A stretch of 60,891 nucleotides of DNA, filler included, from Basidiobolus ranarum (taxonomy: Eukaryota): assembly GCA_040143965.1 (NCBI GenBank). It is 2 parts of 2 records of this genome, joined end to end, with 100 filler letters (N's around TTAATTAATTAA, not from the genome) between each part and the next. Parts side by side here need not be neighbours in the genome. Positions count along the whole stretch, not along the records: positions 30,544 to 60,891 come from JASJQH010006976.1; 1 more part is not named here. One strand, 5' to 3'. The translations under genes were made by a program, and so were the position numbers. The notes beneath the pieces were generated by a model that saw only the letters and a list, made by a program, of their open reading frames with translations, was not told the DNA's origin and ran no database searches. Shown piece by piece: positions 1-60,891 of this stretch. Numbering within the stretch: the stretch's first letter is position 1; the number at the start of each line of letters is the position of its first letter.

Positions 1-288
1 CTAAGAGAGCCTCTCCATTTATGTCATTCTCTAATCATTATGATACATGTAAGTATGGATTCTCTTGTTGAAATGGGGAATGGTGTTCACATATAACGGT
101 CTACCTGCAAATATTTGTTTGTATTGACCAAGATTGTTATCGTGCAACCACTCTGCTACTTGACTTTCAGTCCAATGTGAAACCCTTTCACGCATCAAGG
201 GTTGAGTGAAAGAGACCAATGAAGGTGAGATACTAACAGGGAAATCTGTAGTTTTCAATAGTGCAGGTGAAAGGGTAGGCTCAAGCAT
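1..288 (-). CDS. 5' end of a SAM-domain protein (Ste11/Ste50-like signalling protein); continues beyond the window
   Basis: Exon 288-105, GT-AG intron 104-31, exon 30-1. Spliced protein reads WTESQVAEWLHDNNLGQYKQIFA-ENDINGEALL, a typical SAM-domain pattern. Confidence 0.8.
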
Positions 289-1189
289 TCTGATCGTTTT
301 AGTTAAAGAGAGTGTTGTTTGAATGTCACGAAGTGAATCCTTTAATACCGATTAGTATATTTTCTACAAACTAGGTTAACTGGCGCGTGAATTAATGTGG
401 TATTCCCAAGTGTCAGTGAATAAGGAATCTATTCAACAACTTCGAATCGATCATCATAATATTGAATTGTCAGTGATATAAATATTTTCTACTCGTAGGA
501 ATTTGAGTAAGTTTGGCCAACCAATGCTATTGAAATGATGAGGCTTACTTGCCATGAGTAGTCAAAATGGCCACCTGATCGCTGCACTTTCTGATCACTT
601 TACTCAGATAATGATACCTTCAGAACAATCTAGGCGTGGTAAAGAAATTTCGTATCTCCCTTAAACTTTTCTGTGATCATTTTGGATATACACTTGTACC
701 AGTATTGTGATTGTGTTTAATGGTTTATCGATTATTTTCACATTGAGCTGAGTGAGCGTAGAACTAGTATCAAGGGTTATTTCTGCGCAAATGTTGCTAC
801 CCCAATAATGATAGTCAAGGTCCTGCAAGTAGATTCATACGTCATATTAATATGTACATCTGGTTCATAAAGAAGGGGTGCGTTGAAGAAATATGTAAAC
901 AAACAGAATGTTAACTATCACTAGCTCTTTTCTGTATACTTTTTATATGCGTATCCATATGCGTTTATATGCTCTTCACATCGCCATGCAATACTAATTT
1001 AAATTATCATGTGAATAGGTATAATCTATAAAACGCATGTATACTAGTTTTGAAACCAACCATAGTAAATGATGATTGGCTATATTCTCCTAAAGGAAAC
1101 CTTATTTCATTAGTCACGTCCTCCTCCAAGTAATTATCCTACTTCTTGTTCTTAAGTTTGAAGCAGACTTTGCACACATTATAAACGAA

Positions 1190-2141
<952 letters not shown>

Positions 2142-2589
2142 ATCCAAACTACATTTCCCACTTTCTTATATATACATGTGTATATATTTCTGAAATTCAC
2201 AACATACCCCTGTCTGTGTAATTCTTTTTATAAATTCTACTCACCAATGAACGTTTGTAATGACCTTTTTCTCATTAGCGAAAGGACAGTAAATACATCA
2301 GATATCAACCCGTGGCAATTCCATGGCCTCCATTACATTATTCTCTAGGTTGTGTTATATTGTCACCCTTTGACGTTGAATATATAAATATGCTGAAGAT
2401 CGTTATTATGAACGCTCGATTGGTCACTATCACACCTGCTACGATTATATTAGTGAATTGTATTCATGATTTTATTCTTCAGTATTTGATTTGGTTTGGA
2501 TAGCTCAAGATAGTTACACAGTAAAATAAACAACAGAGTAAGCAATCTTACAGAGAGATGTTTAATTCTTTTAAAAACAAGGATCTTTT

Positions 2590-5500
2590 TTAGATATCGA
2601 AACTTAACGTGACATCGCCAGCTTTTAGTTGAAGACATCGGTTAGATATCCATACAAGGTCGTATACAATATCCTCGAGATTCATGTCAGTGGGGAAAAC
2701 AACATTGAAAGACTTGGAAGGTTTATGAGAAGAAAGCATCGATCCAATACCATTTCCACCCGAGTTACCAGAGCCCAAGGTTTCTGCAAGCATGCTAAGG
2801 AAGCCTACACTTGGATGCCACAAAAAGATATATGATTCTTCACGGGAATAGGCGGCAATATACTTTCCATCATTGGAGATAGAAATCACCGTGACTGGTC
2901 GAGTAAATCCTTCCAAAACCTGCCAACGGGTGGCTGTCCGTAGATCGTATATTACTACAACCCCCTCATTGGTGCCCACCGCGAATTTTTGTGAATCTCC
3001 ATGAAAAGCCACAGATGGGTACGTTTTGACAATTTCGTGGAGACCAGCAGTCCCTTCTTTCAATAAAGCTTTTCTCATCTTAGGATCTCTAGGGTCTAAA
3101 GATTTGATAATAGCTTCTGTCAAACGCGGTATATAGTGTATCAAGATAGTGGGCTTCTTATTGACAGCGAGGGATATAAGTTTAAGATAAGAGTTTCTGT
3201 CTTTAGCCTCTTTCAGCTGAAGCAAGTCCGTTATCATCGTTGAAGTGAATAGTTTGGGGTTAGCAGTAGCGATACGTAGAATTGACACTTTGATCAATCG
3301 TGATGCAGTTGGGTTCGGGTTGTATAACAAAGTTAGCAAAGTACGAAGAACAGCTGAGCCATTTACATGAGGCTCCCAGGTAGAAAATCCTCTGGAGATT
3401 AATTCAATGGCTGCTAACCGATAAGAAATCCTTGTATCATCGTTGAGTAAAAGGGTAAGTGACAAGGCTACATTCTTGCGAACTCTGGATGGCAGCATAT
3501 CTGGCGATTCTGATCCAATCACCCCTAAAATAATGGCTGATCGTGCCATTTTTTGAATATTTGACTTCTCAGCAGAGATGGAAACGGGTAGTAGCGACTC
3601 CCAATGCTCCACAACAGATTTAACATCATGGCTTGACATACGATGCAGAACCGAAATGAACAGAGATCTGGCGGCTTGTTGTACATCAACTAGTGTATCC
3701 TGCCAGTATTTAGCAAGAAAAGACAGAGAGGGAGATGTATACTGATCTCCGACAAAATCAGGTAAGGCACTCCCAAATTGTGCGATCATGCTGCTAAGCT
3801 CCTCGCTACTGACTACAAATTCGGACATGACGTTAGGAATAAGCAGACTCCAAGCTCAAAATGACTATGATTACCTTTGTGTGGCAGTATAAGCTTTACT
3901 AGAGACATGAGTCCGAGCAGAAGCGATGATGTCAATGTAGACGAGATACAGAATTTTGACCTATCCGTAGACTCTTGAGGTGCTAAAATTGAAAGATTCC
4001 CGTTGGCCCTAAGATAAATTTCCAATTTCGTAAGTAGGTTGCTTCATGAATGACGAAAATGTTAACAACAACGAACCCCCTTAAACCATAGGCCATAGTT
4101 TTCCGAGAGGCGTTGGATTTGCGATCCAAAAGTTGATCAAATGTCTCATCGATTGAGGGAGTCAACAGTGAAGCGAAGACGGACTTGACAAATTCAATAT
4201 CGGCAGGGTAATCGGGTACATAATCATAGTTACCAGCCTGAGTTGCGTACGTTCTCATCGTGTCCGACCTAGTGTGGGCCGTGCCGCTTTGATTCAGGTT
4301 GGGTAAGGAGTAATAGTTATCGGAAATCAGCCGCTTGATGTTAATCGAGATGGTTGTAATTGCTGAAATGTCGTCCACTCCACAATATATAGGAGCAAGA
4401 GAAATGGTTTTTTTATTCAAATCAACGTCCCTGAAGCAATTCCGAGCAATCAGACTGGACTCGGATTCCTTGGAATCAACTGTCTCGCCAGAACTTCTTT
4501 TAGCGACAACAAAACGAGAAGCCTCTTTATCGTAGATCCATTCATAAGATTGGCCATCTTCGTAGCAGATGGAAACATAGTCCTCTCCATTCCTCCATTT
4601 GAACGATTTAATTTGATGCGGGTATCCTTCGAAAAAATGTAAACATGCGCCATCATGCAATGATATTACTGACACAGAGTTGTCCTTGGCTACAGTGAAA
4701 ATAGAATGCTGAAGAGTCCACCCTGATTCATTGGGCGGTTGGAGAATGCGTAAAATTTCTTGTGAATGACTACGGAAAGTATGAATGAGTTGAAAAGTAT
4801 GTAAATCCCAAAGGCACACCAAGCCATCGTGCCCACCCGAAATCAACCATGAAATTTCATTCTGCAATGCATCAATCCTAGGCGAGAATAGGCAAGAGAC
4901 CCTTCCCACATGTCCATGCAATTTATGAATATACTCCATGTTTACTGGATTCGGATCCGAGAATGCGTCGGAGAGCTTGACCAAATAAATTTCACCACTC
5001 TCGAAAGCACGAACAAAGTGATCGTATCCCACTATAATACCACATGTCACTTGATGGTTCTCCAGACCACTGGGCCACAGGCTAGAAAGAGCCATGTCTA
5101 TTTAAAAGAAATAAATCATTGTGTTCGGATGAATGTTATTCTACCAGATATTACCCATTTCAGGCAACTGAATCTCATTCTCTTCAAGCGAAATATCATC
5201 ATGGAGACTCCATGCGCAAAACCTTTGGCTGTGTGCCGCATTGAAGAGACCTAACATGGAAGTTTTTCGGTTCCCATGCAAAAGGCACATTTCTCCCTTC
5301 AGTCCCTCTTTAGGCACATAAGTACTAACCGGAGTTGCACTAGATGAAAAATATAAGTTTGAGTGAAAAAGAACATAAAAGCTAGGCTGAGCTAACCTCA
5401 CAGGCTGGGAATATGACTCTGTTGTTCTTATATGCGATAGCTTCACGGATATATCGAATTGCGTGGCTTTTCCAGACTAGTAGTTGAGAGTTTAAGAACA

Positions 5501-6785
5501 AACTAATACACATATATATGAAGGACGAAATAAAGTGTTGTTACTTCGGCCCATAGGATAAACCTTTCCGCAGTAAGAAATGACCCCTTACTCCACGAGC
5601 ATCCTTCTGGAGCAGCAACATAAGCTATCTCATGGAATTGATTCGTAGAGACCAACAACACCTTAAAATTTATGTAAGAAAGCTGTTTCTGCACAAAGAC
5701 AACAAAAATGGTAGACTTTACCTTGGCGATTCGACGAGAGATAGTTATAATCAAACGCTCATCGTATTCATTGGCTTCCATACAGATTATTCTCGATCCA
5801 ACGGAGTATGTGCAGACCAAGCGCATGTCTTCTGCATTTTTTAAAGCATTTGAGGTCGCCGACCAGAGCTCTATACAGCCATCAAACGTACTAACAGCAA
5901 AAGTATAGGTGTTCGGAGCTAAGACAAACCGATTTCATTAAGCAGTCAGTGGATTAAATATGTATATTTTTGTGTGTAAATGTATTACTTGATTCATAAA
6001 GCGGTATACAAGAAACCCAATTGCTGTGAGTCCAGCAACTCAAGATCTAGTAGATAGCATCCAAAAGATGTATTTAGTAAGCGTGTATGCAGTTTTAAAA
6101 CTATTACCAACACGTTCATAAACTTGCCTCCAAAGAAGATGCATCCAGAATGTATACCGTATTTGACCTTCCAGAGCATACAATGTATTGACACGAGCTC
6201 GAGAACTAGGAGTCACAACTGTAAGTATAAATCTAGCCTGCTTATTCAATTATGTTGTCAACCTTATCAGCTTTTGGAAATACAATCATATTATCCATTT
6301 TTCCATCAAAGTATTTACTGGTACATTGGAGACAGCGTCCATCTGTAAGACTCCATTTCATAAGCTCCCTAGGAAAATTTCTCGTTAATATCTGGCTCAA
6401 TAACTGTAACTAGTGACGAAAAATACTAAGGATAACTAACCCATCCTCTGACATACTAAGTAGAACCTGCTCGCGACCTTCTACATCATTCTCTATTTGC
6501 AAGAAATCCAAACTGGTCACTGGAGTTTTATGACCAATTAAATATGCTTTATATTTCAGCTAAAGTGTAATAGAATATGTTAGGAATCGATCTTATATAA
6601 ACTTCAATAAATAAACTTACAACAGGAGTAATGTGAGAATCTAAATACTGAAGAGAGTAAATCCAGATCCGGCCGTCTCGATGACCTGCAACTAGATTGT
6701 CTCCATCAGAAGCTATTACTTCGATGAAAGACTCAGGTATTTTGTTCCATTGTGCTAAATGCACTGATAATGCTGCAGAAGCCAT
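2590..6785 (-). CDS. WDR7: WD40-repeat protein, WDR7/rabconnectin-3 beta-like (multi-exon)
   Basis: Minus-strand ORFs 6549-6785, 5503-5826, 3983-5095, 3813-4025 and 2590-3828 join through GT-AG introns (e.g. 3874-3813). WD repeats (GHVGRVSCL...LISGGHDGLVCLWDL), a helical region, and C-terminal YPSVAFHGDSQKFAVGTNEGVVVIYDLRT resembling WDR7/WDR72. Confidence 0.8.
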
Positions 6786-8019
6786 AACTACAACAACGTT
6801 GAGTTGGGTCTTTAGAAAGTTCTAATATTGTTTCTGAATATGTCCGAAACTAGGCTTTAGGAAACGTTAATGTATTCTTGGAAAACTTCGTTTTAATTTA
6901 ACGTTATTCAAGGCTTAATTTGGAATGGAGATTTGAGAATTTATATCATTGCATTTCTCTGGATGCGATAAAATGATATTAGAATTCTAGTTTGTGGTCA
7001 AATTTATTCAGGCTAATGCACAAAATGCGAATCTTGACTGTACATTACAAGCATTAATTAAGTCAGTCACATCGAAATGAATCAAATATGTATATTATGT
7101 ACATCGTCATCAATGATCCTTAAGATAACCCACCGAAGTGTATTTCTACAAGAAATATTTTCTAAGCAAAGGATGAACAACTCAAAGCAGTCCTGACACA
7201 GTTGTGACTCGTCTATCTATAATTTCTAACCACATTCTAACTGTATTCTCCATAGCTTTAGAGCAAAATGAATTAAGTCAGTTCAGTATTTAAAGTTGGC
7301 GCGAAATCTATTCCTGAATCAAATGTATGCTCACACTAAGTCTTCAAAGCCAATGCGTAGAACAAGAAAGCATGTGCTAAGATTTCTAGTTTGGATACAG
7401 TTACAGACGATTCAAATATTTTGGTTATTTCTAGACTACATTGTCCATGTTTATACTAGAACAGAGCGGGCGTTATTGTTACGCGAATATCCGAGACCTT
7501 TTCGTTACTCAGCAGAGTCTTAGATGAGTTCGCTAGCAAACATTCTATATGCATTTGCGAAACTAAAAGATTACTCAGGGTTAGATAACAAAGCGTCAGA
7601 ATCATTTTTCACAAACTAGAAATGTGACTGTTTTTAACCGTAGCATAAAAATATCGTGTCTGTCTGTTCTACTACGCGGTGAGAAAATCAATAGTAGAGA
7701 GATCTGATAAGTTATCAACTCAATCAAAAATGCTTTTCAAGACCGCTCGCAATCATGTAGACATAGAGCTTCCTTGGCTTCTACCTACAATTGCATATAT
7801 GTTCTAGAATATTCTGAGATGGATTAAATTTAAGTATTATATCATATTATTAAATCGAATGAGATTCATCAAACTTTTCTCAACATGCTTATTCATCATT
7901 TTCTTTTTTTCTTGCAGAGTGTAAGCCTATTGTTTATATACAATCACTTCACCCTACTGACAGTATCGTGGCTTTAACTTCGACGTTTTTCACATACGAT
8001 ATATTTTTGCTCAAACATT

Positions 8020-9231
8020 ATGGCTGAAACCCCAAGTCAAGAACAAAAGACACCAACCGTTGTGTTGTGTATCGGTATGGCCGGATCCGGGAAAACTACC
8101 TTTATGCAGGTGTGAATCAAATACCATCTTGAAATTGGAAACCTTCATTTTAGACATCAGCATTTAATCCTAATCACCCACTTTTTTTGACAATAATAAT
8201 AGAGAGTCAATGCTCACTTACATTCTGAAAAGAAAGTGCCTTACGTTATCAATCTTGATCCTGCTGTTGGTAACTTGCCTTTTACTGCTAACATAGACAT
8301 TCGCGAAACAGTAAACTACAAGGAAGTCATGAAACAGTAAGGATTCGCTGAGATAATTTGTTTATTATAACTAAACGAATACAATTGACCATTCTCTTAC
8401 TTTTAGATACAACCTTGGCCCTAATGGTGGAATTCTAACTGCTTTGAATTTATTCACCACTAAATTTGACCAAGTCCTGAGCTTTGTAGAGAAGCGAGCC
8501 ACGTCTACTGAGTACGTTGAACTTTATTATTCGCTTGCAAAAGTTCTCTTAGTAACCTGATTCAATTATTAGTTACGTGATCGTTGATACCCCAGGTCAA
8601 ATTGAAATCTTCACCTGGTCTGCTTCTGGTGCTATCATTACTGATACCTTAGCTGCTAGTTATCCTGCAGTTGTTGCCTATATTATCGATACACCTAGAA
8701 CTACTAGTCCAGCCACATTCATGTCAAATATGCTTTATGCTTGCAGGTACCATTTTTAAGTTAAATTTGCAGCAATCGTATTCACTTCTAACGCATATTT
8801 GTACTAGTATCTTATACAAGACCAAGCTTCCATTTATTCTTGTATTCAATAAGACAGATGTTGTATCTCACGAATTTGCTGTTCAATGGATGACCGACTT
8901 TGAAGTATTTCAGCAAGCCTTGGCAAAAGATTCCAGCTATATGTCTTCTTTGATGAACTCTATGAGTCTTATGTTGGACGAATTTTATCAGCATTTGCGT
9001 GTTGTGGGTGTATCAGCTGTAACAGGAGCTGGAATGGACGACTTCTTCAAAGCTGTTGATGAGGCCAAGGTGGAATATGAGCAAGAGTATAAGCCAGAAA
9101 TCGAGAGATTGATCAAAGAGAAACAAGCCAAAGAAGAAGCTCGCAAACAAGAGCAACTCAATAAGTTGATGACAGATATGAAAGTTTCGAAGGGCAAGGA
9201 AATTGACATCTCAACACAAGAACAGCAATAA
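8020..9231 (+). CDS. GPN1: GPN-loop GTPase 1 (Npa3/XAB1), multi-exon
   Basis: [11 protein letters not shown]-loop, [18 protein letters not shown] (GPN motif), [39 protein letters not shown]. Confidence 0.96.
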
Positions 9232-9586
9232 CTCATATTTATTAAGTTTCATTTACAGTTAGATGATAAATAAACGAGGATTATGTAAATAAATGAATAG
9301 AGCAGCTTTATCTTTGTCACATTATACGAAGAAAACGTCTTGTTGATGCGAATATAACTTCCGTACAACCGAATGATTTGACATATTTATCACTCTGAGC
9401 AATTTTTTAACTAGGCTAGCCCGCAGTAGAGAAAAAAAAAGTTGATGATTGGTAGTTCATTGACAGTCAAAATTGATTGTCCAAGATCGGTCTGAATATT
9501 TGGATGAGCTATTAAAGGCCGTGAAGAATTTTATTTTTCAGGAACCTCAAGCTGAGAGCAACATTACGCTTTCTGTTACGGTGCTC

Positions 9587-11794
9587 ATGTTATCGTTAAG
9601 TAGACTCCGTTCTAACGGCTTCTTGGGTACTTGGTCGACTCTAAGCCGTCATGTCACCTCTAAGCCTAACTTGCTTCTAAGAAATCAATTTCACCAAAAC
9701 TCACGACTCCTCGAGGAGGGTAACATTGCTCGCACAGTATTCAAGCAGCCAGCCACTGGTAAAATTCCCCCCAAAGTGAGAACTGAATATCGTTCTCCAA
9801 ATAATGCGAACCCTCCTAACTCAGGTGCTGCTTCCAAGGGCGCTGCTGACGATGTGCCTATCCCTCCCAATAAGATTCAATACAAAGGAAAGGTTACTCA
9901 GCCTATTGCTATGCAGATTCTCAGAGCCCGACTTGCTCATCTACAATCGGATCCGAAGTTTATCAAGCACTGTGAAGACCTTGGAATCTCTGCTGAGGTA
10001 TTCAAACAGAACAGCATATTTTTCGCTCAAGCTGTATTACGTGGTCAAATCCCACGATGCACTGCTCAAGACCTTCTCCCCATTATATCTGAGGAAGGTC
10101 AGGAGTCTGTGGATCGCTATTTATCTTCTGCTTTCTTCACATATATAGAGGAGAATATATCTGAGGAGGATCTGGAAACTCTCAATTCGCTTCGTGAAAT
10201 TACCGATTTGAGATATCCTGGAGAATGGTATCCTGCTGCTAGATCGATGCAGCGTAAGATTATTCTCCATGTGGGTCCTACCAATTCTGGGAAGACTTAC
10301 AATGCTTTGAAATGCTTGGAAGAATCTGAAAGCGGTGTATATTGTGGCCCACTTCGTCTTTTGGCTCTGGAGATTTTCGAACGGATGAACAAAAAAGGGA
10401 AGTTGTGCAACTTGGTAACCGGTGAGGAACAGCGTATCGTCGGCGAAGAAGCACCACTTGTAAGCTCCACTGTGGAAATGGTCAATCTGAAGAAGCGGGT
10501 TAAGGTTGCTGTAGTGGATGAGATTCAAATGATTGCTGATAAAGATCGTGGATGGGCCTGGACTCAGGCTGTGCTGGGCTTGCAGGCGGAAGAGATTCAT
10601 TTATGCGGTGAACCTTCAATTGTCCCATTAGTCTCTGAAATCTGTCGGAATATGAATGAAGAGGTGGAAGTTAGGAAATATGACCGTCTTAGCTCTCTTA
10701 AAATTCTTTCCCATTCTCTAAACTCTTCCTTCCGAAATGTTCGCAAAGGAGATTGTGTCGTCACCTTTTCTAGAAAGAATATCTTTGCCGTCAAGAAAGC
10801 CATTGAGCAAGAAACCAAGCTCAAGTGTGCCGTTATTTATGGTAGTTTACCTCCGGAAACCCGCTCGGAGCAAGCTAAGCTCTTCAATGATGCCAACAGT
10901 GAATATGATGTTCTTGTTGCTAGTGATGCCATTGGTATGGGTCTGAATCTCAATATCCGCCGAGTGGTGTTTGAAACATTGCTTAAATTCAATGGTATTG
11001 CCATGAGACCAGTCAGTTTGTCTCAAATCAAGCAAATTGCTGGACGTGCTGGTCGATTCGGCACGGCGTATGATGTGGGTGAGGTTACCACCTTGGATCA
11101 TTTTGATCTCAAGATTCTGCATCGTGCAATGAAAACCTCCATCCCCACCGTTCAGCATGCTGGTCTGCAAGCCAACGTGAACGTTGTAGAGATGTTTGCT
11201 TATCAGTTCCCCAATGACTCGTTTTCTGCTCTTTTAAGCAAATTCGAGGATCTCGCAAAGGTTGATGGTCGCTATTTCCTGTGCAACTTCCACAACCAGA
11301 AGCGTATTGCCGATTTGATCGATGAGCTATCTATGTCTATTCAAGAGCGCTACCAATTCGTGACGGCTCCTGCAAATATCAAAGATCCTGTCGTTTCAAA
11401 GAGTCTACTGCAGTTTGCCTCTGACTTCAGTGAAGGTGCGATTAGTCCTTTAGATTTGCACATAAAACTTCCCTCCAAAGCCCCCAAAAGTATGGCCGAG
11501 CTCAAGAATTTGGAATCCTACCATCGTGTAATCCTACTCTACATGTGGCTGGGCTATCGCTTCCCCGATATCTTTAATTCCGGCGACTCAGCACGTGAAC
11601 TCAAGCTTACATGTGAAGGTCTGATCAACGAGAGCTTAAGAAACATGCATTTCGCCCGCAAAGCTCCAGCACGGAAGATGGAGACCGACATTGTAGGGTT
11701 CAATTCTGAAGCTTTCCCCACCAAAGATTTAGTATTTGACCGTTCCAAGGATCCGAACCTTATCCCGGTTAATCCGGTTGACCAAGTGAAATAG
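9587..11794 (+). CDS. SUV3: Mitochondrial ATP-dependent RNA helicase SUV3 (intronless)
   Basis: WYPAARSMQRKIILHVGPTNSGKT, YCGPLRLLA, DEIQM, ASDAIGMGLNL, QIAGRAGR. First ATG at 9587 gives an Arg/Ser/Leu-rich presequence-like N-terminus. Confidence 0.95.
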   Translation: MLSLSRLRSNGFLGTWSTLSRHVTSKPNLLLRNQFHQNSRLLEEGNIARTVFKQPATGKIPPKVRTEYRSPNNANPPNSGAASKGAADDVPIPPNKIQYKGKVTQPIAMQILRARLAHLQSDPKFIKHCEDLGISAEVFKQNSIFFAQAVLRGQIPRCTAQDLLPIISEEGQESVDRYLSSAFFTYIEENISEEDLETLNSLREITDLRYPGEWYPAARSMQRKIILHVGPTNSGKTYNALKCLEESESGVYCGPLRLLALEIFERMNKKGKLCNLVTGEEQRIVGEEAPLVSSTVEMVNLKKRVKVAVVDEIQMIADKDRGWAWTQAVLGLQAEEIHLCGEPSIVPLVSEICRNMNEEVEVRKYDRLSSLKILSHSLNSSFRNVRKGDCVVTFSRKNIFAVKKAIEQETKLKCAVIYGSLPPETRSEQAKLFNDANSEYDVLVASDAIGMGLNLNIRRVVFETLLKFNGIAMRPVSLSQIKQIAGRAGRFGTAYDVGEVTTLDHFDLKILHRAMKTSIPTVQHAGLQANVNVVEMFAYQFPNDSFSALLSKFEDLAKVDGRYFLCNFHNQKRIADLIDELSMSIQERYQFVTAPANIKDPVVSKSLLQFASDFSEGAISPLDLHIKLPSKAPKSMAELKNLESYHRVILLYMWLGYRFPDIFNSGDSARELKLTCEGLINESLRNMHFARKAPARKMETDIVGFNSEAFPTKDLVFDRSKDPNLIPVNPVDQVK

Positions 11795-12426
11795 ACGATA
11801 TAGACCTTAAGATTTTGAGGATTCTTTAAAGTAGCCCTTTAGACTCATTTACCTAATTCCACAACACACTCTATACATTCTATTCAACTTGGCTTTGATT
11901 GTATCATACAGCTTCACTTTTTTAATTATAAAACCGTCTTTACACTATGAAGCTGATGCTTCCCCCTATTATTGTTGCATGGTGTTTGTAGATCGTTTGT
12001 CTTCGAAATATACTTCTATGACCTGGCCATATTCGTTGTAACCTAATTAGGGAGCGAAGGTAGAATTTAGAAATTGAAAATGAAGGTTAATTCTAGAGTG
12101 GGGGCAATGCCTAGATATGTTTCCCGATATGGTCGAAGAAATGTGTTAAATGACATAAGAAAATTTGCCTGCACAAAGTTCAAATCGATGATCTATTACC
12201 CCAGTGTACCACATGATGATCAAATATTACACGTCTACATATATATGACAGTTACTCATAATAGTTGTCTCCATATAGACTGTGCACTTTCTATGTAGAA
12301 GACAAAACCTTTTCAGATACAGTGCCGACATTCTGAATATTTCCTGACAGACTTTACCGAATTTTGCTTGTTATTTTATAAATCAGTCCTTTAATAGAAT
12401 AGGGCTACAATAGAGAGCCACACGGA

Positions 12427-14390
12427 ATGCTTCAAGCGTTTCACATTCAAAAAACTCGCCATCAACGCTCTCAAAAATTATTGATAATCGGTGCATTGCT
12501 ACCGATTGCTATTCTTACCTCTATAGCTCCACTTGTGAGTCCATTACTAATAGAACTTGATGAAGACGAACCAAAACCCTACACTTCTTCTGCAGGTAGA
12601 TCTTAATTCATAGTAATTTTGAAAGAGAACTTCCATTGATTTTATTTAAATGTATAGAGATATTTGCTTTGCTTGGAGTTGGACTGGTCGGAAACGTTAT
12701 TGCAAATGTTGCTTTACACGTCCGCTTTTCCGAAAATTTCATCACACTTTCAACGGTAGCATCCATATTGGGAACTTTTCTCAATGGTAATAATGAATAT
12801 GCTTTTGTTTTTCTACTAGATAACTCACCCATTCTATTCATAATCATATTAGTTGTGGTCTCTATGATATCTCTCGGGTTAACAGTCCACCGACATAACT
12901 CTATACCTAATATGAGTTTTTCTGGTGAGTTTATCGTCCTTTGTATCGTATCATTCCTGGACTGTCTGATAGCCTGTCTACTTTGCTGGGATTGGTATCA
13001 TACGATGAATTTTGAAGCAGAAGGTAATTTTTGAGCCTTGAATCTACATTGCTCTCGAGAATGTAGTTCTAACTTAACGTTCATTCCTTTCTTAGGAAAA
13101 GGAATTAGCAATCGCCATCAAACGCTTGTTTACACAGTAACAGTCACCTCATCATGGGCATTTGTTGGCGCTCTAGTTTTCAGTTTTGTACAAAAATGGA
13201 CCTATCTTAGCTCCTTATTTTTTAGCTTAGGTATAGTGTGTATGGACTGCTACTATCTGTAGAGGATTAGTATTAACTTGAGATTATTCTTTTCCTAGTC
13301 ACTATAACTACCATCGGGTTCGGAAATCAAGTGCCACACACTGCATTTAGTCAGGTTCTAGTCATGATTTACGCATTCATTGGAATCATTTGTATTGGTT
13401 TTATGTTTGCCGTAGTTAGACTTACAGTCAAGGAGTCAGTGCAAGCTAGATGCACTCTCAAGGTAGCACAATATCGTGAACAAAGAAGAAGAGAGCATAT
13501 AGCAGAAAATCCACAAACCCGACCTTTATCCTTATCCATTTCGGAGCTGGCTCGAAGCTTGGCATTGCAACCGTTTGAGAATTGGGATGATGTTCGAAAG
13601 AAACAAATCCATGAAGAGAGAGACGAAATATCTAGACAGAGAAGATACGCTTTAATAAATGCGTTGGTATTTTGGTAAGTCGTTTGACACTCATTCATGT
13701 TCTTGGGCTGGCATTCATTAGTAACGAGTTTCCAGGATCATTGGCAGTACATTATTCTTCTTTACCGAAAAAGACTGGAGTTACTTTGAGGCACTTTATT
13801 TTTGCTTTATCGCTTTTCGGACCATTGGTAAGTGGATGTAGATTTGGACCGCAACTTACCTGGCTATAATCTCATATGCATCTTCTATGTTAGGCTATGG
13901 AGACTTTGTGCCTACTTCTCCTTTTGGTCAGGCTGTCTTTGTTTTCTATGTATTCTTTGGAGTCGGAACTGTCACCTATTTGGTCTCTGTGGTTACGGAA
14001 GATTTCTCAAAACGCCTAAAGCAACATGTTATTAACGTGGAGCGCAATCGTAAGGTAGATGTTTCAATTTCCAACGATCCCACCTTATCGGGAGATCATG
14101 GACAAGGTCAACTCACCTTAGCCCAAGTCAAAGAGCTTATCAAAGTAGCCAAAAAATTGGAAAGAAACATGCAGAGAATCGTCAAACGTGGCAACAATCA
14201 AATGAACAACGGAGGGATCCGACGTAGAGCTAGTTTTAGTGTGAATGAGGCTAGTGACCACTCGTTAGGAATTCAGCCAAATGGACCCAAATCTGAATGG
14301 GCTCTAATGGCTAGTTATAATGAAAAATTTAGTAGAATTATAGCGGTAATTCAGAATCATTTAATCCAAGAAGGTTTCGCCTCGACTTGA
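12427..14390 (+). CDS. TOK1: TOK1-like two-pore-domain K+ channel (multi-exon)
   Basis: Multiple N-terminal TM segments followed by two pore loops: SLFFSL-VTITTIGFG and ALYFCFIAFRTIG-YGD (split by an intron), each followed by a TM helix. Confidence 0.85.
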
Positions 14391-14753
14391 TATTACTACC
14401 TATTGTTATTGTAAATAAATCACAACCCATCTTATACATAGAACTCCTGCCTCTACTCTAATCTGAAATTTCCTTTTGTGATAACTATGTTTGGCATTGA
14501 GTATTAGGCTATCCATGTCGGTCGAAATCATATGCCCTTCTGACGCATTTTCGCTGATTTTTGCTGATTCCAGAGACTATTCAATGATCTTCAATTATAT
14601 ATTGATTTTCATGACAGGGCTAATTTATACTTTATGGTTGTTAGAAGACCTCAAATCATTTGTTGAACTACTAGTATCTTGAAAGTGAGGCTGAAGTAAC
14701 CTCTCCTTTCAGCTCCAAAGTATCCTTCGAACAACTGTCAGGATACCTTACGT

Positions 14754-17700
14754 ATGAGTCGGTCACGAAGATCGCAAGGTTATCAACGATACATTGACGA
14801 GGACGATTTCAGATCTTTCAGAGATAATTTCAAACCCCAATCCCATAACAGAGGGTTCAATAGTAGAGGTAGATACCCTCCACCTTTTTCGCAGCAACAT
14901 TTACCACCTATCTCTGACGAAAAGTTGAGATGTCTACTCGAACTCCGAATAAATCTTCGCAATGTTTGCTTTTCAGCTACTGCAGCTGAGGTTAAAAGCT
15001 TTCTTTCACAATTTGGCCATGTGGAAGTTTGTTCTATAGACAAAGATGAATATACTGAACGCCCTTTAGGTACAGGATATGTGATATTCAAACCCCCTCC
15101 AGAAAAGCTGACTTTCCTTTCAATGAACCATGTATTTAAAAGAAGAGCTCTGATACTTGAATTACCTGAACCAGAAAAATATCAACGTAGAAGTCATTCA
15201 AATGAAACTTTTAAGGCGGACGTGCTTCAGTTTGGTTTTTTGGTAGGGCCGACGAAATACTTAACTGAATGGGAATTAAAAGAAAACGTGAATCTAAGTA
15301 TAGACTATACAATTAGAACAATCAACCTTCAGTTCGATGTACGTGGTCGGGAATACAAACTAACTTCGAACTTTAAGGAAGTAGAACATGAAATTGCGGT
15401 CCAGGATAACTCGAATCAATTGATCTTGACCATGGCCTTCAACTATCCCCCTCGTTTTTGGATTAAAGACGACAAGCATGTTGGCAAAGATCGGTTCTAT
15501 TGGAGTACTCACGATTGCTGGAAGCGTATAACTAAATTATGGATGGTTCCGGTTACTATGGAGATGGCTTCAAGTAAAGAGCCAGCCACGATTTATTATC
15601 CGGACGAGGCGGTGCAATTGGGAAACTGGAGAATTTATCGGTTACATTTTAATGGAGCCTCTCAAAGTAGGATAAGACGTGAATTGGGGAATTTTATTAC
15701 TAAGGCTTCGAAGTACAACCTGATAAAAAAGCGTAGTCTCTTTAACTCGGTAGAAATCGCCAATAAAGACGAGTATACTCGATCACGTGTAGATATCACA
15801 GCACTTCCATTCGAAATACAATACATGATCGAATGCTTACTCTCTCATGATGTAATTAACGAGTATAGTGTTAACCAAGATTTCGTGGATCTTTTAAGCG
15901 ACATGTCACCTAGAATAGCCTTAGCAACACTGGAATTGATGCACGGGCTGAAGAAACCCATTTATAACATTATGAAGTCTATGATGAAGCAGACACAAAA
16001 CCTCAACCAGATCTATCGTACTACGGGAAAGGTGGCTCAACACGCCATCATGATACGCAAAGTAACCATAACTCCAACAAAGATTTACATTGAACCACCC
16101 AGCATTGAGACCTCCAACCGGGTAATCCGACATTTCTCCAATGAAAGAGAAAATTTTCTGAGGATAAATTTCTCCGAAGAAGGTTTTTTAAAGATTGGCG
16201 TTAACACCACCACTTTGGGACAGGTATATAGTCGACTTTACAACGTTTTGGTTCATGGTCTCGTTATTGGTAATAAACACTACGAGTTTCTCGCCTTCTC
16301 GTCCAGCCAGCTCCGTGAGCATGGATGTTGGTTCTTTGCGTCCACCGAAAAAGTGACTGCACACTCTATTCGTCACTGGATGGGGGACTTTCGATCGATC
16401 AAGAACATCGCTAAATATGCTTCTCGAATGGGTCAGTGTTTCTCTAGTACTCGAGCCATTGCTATGCAACCGGTCAAAGATATTCGGATGATACCGGATA
16501 TTGTCAGAAACGGATACACCTTCTCGGATGGTGTGGGTAAAGTGTCAATTGCTCTATGCAAGAAAATTGCCAAAACGTTGGATTTAGACCATGTTCCACC
16601 CGTCTTCCAATTTCGGTTGGGTGGTTGTAAAGGTGTCCTGGCACTATCCCCTTTCGTTCGAGGTGACCAGATACAGATTAGGCCTAGTCAAATCAAATTT
16701 GAATCTCACCACAACATCTTGGAGATTGTCAAAGTCTCTACATACATCCCATGCTATCTCAATCGACAAATTATCACATTGTTATCTTCCTTAGGAGTTC
16801 CGGACCAAGTATTTTTGAATCTGCAACAACACATGATAAAGCAGCTCAAGACGATCTCCACGGACGACGCGACAGCCATCAAAGTATTAACTCAAAATAC
16901 TGATGAGTACGGAATCACCCGAAGAATGATTGAGCTTATCAAGGCAGGACATCGCACGAGACAGGATCCATTTATCGTTAATTTGTTAACGCTTTTCCAA
17001 GTCTCCTTGCTCAAAGATATCAAGACAAGAGCACGGATCCATGTCTCCAAAGGATGCTTTCTAATGGGGGTATTGGACGAGACCATGAGTTTGCAGGAGA
17101 ATCAAATCTTCGTACAATACTCGGATCCAGAGAACCCAAACAGGCGTAAAGTGATTGTAGGTACATGCATCGTTACTAGGAACCCATGTTTTCACCCCGG
17201 CGACATTCGTGTAGTTCAAGCGGTTAATATTAAGGGTTTATCCCACTTGTACGATTGTGTGGCATTCTCTGCGCTTGGCTTTCGAGATACACCCAGCCAA
17301 TGTAGTGGCGGTGATTTAGATGGAGATTTCTTCACGTAAAAGAATTCTATTTACTACTTGTCTCATTCTTTAACTCATACTAACCCTTCTCTTAGTGTAA
17401 TATGGGACCCAAATCTTATTCCACCAACCAAGAATTACTCTCCTATGGAGTATGACCCTCCCGGCCCAGTGGAAGTGGATGAAGTACAGATAGATCACAT
17501 CAAGAAGTTCTTTGTCAATTACATCGCTAGCGATAACTTGGGACAAATATCGAATGCACATCTAGTCCACGCAGACAAACACCCTGATGGGGCATTCAAT
17601 GGGATTTGCTTACGATTAGCTCAATTGAATTCACGTGCGGTAGATTTCCCGAAAACCGGAGTACCAGCAGAATTCGAACCAGGCCTAAAAGTCAAAGAGT

Positions 17701-18527
17701 ATCCGGATTTTATGGAGAAACCGGAAGGGATTCCAACCTACAACTCGACTAGAATCCAGGGGAAGATGTATCGTTCAATAACTACTCAAAAATTCGTCCT
17801 TGCACCACCGGTAGGGTTAGATGAACGCTTACTAGTACCAGGATACGAAGAGTATCTCGAGGATGCTAGAAATCAAAAAGCAAGTTATGACATGACTTTA
17901 TTCGGGATTCTAAAGCAATATGGAATTCCAACGGAATACGAGGTGATCAGTGGGTTTATGGATAAATGGGTCATACTACTTGGTCGTAGAAAACATAGTG
18001 TACGCGAGCGTGTTATGGATTCCTATATGGCAGTGCGTTCTGCGTATATACATCAATTCGAAGAAGAATTCTATGATAAAAGCACTCAACTTATCCCCTA
18101 CGACGCCAAAGAAGCTATCTACAAGAAAGCCTCCGCGTGGTACTATACTACATATAGTCCAGATGAGGGAAATAAGAACAGTGCTATTCCTACGTTCTAT
18201 TCATTCCCTTGGGTTGTAGATCGTTATTTAAATGAGATTGCATTAAATCATCATCACTTGTCACAAACTAAACCTAAACCTAAACCCAGTATCTCCTTAT
18301 CTGGCCAAACATATCTGCTCACTTCGGAATCTAAGGACTCAACCGGCAATCAACTGAACGAAACTGTAGAGGTGGCCGATATCGAAGGAATGGACATTTC
18401 AGAAGCCAGCCAAGTCAGTGATATGGAATTGTCAAACGACCTTGTCAGTGACTCTACACGATTCAAGCAGTTTGATATTAACGATGAAGAGGATGATTTA
18501 GAGGAATTTGCAATGGATTTCCTTTGA
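14754..18527 (+). CDS. Eukaryotic RNA-dependent RNA polymerase (RNAi pathway) with N-terminal RRM
   Basis: RRM-like start (LRINLRNV...GTGYVIF), FLAFSSSQLR, ASRMGQCFS, FSDGVG, QFRLGGCKG, RNPCFHPGD and catalytic SGGDLDGD. One 60-nt intron at 17336-17395 joins the two ORFs. Confidence 0.96.
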
Positions 18528-20592
18528 ATAGCAACCTAAATTAATGGACTATCTTAACTTGTTAATGTATATTTTGATATTAGTGATTAAGTAAATGTCA
18601 AGTATAATATGGACATAGCTACAAAAGGAATTGCCCGACACCCAACCCTAGCCATTGACTTGTTAATATATTAGTAACCTTGTATACTCTCACATGCGAA
18701 TACACTGGTAATAAATTGAACCTTGTATTGCATTGCATTATTACTACGTACCATATTGTCTGGTGGAATAATGGAAAACTTCTCTGGAAGATGACCTTGA
18801 AAACTGTTAGCATATATCTTTTATAGCAACTTTATATCTAGGGTTTTCCCTTCGCTCAGTTGGGGTTCTTCCCAATTTTCATTGTAAACAATATATCCAT
18901 CATTTCCTATTCCAACCCGATTATCCTCTCTCTGATTTCAGCGAAAACCTCTCTTTGATGGAGTAAACAAAGGCTTAGATCGTAACTTAGCTACGTGCAT
19001 CCACCCCTTAGCCCAATCACCCTTAAGCATTATGTGCTACCTAATTCCCTAACTCCTCCCAGTTCCTAGTATAACAAAGCCCACGCATGCAAATACACTG
19101 ACTTTTGTTAATAGATGGAATCGACAAAGAACAAGTCACAGATCTCCACACAAAGTTGAGATTCTTAAAATGACATTACAACTAGCTCTGGACCATTAGG
19201 TTGTACGAATTAGTAAGCTTCATTCACGATGGAATCGACCAATCATTTTACCAAAGTATACTATAGATGCACAACGTAATATTTCACTTGGCCACTTACA
19301 ACTAGGAAATTAAGCACATTCCAAAATACCCTCTCCCTCAATTCACCTCAAAAGGAGATTTTGATAAGCCTATTATGCTGTTGTAGAACATCGAAAATCC
19401 AGAGATAAGCACGAATCTATTAATAGCTATCTCACTGGCCCTAGCCAATAGCCACCGCAGAGAAAATTAGGTTGTGGCGATGTTTCAACTAAGCCAAGTT
19501 AAAGTTTTCAACCACCTAAGTACCCAGATGAGCCCATGCCCATTAAGTAGAGACAGGTTTTACTATTCAATCCTATCGGGACACGAAGAAAGGCGAATCG
19601 TTCGAATCCATCGCTTCCATATCATCCACACCCAAAACCCAAATCACCCTCATTTAGGAAAGTAAAATGTTAAACAAATCATCCTCCAGAGAAACTTAAA
19701 CTAGGTTAGTCTTTGCGCAATGTGTTTAGAATCAAGGGCTTGATTCGTGTATTAAGCTCAAGTCTAGATTTTTTAAACACCTCTTGATTTGTAACTCACC
19801 TTTGTTAAATTGGGTTTCCGCAGAAGCAGCCAATGAGTAGTTAATCCGCACCCATTAATCATAAGAAAACTTTTCCTTTTATGGTGTAATGTCGCATATG
19901 ATAGCTCGGAAGCAATAATATCGTCAACCTCCGGTAAACCGCGCTATCCTATTGTCTCAACCCTGACCGATTATCTCACTTTCTCACCTATGTTGTGAGC
20001 TTTTCTGGAAAGAAGAAGTAAGGTTAGGCCCTGGCTTTATAACGAACGAGACAGAATTGATCTGATTTAGAAGGAGTTGAGACTATGTTGATCTGTTTAG
20101 GCCCACTATATGCAGACGTTTCCCCCTTTACTCAGTCACCCCCAAAAGTTGAAGCTTACGGCTGGAATGAACCCCGTTCCGTATAATTCACCGAGAAAGT
20201 AGAAAACACGGTAAAAAAGTACCCCATTTGTCTTCGGCTCTTTTTAAAGTTAATCTCAACCATCAGAATTGGCTAAGTATCCCATGAAACTTCATCCATT
20301 AAAAATTTACTATTCCCTTGGAGATATTTCATTGGATAAGCTTGATGATTGTGCCATTTCTCCTTTAAATTGACTTCCTCGAGTTTGTTATGCTGAAATT
20401 AGCGCTTGAATGGGATCCTCTGTTTATCCGGTATTGACCTGTAAATTGGATAAACATGCCTGAGGGAAATCCACCTGATAAAATTATTACCGAATGAGGC
20501 CATTGCTTTATATGTCTGAGCTATGTGTAGCTTATATCTTTAATTGGACCAGCTGTTCTGTCCAATAAGATGTGCTTACTTGGCCCACTACC

Positions 20593-20600
20593 TATAAATA
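20593..20600 (+). promoter_or_regulatory. TATA box upstream of the WOPR gene
   Basis: TATAAATA about 130 nt upstream of ATG 20728, followed by a pyrimidine-rich leader. Confidence 0.45.
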
Positions 20601-20727
20601 ACACACTTGACCCACATCTTTCATCATTCTTCCGTTTCTTGAATTTTATTACAGCCGGTGATCTTACTACATCGACCTTTACTGTTTATATTTCCCTATC
20701 TCTTACTATAATCACACAAATTCATCA

Positions 20728-21597
20728 ATGGAGACCTACTACGGATATGTCGAGTCTGTTCACGATGCCCTGTTGATTTTTGAAGCCTGTCGACTAGGTC
20801 TTCTCCACCGCGTTCAACGTCGTTTGAGCGAGAAAGAGAGACAGAGAATTCGATCTGGTTCCGTCTTTGTATGGGAAGAGGAAGAATCTGGTATGCGTCG
20901 TTGGACCGATGGACGCACTTGGTCTCCATCCAGAGTCCACGGTAGCTTCCTTACCTATCGCGAGCTTGACAACAAGCGAAAATCTGGTAAACTCAGCGAT
21001 ACACCTTCTCCCACTTTATCATGTAATGAACCAGATTTTGATACTCGCTCGCACAATTCTCATCATTCCGATGATTTTCAGTATAAAAATAACGGAATGA
21101 TCAAGCAATCTTTGTCAGTCACTACCGCTAACAATCGCAAACTTCATCTCATTTGTTATTTCAACAAGGAGCACGTATTCACTGGTAATTTGAAGCTCCC
21201 TTCCCAAGATGCCTCCTTAAGTCATATCGTTGTTCCTAAAGGTGTTTACCCTGATATGTCAAATGAGCTCTACTCTTCAAACCATGTTGAGTCCCGTATT
21301 CACAAGCACCGCGAAGAGAACATGAAGGCTGATCGCTTTACACCCTATGGACGTGTACCAAATTCTTTCTCCAATCATGCTACCATCGTTTACGACCGTC
21401 ATCGTTTACCAAGTCCAGCCAGCTCTGAGGCTTCCCATCGCGAGATTGAATTGGCACCTCTAAGTAGTATCACATGTGCACCAATGTACAATTTGCCCCC
21501 ACCTTCTATGCCTTACCAAGATATCAGTCTTGATCGTATCCCCTTCAATGAGGACCGTCGTCAACTGGCTATGCTGACAACGGGGTTATGTCTGTGA
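20728..21597 (+). CDS. Gti1/Pac2 (WOPR) family transcription factor
   Basis: METYYGYVESVHDALLIFEACRLG...IRSGSVFVWEEEESGMRRWTDGRTWSPSRVHGSFLTYRE (WOPRa) and GMIKQSLSV...HLICYF (WOPRb). Confidence 0.95.
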   Translation: METYYGYVESVHDALLIFEACRLGLLHRVQRRLSEKERQRIRSGSVFVWEEEESGMRRWTDGRTWSPSRVHGSFLTYRELDNKRKSGKLSDTPSPTLSCNEPDFDTRSHNSHHSDDFQYKNNGMIKQSLSVTTANNRKLHLICYFNKEHVFTGNLKLPSQDASLSHIVVPKGVYPDMSNELYSSNHVESRIHKHREENMKADRFTPYGRVPNSFSNHATIVYDRHRLPSPASSEASHREIELAPLSSITCAPMYNLPPPSMPYQDISLDRIPFNEDRRQLAMLTTGLCL

Positions 21598-22917
21598 GGC
21601 CATCCACATAGGAATTATTGTTGATATAATTGTGAATCAGATCATCTGGAAATGTTCTCTTTTAATGACTATAGAAATACCAACTCTACAGGTATTGCAA
21701 GCTTCGTATGTACTTCACTTTTCCCTTTGGTCAGTTTAATATTTAGAATAGTGTAATTCATCTTTATGGGAATTTGCTAGACATCGGTATCTAAGTTGTA
21801 GTTAGCTTTCTTTTTTGTAAATAAATCTTTCCCACTCCATACCAATTTTTATGCATTCATTATGTTACTTCTTCGGTTGTAATTACATCATAAAAACATC
21901 CTTGCTCTAAATGACTCAAGTGATCGTAAGTTCTCATTGTTTCCGAATAATGAATTGGGCTGAGCTTGTCGAGTGAGATTGGAATGAATGGAAAGGGAAG
22001 GAAAGGAAATCAAATGACATCGCTAAGCTTGAGCATCTCGGGTAATTCCAATTCCAGCCAAGACGTGATTCGGAAGGATTATAATCCATTATTACTAATG
22101 CTGAGGTATAGTTAAAAGGACAAGAATGATCGATAAGGTTCTCGAATACTTGATTCAGCATGTCTCATGAGTCTTATACTAAATAAGGTTAAGGAAGAGC
22201 ATATTCATTGGTTAGGTTCAACTTTATTCTTTATTAGGGTTGATTGTGCGTGTGTTGTTCACCTTACTAATATTCCCATTTCTCCGTTCAATAGACATCC
22301 TATGCTAGCGATTGTCTAACCGAGTAGCCCAGCGGATAGCGGAAAATCGAAAGCCAATGATACGTAACCGGTTTGCTCTAGGTGTCACAAGCAAAATGTG
22401 GATTGGTGGAATCGAGCTTAATTCAGTGTGGAACAATGAAAAAAGGTTATTTATTCCATGCAAGCCCTAACCCCTACCCCTAGTACTCTTAGTAAATTCG
22501 CGTAGTGCCATCTTAAATGGGTACTACAAAACTATATTAATTATCGTTGAACGTCCTACACTATTTCTCTTTATAGAAATCGTGATGAGCGGACAAATCA
22601 CGGAACTATTTCTTCCAAAACCACCTGATTCAGATCCGTCGGGTAAGGGTTAGGGTTGCCTCGCTCGCTCGCAGAATATATATGGATTTTCAATCATGCT
22701 TTCTCATTTGGTGGGTGTAAATTGTCATGGGAAGGTTGGGATTTGGATGTGCTACCAAGTGTCTTTGGATTAGTCAGGTAAGAGAGTTCTTTATTACTAT
22801 TTATTATAGTTAATCTATCACATGAATGGATTCCATTTAGTTTAGTGTATAATTAGCATAGCTATAGAATCCCCATATAAATCAGTACAAAGAATGGTGT
22901 GCTGTCATTTAAGTAGG

Positions 22918-23833
22918 TTAGCTGTGGTTAGTGAGATTTACATCATTGCTTTCAGATAGTAAATCTATGCTTTTGGGTGAATGATCGCATCTACGAGCAA
23001 TGTAATGTGCTTTTTGTAGATGAACTTGAGACAAATCATGAACGGGTATCTTGGCAGTGAAATATATGGTTCCAGAATCTAAGCTTCGATGTTAGTGTTC
23101 AAAGCAAACTTACAAAGTATGCAGTAGATTTCTTACCTGGAATCGTCGAAGTTGCTCCACGTTCATTACCAGATATAGTTAACTCTCCTTGAAAACTATA
23201 GGAAAATTCATCCTCCCAAGTGGCATCTCCGTTACTATGTAAAAGTATCTCCCTAGATTCTCTTTCAATTTTGCTACCACTATAAAGGTCATTAGTACTA
23301 TTCTTCTTAGATAGTTACGATAAAAATAAGATTAGAATAACTTACCTGACATTAAAACCAGTTACAATACGTTTAGGTGGTGGACTAAAAAGAAACCGAC
23401 ACAATTTAATCAAGGGAACTGGTAAATCGTACAAGAACCATCTATTCACCCGGAAACCTGGTTTACTTTATATTTCACGATGTTCAACGGTAATCCTAAA
23501 GAGGATTTAAACGTAGGAGATGCTACGAAAAGTACCTCTTCTAGAATCTTATCTGTGATGGGTAAAGTGAGTTAATTTCCTGAAATACTCTCTAGATTTA
23601 ACAAAAGATCTACCTTCAAGAATGGACTTTTCTTCTTCAATATTTGCTCCGAATTTTATGGTTTGATATCTGTATGGAATGAACCATGACTGATTACGTC
23701 CATATATCTGATATATGGTATATCCAGTATAAGCAAACGCCGAAGTGCCAAACAATAGACCTAAAATACCGAATGTATTGGATACATTGGAAGACGAACT
23801 GGTGCTATCAAATGAAGGAAAACTTAAACTCAA
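22918..23833 (-). pseudogene. Four-exon gene of unknown family with N-terminal TM anchor, probably pseudogenised
   Basis: Phase-consistent exons 23833-23553, 23495-23346, 23279-23137 and 23078-22918. Lesions: no ATG (TTG at 23833), first donor reads AG|ATAAG instead of GTAAG, and an in-frame TAA at 23470-23468. Confidence 0.6.
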
Positions 23834-24553
23834 TTCTTTGCCTTAATTATTGCTCTTTAAAATAGTGCTTACAAAGTACGTGATAGGTGTCGGTTGGTAA
23901 ACAAACGTTGTTTGCTTGCTGAAAGAACACAACTGTTTCGGGCAATTCTAAAAATATTATACATGACAAAAAAAATCGGAATCTCTTTTTCTCACAGCTT
24001 TGGTACTAATAGGCTGTTGTCACTTAATACACTCTAAAAGGCGGGGGAAGCTCGAGAGCGAAGTTAGTTGGTGAATGCAGTGGCTGGTGTCGAGTTGATG
24101 TGTCATTAATTGATCACTACATTAAATCAAGTCACCTATAACGTACGATACCGCATTGACGTAACCAAAAGAGTCAGGAAATGTCGGTAAATAATTTCTA
24201 ATAGAATTCCCTTGATTGATTGCCAAATTACTCCTTTATATCTAAATATCGCGATGATTTCAGTAGATATTTAACAAGAGCATACATTCGAATGTCAATC
24301 AAATATCATGGAGCTCTCGAAACTAGAATGATTTCGGATTTTTTGAAGGCCTATCTATTTCATAGTCCTAATAGAACATCGAATTATCTTATCATCCCAA
24401 GTGGTTTCTATCGTATTGTACAAAGTGCTTCCGAATAACATTGCACCATTTCTGGCTCACGAATACTCTGCGCGTCATTTAAAATTATCCTATCACTTTC
24501 ATAGTCAGTTTATATAAACTACTTAGAGAGCATATAAGCCATTTCATTACAAG

Positions 24554-25710
24554 ATGACCTCGAATGGTGGTTTACAACGTCGACGTGTTGCTGGAAGCTC
24601 TCAAAATATAAACGATGATTTTTCCGAAGATACAAGTTCACAGACTCCAAATAGGTCACCAAAAGAAACTTCCTCCAATATCCCCAAAAGTGGTAAAGAA
24701 TTCGATAGGCTATCCCCTACACTCACACTAATGGAAGAGGTGTTACTACTTGGTCTGAAAGATAAACAGGTAAATGGTTATCTGTGGTTCAAAACCACCC
24801 CAGTTTTTTTTTATACCAGAGACCGATATATCTTTTAACTGCATTTTTTTCAGGGGTATTTATCTTTCTGGAATGATAACATTAGTTATGCTTTACGAGG
24901 TTGTATCATGTTGGAATTGGCACTGAGAAATCGAATCTCCATCGTCAAAGACTCCGCATATAGCTACACTCGACTAAGTGATAGATTGGTAGAGTTGATA
25001 GATTCTAGTTTAACCGGTGAAGTGCTGCTTGACGAAGCAATCAAACTCATGAAGTCCACACAAGAACGTTTAAGTGTAGGGAATTGGATTGATTATATGA
25101 GTGGTGAGTTCAGATTCATTTACCCTTTCAAAGGGAATTCACATATACCAGAGACGAGAAACCATCTCAACTTTATTCCTCCTTAGGGGAAACTTGGAAC
25201 TTGACTAAGGTTGGCTACCAACTAAAACAAGTCCGCGAAAGACTTGCCAAAGGTTTGGTGGATAAAGGCGTTTTACGTAATGAAAAACGAAGCTTTTTGA
25301 TTTTCGATATGGCTACACATCCAGTAAGCGATGCAACAACCAAGAACGAAATCCTTAAAAGAGTGACCACTACTCTACTCTTGACTTCTGATAATGCTTT
25401 AACTACAACCCTCTTGGAAAATCCAGATGAAAGTTTCAAACCAGTGTTACAATTACGTACCATTTTATTGATATGTAGTGCATATGCTGCGAATGTGTTG
25501 GAAAACGCATTGTGGAATATGGATCTGGAGGAAAGAGAGAAGTGTTTTGATAAAGTGGAAGGGTTTTATAGAATGTACGGTGTATGGCCAGTGGTTGCTA
25601 GTGCTAAGAGCTACTTAGAAAACTGTGAGAAAGCTGGGTCTTCTAAAGGAGCGCTTGAAGTAATCTCGGCTGTATTGGATGTTATGAGTAGAATGGATAG
25701 CTTATTGTAA
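24554..25710 (+). CDS. VPS74: Golgi phosphoprotein 3 / Vps74 (GPP34 domain), three exons
   Basis: GGLQRRRV N-terminus, [76 protein letters not shown]. Confidence 0.96.
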
Positions 25711-26177
25711 TTGTTTACTCATTCATACTCATATTTTCTCAATCGATGAACCTTTCCATTTTATTTAATACTGTTAGGTTGGGTTTAGTATAAAAGCAGT
25801 TTCGTATGTATAACATATCATTCATGTTTCTTTGCCCCACACTTGTTCAAAGCCTATACGCGTATTGATACTTTTAAATAAAACGTGTTTATATTCGTGA
25901 TACCAAGCTATTCCATTCCAAGTTGCTCTTGTATTCTTCATACAGCACTATAATAATTAATTAATATTCATTACGGACTTACTCCATTACTTAGATCCAA
26001 CTATTATATCTCATCTCTCTATACTTTAAATGAATTAAAAAGTTAAACTGTTTTAAAGGATGCCAAGGAAATAACTCTCTGGATAGATTCTACTTCCACA
26101 ATAACCCAAAAGTTCATGGGAGAAAGATTAAACATAGAATTTATTGATGGCTTTTGTATGCAAGGAATAGATGTCCA

Positions 26178-26297
26178 TTATTCAAGTTTCTTGGCTCCCT
26201 TGGAATTCACGGCGATTAAATGATAAATAATGATGAATGCCATCAAAGTGGCACCGAGTCCATTAACCAACAAAGTAAGAGTAACGTCGGAAAGCAT
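26178..26297 (-). CDS. OST4: Oligosaccharyltransferase subunit OST4 (39-aa microprotein, absent from the ORF track)
   Basis: Translated by hand: MLSDVTLTLLVNGLGATLMAFIIIYHLIAVNSKGAKKLE*, matching the OST4 pattern M-x-S/T-D-x2-L...N-x-LG...YH-x2-AVN. Confidence 0.9.
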   Translation of the reverse strand: MLSDVTLTLLVNGLGATLMAFIIIYHLIAVNSKGAKKLE

Positions 26298-27099
26298 GTT
26301 TAATTTGACTTGTAGGAGTTACTAGATGGTTTATTCAAAAGGATATCAAGGGAAGCATTAGAAAAATCCTCTTTAACAGTATATTGGTGAATTATATGTA
26401 CCTGTGACCAGTTCGTTTCGTGAATAACTTCAAAGAGTCCTGGTAATTGACTTTTACTTGAATAAGTTACCTACTGAGTATTATATGATTGAATTACAAT
26501 CCAGTAGTGGAAGTTGAGTTTGCTTTTGGACGAATCAGATGAGGTCAAGTAGATTTTGGATTTGGCATGAAATTCATCGTTATGAATTATTTGGTCAAGT
26601 CAATACCACGAACCACAAGTGCATCTTCAATAGTTTTTGTGAGCAAACGTCACACATAATGTTGATCTCGAATAAATGCCATTAATATCACTGGTGTAAA
26701 GCAACTCCATGGCTATTACAGCAACATTGCGTATCATTCAAACTTTTAAGACTATGCTAACAATGTGTTGAGAAGGCATTATTGAATTGAATTTGATTGG
26801 CCGAAAATTATGGTTATTAGAATTGATGTTTACCAAGTTGGCAGATATATATATGTACGTAGTCGAGAGAAACAGTGAGGGGATGAAGAAAGATGGAGCT
26901 AAAAATGCGTAAAGGATGAAAAAAATTACATGTAATCAAGTGTAGGTGAACAATACAATGTAACCTAGTGAAAATCTAAACCAAAACCATGCAAGATAGG
27001 GAAAAGTGGGTTACGAGGAAAAGGACAGCAATATATGATAAGGTCATGAGTACACTAAGGTATCGTGTATCCCAAAGGAAAGTCGTATTGAAGATGTTG

Positions 27100-29082
27100 T
27101 TATGTGTGAGCAACTGGGGATTTCTGACGATTTAGGTGTTTACAGGCTTCATTAAGAATTTTCGTGAGCTTGTATGGTGTCCGAGGATAATGATTGCTCA
27201 TCTCCTTACTAAGCTCTACCATTTTTGCAAAGTTCTTCTGTTGAAAATATTTCTCGATAAGAGTGCTGTATGTTTCCAGTTTTGGTACCAATCCATCTTT
27301 TAGCATCTCCTCATATGTTATTAGTGAGGCTTCGAGATGTTCGTTAACTGCTAGAACACGGATAAGAGCATCATAGGTAATAGAGTCGGGAGCAACCTTA
27401 GAACTCTTCATATGTTCATAAAGTTCTAAAGCGGCGTTGATGTCCGAATTCCATGAATACGCACTAATGAGTATATTGTAAGTGATGACGTTGGGTGTAA
27501 TATTATGTGCTAACATCTGCTTAAACATCTCTAAAGCCTGCTTCAGATCTGAGTTTTTAACGTGGACATGGATCAGCGAAGAGAAGGTAACAACAGTGGG
27601 AGAGATTTGATTATCCATCATATTATGATACAATCTCATGGCCTCAGTGGTGTTTGAGACTTTGGCATGTGCGTTGATGAGGCTGTTATAGGTTACTACG
27701 GAGGGACTAACGTTGTTTACCAGCATATCCTCAAAGATTTGAATTGCCTGAGCGGTATCTAGATTCTTCACACATCCGTTAATAAGACCATTATACGTAG
27801 AAACAGAAGGTACATGTCTCTGTGATTTCATAGTGTTATACATTTCCAGAGCTTTGTTCAAGTATGAGCTTTTAAGAAACCCATGGATAAGATTACAGTA
27901 TGTGGAAGAATCTGGTTCCGTCTTTTGGATCAGCATGTGCTCATAAATCGTTAAGGCAGCCTGCATATCGCGTCGTTTAACATGCGCGTCTATCAAGGTA
28001 TTATAGGTGATGACATTCGGTTTAACTTCAGATTCGATCATCTTCTGGTAGATTTCCACCGCTTTTTCTAGCTTATTTTGCTTCAGATACATGCTAATCA
28101 AATTAGTAGCACTTATGACATCTAGCAAGATATTTCGGTTGGCCATCTCTTTTCGTAGTTCGGCTGCCTTTTCCATATTAGAAGCTTTGACGAAGCCGTC
28201 AATGAGCATTGTATAGATAACTTCGTTGGCTGGAATGCCTTTATCTTGCATTTCTTGAAACAGTTCCATAGCATGATCCATACCTGAATGCTTGATGTGC
28301 CCTTCTATCAATATTCCATATGTAAATTTGTCTGGATTCATCTGTGCGCGCGTCAAATCATTGTATATCTGGTTCATCAGAGTCAAGTCACCGTGTTTGG
28401 CACAAATTTTCAATAAAGAATTGTATGTTATAAGATTCGGCTTGATATTGTGACTGAGCATTTCTTTGAAGACTCCAAGGGCTTCTTTCGAGGAAATGCT
28501 GCCATAGACACCCATTAGTTCACTATAAACAATAGTATCCGGTTGGATATTTTTATCTTTCATTTGTTGGAAAATTGCTATGGCTTGTTGAACTTGGCCA
28601 ATCTTCCCATAATAGGCTATGAGAGCACCGTATTCTCGGGAGGTCTTCAGAACAGTCTCCAGCTCGAACATGCATCGGATGATCTTTTCACACCGTTGAC
28701 GAGTCTTTTCTTTGAGATCTCTATAGCCACTTGTAAGACGCAGTAGTTTAGCAAATTGTTCGGAAGATATTGTAACTCCCTGCTGGTTATTTATGAGCTT
28801 CTCAAAGGTTCTCCAAGCCAATTCTTTATCTCGGTTTTGAATTGCAACGTTTAAAGTACTCAGTAGATTCCCTTCTTGCATTGGAATGTGGGAGCCTTCA
28901 CTTTCTTGTAAAGCATGGGCGAATGAAGGGGAGTGAAGTTGGTAAGTACCAGTAAGTAGAGGGCGGTATGAGAGACGATTAGTGAGGGTAGGGAAATATA
29001 CTGAGACAGCTCGATAGCGAAGGGCAAAGGGAGGGGTTGAGCGAAAGGTGGACGTAACAAGGAATCTTCCTAGCTTCAGCAT
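27100..29082 (-). CDS. Pentatricopeptide-repeat (PPR) protein, probably mitochondrial (intronless)
   Basis: Long run of 35-aa repeats (PN/DxxTYNxLIxxxxK...A..LY..M) after an Arg-rich presequence-like N-terminus. Confidence 0.95.
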   Translation of the reverse strand: MLKLGRFLVTSTFRSTPPFALRYRAVSVYFPTLTNRLSYRPLLTGTYQLHSPSFAHALQESEGSHIPMQEGNLLSTLNVAIQNRDKELAWRTFEKLINNQQGVTISSEQFAKLLRLTSGYRDLKEKTRQRCEKIIRCMFELETVLKTSREYGALIAYYGKIGQVQQAIAIFQQMKDKNIQPDTIVYSELMGVYGSISSKEALGVFKEMLSHNIKPNLITYNSLLKICAKHGDLTLMNQIYNDLTRAQMNPDKFTYGILIEGHIKHSGMDHAMELFQEMQDKGIPANEVIYTMLIDGFVKASNMEKAAELRKEMANRNILLDVISATNLISMYLKQNKLEKAVEIYQKMIESEVKPNVITYNTLIDAHVKRRDMQAALTIYEHMLIQKTEPDSSTYCNLIHGFLKSSYLNKALEMYNTMKSQRHVPSVSTYNGLINGCVKNLDTAQAIQIFEDMLVNNVSPSVVTYNSLINAHAKVSNTTEAMRLYHNMMDNQISPTVVTFSSLIHVHVKNSDLKQALEMFKQMLAHNITPNVITYNILISAYSWNSDINAALELYEHMKSSKVAPDSITYDALIRVLAVNEHLEASLITYEEMLKDGLVPKLETYSTLIEKYFQQKNFAKMVELSKEMSNHYPRTPYKLTKILNEACKHLNRQKSPVAHT

Positions 29083-30443
29083 ATTGGCGGAAGGAAAGTA
29101 AAACGGTTTTCGAATTAACGAGTGTCACTATCAAATAGTTTTAAAATATCACAATAATACGAGTCTATGGAGAATTCGAAATAAAGAAATAATTTTCAAC
29201 AAATATCGTCTATTTGCTTAGATCGATTTGCCGTAAAATTTTAACTTTCCCCAATTACAAATTAGCCCCGCATATAAACTATCCCCAACTATTTATCACT
29301 CAATGTATCCCCTTGTATTTTGACCTATGCGTAGATTTAGCTAGCATCAAATACTCATGGATGTGTGGAGTGTGGAGCTCCAGAATATATATGATATAAT
29401 ATAGAATGATGCCAGTCTTGGACAAATGAAAAACTTGAGTTCAACAAATTCGCTCTCATAACAAACACTGGATGTAACATATATAGTATTCTTGATTCAA
29501 TGCATGCATCTACTGATGTTTCAATCAACGAATTATGGTTGCAAGACTAGCAAAATAAAATCAGCTGTTGATCTTCTTTAGATATGGCTCTAGGATGGTG
29601 AAGGAGAAGGTTGAATTGACGCAATGCTAGCATATACAGGGTGAAATATATAACCTTGATTGATGGACTTTGCAAATGTTCTCATTGTCATACTGAGGGT
29701 TGCATATGAGGTTTTCTCTGTTCAACTTCTGAAAGCAACTTTACTGCGGGCAAATCTATTGTAACACCAAACTCCAACAGAATCACGTGGTGCTAATCAT
29801 CCACATTTCTAAATAATTATATACAATTGAGATTAATCGATTACATTGGAAATCTAAATAAACACTGCCACAATAAGCATGTATTGCCAAATATTACTAT
29901 CAGTTGTAGTTTCTATAGTAGGTGACCGTTGAAGCTTTAGCCCTTTGATAAACATATCTCTCCGCCTTATGGATAGGCATGCCCAAGAAAATTCCGCTCG
30001 CAAAATTAAAATAATCAAGTATATATATTATTTCCTCAAGGAGAATGTTTGTAACTCCAGGTTCTTTCAAGTCTGAATAGAAGCAGACCTTTTCTATGAT
30101 TCAGTAATCTTGCCGGTTTGGATAACTAGAAGAGTCCAGTACAATTGCCACACAATCAACTTCATTTTGTACTGTTTTCATTTTCATCTGTAAGTTCAGT
30201 GAGTCATAGTAATGATGGTGGCATATTAGCAAAGTATTTCTTTTTATTTTCACAAACATAGCATATGATCATATGATTCCATATCTTAACCTGATGTAGA
30301 CTGAGTTTCGTTTGACCTGCAAAACGACTCCCATAACTTCTTCTTAATGGCACAGAGACACATCAACATGGGCAATACCTAGTAGCATAGCATTGGCAAT
30401 TAGAGTCGGACATCCTAGATTAACTGACAATACTGGTGCTGTA

Positions 30444-30543
30444 NNNNNNNNNNNNNNNNNNNNNNNNNNNNNNNNNNNNNNNNNNNNTTAATTAATTAAN
30501 NNNNNNNNNNNNNNNNNNNNNNNNNNNNNNNNNNNNNNNNNNN
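30444..30543. other. Artificial assembly gap / contig-joining spacer
   Basis: 44 N + TTAATTAATTAA (stops in all six frames) + 44 N = exactly 100 nt. Confidence 0.95.
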
Positions 30544-30657
30544 TTAGTTAAGAAACTGCAACAGTAGTTATGGCTTCTTTGTTTTGTTTGAAAAAAAGAT
30601 TTCACCTTTTGGTGACTGTCTCCCCCCCTAACTATAAGCTAAATAAAGTCCACACCA

Positions 30658-31379
30658 TCTGGTGCTTTTCATCCCCCCTATTCTTCCCATATACTGGTAA
30701 CTTGTGAATATTTTGAGAGAGGGGTGTACATGGGGGATTGCATCCCCCAAACCCCCTGCTTTCTTTTTATACTGGGAGGACTGCATCCCCCAGGCCCCCT
30801 TTTTCATTCTTACGCTTACCAAAACATCTATACCCTAAATGTTTCCAGTACTAGTCAGCTTGAAAGTTAGTATGTTTTTGAAATTATAGAAGGTTCAGAC
30901 ATCTGACCTTTAGAACATTAGGGCAAGCCCAATTCTTCACATATACTAATTACTTGAGTATATTCCGACCCAATGGCGTACATGGGGGATTGCATCCCCC
31001 ATACCCCCTGCTTTGTTTTAAACTGGGAGGGCTGCTGCCCCCACACCCCCTGTTTTCCTGCTTACCCTTACCAGAACATCTATACCCTGAGCAACTTATG
31101 ACTATTAGTAACTCTCAGGACTAGCTCACTAGAAATGCCCTAGTTTTGGCTCCATCCACTCTGGAAGACTCTACTCAGGCCCCATCCCTTCTGGAAATCT
31201 TGACTCTTGGCTCCATCCTATCTGGAATACAATTAGGCCTAGCTTACTAGGAAACTCAGCTTTGTCCACATCTTGACTTTATTTCTGAATATTGTATTCT
31301 AAGTTGGCTTAATTATTTATTGACTTTGTTTAAATTGATAAATGAATATTACAACTTCTGGTGCTTTTCATCCCCCCTA
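30658..31379. repeat. Composite repeat with GC hairpins; possible non-autonomous mobile-element remnant
   Basis: Identical 23-bp TCTGGTGCTTTTCATCCCCCCTA at 30658-30680 and 31357-31379. Diverged ~110-bp direct repeats at 30726-30836 and 30978-31088, each with the hairpin TGGGGGAT-TGC-ATCCCCCA. Three ~30-bp GGC(T)CCATCC...TCTGGAA units at ~31148-31230. Confidence 0.75.
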
Positions 31380-33741
31380 ACTGCATTAAACTGATAATAC
31401 ATATAATAAGCAAAGACATATTTGCTCCTGGGCTTTTTTCATTGTAGATCTTTTAGTATCATCAATATTTCTGGTATGCTCCATGGATTATTTGATGTAG
31501 TGTTTGAATTGTTTGTTACTAGTAATATTTTCAGGCATAACATGTATTATCACTGCTCGTCAGAGAAAAGATGACAGATCACTATACCTATTGTGATCAG
31601 TGCTTCTTGAGTTCTCAAGCTCATCATAAGTTAACGTTTTCTCAGGCATATTTGCCTACCATTGATCTCAAGATTTGTAGCAGTTAGATACCAGGAAAAA
31701 TACTATGCAACATGTTCTTGATTTGAATATGCAGAAATTCTAAATTAATGTTGGCATATCAGTTCCTCAAACTAAATATATTATGGCGATACATGATTGT
31801 CATCAAAAAATCACTTCAATAAAAGCTTCAGTGAAGAATATTGAAACGTAAAGCATTGCAGCCATTAGTAAATCGTAATCCTAAGGCACCTTAATGGTTT
31901 AGAAGATACGACATAGTCGATTCTCTATCCTCTTATCAAATCGATACTGGCTATAGATTTCTATTCTCTATTTCAGCATGTCGCCAAGTTATGTGCCGCT
32001 ATAATGTAATGCCTGTTGCATTAATGGAGCTCGAGCCAAGGAATTGGTTTGGATTCCGAAAATGTATCGCTTTACTGCAACTAGATTATATCATAGTCAC
32101 ATTATCTCTTACATTCCCATATTTGGCGATTTGAATCAATATGCTGGTCATTATTAGACAGAAGCCACCTGACACACTTCACGCAACTTAAATATTTCTA
32201 GCCAACTGAAGCACTATCCGTTAGTTTATCTCTGATATACTATCGATATATCTCATCATGCAAATCTCGTGATAAATATTCTTCTCTTATAAGAATGAAA
32301 CATAATGGAATTAGGAGTTAGGTTAGAGCTTGGTTCTTCAGGCCTTTAGGTACCAGGGACAGTAACCGGATACTTACTTTTTAACGTAAAATACACTTAG
32401 CCCCAACCACCCCCCCTCTTGGATTTTCTAACATTTACCTTTTATTGACGTAAGAGACGGAAGATTATCACGGAATTCTTGTGTGATAAGTGCCCTCACT
32501 GCAAGAATGAAAGAATATAACAGCACAATTACACGGGTAATGGCTACTAGAATATAAACAGGGTAATTATTCTTGGCTTTTATTACAAGTAGCAATTAAC
32601 TTTATTGAAGAATTTTCGCGGTGGAATGTTGCGTATTCCCAATGAGGTGGGTAGAGACAATATACATGTGCATTCATATATAAAATTACAATTCCAGTAA
32701 CAATGAATATTTCGGCTAAGCAGATGCAAACGTTTTCACTGCTTGAAAGTAAGGAATTTCAAAGAATTTTCTTCCAACCTTCTCATCGACTGGTAAATGT
32801 TTCAATGCTTATGGATCCATCAATGTAGTAGATGCTTTGGAGGATCATGGGTTAAAAAAGGATACTAAATCAGCATGATCATCTTATCTAGGATTAGAAC
32901 TGATGAAGAATATATGAGAATGCCAATCTAACTTATATATATTGCGGAAAGGAGAGCACACTTCCATTTTAGGCTGTTAGTAATGTGTTCATTACTAATT
33001 CACCTCAATCCATTAGGGCTAGGTGACTCTGATGCGATCCAAGGCTAATATTTGGCCGAAGCCGAGATCATGATAATTTAGTTTTTACGGGTTAGATTTC
33101 ATTACTGAACTTTAATCAGCAGAGTTGCAAGAAGCTATTTGAAAGGGATGAGGATAGCTTGTTTTTGTAGCTTGTTTTTGCTACACATAACTCTTGAGCC
33201 CCCTTTTATTCCCCCACCCCATATGGTATCATAAACATTGTTGCCAAAAGTCTGCCAATTTCTAATTACAGCAACCACCAAAAATGGTCTGCCGATCAGC
33301 ACCACCAGATACAAGTTGCTTTGAGTAAAGTTTGTGATCGTAGGTGGGGTGACGTCTGAGCTATCATAGCTAGCAAAAGGGATCTAGAATATATTGCAAG
33401 TATATTAATACGGTATTGGGTGTAATGAAACTCTGAATCACGCCGGATTCTATTTAAGCCAACCACCGTGATGGAGAATTCCGATAATTCCTCCGTTCAT
33501 GCTCAGATATCTCGTTCATGCGGAAAAACTGGGCAATAACCACCAATTGGCCCAAATTGGAATTGGTTTTACAAGTAGTGTTGATTATTAGCATGTTGCA
33601 AAAACGATTAATCTTTCGCTATCTCTGAAGCGGAACTCTGTTTTGTATATAATATCGATTCGATGACCTTAAATAACAATTACTTTCGCACTACTCCATC
33701 CTAATCTCGCGCTCCTGTCTAGCGGCGATTAAGTAGAATCA

Positions 33742-36700
33742 ATGTCACAACATTCCCAGTCTGTGACTAAAGATGAGTTACCCAACTCAGAACTTTCGCA
33801 TTCAAAACCACATGCCTCTGTATCGTATGTCTTGGGTGATGATGATAATGCTAGTACTTGCATAGATCCATCAGACGACAGCATAGATGTAGAACGTAAT
33901 ACCGAAATGTTACGCGATCTTGAACGGCGTTTATCAAGAATGTCCACAAAGCAATCTCAAAAGTCGACCAACCCTGCTGATCCTGAGAAGGGTCCACCAC
34001 AAGAAGAAGAATTCAATTTCAGGGATTATTTAGAGTCTGGTGTACGTGCTGCTGACGAGAATGGCATTCGTAGACACCACATGGGTGTGACTTTTAAAAA
34101 CCTGACCATTGTTGGAGAAGGCAGTGATGCAACTAGTATATTAACCCTCCTCAGTCCTCTTAAAGCTATAGGAAGGATGCTCAATCCCTTGGGATGGTAG
34201 GTTATTCTGTTTCACTATTTTCTTGTCATGATAACTAACACAATTGGTCGTTGCAGGTTTACTGAGGCTAAAAAGGGTACTAAATTTGACATTATACACA
34301 ATGTTACTGGTTACTGCCCAGAAGGAGAGATGCTATTGGTCCTAGGCAGACCTGGCGCTGGGTGCTCAAGTTTGTTACGTGTCCTAGCAAATTCTCGACA
34401 AGGATTCCTTGATATCATTGGTGATGTTAAATTTGGCGGCATTTCTGCTGAAAATTTCGGTAAATACCTTGGTGAAGCCATTTATTGTATGGAGGAAGAT
34501 GCACATTACCCAGAGTTGACTGTTAAAGAGACTTTGGGTTTTGCGTTGAAAATGAAGACTCCAGCTCGTCGTTTGCCTGGAATTAGTCGTAAAGATTTTC
34601 AGAGAGAATTTATGGACACATTATTGAGAATATTTGGTTTAAAAAAGCAAGAAAATACGGTTAGTATCATCTCATCTATAGAACTTTACTTGTATAATTC
34701 AATCTTAACATTGATTTCTACCCTCCAGGTTGTTGGTAACGCATGGGTAAGAGGTCTTTCAGGCGGTGAGAGAAAGCGTATGACAATCTCAGAGGCCATG
34801 ACAGCTCGTAGTGCCATAGCAACTTGGGATTGTCCCACTAGAGGTCTCGACTCTGCTAGTGCACTGGATTATAACAAATCACTTCGCATTCAATGTGATG
34901 CACTCAACAAAACCACAATTGCTACTCTATACCAGGCTTCTGATAGTATCTACAATCTTTACGACAAAGTCATGTTACTTTATCTTGGACGTTGCATCTT
35001 CTTTGGACCTAAAGATCGAGCCAAGGATTACTTCCTGGAGATGGGATACACCTGTGAACCAAGAAAGAGTATTCCTGATTTTCTAACTGGTATTACCAAT
35101 CCTAATGAGCGTCTTATTGCTAAAGGATTTGAAGGTAGAGTACCAGAGAGTCCCGAAGAATTTGAAAGATATTTCCAAGAATCTCCAGATTATAAGCTTC
35201 TACTTCAGAACATGGTTGAGTATGACGCCAAGATAGAAAGTGAACAACCCGCAGCTGAATTCAAGAAGTACGTTCAAGAAATCAAGCAGAAAGGTGTCCG
35301 CAATGGTAGTGTTTACTCTGCCAATTTTTACGAACAGGTTGTTGCCCTTACCACACGCCAATTCCAGATCTTATGGGGAGACAAACATGCTCTATACGAG
35401 CGTTACATATCTGTTCTCATCCAAGCTTTCGTTTACGGTTCCGTCTTCTACATGATGGGTTTAAATTCCACTGGTGCCTTTCAAAGAGGTGGTGCACTTC
35501 TGAGTTCTCTCCTATTCAATGCCTTTCTGTCTCAAGCCGAATTACCTAACGTTCTAGCTGGTCGTATGACATTACAAAAACACAAATCTTACGCCATGTA
35601 CCATCCATCAGCATTCCATATAGCCCGCGTGGTTACAGATATACCCATCATTTTTGTTCAGTGTCTAATGTATGCAATCATTGCATATTTCATGTTTGGC
35701 CTGGAGAGAGATGCCGGGAAATTCTTCGTTTTCCTATTCATTAACATTTTAACGACCTTGGCTACGACTGATCTATTCAGGTAAAAGATATTGCAACACT
35801 GTTAAAATTATATGGAGTTAACGCTTATTTGGTTGGTAGATTGCTTGGTAATTGTAGTCCATCGATTTATGTTGCATTCCAGCTCACCGGTATTGTCTTG
35901 ATTACATTGATTACCTACTGTGGTTTCTCCATTCCGTACACCAAGATGCATCCTTGGGTATGTATTATCTTCTGTTGAACATGTTTCATCACAATGAATA
36001 ACACTAGATTGATTTAGTTATACTGGATTTATTGGATCGATCCTTATGCTTATGCCTTTAAAGCCTTGTTCACTAACGAAATGCGTGGACTTAAGTTTCC
36101 ATGTGTTGCACCTGCTGGCCTGGCACCCAGTGGACCCGGTTACAATGATGCTGCTCATCAAGTCTGTGTTCTTGCCGGTGCTAAGCCGGGTGAACTCTTT
36201 GTTACTGGAGACGATTATCTTGAAGCAGCCTATGGATACTTAACTTCCCAAATGAGTATCGATATTATCGCCGTGTTACTCTTCTGGTTGTTTTTCGTAG
36301 CTTGTAACATGCTTGCTATGGAGAAGATCAACTGGGTCACTGGTGGATTTGTTAAGAAAGTCTACAAAGCTGGAAAGGCCCCGGGTCATTCCGATGAGGA
36401 AGAATTAAAGCGAGTTCAAGAAGCCCAAAATGCTTATGACAACATGGGCGACAACTTCGCTGCTGAAGCCGGTATATTTACTTGGGACCGTGTTAATTAC
36501 ACTGTTCCATTCCAAGGCAGCAAGCTACAGCTTTTAACTAACTGTGAAGGCTGGATTAAACCAGGTCAGATGACTGCTCTTATGGGCTCATCCGGCGCTG
36601 GTAAGACCACGCTACTTGATGTACTTGCAAAGAGAAAAACCATTGGTGTGGTTGAGGGAGATATCTTCCTGAACGGAAACGCCCTACACATTGATTTTGA

Positions 36701-38419
36701 ACGTATCACAGGATATGTTGAGCAAATGGATGTACACAATCCTAATGTAAGTTTACATTGTATTTTTGTATTTCCAGACGACTACTAATCATATTTGTGA
36801 ATTTTCAGCTAACTGTTCGTGAAGCTTTGCAATTTTCGGCCAAAATGCGTCAACCTATGGAAACTCCACTAGAGGAGAAGTACGAGTATGTTGAAACCGT
36901 CCTGAAAATGATGGAAATGCAACATTTAGGTGATGCACTTATTGGAATGCTCGAAGCTGGCGTAGGTATATCGGTGGAAGAGCGTAAACGCTTAACTATT
37001 GGTATGGAACTTGTTGCCAAACCAACTATTCTGTTCTTGGATGAGCCTACTTCCGGACTGGACTCTCAATCCTCCTTCAATATCATTAAATTTATTCGTA
37101 AACTTGCCGATTCTGGTATGGCGTTAGTGTGCACCATCCATCAACCTTCTTCCATTCTATTTGAGCATTTCGATCGACTATTGTTACTGGCTCGTGGTGG
37201 CAAGGTGGCATACTTTGGAGATATTGGAGATAATTCAGTTATTATGAACGATTATTTCGAACGAAATGGTGCTCGTCGTTGTGATCAATCCGAAAACCCT
37301 GCCGAATACATTCTGGAAGTCATCGGCGCTGGTACTTCTGGAAAGGCGATGCAGGATTGGACTGAGGTGTGGAGAAATAGCCAAGAGGCCATTGAAGTTA
37401 AAAAAGAATTGGAAAGATTAAATGCAAATGCTACTAACGACATCAAGGACCCCAACGTTCGTGAATTTGCCACCAGTTCCACCTATCAAATTTGGGAAGT
37501 ATACAAGCGTATCAACCTAATTTGGTGGAGAGATCCCTACTTTAATATTGGTCGTATTTGGCAAGCATTCTTTATCGGACTTCTCAATGGTTTTACTTTC
37601 TGGAAGTTGTCACCAACTCCTAGTGAGTTACAACTCCGTTCTTTGATTGTTTTCCAAATTTTGGTGATGGGACTGACCTTGATTTTCTCGATTCAGCCAC
37701 AATTTATGGCTCAGCGTGCATTCTTCCGACGTGACTATGCCTCAAAATACTACGGGTTCTTTGCATTTGCCCTTGCCATGATCCTTGTAGAAATTCCCTA
37801 CATGTGTGTAGCTGGCGCCCTTGGATTCTTACCACTGTATTGGACAGCTGGTTTGCAGACCACCGCGTTGGATGGATTCTACTTATATCTTTTGTTGATT
37901 ATTTTCCTACTTTTCTCCATTTCGTTTGGTCTAGCCATTGCGGCTATGTTACAAACCATGGCACAAGCCTCCATCGTAACTCCAATTCCCAATACATTCC
38001 TCTTTCTATTCGCCGGTCTTCTATCACCTCCTGCAGCCATGGTTACCTTTTGGAGAGTTTGGATGTATCCCCTCGATCCTTATCATTATTTCTTGGAAGG
38101 ATTTGTGACGACCATCTTCAACAACATGCAAGTGAGATGTATTGAGTCCGACTTCACTCGATTCACACCACCAAGTGGACAAACCTGTGGTGAATACAGT
38201 GCTAACTGGTTGAATTCCACCACTGGATATTTACAAGATCCATCTGCTACCGATGTATGCAAGTATTGTCAATACACAAGTGGTGAAGAATTCTTGAAAG
38301 TATTTGAATGGACGATTAGTCATAGATGGAGAAATTTCGGAATTCTATGGTGTTACTACATCTTTAATATATCGGTATTTATATTATTTGTCTGGCTTAA
38401 CAGGAAACCAAAGCGATAG
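33742..38419 (+). CDS. Full-size PDR (ABCG) pleiotropic drug-resistance transporter, multi-exon
   Basis: NBD1 GRPGAGCS (Cys-type Walker A), LSGGERKR, WD Walker B; TMD1; NBD2 GSSGAGKT, ISVEERKR, FLDEPTSGLD, CTIHQPS; TMD2 with the PDR_CDR Cys-rich loop (TCGEY...CKYCQY...RWRNFG). Confidence 0.96.
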
Positions 38420-39752
38420 ATGATTCAAAACATGAACTTGACTCCAACTCTTACCCTTACCCAATCATTCGGCATAACTTAAAAGTAATTATACCTAATA
38501 AATTTTCATGTCGATTAGTCATATGTTTTTTACTTTGAATTCGTAGATCGATACCAGAACCTGTCCAACTTCATTACAAGCATGAATCGTTGGATGGAAT
38601 AATTAATCCAAATTAGCAAGTAACGATTTGCATGAATATTGTTGATTCCTAGCAGTCAGCAACCTTCAACGCCTTATATAGATGCCAGAAAATTGAGGGT
38701 GGTTTTAAAGGAAAAAGGCACTCTAATCAACTGGCACAATAATAGAATTCGTGGTTAAAAATCTGATGTGATAGTAGTATGTTGATTGTTAAATGGAATT
38801 AAATTATCATATTCAATATTATAATAAAAATGATTAATATAATGGTTGTAAGTTATTTTTTTACCTTTTATTACTACTTCATATTGAGTGCTGATTTTTC
38901 AGGACTTTTGTTACATTGTTGTAACTCCTGAAAATACTGGAACTTAATGTGGGGCTAAAACTGAATATTTTTCCTTCTTCGTAGACCTTGATCAACGATA
39001 CATGGTCTTAGGCGACGGCCAACGGGCACATAGGTAGCCTGATCGAATCCGTAGCCCGATGTAAAGTTACAATGATGATTACAACAGTTAGGGACATCAT
39101 AGTGAGTTAACACTCCTGATGAGAAAAACTGGGAAATTAGATAGTTAATCTGAGTTCATAAACTTTTTTTATTGTCACGATCATATATAGTTCAGATCAG
39201 CATGGGATATTTCCTTTTAGATAATAATATGATCGTAATCAGTTTGTCAAATATATTTGAATTTCATCACTCCGTCATTCCATCCCACAATTTCAGGAAA
39301 TCCCAAAATATGCTCAAAAAGAAGTTGTTGTCAATTATGAGAAATTAATTCTCAGTAGGAAACTTTTACCTGTTATTTTATAAATAACATATAGTTTTCT
39401 TATGATGTAATCGGGTTACATGACTAACTTTTGATTAGACAAACCCAGGGACACTTGGATTGCAACCCAAGTGTTCCAATTGCTGATTTGAGAAATTCTC
39501 TTCTTTATTTAAACGAATAATAATAATTACCAAAATACATATTCCGCCCATTTTGAAGTGGGAATGCTCACCTCAAGGGTTTCTTTCCTTTTGTTTCAAT
39601 TTGAATAACTAGAACTTACTGTCCATATGTTTTTGAATGGTCTACGCTAAATATTATCTATCATCAACATGTGATCAAGTAGAGAAAAATACGAAAACAT
39701 CATGTTTCTGACAAGTAATTTCACTCTAGATGGTCCATATATACGATTAAAA

Positions 39753-39834
39753 TGATGAGAGTGGGGTTCGACCCCACGCCTCCGAAGAGACTGCGACCTG
39801 AACGCAGCGCCTTAGACCACTCGGCCATCTCACC
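39753..39834 (-). tRNA. tRNA-Leu (anticodon CAG), intronless, T-loop variant
   Basis: GGTGAGATGGCCGAGTGGTCTAAGGCGCTGCGTT-CAG-GTCGCAGTCTCTTCGGAGGCGTGGGGTCGAACCCCACTCTCATCA folds as a cloverleaf with a long variable arm; TTTT follows immediately. Confidence 0.9.
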
Positions 39835-40631
39835 GTATACAAGAACTGTGTGATTTCTGGCAACACCTTTTCATAAATAACCATTGAATTTTAGGTAAAA
39901 AAAAGTTAGTTGTAATGGTTTAGTTAATGATCCTTCTGAATAACAAGAAAATTCTACAAAAGTATATAGACTTCTATTATTGATCATCAGCGTAGACTTT
40001 GATGCACCTTTCAGGACCATTATTGCGCAAATTTTTGAACCTAAAACATGAATGCGTGCATCAATATCAAGGTATTCTGTTCTCGAGAACGATACCACAC
40101 TGGTAGGCAACTCTTGACTTCTCAGGTTGGCGGTGTACCAGTAGATTAAGCACTAACATTTACCAAAACATAATGGCAATGAGGCAGCAATTGTGGTGAA
40201 AATAGTGGAAAATACAATTAATAAAGCAAGGATGAAACACATGCTTAAAGGACTAGTAAATGTAATGTAAATGCATTCCGTTACTACTTACACTATAATG
40301 TGTAATATCTAAAGCTTATGTACTCCTTGCCGAAAGTAAATAAGTAAATTGTTCGATATCATATTGAATGGAACTATGAATTATAGTAGTATTATTAGAT
40401 AATGTATGTACCTTTTAATTCATCAACAATTACTCCCACTTCTATATTTCTACACTTGGAGGATATTCACCATATTCCATCGTGTTGGCAAATAAGTATT
40501 AACTCAAAAACGCTTTCGAATAATGTATACTCCTCTATTTGGGATTAAATATGTCATACATGTTTCATAGGATTACCGTTAGTACAAACTAAAGCTCGCG
40601 ATCTTGGACATCTGCATATTGATAATATGTA

Positions 40632-40935
40632 TTACTCTAGTATATTGATGGAATGGTATTTTACCTTGATGGTTGGGTAAGAATCATTTTGCTTATGATA
40701 CATTTCAGGATTTTTTTTTGAGATCATGGGTCTAACAAATTCTAGTGTCCAGTAGTTACCACGGAGATCGTATGCCACTCCAATCTGTGTGAAAACTGGA
40801 TTCAAGATATTGTTACGATGTTCAGGTGAGTTCATCCAAGCACTCATTACTGAAGATTCATCACCAAATCCTGTAGCTACATTCTCACCAACATTATTCC
40901 ATGCGTATCCAATTTCACTAATCCTTTGTTCTTAT
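40632..40935 (-). pseudogene. CAP/SCP (PR-1/YkwD-like) domain gene fragment
   Basis: EQRISEIGYAWNNVGENVATGFGDESSVMSAWMNSPEHRNNILNPVFTQIGVAY...YWTLEF is the C-terminal half of a CAP domain. The upstream frame is closed by stops and I could not find an intact N-terminal half. Confidence 0.75.
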
Positions 40936-41528
40936 TTATTAGAAGTGGTTTATCTAGTCAGAGTTGACTATATTGTTGAGTTTTCCATATTAATCATCTT
41001 GGCCAACATAGCTAACCAATACAACGGTAGTCAATTGGTTTGTACTTTTATTTTACTACTTCTCAGTCTATAGATTATTATCATCAAGTATCGTTCATTA
41101 CTAGAGGCTACAAATTGCTTTAAACGAATGTAATCCAATTATAACCATCTTGGGGTAAATCGACATACATGGTAATATTCATTTCATTCGCGATCACTTC
41201 ATCCAAAAATGGTGAAAGGTATCATATACTTCTTGAATTACTAAACTCGGATAATTCCCACATGTATGTATGTAACCCGCGTCCACCTGGGGAAATTAAT
41301 AAGTCACGCATTAAGTTGATTGCAGTCTCAAATATGCCGCATTGATTCCGTTAATATATTGCTGAAAATGATTTGACTTGGAAACTGCAGGAGTTTAGGG
41401 GAATCAAGCATTAAGAGTGCCAAGTGTTGTGGGAGGAAAAACGACTACTTCTCACCCAAGTATAAAATGTGTTCAACTTTTTACCAGATACTCATTCAAT
41501 TATTCTATTTCATTGCTTAGCAACTATC

Positions 41529-42503
41529 ATGAAAGTTACACTTGTCGCCTCTTTATTCTACCTTGCTACTGTAACTGCTCTACCTACTTATAATGCTGGT
41601 AGTTCTGGAGGAGGTCACGATGTTGACGACTACAATAATGGTCACTCTGGTAGCAATGTGGACTACCAACACTCGGACGCTGGCGGTGGTGATGCTAAGA
41701 ATTACGGTGTAGATGATTATGATAACCATGACGGTAATGGTGGTGGAGGTGAACACGATGATAGCTATGGCTCTGGTGACCATGGTGCTGATAATGACTA
41801 TGCAGGTGATGATCATGGTGGCGATGACAGCTATGGATCTAGTGGACATGGCGGTGGTAGTGATGATGATTATGAAGGTGGTGGCCATGATGGCGGTGAT
41901 GATCATGAAGGTGAAGGCCATGGGGGCGAAGACAATTATGGATCTAGTGGAAATGGCGGTGGTAGTGGTGATGATTATGAAGTAGGGGAGCATGGTGGTG
42001 ATGCCGATGATTATGACAATGGGGGTAGTGGTGGTAATGGTGGTGAGGCCAGTGAAAGCTATGGCTCGGGTGATCACAAGGAAAGTGGGGGAGATGATGA
42101 ATACAGTCACGGTGAAGATGAAGATGACTATGATAGTGGAAATGGCGGTAGTGGTGATGGGTACAAATCTGGTGATCACGGAGGAAACGGTAGTGGTGAC
42201 AATTACGACTCTGGTTCAGGCTCTGGTGGACATGACGAGGATGATAAAGGCTATCACGCAGGTGGAGTGGGTACTGGGCAAAGTTACGATACCGATGGAC
42301 ATGGAGGAAGTGGTGGCAGTGGTGGTGATGATAGCTATACTAGTGGCAACGGTGGTGGTGGAAGCGATAACAATCACAGTGGTGATGACTACGAAGGCGA
42401 TCACAGCGGGACTGATGAAAGTTACGATGGTGGTGAAAACCATTACAGAAAGAGATTCAACAAAAGAAGAATTAATAGTGTGCGTCCGGGATTGACCCTC
42501 TAA
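41529..42503 (+). CDS. Secreted low-complexity Gly/Asp/His/Tyr-rich repeat protein
   Basis: TATAAAA at 41461; signal peptide MKVTLVASLFYLATVTA-LP; imperfect HGGDDSYGS / GGGSDDDYE repeats; basic tail YRKRFNKRR. Confidence 0.8.
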   Translation: MKVTLVASLFYLATVTALPTYNAGSSGGGHDVDDYNNGHSGSNVDYQHSDAGGGDAKNYGVDDYDNHDGNGGGGEHDDSYGSGDHGADNDYAGDDHGGDDSYGSSGHGGGSDDDYEGGGHDGGDDHEGEGHGGEDNYGSSGNGGGSGDDYEVGEHGGDADDYDNGGSGGNGGEASESYGSGDHKESGGDDEYSHGEDEDDYDSGNGGSGDGYKSGDHGGNGSGDNYDSGSGSGGHDEDDKGYHAGGVGTGQSYDTDGHGGSGGSGGDDSYTSGNGGGGSDNNHSGDDYEGDHSGTDESYDGGENHYRKRFNKRRINSVRPGLTL

Positions 42504-43170
42504 ACACTGGGAGAGAATATGTCTGATATAGTATTTATTTAATCACATATATCAATAAATTATACTTGAATTACTTGCCACAACTTTACTGCTGAAGTTA
42601 CAATATAAATCTGGAATTATACAACAAGAATATTAGTCGATACTCTACGTAACAGATGGAGACCAAATCAAATGCATTTCCATATTTTCACATAGAAGTT
42701 AATCAATGGGCAACAATGAAATATGATATGCTGCTGTCTGAACTCCATGTTTGGAACTCAAAAATGTGTCATAGAAACGTCCAGTTAGACCAACTCTAGG
42801 ATTTTTGCCATAACCTAAAGTTGTCATTATAGGTACCTGATGGCTAAGCCGGATATCAATATTTCAATCTCAAACAACCACCACAGGCCAAAGGATCAAG
42901 AGAAGCTATTTTGGTTTCATTAAAAAACAATTTCATTTTGTATGGCAGTGAACAAGACTATAATAGCAATCAATAAGATTCTATTTAAAATGTAATTTAT
43001 TATTATCATTAGAAATATCTTATTCAATGTTGGCTTTTCTGACATATCCCAGTTTGTTAATCATTGTTATCAGAACTTTGTTAGCAATCAAATTTAGTAA
43101 ATAGGATAGTATTCACCCCTAATAGTGTACTGTGAAGAAGTTTACCACAGTATCCAGTAAATGACAGTTT

Positions 43171-44754
43171 CTACCTAGCAGGTCCAAACCACCTATTCAA
43201 TACTACTTGCAACTGCTTATGTTCAGCGAGTGAAGGCTCTTCAGCAGCCCATGCGATGTATCCATCTGGACGGATCAGTAATGCAGCTGGATAATTATTT
43301 TGCTGTTTTCGAGCACTCACCAATTGAATCCTATCAGTCCATCCTACGATTGTTTCCAATAGAGTATCTTTTCCTGTCAAATTGAGCAATATCCCCCGGC
43401 CAGATCTCATTACTTCGCCGAGACGCATCCCATCAGATAAAAGAAGATCTTCACAAAAATGACCTACTAACTGGTGATCTCCTTCGTCGTGTCCGTAGTC
43501 AATGTGTGAGCTACTGACCATATCGGCGAAGTACCGCTTAGCGTCAGCTAGGCCTAATACTTCCGACAGAACCTCTCGCAAGGCCATAGACTGTGGGTCT
43601 GGGCGAAATAATGCAGTCTGGGCTCGACTGTTTCGCATTACTAGTTCAGCCGGAGCGTAACGCTCCATGGTGTAAGTATCTAGCAATGTCTCAGGAGCAA
43701 GATTACGAATTACCAGGCCCAACTTCCAGCCAAGATTTGCCGCGTCTTGTAGGCCTAGGTTGAGTCCCTGTCCTCCAAATGGCGGATGAACATGTGCAGA
43801 GTCACCAGCAAGCAGGACGCGACCAGAGCGATAGGTTTCTGCTTGGCGAGCGTGGTCGGTAAAGCGAATGGCATTATTCATGCTTGTGACTGTGACTTTT
43901 TTACCACTTACCCGGCGCAGGCAGTTCTGAAACTCCTCAAGGGTCACCTCTGAATGGCGGTCCGGACTATCTAGTCCAAACTCGAAGACACGGATGGTCC
44001 CTGGAAATGGCGTGACTAGAAGCATACCCCGTTCCGTAACGGTTATTCCACGAGGTAATAATTCAGGCTCAGCTACATCAACCAGTGCGCTTCGTGCTAC
44101 CATCGTTGGATCTGTACCGATAAATGCAATACCAGCGGATTTACGTACCACGCTGCGTCCCCCATCGCAACCTATGACCCAGTCTGCTGTGAGTGTCTGT
44201 CCATCACTGAGCTCCACCGTCACAGTTTCCTGCCCAGAATTGATGCGTATCGCCTCAGTAGCGTGACGAACTTCAACTCCAAGGTTTTTTGCGTGTGAGG
44301 ATAAAAGTTCTCTTACAGCTTGTTGTTGCACCAATAGAGGCCCCTTCAAAGATTCTAGTTCGTCCTTTTCTACAACAATCGGTATTCCAGCGAAATGTCC
44401 CTGAATTCGATGTCGATCGTGTCCTAAGGTAGATAGTAAGGACTTGAATTGCTCACTCATGAGATTATTTGTCCCGTCAGTAAGTATACTCAACATCCCA
44501 TTAGCAGGTGATTGGGCCATGGTAGCTCCTTTGACCAGGGTTTCCTCGGTAATGCCACGGAAATCTAAGGTGCGCAAAGTTCGTTCATTCAACCCACGGT
44601 TCTCTTGAGCAGTATACTCGCGTGGTTTGTCTTTATATCTTACACCTACTTCAGTACTCTCGAGTACAAGTGGATTCACTCCAGCGAGCTTCAATTCAGC
44701 GGCTAGGAAGAATCCAACTGGTCCGCCTCCGACAATAACGACTTCGTATTTCAT
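43171..44754 (-). CDS. Group A FAD-dependent aromatic monooxygenase, bacterial type (Rox/RdmE/PheA-like), intronless
   Basis: GGGPVG dinucleotide fold, IGCDGGRSVVRK (DG motif), YRSGRVLLAGDSAHVHPPFGGQGLNLGLQDAANLGWKL (GD motif), C-terminal LIRPDGYIAW...RWFG. Confidence 0.93.
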   Translation of the reverse strand: MKYEVVIVGGGPVGFFLAAELKLAGVNPLVLESTEVGVRYKDKPREYTAQENRGLNERTLRTLDFRGITEETLVKGATMAQSPANGMLSILTDGTNNLMSEQFKSLLSTLGHDRHRIQGHFAGIPIVVEKDELESLKGPLLVQQQAVRELLSSHAKNLGVEVRHATEAIRINSGQETVTVELSDGQTLTADWVIGCDGGRSVVRKSAGIAFIGTDPTMVARSALVDVAEPELLPRGITVTERGMLLVTPFPGTIRVFEFGLDSPDRHSEVTLEEFQNCLRRVSGKKVTVTSMNNAIRFTDHARQAETYRSGRVLLAGDSAHVHPPFGGQGLNLGLQDAANLGWKLGLVIRNLAPETLLDTYTMERYAPAELVMRNSRAQTALFRPDPQSMALREVLSEVLGLADAKRYFADMVSSSHIDYGHDEGDHQLVGHFCEDLLLSDGMRLGEVMRSGRGILLNLTGKDTLLETIVGWTDRIQLVSARKQQNNYPAALLIRPDGYIAWAAEEPSLAEHKQLQVVLNRWFGPAR

Positions 44755-44822
44755 GACTGATCAAATTAGTATTGGCTTGATAAAACGGGCTTTCTTATGA
44801 AATATCATGTATTGACATTCTC

Positions 44823-44830
44823 TATTTATA
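44823..44830 (-). promoter_or_regulatory. TATA box of the monooxygenase gene
   Basis: Minus-strand TATAAATA about 70 nt upstream of ATG 44754. Confidence 0.45.
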
Positions 44831-45057
44831 CCTACTTGACTTTATGGCTACTTTTCGTCCACCAAATTACAGCCTACTCTTGGCTCATTTCAGTTAATAG
44901 ATTGCGGACGGTTTAAGGATCTAGTATTCGATAACAGTAATTTTTGATGCATCAATTACTGAAATTGAATTTATTGATCTTATCATTGCCTAAATATTCG
45001 GCTTTTCGATAATAAATTTTTGAGAAATTATTGTGAATAGACATCAGAGAGGATTGT

Positions 45058-45433
45058 TCGGAACCAGCGAATTCACGGATAAATGGAGCGACTAATAATC
45101 AACATTTTCAAAAAAGTGTGTAATCGCTAAGATAAGACTCGATATAGCACTTCAAACTACAATATCGAAATGGTATTCGTAGTGATACAGCTATGAAGGC
45201 TTACTCTAATGCTATTAAGATATCTACCAATTCAATCTATGGAGTTTATGGCGCTAAAGGTAATCTACATTTATTAGCTGAGACTATTTCTAGAGTAGGT
45301 CGAGAGAGTTTAGATAAAGCAGTGATCGGAGCCAGAGAATTCACGGATAAATGGAGAGACTAATAATCAGTATTCTCATAAAAGTGTGTAATCGCAAAGA
45401 TAAGACTCGATATAGCACTTCTGACTACAATAT
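45058..45433. repeat. Two 108-bp diverged direct repeats
   Basis: 45058-45165 and 45326-45433 share TCGGA.CCAG.GAATTCACGGATAAATGGAG.GACTAATAATCA...GATAAGACTCGATATAGCACTTC..ACTACAATAT. Confidence 0.9.
45148..45363 (+). pseudogene. Family-B DNA polymerase fragment (motif B / region III)
   Basis: Stop-bounded frame reads ...AMKAYSNAIKISTNSIYGVYGAKGNLHLLAETISRVGRESLDKAV..., i.e. K-x3-NS-x-YG-x2-G...A-x2-I-x3-GR. Confidence 0.75.
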
Positions 45434-47248
45434 TTTTTTATGCAATAGAAATTTAGACCATCATTGAATGTGCCTGAAAGCAATGTGATCTCATTTGAAT
45501 TGTTTGTCGTAACTCCTTGAACTGCAACTTGCTTATCAATATTGATATTTATGCCGACAAATAATGTCAATATTTTCACGAGTATGTGTTCATATATGTA
45601 CTTATCCAAACCTCATCATCAATATTTAACTTTCTTGGTGACGAGCAAACATATGAACTTGCCCTAAAGATCCACCAATGTACCGATGAATAAGAAACAC
45701 TTTCTTAGGGAACTTCACATAAGCATCTCCTTTGTCACGTCAACAGGAATGTTAGCGGAGAATAGGTGAACCTCTGCTTCGTTGAAGGAAGAAACCTTAG
45801 CCCTTCGGTACTACAGTATTACCAGAGCCAACTCTATTTTACATTTCTAGTCCAACGCTGCTACTCTGGCATTATGTGGACTACAATCTGTGTATACGAT
45901 CTCTTATACCCCACCAAAGCTACCCACGTCACTTATATCAATAGAAGTCCTAGATTATTCGCACCTAGCTTAGAATTCATCTTTTGGCCACGCTCAATGC
46001 AATTATCATTTTTACCTTTGCCCCATTCTGCAAATGGATATTGAAATCCGTTGGCTTGAAGTACTTCTTATGGAACCATAGTTATGGCCTACAGAATCGA
46101 TATTAACAGGGTCAGAGTACAGATCATAAGTGGCTACTTTGTTATTGAATGGGCTCTGATTGGTTGGGTTATAACACTTGAGTTTAAAGACATATTGATA
46201 ATCTTCCAAAGGCGAATCCGAGGTGTAAGCATATTTGTTAGTATTAGAGAAAGTTAATTCACCCATTGGTCTTCAGTCGGAGTACCCTCACTGTAGTCGC
46301 CTCCATAAAACCCTGCTTCCTCTATCTGTAGAGCAACCAGAGCTAGTAAAGCATGGTGACTGTGGTTGGAGACACAAGAGTAAAATTCACCAGTGATACT
46401 AAGACATCAGGTGTAATGCTTCATAGAGCATCTTTTTATGCTAGAGGAAGTTCTGTTTATGAAACGTTTCAACCTGAACTTTTATGTCAACTCCACAGTG
46501 AAAATGAATTTCACAATGGATTGGCATTTATCTGTAAGCTTTAATTTCTTCTAATTCATAGTCACACAATAGATATAGCATATACATATGAAAGAGTAGA
46601 GTGATTTGATATATGTATTAAGTTGAATGCCTACTTAAGCCAAAACCAAAGTAAGGTTCTCCTCAAGTAACAATCTTGTGAAGATTTAACTACCTTAATG
46701 ATGAATTCGTCACACATGCTCACGTGCATTAAATAAGGAAATGTTTGTTTATGATGTATTTTAATTGATTGAATGCCTGGTATATCTTTATTGTTCCTTA
46801 ATCTACTCCACACCCACTGATTCGTAAGTTAGATACAAGAAAGCTGGATTCGAATGTTTCACTTGTCTCGCAACAATCCAATCATCATTGAAGCTATAAA
46901 TAGTGAAAATAGAACTCGCTTTCAAACTGGGTTAGATAGTTATGACTCTGAAATGCAGTTCAAACTGAGTTAGTTTTTTTTCAACTGTGATCATAATATA
47001 AGAAGTGGTGCATAGCACATCCCAAATAATTGCATAGCCTTTATGGAGATCAAAGTGAGATCTTATTAGCTCATTTCAGGGCCTAATAGGTTTTGGCGCA
47101 ATTGGCACTCATTGAGTGCATTCGAAATCTTCAACAATCATCTATAGCACATACCTCATCTACCCTTGCATTCAGTATATAATCCCTGACTTGTACTTTC
47201 ACTGCTATCATCAATTTCTAAATAGTCTCGTCGGTAGCATTTTCTAAG

Positions 47249-49085
47249 ATGCATCCGTCTAAATCCACTCAGCCTTCCCCATACAAAAATTGTTCCCGAA
47301 TCTTGGCCTTTAGCTTAACCTACGGCCTACTTCTATCGACTTTTGCCACCCCAGCTTCTGCTGATGTTTCCTCAGATCTTTTAAAGTGTTTGAAGAAAGC
47401 CAATGTCGAGACAGTTGCTCCCACTGATACTTCCTTTACCAACGCTCGGTATGGCTTTGATCTCAGATATACATACAAACCTAGAGCTGTTGTCTACCCT
47501 GCGTCGTCTGCGGAAGTATCCAAGGCAATCAAATGTGCCGTTGACAACAAAGTAGCTATTGCTCCACGTAGTGGAGGTCACTCTTATGAAGGATACTCCA
47601 TTGGTGGTACTGATTTAAGTTTGGTTATCGACTTGAAAAAATTTACTACCGTTAAAGTTTCGAAGAACCTCGCCACTGTTGGTGGTGGTGTGAAGCTCTC
47701 ACAATTATACTATCGTCTTTGGAACGCAGGTGGTTATGCAGTTCCTGGTGGAACCTGCCCCTCTGTTGGTATTGGCGGTCACACTCTGGGTGGTGGGTAA
47801 GTGAATATATTTAACTCTACTTTGATAGCTCTCAGCTGCAAACATTTGACTCACGAATCACTTCCTTCTCTTTCTTGTAATTTCCTTAGGTTTGGCCTGT
47901 TCAGTCGTAAATACGGCTTGATGGCTGATAACCTTGCCTCTGTGAAGGTTGTTCTAGCAAATGGAACCGTAATCGATGCTAGTGAATCCAAAAATAGTGA
48001 TCTCTTTTGGGCCCTTCGTGGTGCTGGTGGTGAGTATCTTCATATTATGGACATTTTTTTATTACAAATTTCTTACGAGCATCAATTTCCATATAGGTGG
48101 ATCCTATGGTATAGTTACCGAGTTTGTCTTCAAAGTTTTCAAGGCCCCAACAAAGGTCACAACATTCTCCTATGACTTTAACTCGAAAGACTATCTGAAG
48201 GCAGTGAAAGCATATAATACATGGGGTGTTAGCGCTAGTCGTGATGTTGGTGTTGAAATGTACTGGGACAAGAATGGCATCTCATTTTATGGAACTTTCC
48301 TCGGAACTAAGGACAAGTTGAACGCCGCTGTAGCGGTAAGTACAATTACTTTTCTCTTCTCTTTACTACACGATAACTGAAGAAAATTTCTGCATCGTTA
48401 GGGTTTTCTTAAAAATGCCCCTAAGTACACTTCTTCAGTTAAAGAATCTAGCTTTTTGGAATCAATTCTTCGTTGGTCATACTTGGATACCAAGAATATC
48501 AAGGACCTTGACACTCTCCCCGAGAAAAAGATTCAAGATTCTCGATACACCAAGGTAACTAGAATTCGGCGATTTTTACATGATACGAAGTGTTAAATAA
48601 TTTTTTTCTAGGGCAAATCACTGATGTACAAGAATATTTTATCTGACGAGGATATTAATATCATCAACAAATACGTGTCCAAACCCCCCACCGGAGCCAC
48701 CGCCAGCTATGTCATTATTGATTTGTGGGCAGCTAGTAAAATTAACGAACAACCTCAAAGCGCAACTTCTTTCATTCATCGCTCCACCACCTTCGCAATT
48801 GAATATCTTGCTGAATGGGGAGACAACAGTATCGTTTACAACAAGCCTGACTGCAAGCCATGCCTTAAATGGATCAATGACTTCTACAACGAAGCTAGCG
48901 TTGCTTTCTTGAAGCGTCAAACCCCAATTGAGGCTTACCAGAACTATATTGATCGTGATCTCAAAAATTCAATGACCGCATATTATGGCAGTGCCAGTAA
49001 CATTAAGAAACTCAAAGTAGTTAAGAGCGCCTATGATCCTGGGAACAATTTCCGTTTCCCTCAAAGCATTCCATTGGTTGGTTAG
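47249..49085 (+). CDS. Secreted FAD-linked oxidoreductase, berberine-bridge-enzyme-like (AA7-type), multi-exon
   Basis: Signal-like N-terminus; RSGGHSYEG (covalent-FAD His), GTCPSVGIGGHTLGGG (second covalent Cys), DLFWALRGAGGGSYGIVT; C-terminal BBE domain YQNYID...YYG...VKSAYDPGNNFRFPQSIP. Confidence 0.93.
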
Positions 49086-52007
49086 ATGGAATTCCCCGCA
49101 TTATCTTATTCTCAGCTCCATACCTCATGATCTTGAATTTTCATCGAGATAATTTTGTTAGTTAATGGAATAAATTAAATTTGCATATTTTATGAAACAA
49201 AGACCAATTTTTCTCGATATGTATCTAGGAACCAGCGATGGTATTTCTAATTATATCTGGCACATCTTAATCTGTGTATCAGCCTAACCCCAGCATAGAA
49301 AATGATGACAAAGAACGGTTGAGAGCAATGTAGTAACAGTCACCTCAGAACGTTGTTAAGAAGTGTAAATATACCACTGATATTACTTTTACTTACTCAG
49401 ATTGACTGATTAGAATTCATTATTCTCTACATTTTCCTACTGCCAAATCCGGGCCTCGCCGGAATAATTTTTGTATTTGATCTTCCTATTCGCGGAGTCA
49501 GAACTTACAAGTATATAAGGCTTGCAGTGGAGTTTCAGTTACGCCTGAGTTGTCTTACTATGAGAGAACGTGTTATGAGTGAGAGTAATAACATGACCTA
49601 TTTATGAAATACAAAAAGGGTTTAACCACTAAGAAAAGCGAACACATGTAAAACTCAAGCTATCCAGGTACGTAAAAAAAATTACAATGATGGCTTTCAA
49701 GTTGGATGTATTCCATCTCGCTAAGAGTTACTGAACCTGATTTTTCTGTGTTTTCTAATCGTGGTCAAGGCTGAGCTTGTGCTAATTTTTTTTATTCTAA
49801 ATAGCATGACATTTTACTCAATAATATTGAAATAATATGGATTCTTTTAGTAGTAGTACTATATTGTAGTCATGGTAAGACCTGAGAAACTACTGTACAA
49901 TACCAACTGATTGCAGTTTGGAAGAAAACTTCCTGTTTACACTCACATCCAATGGAAGCCCCATTCTCAAGACTGACAAGACTTAATTCTTTTCAATGAA
50001 AATGATATCTGATTATATTTGCCTATTTATTATTTCCTTCACCGAACTATTTTTAGTGTACGTTTTTGAACGTGAATAGCAGATTCTTGGGATAAGTGAA
50101 CACTAAAGTCTTTGCGATCCTATCTCAGTTTCTTATTATTAATACATATCAGTACTTTCTTGCATTTCATCCATAGAATCTGCAATATACTTTCAATATG
50201 CCCCATGAGCAAGTGACTGGTAAGCACAATGATACCTATTACATACTTTATGTGGGAAAAAAATGCCTTGATCAGAGACAGAAGTAGTAGGGTATATGTA
50301 CTGATACTCTGGTACTTACAAATATATACATGAGAAAGAGCTCCATCCAACAGAACATCTCTCACAGCTGGACAGATTGTATCTGTTGAAGTATTTTGGG
50401 AGCCTTTTAGAAGTGGTTTGGAGAAATAGAGAAATTGGTAGTTTTCACTTGTTGATTTATCGAGTATTCAGTTGACATTTATAATTTTGTCAAGATGTAA
50501 GCAAACTAACAAGTGGAATGTGTTAAGGAAGATCCCAGGAACATGTGTGCAAAGTTTGGAGCTTCTGGCACAAGTTTGAAAAATCTATATGTCTGAGAAC
50601 TTTGCAGTAAATTTCTCTTGAGAATAATGGGTAATATCTTAGGTCAATACAAGATAACTAAATACTAAGCTATATAAGACTATATAGGTGTTTAGGCAAT
50701 GCTAATTTCAACAGTTGCTAGTGTGGAATACCAATGTATACTGCATCACAAGAAGTAGTCAAATGACTTCCATAACAATAGATACTGCTATTTGAGCTAT
50801 GATTAGGCTATGTAACAAATATCAAGTTGAATCATGTAGTGAATGCAGATTTACTATGATTTGAAAAATACAAGTAAAAAAAGAGAATCGGGTATGAGTG
50901 CTAGTGAATATAGAACAGCAAGAAATACATCCTCAAAATATTGATTACTATACTCCGGAATGGAATGGTAATGGCCAAATATTTCTGGTAGATTGCCAAC
51001 TATTTCAAACAAGTATTGTATTGAAACGGTTGCGTGTCAAAGTATAGGAACCGATGTAAGTGTTTGGGATAAGTGGCGAGAAAGCTAGAATACTCGCTAA
51101 TTGAATGATTTCAATTTCAGATGATATCCAATCATGGTAAATATAAAGATACTGAATATACACCACTCATGAGTGAATAGATTTAAGCTGCCAAGAACAA
51201 GAATTAGATATTTGTGAATAGGATCCATAGTTAAATTAGTAGAGTCAATGTTCCAACTCAAGTCAATCGATAGGAAATATTAAGATCTTTGTCATATAAT
51301 ATGCAGGTGTAAACAAGCACAATATTGGAAATGATAATCACCTTTTCACCTATACTGCATAAAATAGTATCTAGATTGATGAATGTTTATGCAGCAACTA
51401 ATCCGGTTAATATTCTTAACAACCAATTTTTTTCCAGATTTAGTATTAGTACACTCAAATGTCAAGCTTCCTGTATCACCCCGCATTTCGTGGTATAGCA
51501 TCCACAAGTAGTGGTCTGAGAGCATAATCTCTGCCAGCCGGTTAAATTTACTCCACAGGCTGAAATATAGTAGGGTCAATCGTTTAATAGTCTAGGATTT
51601 GCACCTAGTAGAGCAACCTACATATAATAAATTCTAAATATTTAGAAGCCCAAAAGAAGGAAACACTATGTTAAGAAGTTCAAATTCGATTCAACGTGGT
51701 AATTTTGAGGAGTGGCAGGATTTTCAAACCAGTTCAAACTAGCCTCAATCGTTTACCCCACGCTTTTAAACCCTCTTGGTATACAAATGGCATTAGATTA
51801 TCTATCATCGACCTTATGAACTAATCAGATGGTTCGAGGACTTTCAATTTGTAATACTACTATAAAGTTTTAGACCGTCCCTGAGGAGGGTTAGTGGTAG
51901 AGAAAACTAACCGCCAAGGGAGGGTTAATGTGTATTTTGGATACTTTATTCTGAAAAGATTCTAAGGATAAATAGTTTATGTACCTAACCAATAAACGAT
52001 ACTAGGA

Positions 52008-52703
52008 TCAGTTCTTCTTGTTGTTCAAAACTGTAAATACAAACTCTGGTTTATCCTCATCATCAGTCACTTGCTCTACTTCAAGATCATGATAATTATC
52101 AATGATAGCCACTGCTTTATGAAGAATCTCTGGCTTGTAGCTCGTGGTGATTGCTATTGAGCGGATACCACCATTGACTCCTGCATCAATACCAGCTGGA
52201 GCATCTTCAAAAATGATGCATTCTTCAGGTTTGAATCCTAATTTGGAGGCAGCTGTCAAGTATCCTTCAGGATGAGGCTTACCGTGGGTAACTACGTCAG
52301 CAGTGATAAATATATCAGGAATAGGTAGGTTCATTTGTCTTAATCTGCCTTCAGCCATTGAACGGGTTCCGGAAGTAACGATGGCCCAACGTTCTCTTGG
52401 AAGTTTGTTCAAGAGCTCTACTACACCAGGAACGACAAATACTCCTTCTGATTCATTCTCTAGCAATACCTCCCAGGCGTTAGCCTCCTCAATAGTGATA
52501 ACGCGACCAGCTGGGGCGAACTTGTTCATTACCTCGATGGACCGTACACCATGGCAGTATTCAATAATAGGTTGTGGATCAATTCCCATCTTGTTGGCCC
52601 AAATGGTGTACTGCTTTTCAACGGCAAGAATAGTATTGACTAATGTGCCATCCAAATCGAACAAAATAGCCTTAGCGCGTAGTTGCATATTATCGGAAGT
52701 CAT
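52008..52703 (-). CDS. HAD-superfamily sugar/glycerol-phosphate phosphatase (Gpp1/Dog1/YfbT-like), intronless
   Basis: FDLDGTL motif I, HGVR, WAIVTSG motif II, GKPHPEGY motif III, FEDAPAGI motif IV. Confidence 0.93.
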   Translation of the reverse strand: MTSDNMQLRAKAILFDLDGTLVNTILAVEKQYTIWANKMGIDPQPIIEYCHGVRSIEVMNKFAPAGRVITIEEANAWEVLLENESEGVFVVPGVVELLNKLPRERWAIVTSGTRSMAEGRLRQMNLPIPDIFITADVVTHGKPHPEGYLTAASKLGFKPEECIIFEDAPAGIDAGVNGGIRSIAITTSYKPEILHKAVAIIDNYHDLEVEQVTDDEDKPEFVFTVLNNKKN

Positions 52704-53560
52704 TTTCAAAGGTCAATTATATTACTAGAAGGGTGAGAGTTTGTATGAGTTGTTTGGATCGATGCTTGTTTATTATAGGAAACGGTTTCTTATCAAGAAA
52801 TCATCGCATTGGCTTTCCGGTGAGAATAGGACTATTTTTAGATAGATTTCTATGTTTTCGTTGGCCAGAATCAGTCCACATCCTCCTTAAAACGCTCATT
52901 GGCTTTTCTATTAATATAAGAATCGATATGGAATGCCTGTAACAGGGTGCATTGGACTGGGCTAGAAAACACGATTTTATGCTGATAGTTTGGTATCAGG
53001 ATCAAAGGCAATTTCGGGAAGATTTTGGCCCCAAAAAGGAATCAATTTAACGGACAGCTGAGTTATATCACTAAGTCGTGTGGTTACTGGGTAATTCGAT
53101 ATCAGGAATGTCTCAGTTTTCGCACCATTTGAAGCATTGAATTAATTCGAGCAATCCAAGCAATCCAAGCAATTCGAAATCACCACATACTTGTATTCGC
53201 CACCACATAATATCCAATTACAATTGGAAACGATCATGGCTATTCAGAACACTATCCCACATCTGGGGTAGCCAACAGAGCGCTATTTCGCTATTTATGA
53301 TAGAGCAGATATTTCTTTGAAGTATAGTTTAGTGCTAGAAGTAATGTTCAGGGTTTAGGTTGAATAGACATAATACAAGAGACCTTCAATGCCACATGGC
53401 TAAGGTATGGTGATTGCAATGATGTTTATGCACGTCACAGAATGATTGATGTAAGAAGTTAATCAACCGGTTCCTCTCAGTGAGGCTGTATAGTTTGACT
53501 TGAATATGATGTGCGATCAATTGTCAATCAATCATAACTGATTGTTAGTCTAAGGGGGTA

Positions 53561-53632
53561 CTGACAACTATTGCGCATCTATGTTAAACTTTGGTCTGAC
53601 AACTATTGCGCATCTATGTTAAACTTTGGTCT
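53561..53632. repeat. Perfect 35-bp tandem duplication
   Basis: CTGACAACTATTGCGCATCTATGTTAAACTTTGGT at 53561-53595 and 53596-53630. Confidence 0.95.
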
Positions 53633-54180
53633 TGGGGTTGATTAGGATATATTTCGGGATCTCTTTGATGCGTATTCAGGTCAAGTGTATCACTTAGGTG
53701 TATCACTATTGTCCACATGGTAAAAGCTCGGATTACAACCGTTTATCATGTCTTGTTAAGCTTTGTTGGGGCATCTCCTAATTTCGCGATCAACTGGTAT
53801 CTTAGAGCCTGTATAATACTGGATACTCTCTTTCCACTTCAGAAATCACACAAAGATCAGACCCTTTATATCTTTGAATCTAAGACTAGATATACATCTT
53901 TAAGCCAATCAGCCCATCGTATAAATGAAATTTGTCACTTGCAAAACAACTCATGGTCTCAAAAACCTTGGCCCAAACTTGAAAACCACATAACACTCTA
54001 CGTTTACTGGCTATTGTATGCATACCCCTTCAGACATCTGAACTGACGTTATCATTACTTTCATATGAACATGAACAAAACCTGGTTGTTTGACTTACTT
54101 GGCAGTATATAAGTGTAAAGAAGCATCTACCTCATTCACTAGAGTTACTCTACTTGTTGAGATACCCACTGTAATTTCAT

Positions 54181-54576
54181 ATGTTCATGTGTTGCTTTCC
54201 GAGACGCAGTAAAAATGGCAAGAGATCAGCTACTCACGACAAAAGTGGATTTGTCCAGCTAAAAGACACTGATGGACTATCCATTCATTCATATTCTTCA
54301 CTTGAAGAGAGTACGAAAATTCAAAAAATCCCTAGCTGTCCAGAGATGGTTCACACACCCACTATTTACTCGTCTGGGACGAGCTTCCTACGACCCTACT
54401 TCAAATGGAACCAACCAAAACCACATACGGACAGCTTTAGGTCTGTCACGAATGGGATCCAAGTATCTTCAGATTTTGAGGAGGTATTGATGTATGGGTT
54501 TCTACTAAATGATGGCTCAAATACTAGAATTCCAACTTTATATATCAGTCTCACTCCCGCGTTAGTCAACTTATAG
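54181..54576 (+). CDS. Hypothetical 131-aa protein with N-terminal Cys-Cys/basic motif
   Basis: ATG-started ORF with TATATAA at 54106-54112; MFMCCFPRRSK start; C-terminal DFEEVL...TLYISLTP. Confidence 0.55.
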   Translation: MFMCCFPRRSKNGKRSATHDKSGFVQLKDTDGLSIHSYSSLEESTKIQKIPSCPEMVHTPTIYSSGTSFLRPYFKWNQPKPHTDSFRSVTNGIQVSSDFEEVLMYGFLLNDGSNTRIPTLYISLTPALVNL

Positions 54577-55775
54577 AGATAATTGCATACTTAGAAAGTC
54601 CACTGCCACCAGTAAATACTATACCTTTTAATGTATTTACATGTAAATAAACTATTCGACGCTTCGCATTAATAAGAAACTTTATTTTTCTTGCCTTGAC
54701 CTTGTAACATTTATTACTATTGCTATTGCTATTGCTATATAACAAACACAATTCGACTATATAATCTGCGTTGCATTACACAAGAATCCAAATATTTGGA
54801 ACATCATTGGAATGTCGCAATTTGTCAATATTAAGCATAAATTTTAATTTAAATTATTGAATGTCACTTACGGTTACTCTTGTGAGTGATCAACTCTGGT
54901 AAATTTTAACCTTGTAATAGGGATCCTCTCCACGAGCCAACCTAATTTAAAGAATGTGACATCAGGGATTTCCACGCAGATAATTTCAATATAAAACCAC
55001 AAGTTAAACATATCAGACGACCAGGAACAAATAACAGTGATTTTCGGACTCGACACTAGTATAGTTATTGTTCGCGGATGGTTGATAATGTATATGGAAT
55101 GACTAATATGAAGAGTAAAGGTACACTCAGTCTCTAGCCGTTTTTAAAGTGATCTTAACGTTATTTATCTAGGTGTTTGGGTGGGTTTTGGCATATGCAG
55201 ACGTAATGAACAAATACCAAACTCGCCCTACATACAACTACACTACTAAGTAAAACTCTCAATAAGTCGTACATGATGTTATATTAAGGGAATACAGCCT
55301 TCAAAATCTAAAGGAATTAATGCCACGTTGTAAATATACTCCGAGAGTCCGTTTGAAACGATGCTATCTACACGTCACGTGTCACTTCGTATTTAGATTG
55401 ATGAAGTCATTAATCTCATCGGTTTCGTAATTTCGGACATTCATTTTGACGTTTATTGCATACACGTATACTCGATACGCCTCACCACATCCTACAGGCT
55501 CTCACATAAACGACAAACCGTTTTAAAGATTCATATACACTAAAATTTTCATTGCGACAACATCATATCCCCGTTTTGTGAGTAACATTTTGACGAATTC
55601 GCCTTGTTTATTAAGTAACATTATTATTGCACTTCAATACATTGTCACTTTTATCTTTAAATCCGTCTTCGAGAGGTATCCAACACTAAAAAAAACCAAG
55701 CGTTCCTTTTGAAAAATACTCGGATTAATCACTTGTTACAATACAATCAACCTCGACAACACAGTATTTTCAAAT

Positions 55776-58474
55776 ATGTATGAAGACGACATGACAGCGT
55801 CTTTTTTTCAATCCAACCCGGAAACCATTTCTCCCCCTCAATCGGCTTATTTTTCAACTACTTCAGTGAATCCTGCTTTGGGGGATTTGGCAAATCCGTG
55901 GGGACCTCAGGGTAGTGGTTCAATAAGTATAGATACTGTACTTGGTAAGTGAGAACTTACACTTAAGAGAATATTTCGTATAATTATTTATCACCTTCAC
56001 CTACTTTAACAGACGGTATAAAACTGGCGCCCATCTATGAAACAGCTTTTACTTTGGCCAATCCAATAAATGATCAGATTACTAAAGAATCACTCGATAA
56101 AATATTAAGCCTTAGTGGGCTATCTTCCGCTTCGCTTGAAAAAGTACCGAAAATACTAAGTTTCTTGAATTTAACCTTATGAATTAAGGACTCCAGTTTG
56201 AAGGGAAATTTCCATTAACCTATTTACTTTAGATATTGACAGTAGGTCTTCCAGTTGACCGGTCCAGTATTGATCGAAAAGTATTTGATGTATTACTTAC
56301 TTTAGTGGCACTTTGTCAAAAAAATATGGGTAAGAATTTCTAGGATGTTTAGAATATGATCACCATATCACTAAATATAAAAATTTTCTCTCCACAAATT
56401 AGAGGTGTCACTAGAAAATATCGTTACTCATAAACAAGGTAAACATAGAATATTTATGATACATTGATTTGAAAATTCTCAATACTTTGTTTCTAACTGG
56501 TATCGAGTTTGCAGATCTACCTACACCGTTACTCCCCAATCTCTCAAGCATTGATTTCACCAGAAAAATCGTACCATCAAATGGCACTGCTAGTGTAGTA
56601 ACCAAGCCGGAGCGTTCAGCTGGGGAGTCGGATCCTTGGCGAACTGACAGTAGCACTATTGTATCATCAAATGACCTAGCTAGCGTAGAAACCAAGCCGG
56701 AACGTTCAACTGGGGAGTCGGATCCTTGGCGAACTGAGAGTAACCCAATCGTACCAATAGATTCCATTATATCGGATAAGCCTTTAGGTCAATCTAGATC
56801 AGATGGGTTGCCGGTATCCAACGGGTTTCCAACCATTTCTAATGATGCCAAGTTGCTTATGGAAGATGATTTGATTTCCGTACAAATTTCTTTACAAAAA
56901 GGAGGCATGATATTTAAACATGTAAATTACACGGTGGAATCCAAAGTAAGATTTATCAGTTACAACAGGTCAATTGTTATTTGGGAGATATTTACCTTTG
57001 CTTTCTTTTAGCAACATTTGTCCAGTGTTGTTCGAAGATACAGTGATTTTTGGTGGTTATTGGAAATATTGAGCAAAAGGTATCCATCTCGTATGTTGCC
57101 CACCATACCACCCAAGAGAATTGGAGGTAAATAGTCAACAGAAATGATGGATTTTGACTTAACCTGTATTACTATTCAGCCATGAATTAATCCCAAATGA
57201 TATGATTTTAGGAGATGAAGCATTTCTTGAAAGGAGACGCAAAGGATTGACTAGATTTATAAACTTCATCGGAAGACATCCAGTTTTGAAAAAGGATGAT
57301 ATTACCATTGTATTTCTAACTGAACCAACGGTAGTGAAAATCTTAACGTTTATCTTTGTAACTGAATTCTAACACTACTCCATGCCACTTTACAGGATAT
57401 GGGAAGTTACCGAAAGCTACATAAAGTTAGTATCGATGGAGAATTTAGATCAATCGAAGTTACGGATCACATGAAAGCCGCTATACCTCATAATTTGGAT
57501 GAAAAATTGAACACACTTCGTGGGAGATTAGATGCTTCTATCGAATACTATAACAACCAGTGCATGCTAATGGAACGTATAACAAAGCGACAAGGGGGTA
57601 AGTGCCACATACTGCCAGTTTATCCTATTTCTAACTAACTAAATCATTATAGGCACTTCAGACGATATTCTACGATACAGTCAAGTATCAAAGTAAATTG
57701 ACTCAATCTCCTGACGTATATTCATTGCATGCCCTTCATTAACATACTTGATATACGTTAGATCTTTGGCAGAAAACGATAAAGAATGCCACGACATTGA
57801 CTGTTACAGTTGCCCACAAATTGCGAATGGAATCAATATGATATCTGATTGCTTTAAACAAGTGAGCTCTATAAAAAAACGAGAGGTATGTAGATTATGG
57901 GATCCGGTATACCTAGCGTATGATGACTCATTATTAAGTTAGGTTGATTCATCGGTCAATGGTGTAGTTGAAAGCCTGAGGCGACAAAAAGAAGTAATTA
58001 TTTCTTTCAAGGTAATTCCAACATTCCCATTATTTTAATACGGAGCTTTTACCCTGATCCTAACCCCAACCCAAAAATCACAGGAGCTTCTTGAACGCAA
58101 AGATAAAATCATCACAAGCGAGGTAGACACCCTCGCTAGTCGAATTCAATCGAATCAAGAAAAGTTGAATCATCTTCGTAGTTCCAATGGATCAGCAAAA
58201 GAGATTCAGAAGTTAACTAGTTCTATTGAACAGGTATGTTATCACTCAATGTCAACTTTAGATTCAATTTACTCACAGTACGTAGGACCAGAAAGAAATC
58301 ATCGATTCTAGAAAGCATGAAGTATTTATTCAATACTGTCTATGGTGTGAGTTACAGTTCTATCATCAGAATGCTGCCTTTGCTACTTTACTCTACCAGC
58401 ATTATATCAGCGATCAGATCAAATTTAACACGGAGATAACTCAAGCATGGACAGACTTGTCGAGAGTTTTGTAA
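55776..58474 (+). CDS. MVP1: Sorting nexin Mvp1/SNX8 (PX-BAR) with EH-like N-terminal region, many exons
   Basis: [17 protein letters not shown]-..[62 protein letters not shown]-like helical exons ending [14 protein letters not shown]. The exact 3' end is uncertain. Confidence 0.87.
56568..56756 (+). repeat. In-frame 90-bp (30-aa) coding tandem repeat in Mvp1
   Basis: [30 protein letters not shown] / [30 protein letters not shown] / IVP. Confidence 0.9.
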
Positions 58475-58620
58475 GCTTTTGAACCTGAGTCATGGATATC
58501 TTCGTGTTGATAGTGGATACATCGTAATGTCCCACAACATGCACTAGATTCAACCAAACTAAAGTCATAGCATATTCACTAGATTCAAACTTAGATTCGA
58601 GCATTGTACCGTATAAATAA

Positions 58621-58674
58621 TAAATTGGTGAGAATGCCACTCCAAATAGTAAATTGGTGAGAATGCCACTCCAA
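58621..58674. repeat. 29-bp-period tandem duplication
   Basis: TAAATTGGTGAGAATGCCACTCCAA at 58621-58645 and 58650-58674. Confidence 0.9.
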
Positions 58675-59072
58675 TTTCCAATCAAGGGTAGATTATGAGG
58701 TAATTAGTGTAAGCTGAAGTTTTAGTTAAATTGGTCGGAGAAGTCCAGTTACTCAGAAAATCTAATCTGACCATGGCTTCCAATTTAGTGGAATTTCCCC
58801 GTACTTCAGTTGTTTATTAAATCGTACATAAGCTTGCTACTAGTACAGTGATGGAAATAGTAGTTACACTGTGTAATGATGATTGTATGGAATTCTAGAT
58901 CATCTGCATATCAGTTGCGTCAAACAAATTCCAAATCAGCTGAACCGATATAAAAGACAAGTTACTTCTGAATCACCACATCAATATTAGCCACATTCAT
59001 CCATTTCCATTCGACACTTCTAAGATACAGTGAAATTCTTTGTAAATCAGCATTCACAAATTTACGAGTTGC

Positions 59073-60891
59073 ATGACTGGGTTGAACAACGCCCTTTCTA
59101 TGTATACAGAGAGGACTACGTTAATCGATATGCCTAATAACCCTAACAGCAACAGGTTATTCTTCGATGTGTTATGCACTGAGAATCCCGAAACAATATT
59201 GAAAAATGAGCGCTCTATATCCTCGAAAGAATTCTACAACGAACCACATCAACAAAAAAGCTGGATACATCGACTACACCTAAACCATAAGTTGTTCTTG
59301 ATTTGTTTAACTTGGTTTATCGTATTTACTATCCTTGGGGCCATAGTATTCGTTTATTGTCTCAACCTCGACCATGAACGACATCAAAATCAAATACTTC
59401 AAAGTTGTGCTCAGAAAACTACCGTTATCAAATCTGTAGTATCCCAATTATCTTACGATTTAGCAAGTTATGTATACTTTATTGATTCCGTTAAACAGTC
59501 GATGACCGCTGAAATATTCATAGTCTATTCTGAGCTTATGGATAGAAATGGTTATGACTACATATACGGTTGGGTAAAATAGAGTTAGAAGCTATCAGTT
59601 TTGTTGTGAAACTAATTCACTTCTTTTATATTCCAGCATCCTCGGGTATTACATGCAGAGAGGGCCGAATGGGAGAAAGTAAATAACTGTAGCATAAGCG
59701 CATGGGAAACTGATACGTCTGTATTGGCACGTAGTGAAGACAAACCGATGTATTTCCCGTTAAAAAATATGAACGGATCAGGAGTTAAACTGAAGGGTGA
59801 AGTTCAATATTCACCCTCATAGTAAGACAAATCTACTAATAGTAAATCCATATATAGGTTTGGATGCTCTGCAGACACCCCAAAGGGATTATATTGAACA
59901 GACTATTGCTACTAGAAATGCCTCCTTTACTATGGCAATGTATTTTTCTTCGATATATGGCGATGGTGTAAGAATGTATATTCCAATTACGACTTCTAAT
60001 GAATCCACAGCAATGTTCTCTGATCAGAAAAACGACATATCTAATGGAGTAGAGGGAATTGTCACCATTACGGTTAGAATAGAATCAATACAAGCAAAAA
60101 TCACTCCCTATGTTGCTGAACCAACGGAGATCACTATACGTGTAACAGATAAATCTAATGGCACACTTCTTTACAGCGACAGTACTGACGAGGGTCAAGA
60201 CCAATTACCAGAAATAATGGCAAGTGACATGATGTTCTTGGGTTGTGAGTGGCTAATTCAATGCTTTTCACAAAAATCAGATTACACCAATACAAAAACT
60301 CCGGCCATTTTGTTACTAGTGATCATTTTATGTATTATCTCTTCGACTGTATTGCTTTTTGTTTACGTAAAAAGATATTTGAAGGCGAGAAAACAAATAT
60401 TTGTGGGAAACAAATTGCTACAGTATTCTAATGCTTTGGTGAAAAACATGGCTACCAACAGTAAAGCTATATTGCTGAGCATCACCGACCCGCTATTACT
60501 ATTTGATCGCAATGGAAAAATAACTGGAGCCAATACCTACGCATTGTCCAAGACTGGTTACACCTCAGAAGATGTCCGTGCCTCCGAAGATCTGTATATT
60601 GGTGATGTGATCAATATCACCCAAAGACCAAATGATGTTTCATGTCTGGTGATTGAACCAGGGATGCGGGAAGTCACCATCACTTGCAAAGATGGAACGC
60701 ACTACTACGCTGAAGCGAACTTCAGTGAACAGACAGTCATTGGATCTAACTATGCACAGGTGGTTACATTCCGCGACATATCTGCTAAGAAGCAAGCAGC
60801 AATCGAGCTGTGGAACGCAAAGAACAAGGCAGAGAGGGCCGACAAGTCAAAGGGAGATATATTGTTGTACCTATGTCACGAGATCCGCAAT
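59073..60891 (+). CDS. CHASE-domain membrane sensor histidine kinase (TM-CHASE-TM-PAS-HisKA), truncated by window end
   Basis: Introns 59574-59636 and 59797-59857. TM1 LFLICLTWFIVFTILGAIVFVYCL; CHASE-like GWHPRVLHAERAEWE, PMYFP, GLDALQTPQR; TM2 AILLLVIILCIISSTVLLFVYV; PAS ITDPLLLFDRNGKITGAN...GY...CKDGT...TFRDIS; H-box KSKGDILLYLCHEIRN (His 60877-60879). Confidence 0.87.

Follow-up and report, generated by a model that had tools for sequence, protein, structure and literature searches.

How does a fungus come to carry an intron-free gene laid out like the rifampicin monooxygenases (Rox) and polyketide hydroxylases of bacteria, and does its product act on rifamycins? The question arises from an earlier note on DNA of Basidiobolus ranarum (GenBank assembly GCA_040143965.1), which read one ORF as a horizontally acquired Rox-like flavin monooxygenase able to inactivate or modify bacterial antibiotics. 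We analyzed the whole stretch containing this ORF (60,891 nucleotides, filler included, in two parts joined end to end; hereafter the window) together with the bacterial relatives of the encoded protein.

The coding sequence and the signals around it

The ORF is encoded on the minus strand, a detail that had not been given before, and is accompanied by the following features:

43171..44754, minus strand: flavin monooxygenase coding sequence, 527 aa, intron-free, ATG to stop (stop codon 43171-43173)
44823..44830, minus strand: TATAAATA, possible TATA box, 69-76 nt upstream of the ATG (motif)
42996..43001, minus strand: AATAAA, possible polyadenylation signal, 170 nt downstream of the stop (motif only)
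45050-45165 and 45318-45433, no strand assigned: 116-nt direct repeat, two copies, 89% identical, in the 2.4-kb intergenic region upstream of the ORF

The start of the ORF is fixed, because the stop-to-stop frame exceeds it by only 2 codons. Bacterial proteins of 510-531 aa align colinearly with the translation, from its first residue as far as the C-terminal WFG; the gene is therefore intronless, as had been claimed for this 527-aa ORF. All motifs previously quoted for it recur in the translation (ELKLAGVNPLVLE, GHFAGI, RFTDHARQAETYRSGRVLLAGDSAHVHPPFGGQGLNLGLQDAANLGWKL, LLDTYTMER, RAQTAL, GRGILL, GWTDR, LIRPDGYIAW and LNRWFG), and the Pfam matches (FAD_binding_3, E=3.4e-70; Rng_hyd_C, E=9.2e-24) exclude a chance ORF. 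The TATA box announced upstream of the gene is indeed there in the form of TATAAATA, but the motif is not over-represented (8 occurrences in the window vs 6.5 expected, with at least 8 in 35 of 100 shuffles), so it is compatible with a promoter and is no evidence by itself. The AATAAA motif also does not rise above chance. No third copy of the 116-nt repeat was found elsewhere in the window.

Domain architecture and predicted fold

The product is, by its predicted domains, a three-domain group A FAD monooxygenase of the FAD_binding_3 plus Rng_hyd_C type:

43627..44748, minus strand: FAD-binding and substrate domains, residues 3-376 (PF01494)
43177..43476, minus strand: C-terminal thioredoxin-like domain, residues 427-526 (PF21274, Rng_hyd_C)
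44419..44526, minus strand: about 36 extra residues (77-112), present in an actinomycete subclade, absent from Rox
44632..44652, minus strand: 7-residue insertion, residues 35-41, common to the query and Nonomuraea protein P0002 alone

PF01494 matches with 237.4 bits (cutoff 22) over positions 2-349 of the 349 in the profile, and PF21274 with 84.2 bits (cutoff 27.5). The translation contains GGGPVG (9-14), CDGGRS (196-201) and LAGDSAH (314-320), which we take to be the GxGxxG, DG and GD motifs of group A monooxygenases, the last of them lying within LAGDSAHVHPPFGGQGLN (314-332). In an alignment of 100 sequences the columns of GGGPVG, CDGGRS and LAGDSAHVHPPFGGQGLN are invariant or nearly so, and D197, G198, G317 and D318 are invariant throughout.

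The AlphaFold2 (AF2) model of the product is of high confidence (pLDDT 90, pTM 0.92; C-terminal domain mostly above pLDDT 90). Foldseek reported MtmOIV, OxyS, Rox and PgaE as the best folds, all at 30-36% identity (4k5r, 4k2x, 6brd, 5kox, 2qa2 and 2qa1: E-values 4.8e-49 to 1e-39, TM 0.83-0.89), with target-normalized TM scores of about 0.79-0.89 to solved family members. The Pfam, PDB and Foldseek matches thus agree with the rifampicin-monooxygenase/polyketide-hydroxylase layout proposed in the earlier note. The polyketide oxygenases MtmOIV (4k5r), OxyS (4k2x), PgaE/CabE (2qa1/2qa2), FlsO1 (7vwp) and BexE (4x4j) have the fold of the query over its full length (TM 0.84-0.89), including the FAD motifs and the C-terminal thioredoxin-like domain, and the chemistry of group A flavin hydroxylases would be expected of it. 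They are nonetheless only 30-36% identical to it, lack the segment 77-112 and belong to biosynthetic clusters, whereas neither the query nor its closest bacterial relatives lie in such clusters.

The extra segment falls between two adjacent residues of the solved proteins (query 76 aligns to residue 69 of the Rox/MtmOIV chain, query 113 to residue 70), and in the alignment it is also present in proteins P0002-P0028. AF2 models it as two short helices with low confidence (pLDDT 50-60 for residues 81-110). The 7-residue insertion occurs in 2 of 17 alignment rows (columns about 43-49), those of the query and P0002.

The host genome and the neighboring genes

That the DNA is fungal was confirmed by the host Suv3, which is 92% identical to that of B. 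meristosporus and places the genome in Basidiobolus. The genome had been described as rich in introns, and introns were found in an RdRP gene (60 nt, GT..AG, 17336-17395, with an ACTAAC branch site) and in the divergent neighbor of the monooxygenase gene, a BBE-like oxidase (93 nt, GTAAGT..AG, 47797-47889). The surroundings of the gene comprise:

47222..49085, plus strand: BBE-like FAD-linked oxidase, multi-exon, divergent neighbor (Pfam FAD_binding_4 and BBE on successive ORF pieces)
41529..42503, plus strand: Gly/Asp-rich repetitive protein with a hydrophobic N-terminus, convergent neighbor (ORF translation)
33733..38419, plus strand: PDR/CDR-type ABC transporter, fungal context gene (Pfam ABC_trans_N, ABC_tran, ABC2_membrane, PDR_CDR)

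The stop codon of the Gly/Asp-rich gene lies 667 nt from that of the monooxygenase gene. The Gly/Asp-rich gene contains 7 copies of a 41-nt unit, and its product matched no Pfam family. A HAD hydrolase gene is on the same contig, which is free of N from 30544 to 60891 (30,348 bases), and spliced fungal genes flank the monooxygenase gene on both sides. The flanks have 31-36% GC and are devoid of bacterial ORFs. Neither a TetR gene nor any other remnant of bacterial flanks was detected in the window (tblastn matches all with E>1), and tblastx with the bacterial flanks returned only 5 pieces outside the ORF, all of them tiny low-complexity matches.

Closest relatives and phylogeny

The protein search covered 5.8 billion proteins, fungal proteomes including that of B. 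meristosporus among them, and yielded 7991 matches, of which the best 120 (lowest 355 bits) are considered here. The best match other than the query itself is P0002 from Nonomuraea sp. NPDC003709 (53% identity, 590 bits), while the others among the best 120 do not exceed 45%. All organisms named among these 120 matches are bacteria, almost all of them Actinomycetota; there is no named fungal protein, no orthologue from B. meristosporus and no second fungal copy, nor did protein fragments provide such a copy (those shorter than 289 aa do not exceed 54% identity to the query). The family had been attributed to actinobacteria and bacilli; the first part of this statement agrees with the relatives found, but no bacillus is named among the best 120 matches. 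Of 301 genomes from the same family as Nonomuraea rosea, 5 match at E<=1e-110, none above 45% identity, and the best among the matches listed for species-representative genomes is 43% identical. With no bacterial relative closer than 53% identity, the donor lineage lies outside those sampled so far.

All phylogenetic analyses paired the query with P0002 among bacterial proteins. FastTree (246 rows) united the two with support 100 inside a 64-row clade (support 100), in which 35 of the 63 members other than the query are named, and all 35 are Actinomycetota. IQ-TREE under LG+C20 (63 rows) gave the pair 100 and placed it in a 20-row clade (99) whose every named member belongs to Actinomycetota; a more careful run on 39 rows supported the pair at 100/100 and the clade at 100/99. 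The terminal branch of the query (0.35-0.37) is shorter than that of its sister (0.46-0.49). No named fungal homologue entered these trees. One ESM Atlas cluster with this domain architecture counts Ascomycota among its members, and P0310 gives the same mixed clusters; the exclusion of Ascomycota homologues as closer relatives is based on their absence from the best 120 of the 7991 matches. The twelve candidates with the lowest GARP/FYMINK ratio in the tree are at path distances of 2.3-3.9 from the query, vs 0.93 for P0002.

Base and amino-acid composition

The third codon positions of the gene are those of its host (GC3 0.407, compared with 0.36-0.44 in nine host ORFs), not those of monooxygenase ORFs from actinomycete loci (0.84-0.97 in the four scored). 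The protein is intermediate, with a GARP/FYMINK ratio of 1.57 vs 0.49-0.84 for host proteins and 2.28-5.78 (median 3.63) for the 63 bacterial members of the clade. Synonymous sites are host-like and the amino acids still lean towards high GC, from which we conclude that the gene was transferred long ago and integrated, and does not stem from contamination. The fungal protein has kept 52 of the 53 columns at which the 63 bacterial members of the clade do not vary, and 115 of the 132 columns conserved at >=90% (0.871; lowest bacterial member 0.882, median 0.977). Most substitutions at these columns are conservative and go in the AT direction (L to F/I, V to I, H to Y).

Origin of the gene

With bacterial best matches, trees, composition and a fungal contig in agreement, the horizontal transfer proposed in the earlier note has stood up, and we consider it very probable that the gene is bacterial (actinomycete-type) in origin and integrated in the fungal genome. 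An assembly chimera or bacterial contamination would also produce bacterial best matches and a lack of introns, and the window does contain two runs of N; these (30444-30487 and 30500-30543) are, however, 12.6 kb away from the gene, which sits in 30,348 N-free bases between spliced fungal genes. Contig continuity, the AT-rich flanks free of bacterial ORFs, a GC3 of 0.41 where actinomycete ORFs have at least 0.84, and a protein composition already shifted in part towards the host leave this explanation with a negligible probability.

Scarcely more credible is vertical inheritance of an ancient fungal gene with loss in almost all other lineages. The host-like base composition and the Ascomycota in the Atlas cluster would be in line with it, but the gene sits within an actinomycete clade, three strongly supported nodes deep and with Nonomuraea as sister, and not among fungal monooxygenases, and the best 120 of the 7991 matches hold neither a fungal protein nor an orthologue from B. 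meristosporus, the 92%-related species whose proteome was in the database. A fully ameliorated gene confined to a single genome is still slightly awkward for a transfer, requiring either losses or a sparsely sampled lineage. The gene could also be an unexpressed or decaying relic of the transfer that has no current function, a reading that fits a singleton (among the best 120 of 7991 matches and the protein fragments) whose retention of conserved columns is slightly below that of every bacterial member. We regard it as improbable: 527 codons have stayed open through the full re-equilibration of the synonymous sites, all but one of the invariant columns are kept, and the terminal branch is no longer than that of the sister.

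Relationship to Rox and to TetR-linked bacterial genes

The description of the gene as Rox-like fared less well. A true Rox-type monooxygenase that inactivates rifamycins could be argued for on the grounds that Rox structures are among the best matches (5kow, 3.1e-82; 5vqb, 8e-82; Foldseek target-normalized TM 0.87-0.89) and that NCBIfam rif_monoox (NF033145) is the top-scoring model for the query. The query reaches only 362.4 bits in two stretches, however, vs the equivalog cutoff of 800 bits, which is passed by five of the loci proteins (L045, 922; L034, 913; L039, 854; L057, 851; L056, 818; with L030 borderline at 798). In the 63-row tree the Rox equivalogs form a clade of their own (support 100) inside a 22-row group (99), while the query belongs to the other, 41-row group (99). 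The query is as distant from Rox (34-35% identity) as it is from PgaE, MtmOIV and OxyS (35-36% for the last two), and the 36-residue insert is missing from Rox. The target of rifamycins is the RNA polymerase of bacteria, and not the eukaryotic enzymes, so Rox activity would give the fungus no self-protection.

The residues that contact rifampicin in the Rox enzyme RIFMO, as listed in PMC11375879 (which cites Liu et al.), give an alignment-dependent picture. In our own mapping R53 of the query aligns with Arg43 of RIFMO, and in the HMMER alignment, with an inferred offset of 3, 5 of the 14 listed contacts are identical (R, L, F, P, G); the last two, P325 and G327, do not vary among the 100 aligned sequences. 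MAFFT shifts 5 of the 14 sites, and among the 9 that map robustly 3 are identical. Rox/RIFMO has its family and fold in common with the query, but differs in clade and equivalog score, and we consider a rifamycin monooxygenase very improbable. The chemistry of Rox itself, C-2 hydroxylation of a large naphthol-type antibiotic followed by ring opening, is described in PMC7283461.

Closer counterparts are found in actinomycetes. P0002 and the proteins of Nonomuraea rosea (L001), Streptosporangium (L003) and Amycolatopsis (L006) have the same three-domain layout and length as the query, contain the segment of about 36 residues and join it in one strongly supported clade (53% identity for P0002, 43-45% for the others); proteins of this subclade matched no NCBIfam model at E<=1e-140. 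Analysis of 9 actinomycete loci revealed a divergent TetR gene adjoining the homologue in 8, no conserved biosynthetic neighbors and otherwise unrelated genes, i.e. the bacterial relatives are stand-alone genes outside biosynthetic clusters. The TetR pairing points to inducible oxidation of small molecules and fits inducible xenobiotic oxidation. The fungal copy, in contrast, has no TetR neighbor and no bacterial flanks, and differs from these relatives in GC3 (0.41 vs 0.84-0.97) and in amino acids shifted towards AT-rich codons.

Proposed history and function

The explanation that accounts best for these observations, and in our view a likely one, is a horizontally acquired actinomycete monooxygenase, integrated in the fungal genome, that oxidizes an aromatic small molecule. 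A stand-alone flavin monooxygenase gene of an actinomycete would have contributed its coding sequence and nothing else to a Basidiobolus lineage, neither the TetR regulator nor any bacterial flank having come along. During a long residence in the fungal chromosome the synonymous sites would then have reached host composition while the protein stayed constrained. The product is predicted to be a cytosolic group A FAD monooxygenase of the PgaE/MtmOIV/OxyS/Rox structural family, from an uncharacterized subclade other than that of Rox, and it is probably an active aromatic monooxygenase. By the chemistry of the class, NAD(P)H would reduce FAD once a bulky phenolic or quinone-type aromatic substrate is bound, and O2 would form a C4a-hydroperoxyflavin that hydroxylates the activated ring; ring opening might follow.

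As to substrate class and ecological role, we infer that the likeliest function may be to detoxify or break down an aromatic small molecule met among bacteria, perhaps in soil, litter or herptile guts. Oxidation of a xenobiotic or antibiotic can be put forward only tentatively. That the enzyme instead tailors a secondary metabolite of Basidiobolus, which would leave its origin by transfer unchanged, seems to us unlikely, even though most solved relatives (MtmOIV, OxyS, PgaE/CabE, FlsO1, BexE) are biosynthetic tailoring enzymes, a BBE-like oxidase is the divergent neighbor, a PDR transporter lies 4.7 kb away, and Basidiobolus is rich in biosynthetic clusters, many of them acquired by transfer according to PMC7466969 and 10.1101/2025.03.31.646025. 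No PKS, NRPS or terpene cyclase was found among the ORFs scanned in the window (120 aa or longer), and the closest bacterial relatives are located beside TetR regulators and not in biosynthetic clusters. To return to the acquired monooxygenase as a degradative enzyme, we speculate, as a rather improbable elaboration, that the fungus captured the enzyme half of a TetR-controlled actinomycete inactivation module and now uses it in chemical defense against an aromatic polyketide (antifungal or signaling) of actinomycetes that live where it does, in guts, litter or soil, with the BBE-like oxidase and the PDR pump as possible partners. If so, this would be an antibiotic-inactivating enzyme carried by a eukaryote and acting on a class of substrates other than rifamycins and tetracyclines. 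Nothing in the results indicates that a fungus inactivates rifamycins.

Relation to known transfers in Basidiobolus

Tabima et al. 2020 (PMC7466969) report a bacterial origin for 2-5% of the genes of Basidiobolus, with Actinobacteria as the third commonest source; 61% of the transferred genes are intronless, and their composition is host-like. Like those genes, the query has bacterial best matches, fungal flanking genes, no introns and a host-like composition; of the signs by which transfers are recognized there, which also include read coverage within 2 SD of the scaffold mean, bacterial best matches, fungal flanks on the contig and a phylogeny nested among bacteria are seen here, the last in trees that included no named fungal homologue. 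That study deals with B. meristosporus and B. heterosporus and focuses on NRPS, PKS and terpene core genes, and the words "monooxygenase" and "FAD" are absent from its main text. In the literature on Basidiobolus monooxygenases and on fungal transfer of rifampicin monooxygenase we found no description of the gene. It adds one case to the known bacterial transfers in Basidiobolus and does not change the overall picture. It appears to be a clean and well-bounded bacterium-to-fungus transfer, in which only the ORF was kept and the synonymous sites are host-like while the amino acids betray a high-GC donor, and could serve as a case for studying how transferred genes ameliorate in Basidiobolus. 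Attention is also drawn to an uncharacterized, TetR-linked branch of the Rox/PgaE enzyme family, in which the ligand of the bacterial TetR proteins would reveal the substrate of the fungal enzyme.

The monooxygenase gene and its genomic context

The window is of eukaryotic, fungal origin. It carries fungal/eukaryotic genes for a Suv3 helicase, RdRP, Gti1/Pac2, a PPR protein, GPP34 and a PDR/CDR ABC transporter, and the Suv3 ORF shows 92% identity to Basidiobolus meristosporus, with the next match at 59%, which places the window in a Basidiobolus species distinct from that B. meristosporus strain. The 527-aa uninterrupted ORF claimed in the earlier note was found on the minus strand, and all the motifs quoted there occur in its translation. 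The features discussed here are:

14700-18527, plus strand, gene for an RNA-dependent RNA polymerase of the RNAi type (RdRP), its N-terminus RRM-like
17336-17395, the one intron of the RdRP gene, 60 nt, GT..AG, with an ACTAAC branch site and an in-frame stop
41529-42503, plus strand, Gly/Asp/His/Tyr-rich repetitive ORF of 324 aa with a hydrophobic N-terminus (MKVTLVASLFYLATVTALP)
43171-44754, minus strand, flavin monooxygenase ORF, 527 codons from ATG to stop (ORF listing)
47222-49085, plus strand, BBE-like FAD-linked oxidase (FAD_binding_4 and BBE), divergent from the monooxygenase, with 2.4 kb of intergenic DNA between them
47797-47889, intron of the BBE-like oxidase, 93 nt, GTAAGT..AG

Pfam assigns residues 3-376 of the monooxygenase to FAD_binding_3 (E=3.4e-70) and residues 427-526 to the C-terminal domain Rng_hyd_C (E=9.2e-24), and an in-frame stop lies just two codons upstream of the ATG. 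The alignment with bacterial proteins of 510-531 aa runs colinear from the N-terminal residues up to the WFG motif at the C-terminus, hence the gene has no intron; together with the spliced RdRP and BBE-like oxidase genes, this bears out the description of an intronless ORF amid intron-bearing genes. The proposed upstream TATA box is present as TATAAATA, 69-76 nt 5' of the ATG, but with 8 copies of this motif in the window, where 6.5 would be expected, it provides no evidence by itself.

Bacterial ancestry

A homology search against 5.8 billion proteins, with fungal proteomes including that of B. meristosporus in the database, reported a protein of Nonomuraea sp. NPDC003709 (P0002) as the top non-self match (53% identity, 590 bits), all others being at most 45% identical. 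The organism names among the 120 best matches (down to 355 bits) are all bacterial, nearly all from Actinomycetota, and no fungal homologue is named among them. Among proteins shorter than 289 aa no match exceeded 54% identity, and these fragments are equally distant from the query and P0002; in an exhaustive profile-free search the monooxygenase was the sole member of its 50% cluster. A search of 301 genomes from the Nonomuraea rosea family likewise yielded no closer donor: 5 of them match (E<=1e-110), all with at most 45% identity.

The query and P0002 were grouped together with support of 100 both in a FastTree phylogeny of 246 rows, where the enclosing 64-row clade (support 100) has only Actinomycetota among its 35 named members, and in an IQ-TREE LG+C20 analysis of 63 rows, where a 20-row clade (support 99) likewise has only Actinomycetota among its named members. 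A careful 39-row tree supported the pair at 100/100 and the clade at 100/99. All trees were built without the Ascomycota proteins of an ESM Atlas cluster with the same architecture; because that cluster contains Ascomycota, a fungus with this architecture is not a unique case. Two insertions support the ancestry independently of the trees: one of 7 residues, found among 17 aligned rows only in the query and P0002, and a segment of ~36 residues common to the query and the whole subclade, in contrast to the rifampicin monooxygenase Rox, which lacks it. On these grounds the gene is assigned with confidence to an actinomycete source, in agreement with the candidate horizontal acquisition from bacteria of the earlier note. 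In three Nonomuraea/Streptosporangium genomes (G001-G003, with loci L001-L003) the family is greatly expanded and mostly uncharacterised (6-10 paralogues at E<=1e-60 in each), which leaves many possible donors.

Integration and conservation

The GC3 of the monooxygenase (0.407) falls among that of nine host ORFs (0.36-0.44), compared with 0.84-0.97 in four homologous ORFs from actinomycete loci, and its RSCU correlation with host genes is 0.49 (host range 0.36-0.79). The protein, as judged by GC1 (0.62) and a GARP/FYMINK ratio of 1.57 (host proteins 0.49-0.84; at least 2.28, with a median of 3.63, in 63 bacterial clade members), retains a high-GC signature. This combination is as expected if the gene came long ago from a GC-rich donor, and it favours the direction from bacterium to fungus. 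Contamination is made very unlikely by the host-like GC3 and RSCU, the low GC of the flanks (31-36%) and the intermediate protein composition. No TetR remnant or other bacterial homology was detected in the flanks within the window. The 30,348-base stretch with the monooxygenase, to the right of two 44-N runs (30444-30487 and 30500-30543), is free of N and also carries the ABC transporter, a HAD hydrolase, the Gly/Asp-rich gene and the BBE-like oxidase with its intron.

Of 53 columns that do not vary among 63 bacterial clade members, the query retains 52; of 132 conserved at >=90% it retains 115, the 17 changes being mostly conservative and AT-directed. Its terminal branch (0.35-0.37) is shorter than that of its sister P0002 (0.46-0.49). 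The AF2 model has pLDDT 90 and pTM 0.92, with low confidence in two insert regions (residues 41-50 and 81-110). We regard the monooxygenase gene as real, intact and integrated.

The passages of Tabima et al. (2020, PMC7466969) on transferred genes report that 2-5% of Basidiobolus genes are of bacterial origin, with Actinobacteria ranking third as a source, that 61% of these genes are intronless and that their composition is indistinguishable from that of host genes, a pattern which the monooxygenase fits. The words "monooxygenase" and "FAD" are absent from its main text (supplements aside), and literature searches on Basidiobolus monooxygenases and on horizontal transfer of rifampicin monooxygenases to fungi gave no description of the present gene. 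Genes of bacterial origin are common in Basidiobolus, and the present one adds another case.

Enzyme class and predicted function

Sequence and fold searches agree in placing MtmOIV, OxyS, FlsO1, Rox/RIFMO, BexE, CabE/PgaE and AlpK at similar distance from the query (30-36% identity, target-normalised TM 0.83-0.89). The substrates of these enzymes are large, polycyclic and aromatic. The query is by structure a member of the Rox / PgaE family, and it falls in a TetR-associated subclade that is uncharacterised. The Rox-like layout suggested previously holds at the level of this family, but identity with the Rox equivalog was rejected (362 bits vs the 800-bit cutoff of NF033145), and the five locus proteins that pass the cutoff, together with one at 798 bits, form a clade separate from the query. 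No NCBIfam match at E<=1e-140 was obtained for the query, for P0002-P0004 or for the loci nearest to them. Of the 14 rifampicin-contact positions named in PMC11375879, 5 carry the same residue in the HMMER alignment, the mapping of five sites being alignment-dependent. By the tests available, the protein is predicted not to be a rifamycin monooxygenase.

A TetR-family gene divergently adjoins the monooxygenase at 8 of the 9 subclade loci from actinomycetes (at the ninth, none passed the ORF filter), and the other neighbours vary by locus (GntR regulator, two-component system, FGGY kinase, S9 peptidase, glycosyltransferase). Such pairing among unrelated neighbours is the arrangement of an oxidation gene that stands alone and is induced by a ligand, not that of a tailoring step embedded in a cluster. 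In the fungus, the main functional rival is a biosynthetic role, with which the divergent BBE-like oxidase and the PDR pump 4.7 kb away would agree; however, there is no core synthase among the window ORFs scanned. The most probable of the roles considered is oxidation of an aromatic compound met by the fungus among bacteria. In line with the chemistry known for this enzyme class, the aromatic substrate would bind, FAD would be reduced by NAD(P)H and O2 would yield a C4a-hydroperoxyflavin, which would hydroxylate an activated carbon of the ring, possibly with ring opening as in Rox.

Neighbouring genes and repeats

The monooxygenase and the BBE-like oxidase make up an adjacent pair of flavin oxidases of aromatic-compound chemistry. 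On the other side, 667 nt separate the stops of the monooxygenase and the Gly/Asp-rich gene; the latter contains seven copies of a 41-nt unit, has no Pfam family and looks like a gene for a secreted low-complexity protein. The intergenic region 5' of the monooxygenase harbours a 116-nt direct repeat (45050-45165 and 45318-45433), whose two copies are 89% identical and begin 268 nt apart, with no further copies in the window. A tandem 90-nt repeat (56568-56747; 2 copies, 84% identical) lies inside overlapping ORFs at 56411-56788 (minus strand) and 56460-57011 (plus strand), the latter with no Pfam family. Just right of the N runs there is a 92-nt direct repeat (30676-30767 and 30928-31019; 82% identical) with a palindrome-like core, GGGGGATTGCATCCCCC.

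Follow-up and report, generated by a model that had tools for sequence, protein, structure and literature searches.

A probable dead fragment of a fundsalphavirus-type DNA polymerase gene in an intergenic region of Basidiobolus ranarum

The window, i.e. the whole stretch of 60,891 nucleotides from Basidiobolus ranarum analyzed here, consists of two contigs joined end to end, one of which (C6976, from an assembly of 65 Mb and 13,754 contigs) carries a decayed piece of a family-B DNA polymerase (PolB) gene. Very probably, this piece is a dead endogenous viral fragment, namely about 210 bp of a compact fundsalphavirus-type PolB gene, from motif B through motif C, which lies in fungal intergenic space as one of at least 13 scattered pieces, is unlikely to have a function and came in separately from the neighbouring monooxygenase gene. 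The features of the locus are collected in Table 1.

Table 1. Features of the relic locus and its anchors (positions along the window)
Feature	Position	Strand	Description
Gly/Asp-rich host gene	41469..42503	+	left-hand anchor of the paralogous segment on C631
FAD monooxygenase	43171..44754	-	527 aa, intact, intronless, actinobacterial type; PF01494, E=3.4e-70
Repeat copy 1	45050..45165	+	116 bp; local duplicate of copy 2, before the motif-B stretch
PolB fingers helix, motif B and next helix	45166..45324	+	53 open codons; matches PF00136 and the clade profile
Repeat copy 2	45318..45433	+	116 bp; first ~55 nt with PolB homology and a decayed motif C in another frame; last ~60 nt outside this homology
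Host-gene pseudogene, no Pfam family	45618..46355	-	right-hand anchor; the intact C631 paralog is a 283-codon open frame with a likely signal peptide

The polymerase fragment and its relatives

The motif-B peptide is held by a stop-to-stop frame of 71 codons (45148-45363, plus strand), as the sequence-only reading of this DNA had stated. That reading had also assigned the peptide to motif B of an RNA-primed PolB, and the profile and database matches agree with it. PF00136 matches the peptide with E=2.4e-4, the 20.5 bits of this short piece narrowly missing the curated cut-off of 23. Among 1.84 billion representatives scanned, the sole match to the peptide was P0001, a 693-aa PolB, with 65% identity over the matched stretch and E=1.8e-9; P0001 itself matches PF00136 at E=3.2e-48 and possesses the exonuclease domain. 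It heads a compact clade of 15 proteins, and the profile of this clade scores 62 bits on the relic, the only significant match in the six frames of 44700-47300. The atlas search returned generic PolB clusters only, the six best by structure being mostly Nucleocytoviricota; the structure-database search gave generic family-B matches only, and the phage and plasmid searches gave distant matches only.

The relic peptide (53 codons from 45166) shares 49-68% identity with all 15 compact-clade polymerases, versus 37% with Pol alpha, 37-41% with Pol delta and 30% with Pol zeta of the host, Pol epsilon giving no match; the host enzymes are taken to be alpha, delta, zeta and epsilon on the basis of sequence features. 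Near-identity to a host replicative polymerase is absent, and at 30-41% identity to alpha, delta and zeta the relic as a host polymerase was ruled out. The spacing between YG and GR had been described as short and unlike that of Pol delta, alpha and zeta. Part of this shortness belongs to the lineage, since every one of the 15 clade members has an interval of 20 residues and the seven others counted have 21-22, and part of it is decay, the 18 residues of the relic being two below the intact clade members. Motifs A, B and C do not stand together in one frame: motif A is absent, and motif C is decayed and in another frame. The locus is a relic and provides no working enzyme. Its polymerase part begins 412 bp from the start codon of the monooxygenase gene (44754, minus strand), close to the 400 bp announced, and the first repeat begins 296 bp from the same codon.

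The compact-clade proteins are 668-702 aa long and share 45-100% identity, and the next relatives drop to about 30%. They come from metagenomes and from one Cunninghamella echinulata assembly, and a protein of Umbelopsis sp. WA50703 (KAM3578177.1) is a cluster mate of another member. PF03175, the profile of protein-primed PolB, is not among the Pfam matches of P0001 or of the 14 other clade rows, and on this ground a protein-primed killer-plasmid polymerase was ruled out as the identity of the relic. The C. echinulata PolB (P0005/P0123) is represented by four near-identical accessions in one cluster (CAO3620950.1, CAO3620962.1, CAO3621019.1 and CAO3621031.1), the longest contig being 68,961 bp. 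In the available part of Gong's table, three adjacent polymerase matches lie on one C. elegans contig (PMC7017919), and the two observations together make a tandem amplification of the polymerase gene in such elements possible.

In a tree of 39 references and the fragment, the relic was placed within the compact clade (SH-aLRT 95), nearest to P0013. A FastTree analysis of 100 rows, from which redundant rows above 45% identity had been dropped, put the compact clade inside a 53-row group (97). This fungal group also includes polymerases of Linnemannia, Mortierella, Podila, Ramaria and Kickxellales assemblies, and its sister is a group that contains Pithovirus LCPAC104 (99). With IQ-TREE in quick mode on 47 rows, a 28-row fungal group (99) fell within a 40-row group (97) that includes toursvirus and Pithovirus rows. 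The sister relation to Pithovirus is starred in FastTree and was not settled by IQ-TREE quick. The placement with fundsalphaviruses was made by proxy rows (Linnemannia elongata, Mortierella, Podila, Kickxellales), Gong's sequences lying outside the trees; Linnemannia elongata is presumably the renamed Mortierella elongata. Judged by these proxy rows, the compact clade nests among the fungal 'fundsalphavirus'-type polymerases near Pimascovirales, and its PolB, as in fundsalphaviruses, falls with the fungal clade beside Pithovirus. The tree placement supports the proposal that the fragment derives from a large DNA virus lineage.

In the wider group, two metagenome loci (L054 and L055) carry RPB1, RPB5, D5, TFIIS and a weak UDG match. 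This content is in line with the available description by Gong (PMC7017919), in which D5, an SNF2 helicase, an SAM methyltransferase and RPB1/RPB2/RPB5 are the linked genes of fundsalphaviruses. Concerning the gene context of the compact clade itself, viral and metagenome scans gave relatives at 38% identity at most, or nothing. This clade is putatively viral, and that it would be a capsid-less persistent replicon appears unlikely to us.

Sister relics across the genome

Comparison of P0001 with the genome gave 18 matches out of 24 scored, comprising three host polymerases, two open frames (on C12581 and C13304) and pieces on 12 contigs, C6976 included; a DNA search added a further relic on C2249. 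There are at least 13 relic loci in all, three extra weak matches being kept outside the count, and 13 of 13 score best against the compact clade. The 12 other pieces measure 99-540 bp and represent different parts of the polymerase gene, and stops interrupt most of the relic matches. The DNA of the window relic is 86% identical to that of C7781, 71% to that of C8070 and 72% to that of C2249; in blastn among the relic loci, the PolB stretch is the sole link to the window. Pfam matches on the relic contigs are of host type (PX, Gti1/Pac2, enoyl-CoA hydratase, uricase, IDO, hexosaminidase, PAS, CBM5/12 and importin). With their stops and fungal-type neighbours, these loci are decayed endogenous copies in a fungal genome, as is the case for fundsalphaviruses. 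Over 37 codons only, the relic and its C7781 sister show 5 synonymous differences in 26.5 sites and 11 non-synonymous ones in 84.5 sites, a divergence that appears close to neutral. A second block (C7781 versus C867) was left out, its frame being shifted by an internal indel.

The genes on C12581 (1-1281) and C13304 (1-1101) are uninterrupted viral-type PolB frames of 427 and 367 codons on tiny contigs, which score better against other branches; the former groups with polymerases of Mortierellaceae and Ramaria assemblies, far from the compact clade. By sequence, these two frames represent a second viral-type PolB lineage. The D5 primase-helicase is scattered likewise (9 matches out of 11 scored, L272-L280): a small contig carries one of them as a long open frame, and several are short pieces. 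Using the frames of L054 and L055 in tblastn, queries that are distant (27% PolB identity) and hold no RPB2, SNF2 or SAM gene, we found no second viral gene beside the relic in the window or on the 12 other contigs. At the window locus, PolB was the only viral gene found by Pfam and tblastn. The capsid profile PF04451 had no match in the genome, and the control was equally silent.

A solo-LTR family of 313-330 bp (TG...CA) has a copy in the window (50384-50713) and 3,392 first-look candidates in the genome, and 16 of the 24 copies with both ends show a perfect 5-bp target-site duplication. For the relics on C867, C1289, C1128, C408 and C7580, the distance to LTR pieces is 0-310 bp; these pieces are often truncated, tandem or inverted, and the relic on C867 is bracketed by two opposite ones. 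Altogether, LTR pieces are found no farther than 100 bp away for 4 of the 12 other relics and no farther than 550 bp for 4 of 9 D5 loci, as compared with 1 LTR in 101 kb of host-gene DNA. LTR-mediated capture as a general mechanism was nevertheless rejected, since LTRs cluster among themselves too (for 4 of 29 solo LTRs, another piece is no more than 100 bp away), so that shared tolerant sites suffice. An LTR remnant at the window locus was also rejected: a 23-nt match to an LTR end (44972-44994) has E=0.056, and none of the region tests reached significance (112, 76 and 132 of 150).

Structure and possible origin of the insert

The 71-codon frame had been presented as flanked by 108-bp direct repeats. 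Diverged direct repeats are indeed there (116 nt, 89% identity, 13 mismatches, period 268, the 108-bp core having 10 mismatches), but the frame starts in repeat 1 and ends in repeat 2, and the repeat opens with decayed PolB DNA. Mapped genome-wide, a check which that reading had called for, the repeat gave two matches, which are the two local copies. Homology to the sister relic of C7781 starts at 45166, where repeat 1 ends, with none into copy 1, and homology to C8070 continues about 55 nt into repeat 2. A 21-nt stretch of repeat 2 shares 16 of 21 positions with the motif-C DNA of C7580 (0 of 2000 shuffles) and 14 of 21 with that of C8070 (10 of 2000 shuffles). The outcome of an anchored extension test was modest (71 of 2000 shuffles for copy 2 and 696 of 2000 for copy 1), and the motif-C remnant is short. 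As the repeats are only local and begin with a decayed motif C, they point to a local duplication of the insert and not to LTRs, and the idea that they are the ends of an element was not borne out. The insert would thus consist of motif B, the decayed motif C and the untraced ~60 nt, and its last 116 nt would have been copied in front, i.e. a partial tandem duplication with the 268-nt period.

Other views of the repeats were tried and discarded. When the whole repeat was considered as PolB coding DNA, unanchored alignments to three sister relics were mostly at shuffle level (8 of 500 for the best, 117-271 of 500 for the other five) and the front alone holds. The tail of repeat 1 is not the natural upstream of motif B, as no leftward extension was obtained (the score was reached in 1000 of 1000 and in 257 of 1000 shuffles), and neither flank holds a decayed second motif-B copy (181 and 213 of 500 shuffles). 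Contigs of a public run tile the locus in the order repeat-insert-repeat with zero differences; this run is possibly the source of the assembly and so is not independent. In this run (X1), contig depth over 45059-45366 reaches 23.9, the flanks having 12 and 15.6; two additional short junction pieces differ by 1 and 2 letters. The doubled depth and the variant pieces suggest a second haplotype, one more 268-bp unit or a form with a deletion.

The surroundings of the locus are those of a fungal chromosome, with intron-bearing genes, Gti1/Pac2 and PDR-type ABC transporters. Positions 39995-46355 are paralogous to C631:702-4189 (64-80% identity), and the C631 segment has neither the monooxygenase nor the relic; no homology is detectable inside the interval between the paralogous anchors (59-85 of 200 shuffles). 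Pol delta matches occur on three contigs (C6878, C206 and C4085), which, taken with the paralogous segment, hints at an old genome duplication. A gene of C631 (L223:5103-6292, minus strand) contains a bacterial extracellular solute-binding protein domain. Elsewhere in the window, 14754-18527 (plus strand) encodes an RNAi-type RdRP; its two long frames cover successive parts of one Pfam profile (1-441 and 442-582) and are probably split by an intron.

We propose that a viral PolB piece of about 210 bp inserted into the intergenic space of a fungal chromosome, and that loose viral DNA would have been captured by end-joining at chromosome breaks, like mitochondrial inserts. This mechanism is put forward by analogy, the insertion junction and any microhomology being no longer readable: the small size, the dispersal and the rearranged structure resemble those of yeast break-repair inserts, which, in the available account, are ~45-300 bp long and composite in nearly 4,000 of ~33,000 cases (PMC11372161). 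A second copy of the 3' 116 bp would have been placed ahead of the insert when it integrated or shortly afterwards, as the divergence between the copies (11%) is similar to that between the relic and its nearest sister relic (14%), and neutral decay would have followed.

One could also wonder whether the repeats are the LTRs of a TRIM-like miniature retroelement with the PolB piece as its inner region. Their length would fit short LTRs, and the sole LTR-like traits are a TG close to the left and a CA close to the right end, at equal offsets in both copies. However, identity continues beyond the CA in both copies, the ends show no matching target-site duplication, no further copy of the repeat exists in the genome and its front derives from PolB; we hold this reading to be extremely improbable. 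Hardly better is the chance that the relics derive by erosion from a single large viral genome, integrated and then split by retrotransposon invasion and rearrangement. The often rearranged solo-LTR pieces close to a third of the other relics would agree with such a history, as would the retrotransposon sequence reported near such elements in the available text of Gong 2020 (PMC7017919). On the other hand, at least six contigs share an overlapping motif A-B stretch, which would need many template copies, no second viral gene was found beside any relic, the LTRs cluster with each other, and the window locus is devoid of a significant LTR remnant. Capture of loose pieces is the reading that we retain.

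Another question is whether the monooxygenase gene and the PolB piece entered together, either as a virus-borne actinobacterial gene or as a composite break-repair insert from which the gene was kept and the rest decayed. The same host anchors are 3,131 bp apart in the window and 588 bp apart on C631, gene and relic both lying in the extra DNA, and the monooxygenase gene is intronless and single-copy at full length, with no close relative elsewhere in the genome. However, a loss from C631 or two separate insertions give the same picture. Furthermore, the GC3 of the monooxygenase gene (0.41) is host-like (0.40-0.44 in four host genes) and unlike that of the relic (0.19), and the 26 ORFs scanned on the 12 other relic contigs, a subset of their ORFs, include no similar enzyme. 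The best match of the enzyme is from Nonomuraea (53%), and among its best 120 matches the named rows are bacterial, nearly all actinobacterial, with no viral or fungal row. Its best family match is rifampin-monooxygenase-like, far under the curated cut-off (362 of 800 bits). Basidiobolus genomes have been reported, in the portion available, to contain 2-5% bacterial-type genes (PMC7466969); if the present host is alike, one such neighbour among 13 relics would not be surprising. A joint arrival is very unlikely in our opinion, and equally doubtful is the narrower idea that a virus ferried the gene. The sequence-only reading had seen in the viral element a possible vehicle for the bacterial-type gene; with no second viral gene found at the locus, no viral row among the named matches of the monooxygenase and a host-like GC3, this claim is unsupported. 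The monooxygenase is probably unrelated to the relic, and independent arrival remains our preferred reading.

Relation to known elements and meaning

Fundsalphavirus NCLDV elements were described in early-diverging fungi by Gong, Zhang and Han in 2020, with viral polymerases bearing stops and frameshifts in 14 fungal species (PMC7017919). As far as the available text goes, the present relics resemble them by an RNA-primed viral-type PolB, by broken nuclear copies and by a position near Pithovirus/Pimascovirales, and their hosts include Cunninghamella, Mortierella and Basidiobolus (PMC7017919). Unlike them, the relic belongs to a long-branched sub-clade of 668-702-aa polymerases, for which Gong's hits are too long, and the locus holds only a ~210-bp piece with no linked viral genes found (PMC7017919). 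The longest matches given there, 2,427 bp for Cunninghamella and 2,385 bp for Basidiobolus, are longer than a gene for 690 aa, so that the compact branch may lie outside that sampling. No description of a compact-PolB sub-clade was found in titles and the starts of abstracts, and Gong's supplement figures and S6 Fig of PMC13533422 may include it; the available parts of PMC13524828 and of bioRxiv 10.64898/2026.06.19.733378 contain nothing on it. The chances that this branch is undescribed so far appear about even.

Parallels can be drawn with three other kinds of DNA, each on the basis of partly available sources. The relic is similar to the NUMT-like and composite break inserts of yeast in size, dispersal, intergenic site and rearranged or composite structure, whereas its donor is viral and theirs mitochondrial or Ty1, the mechanism here being deduced (PMC11372161). 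The Mycodnaviridae of zoosporic fungi are likewise giant-virus DNA in fungal genomes; unlike the relic, they lie near Algavirales/Imitervirales and have capsid genes, a distinction made from the description in that paper, their sequences lying outside our trees (PMC13533422). The same paper calls the earlier reported fungal elements distant from Mycodnaviridae (PMC13533422). Finally, the cytoplasmic virus-like elements, or killer plasmids, of Cunninghamella, Umbelopsis and Coemansia occupy the same host genera and combine NCLDV-derived housekeeping genes with the lack of a capsid (PMC13348850). Their PolB is protein-primed, in contrast to the compact clade with its PF00136 match, exonuclease domain and no PF03175 match (PMC13348850).

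A more daring hypothesis would combine these elements: the compact-PolB clade would be an undescribed miniature branch of pithovirus-related fungal viruses, possibly a capsid-less free replicon in Mucoromycota and related fungi, that sheds NUMT-like scraps, the genome would record two lineages (the dead compact one and that of the open frames on C12581 and C13304) and, in the boldest form, one insertion would have delivered the monooxygenase. Taken as a whole, we judge this combination quite unlikely.

The locus itself is a dead remnant of an endogenous fungal virus type known in print since 2020. If it were true that such a virus ferries bacterial genes, this would bear on the source of the many bacterial genes in these fungi; the present evidence does not show it. 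What the analysis adds is that the fungus has met at least two distant lineages of such viruses, and that their DNA enters as small scattered pieces. Assemblies of Cunninghamella and Umbelopsis contain compact polymerases whose frames are open, and these fungi are culturable hosts in which a live element could be sought.
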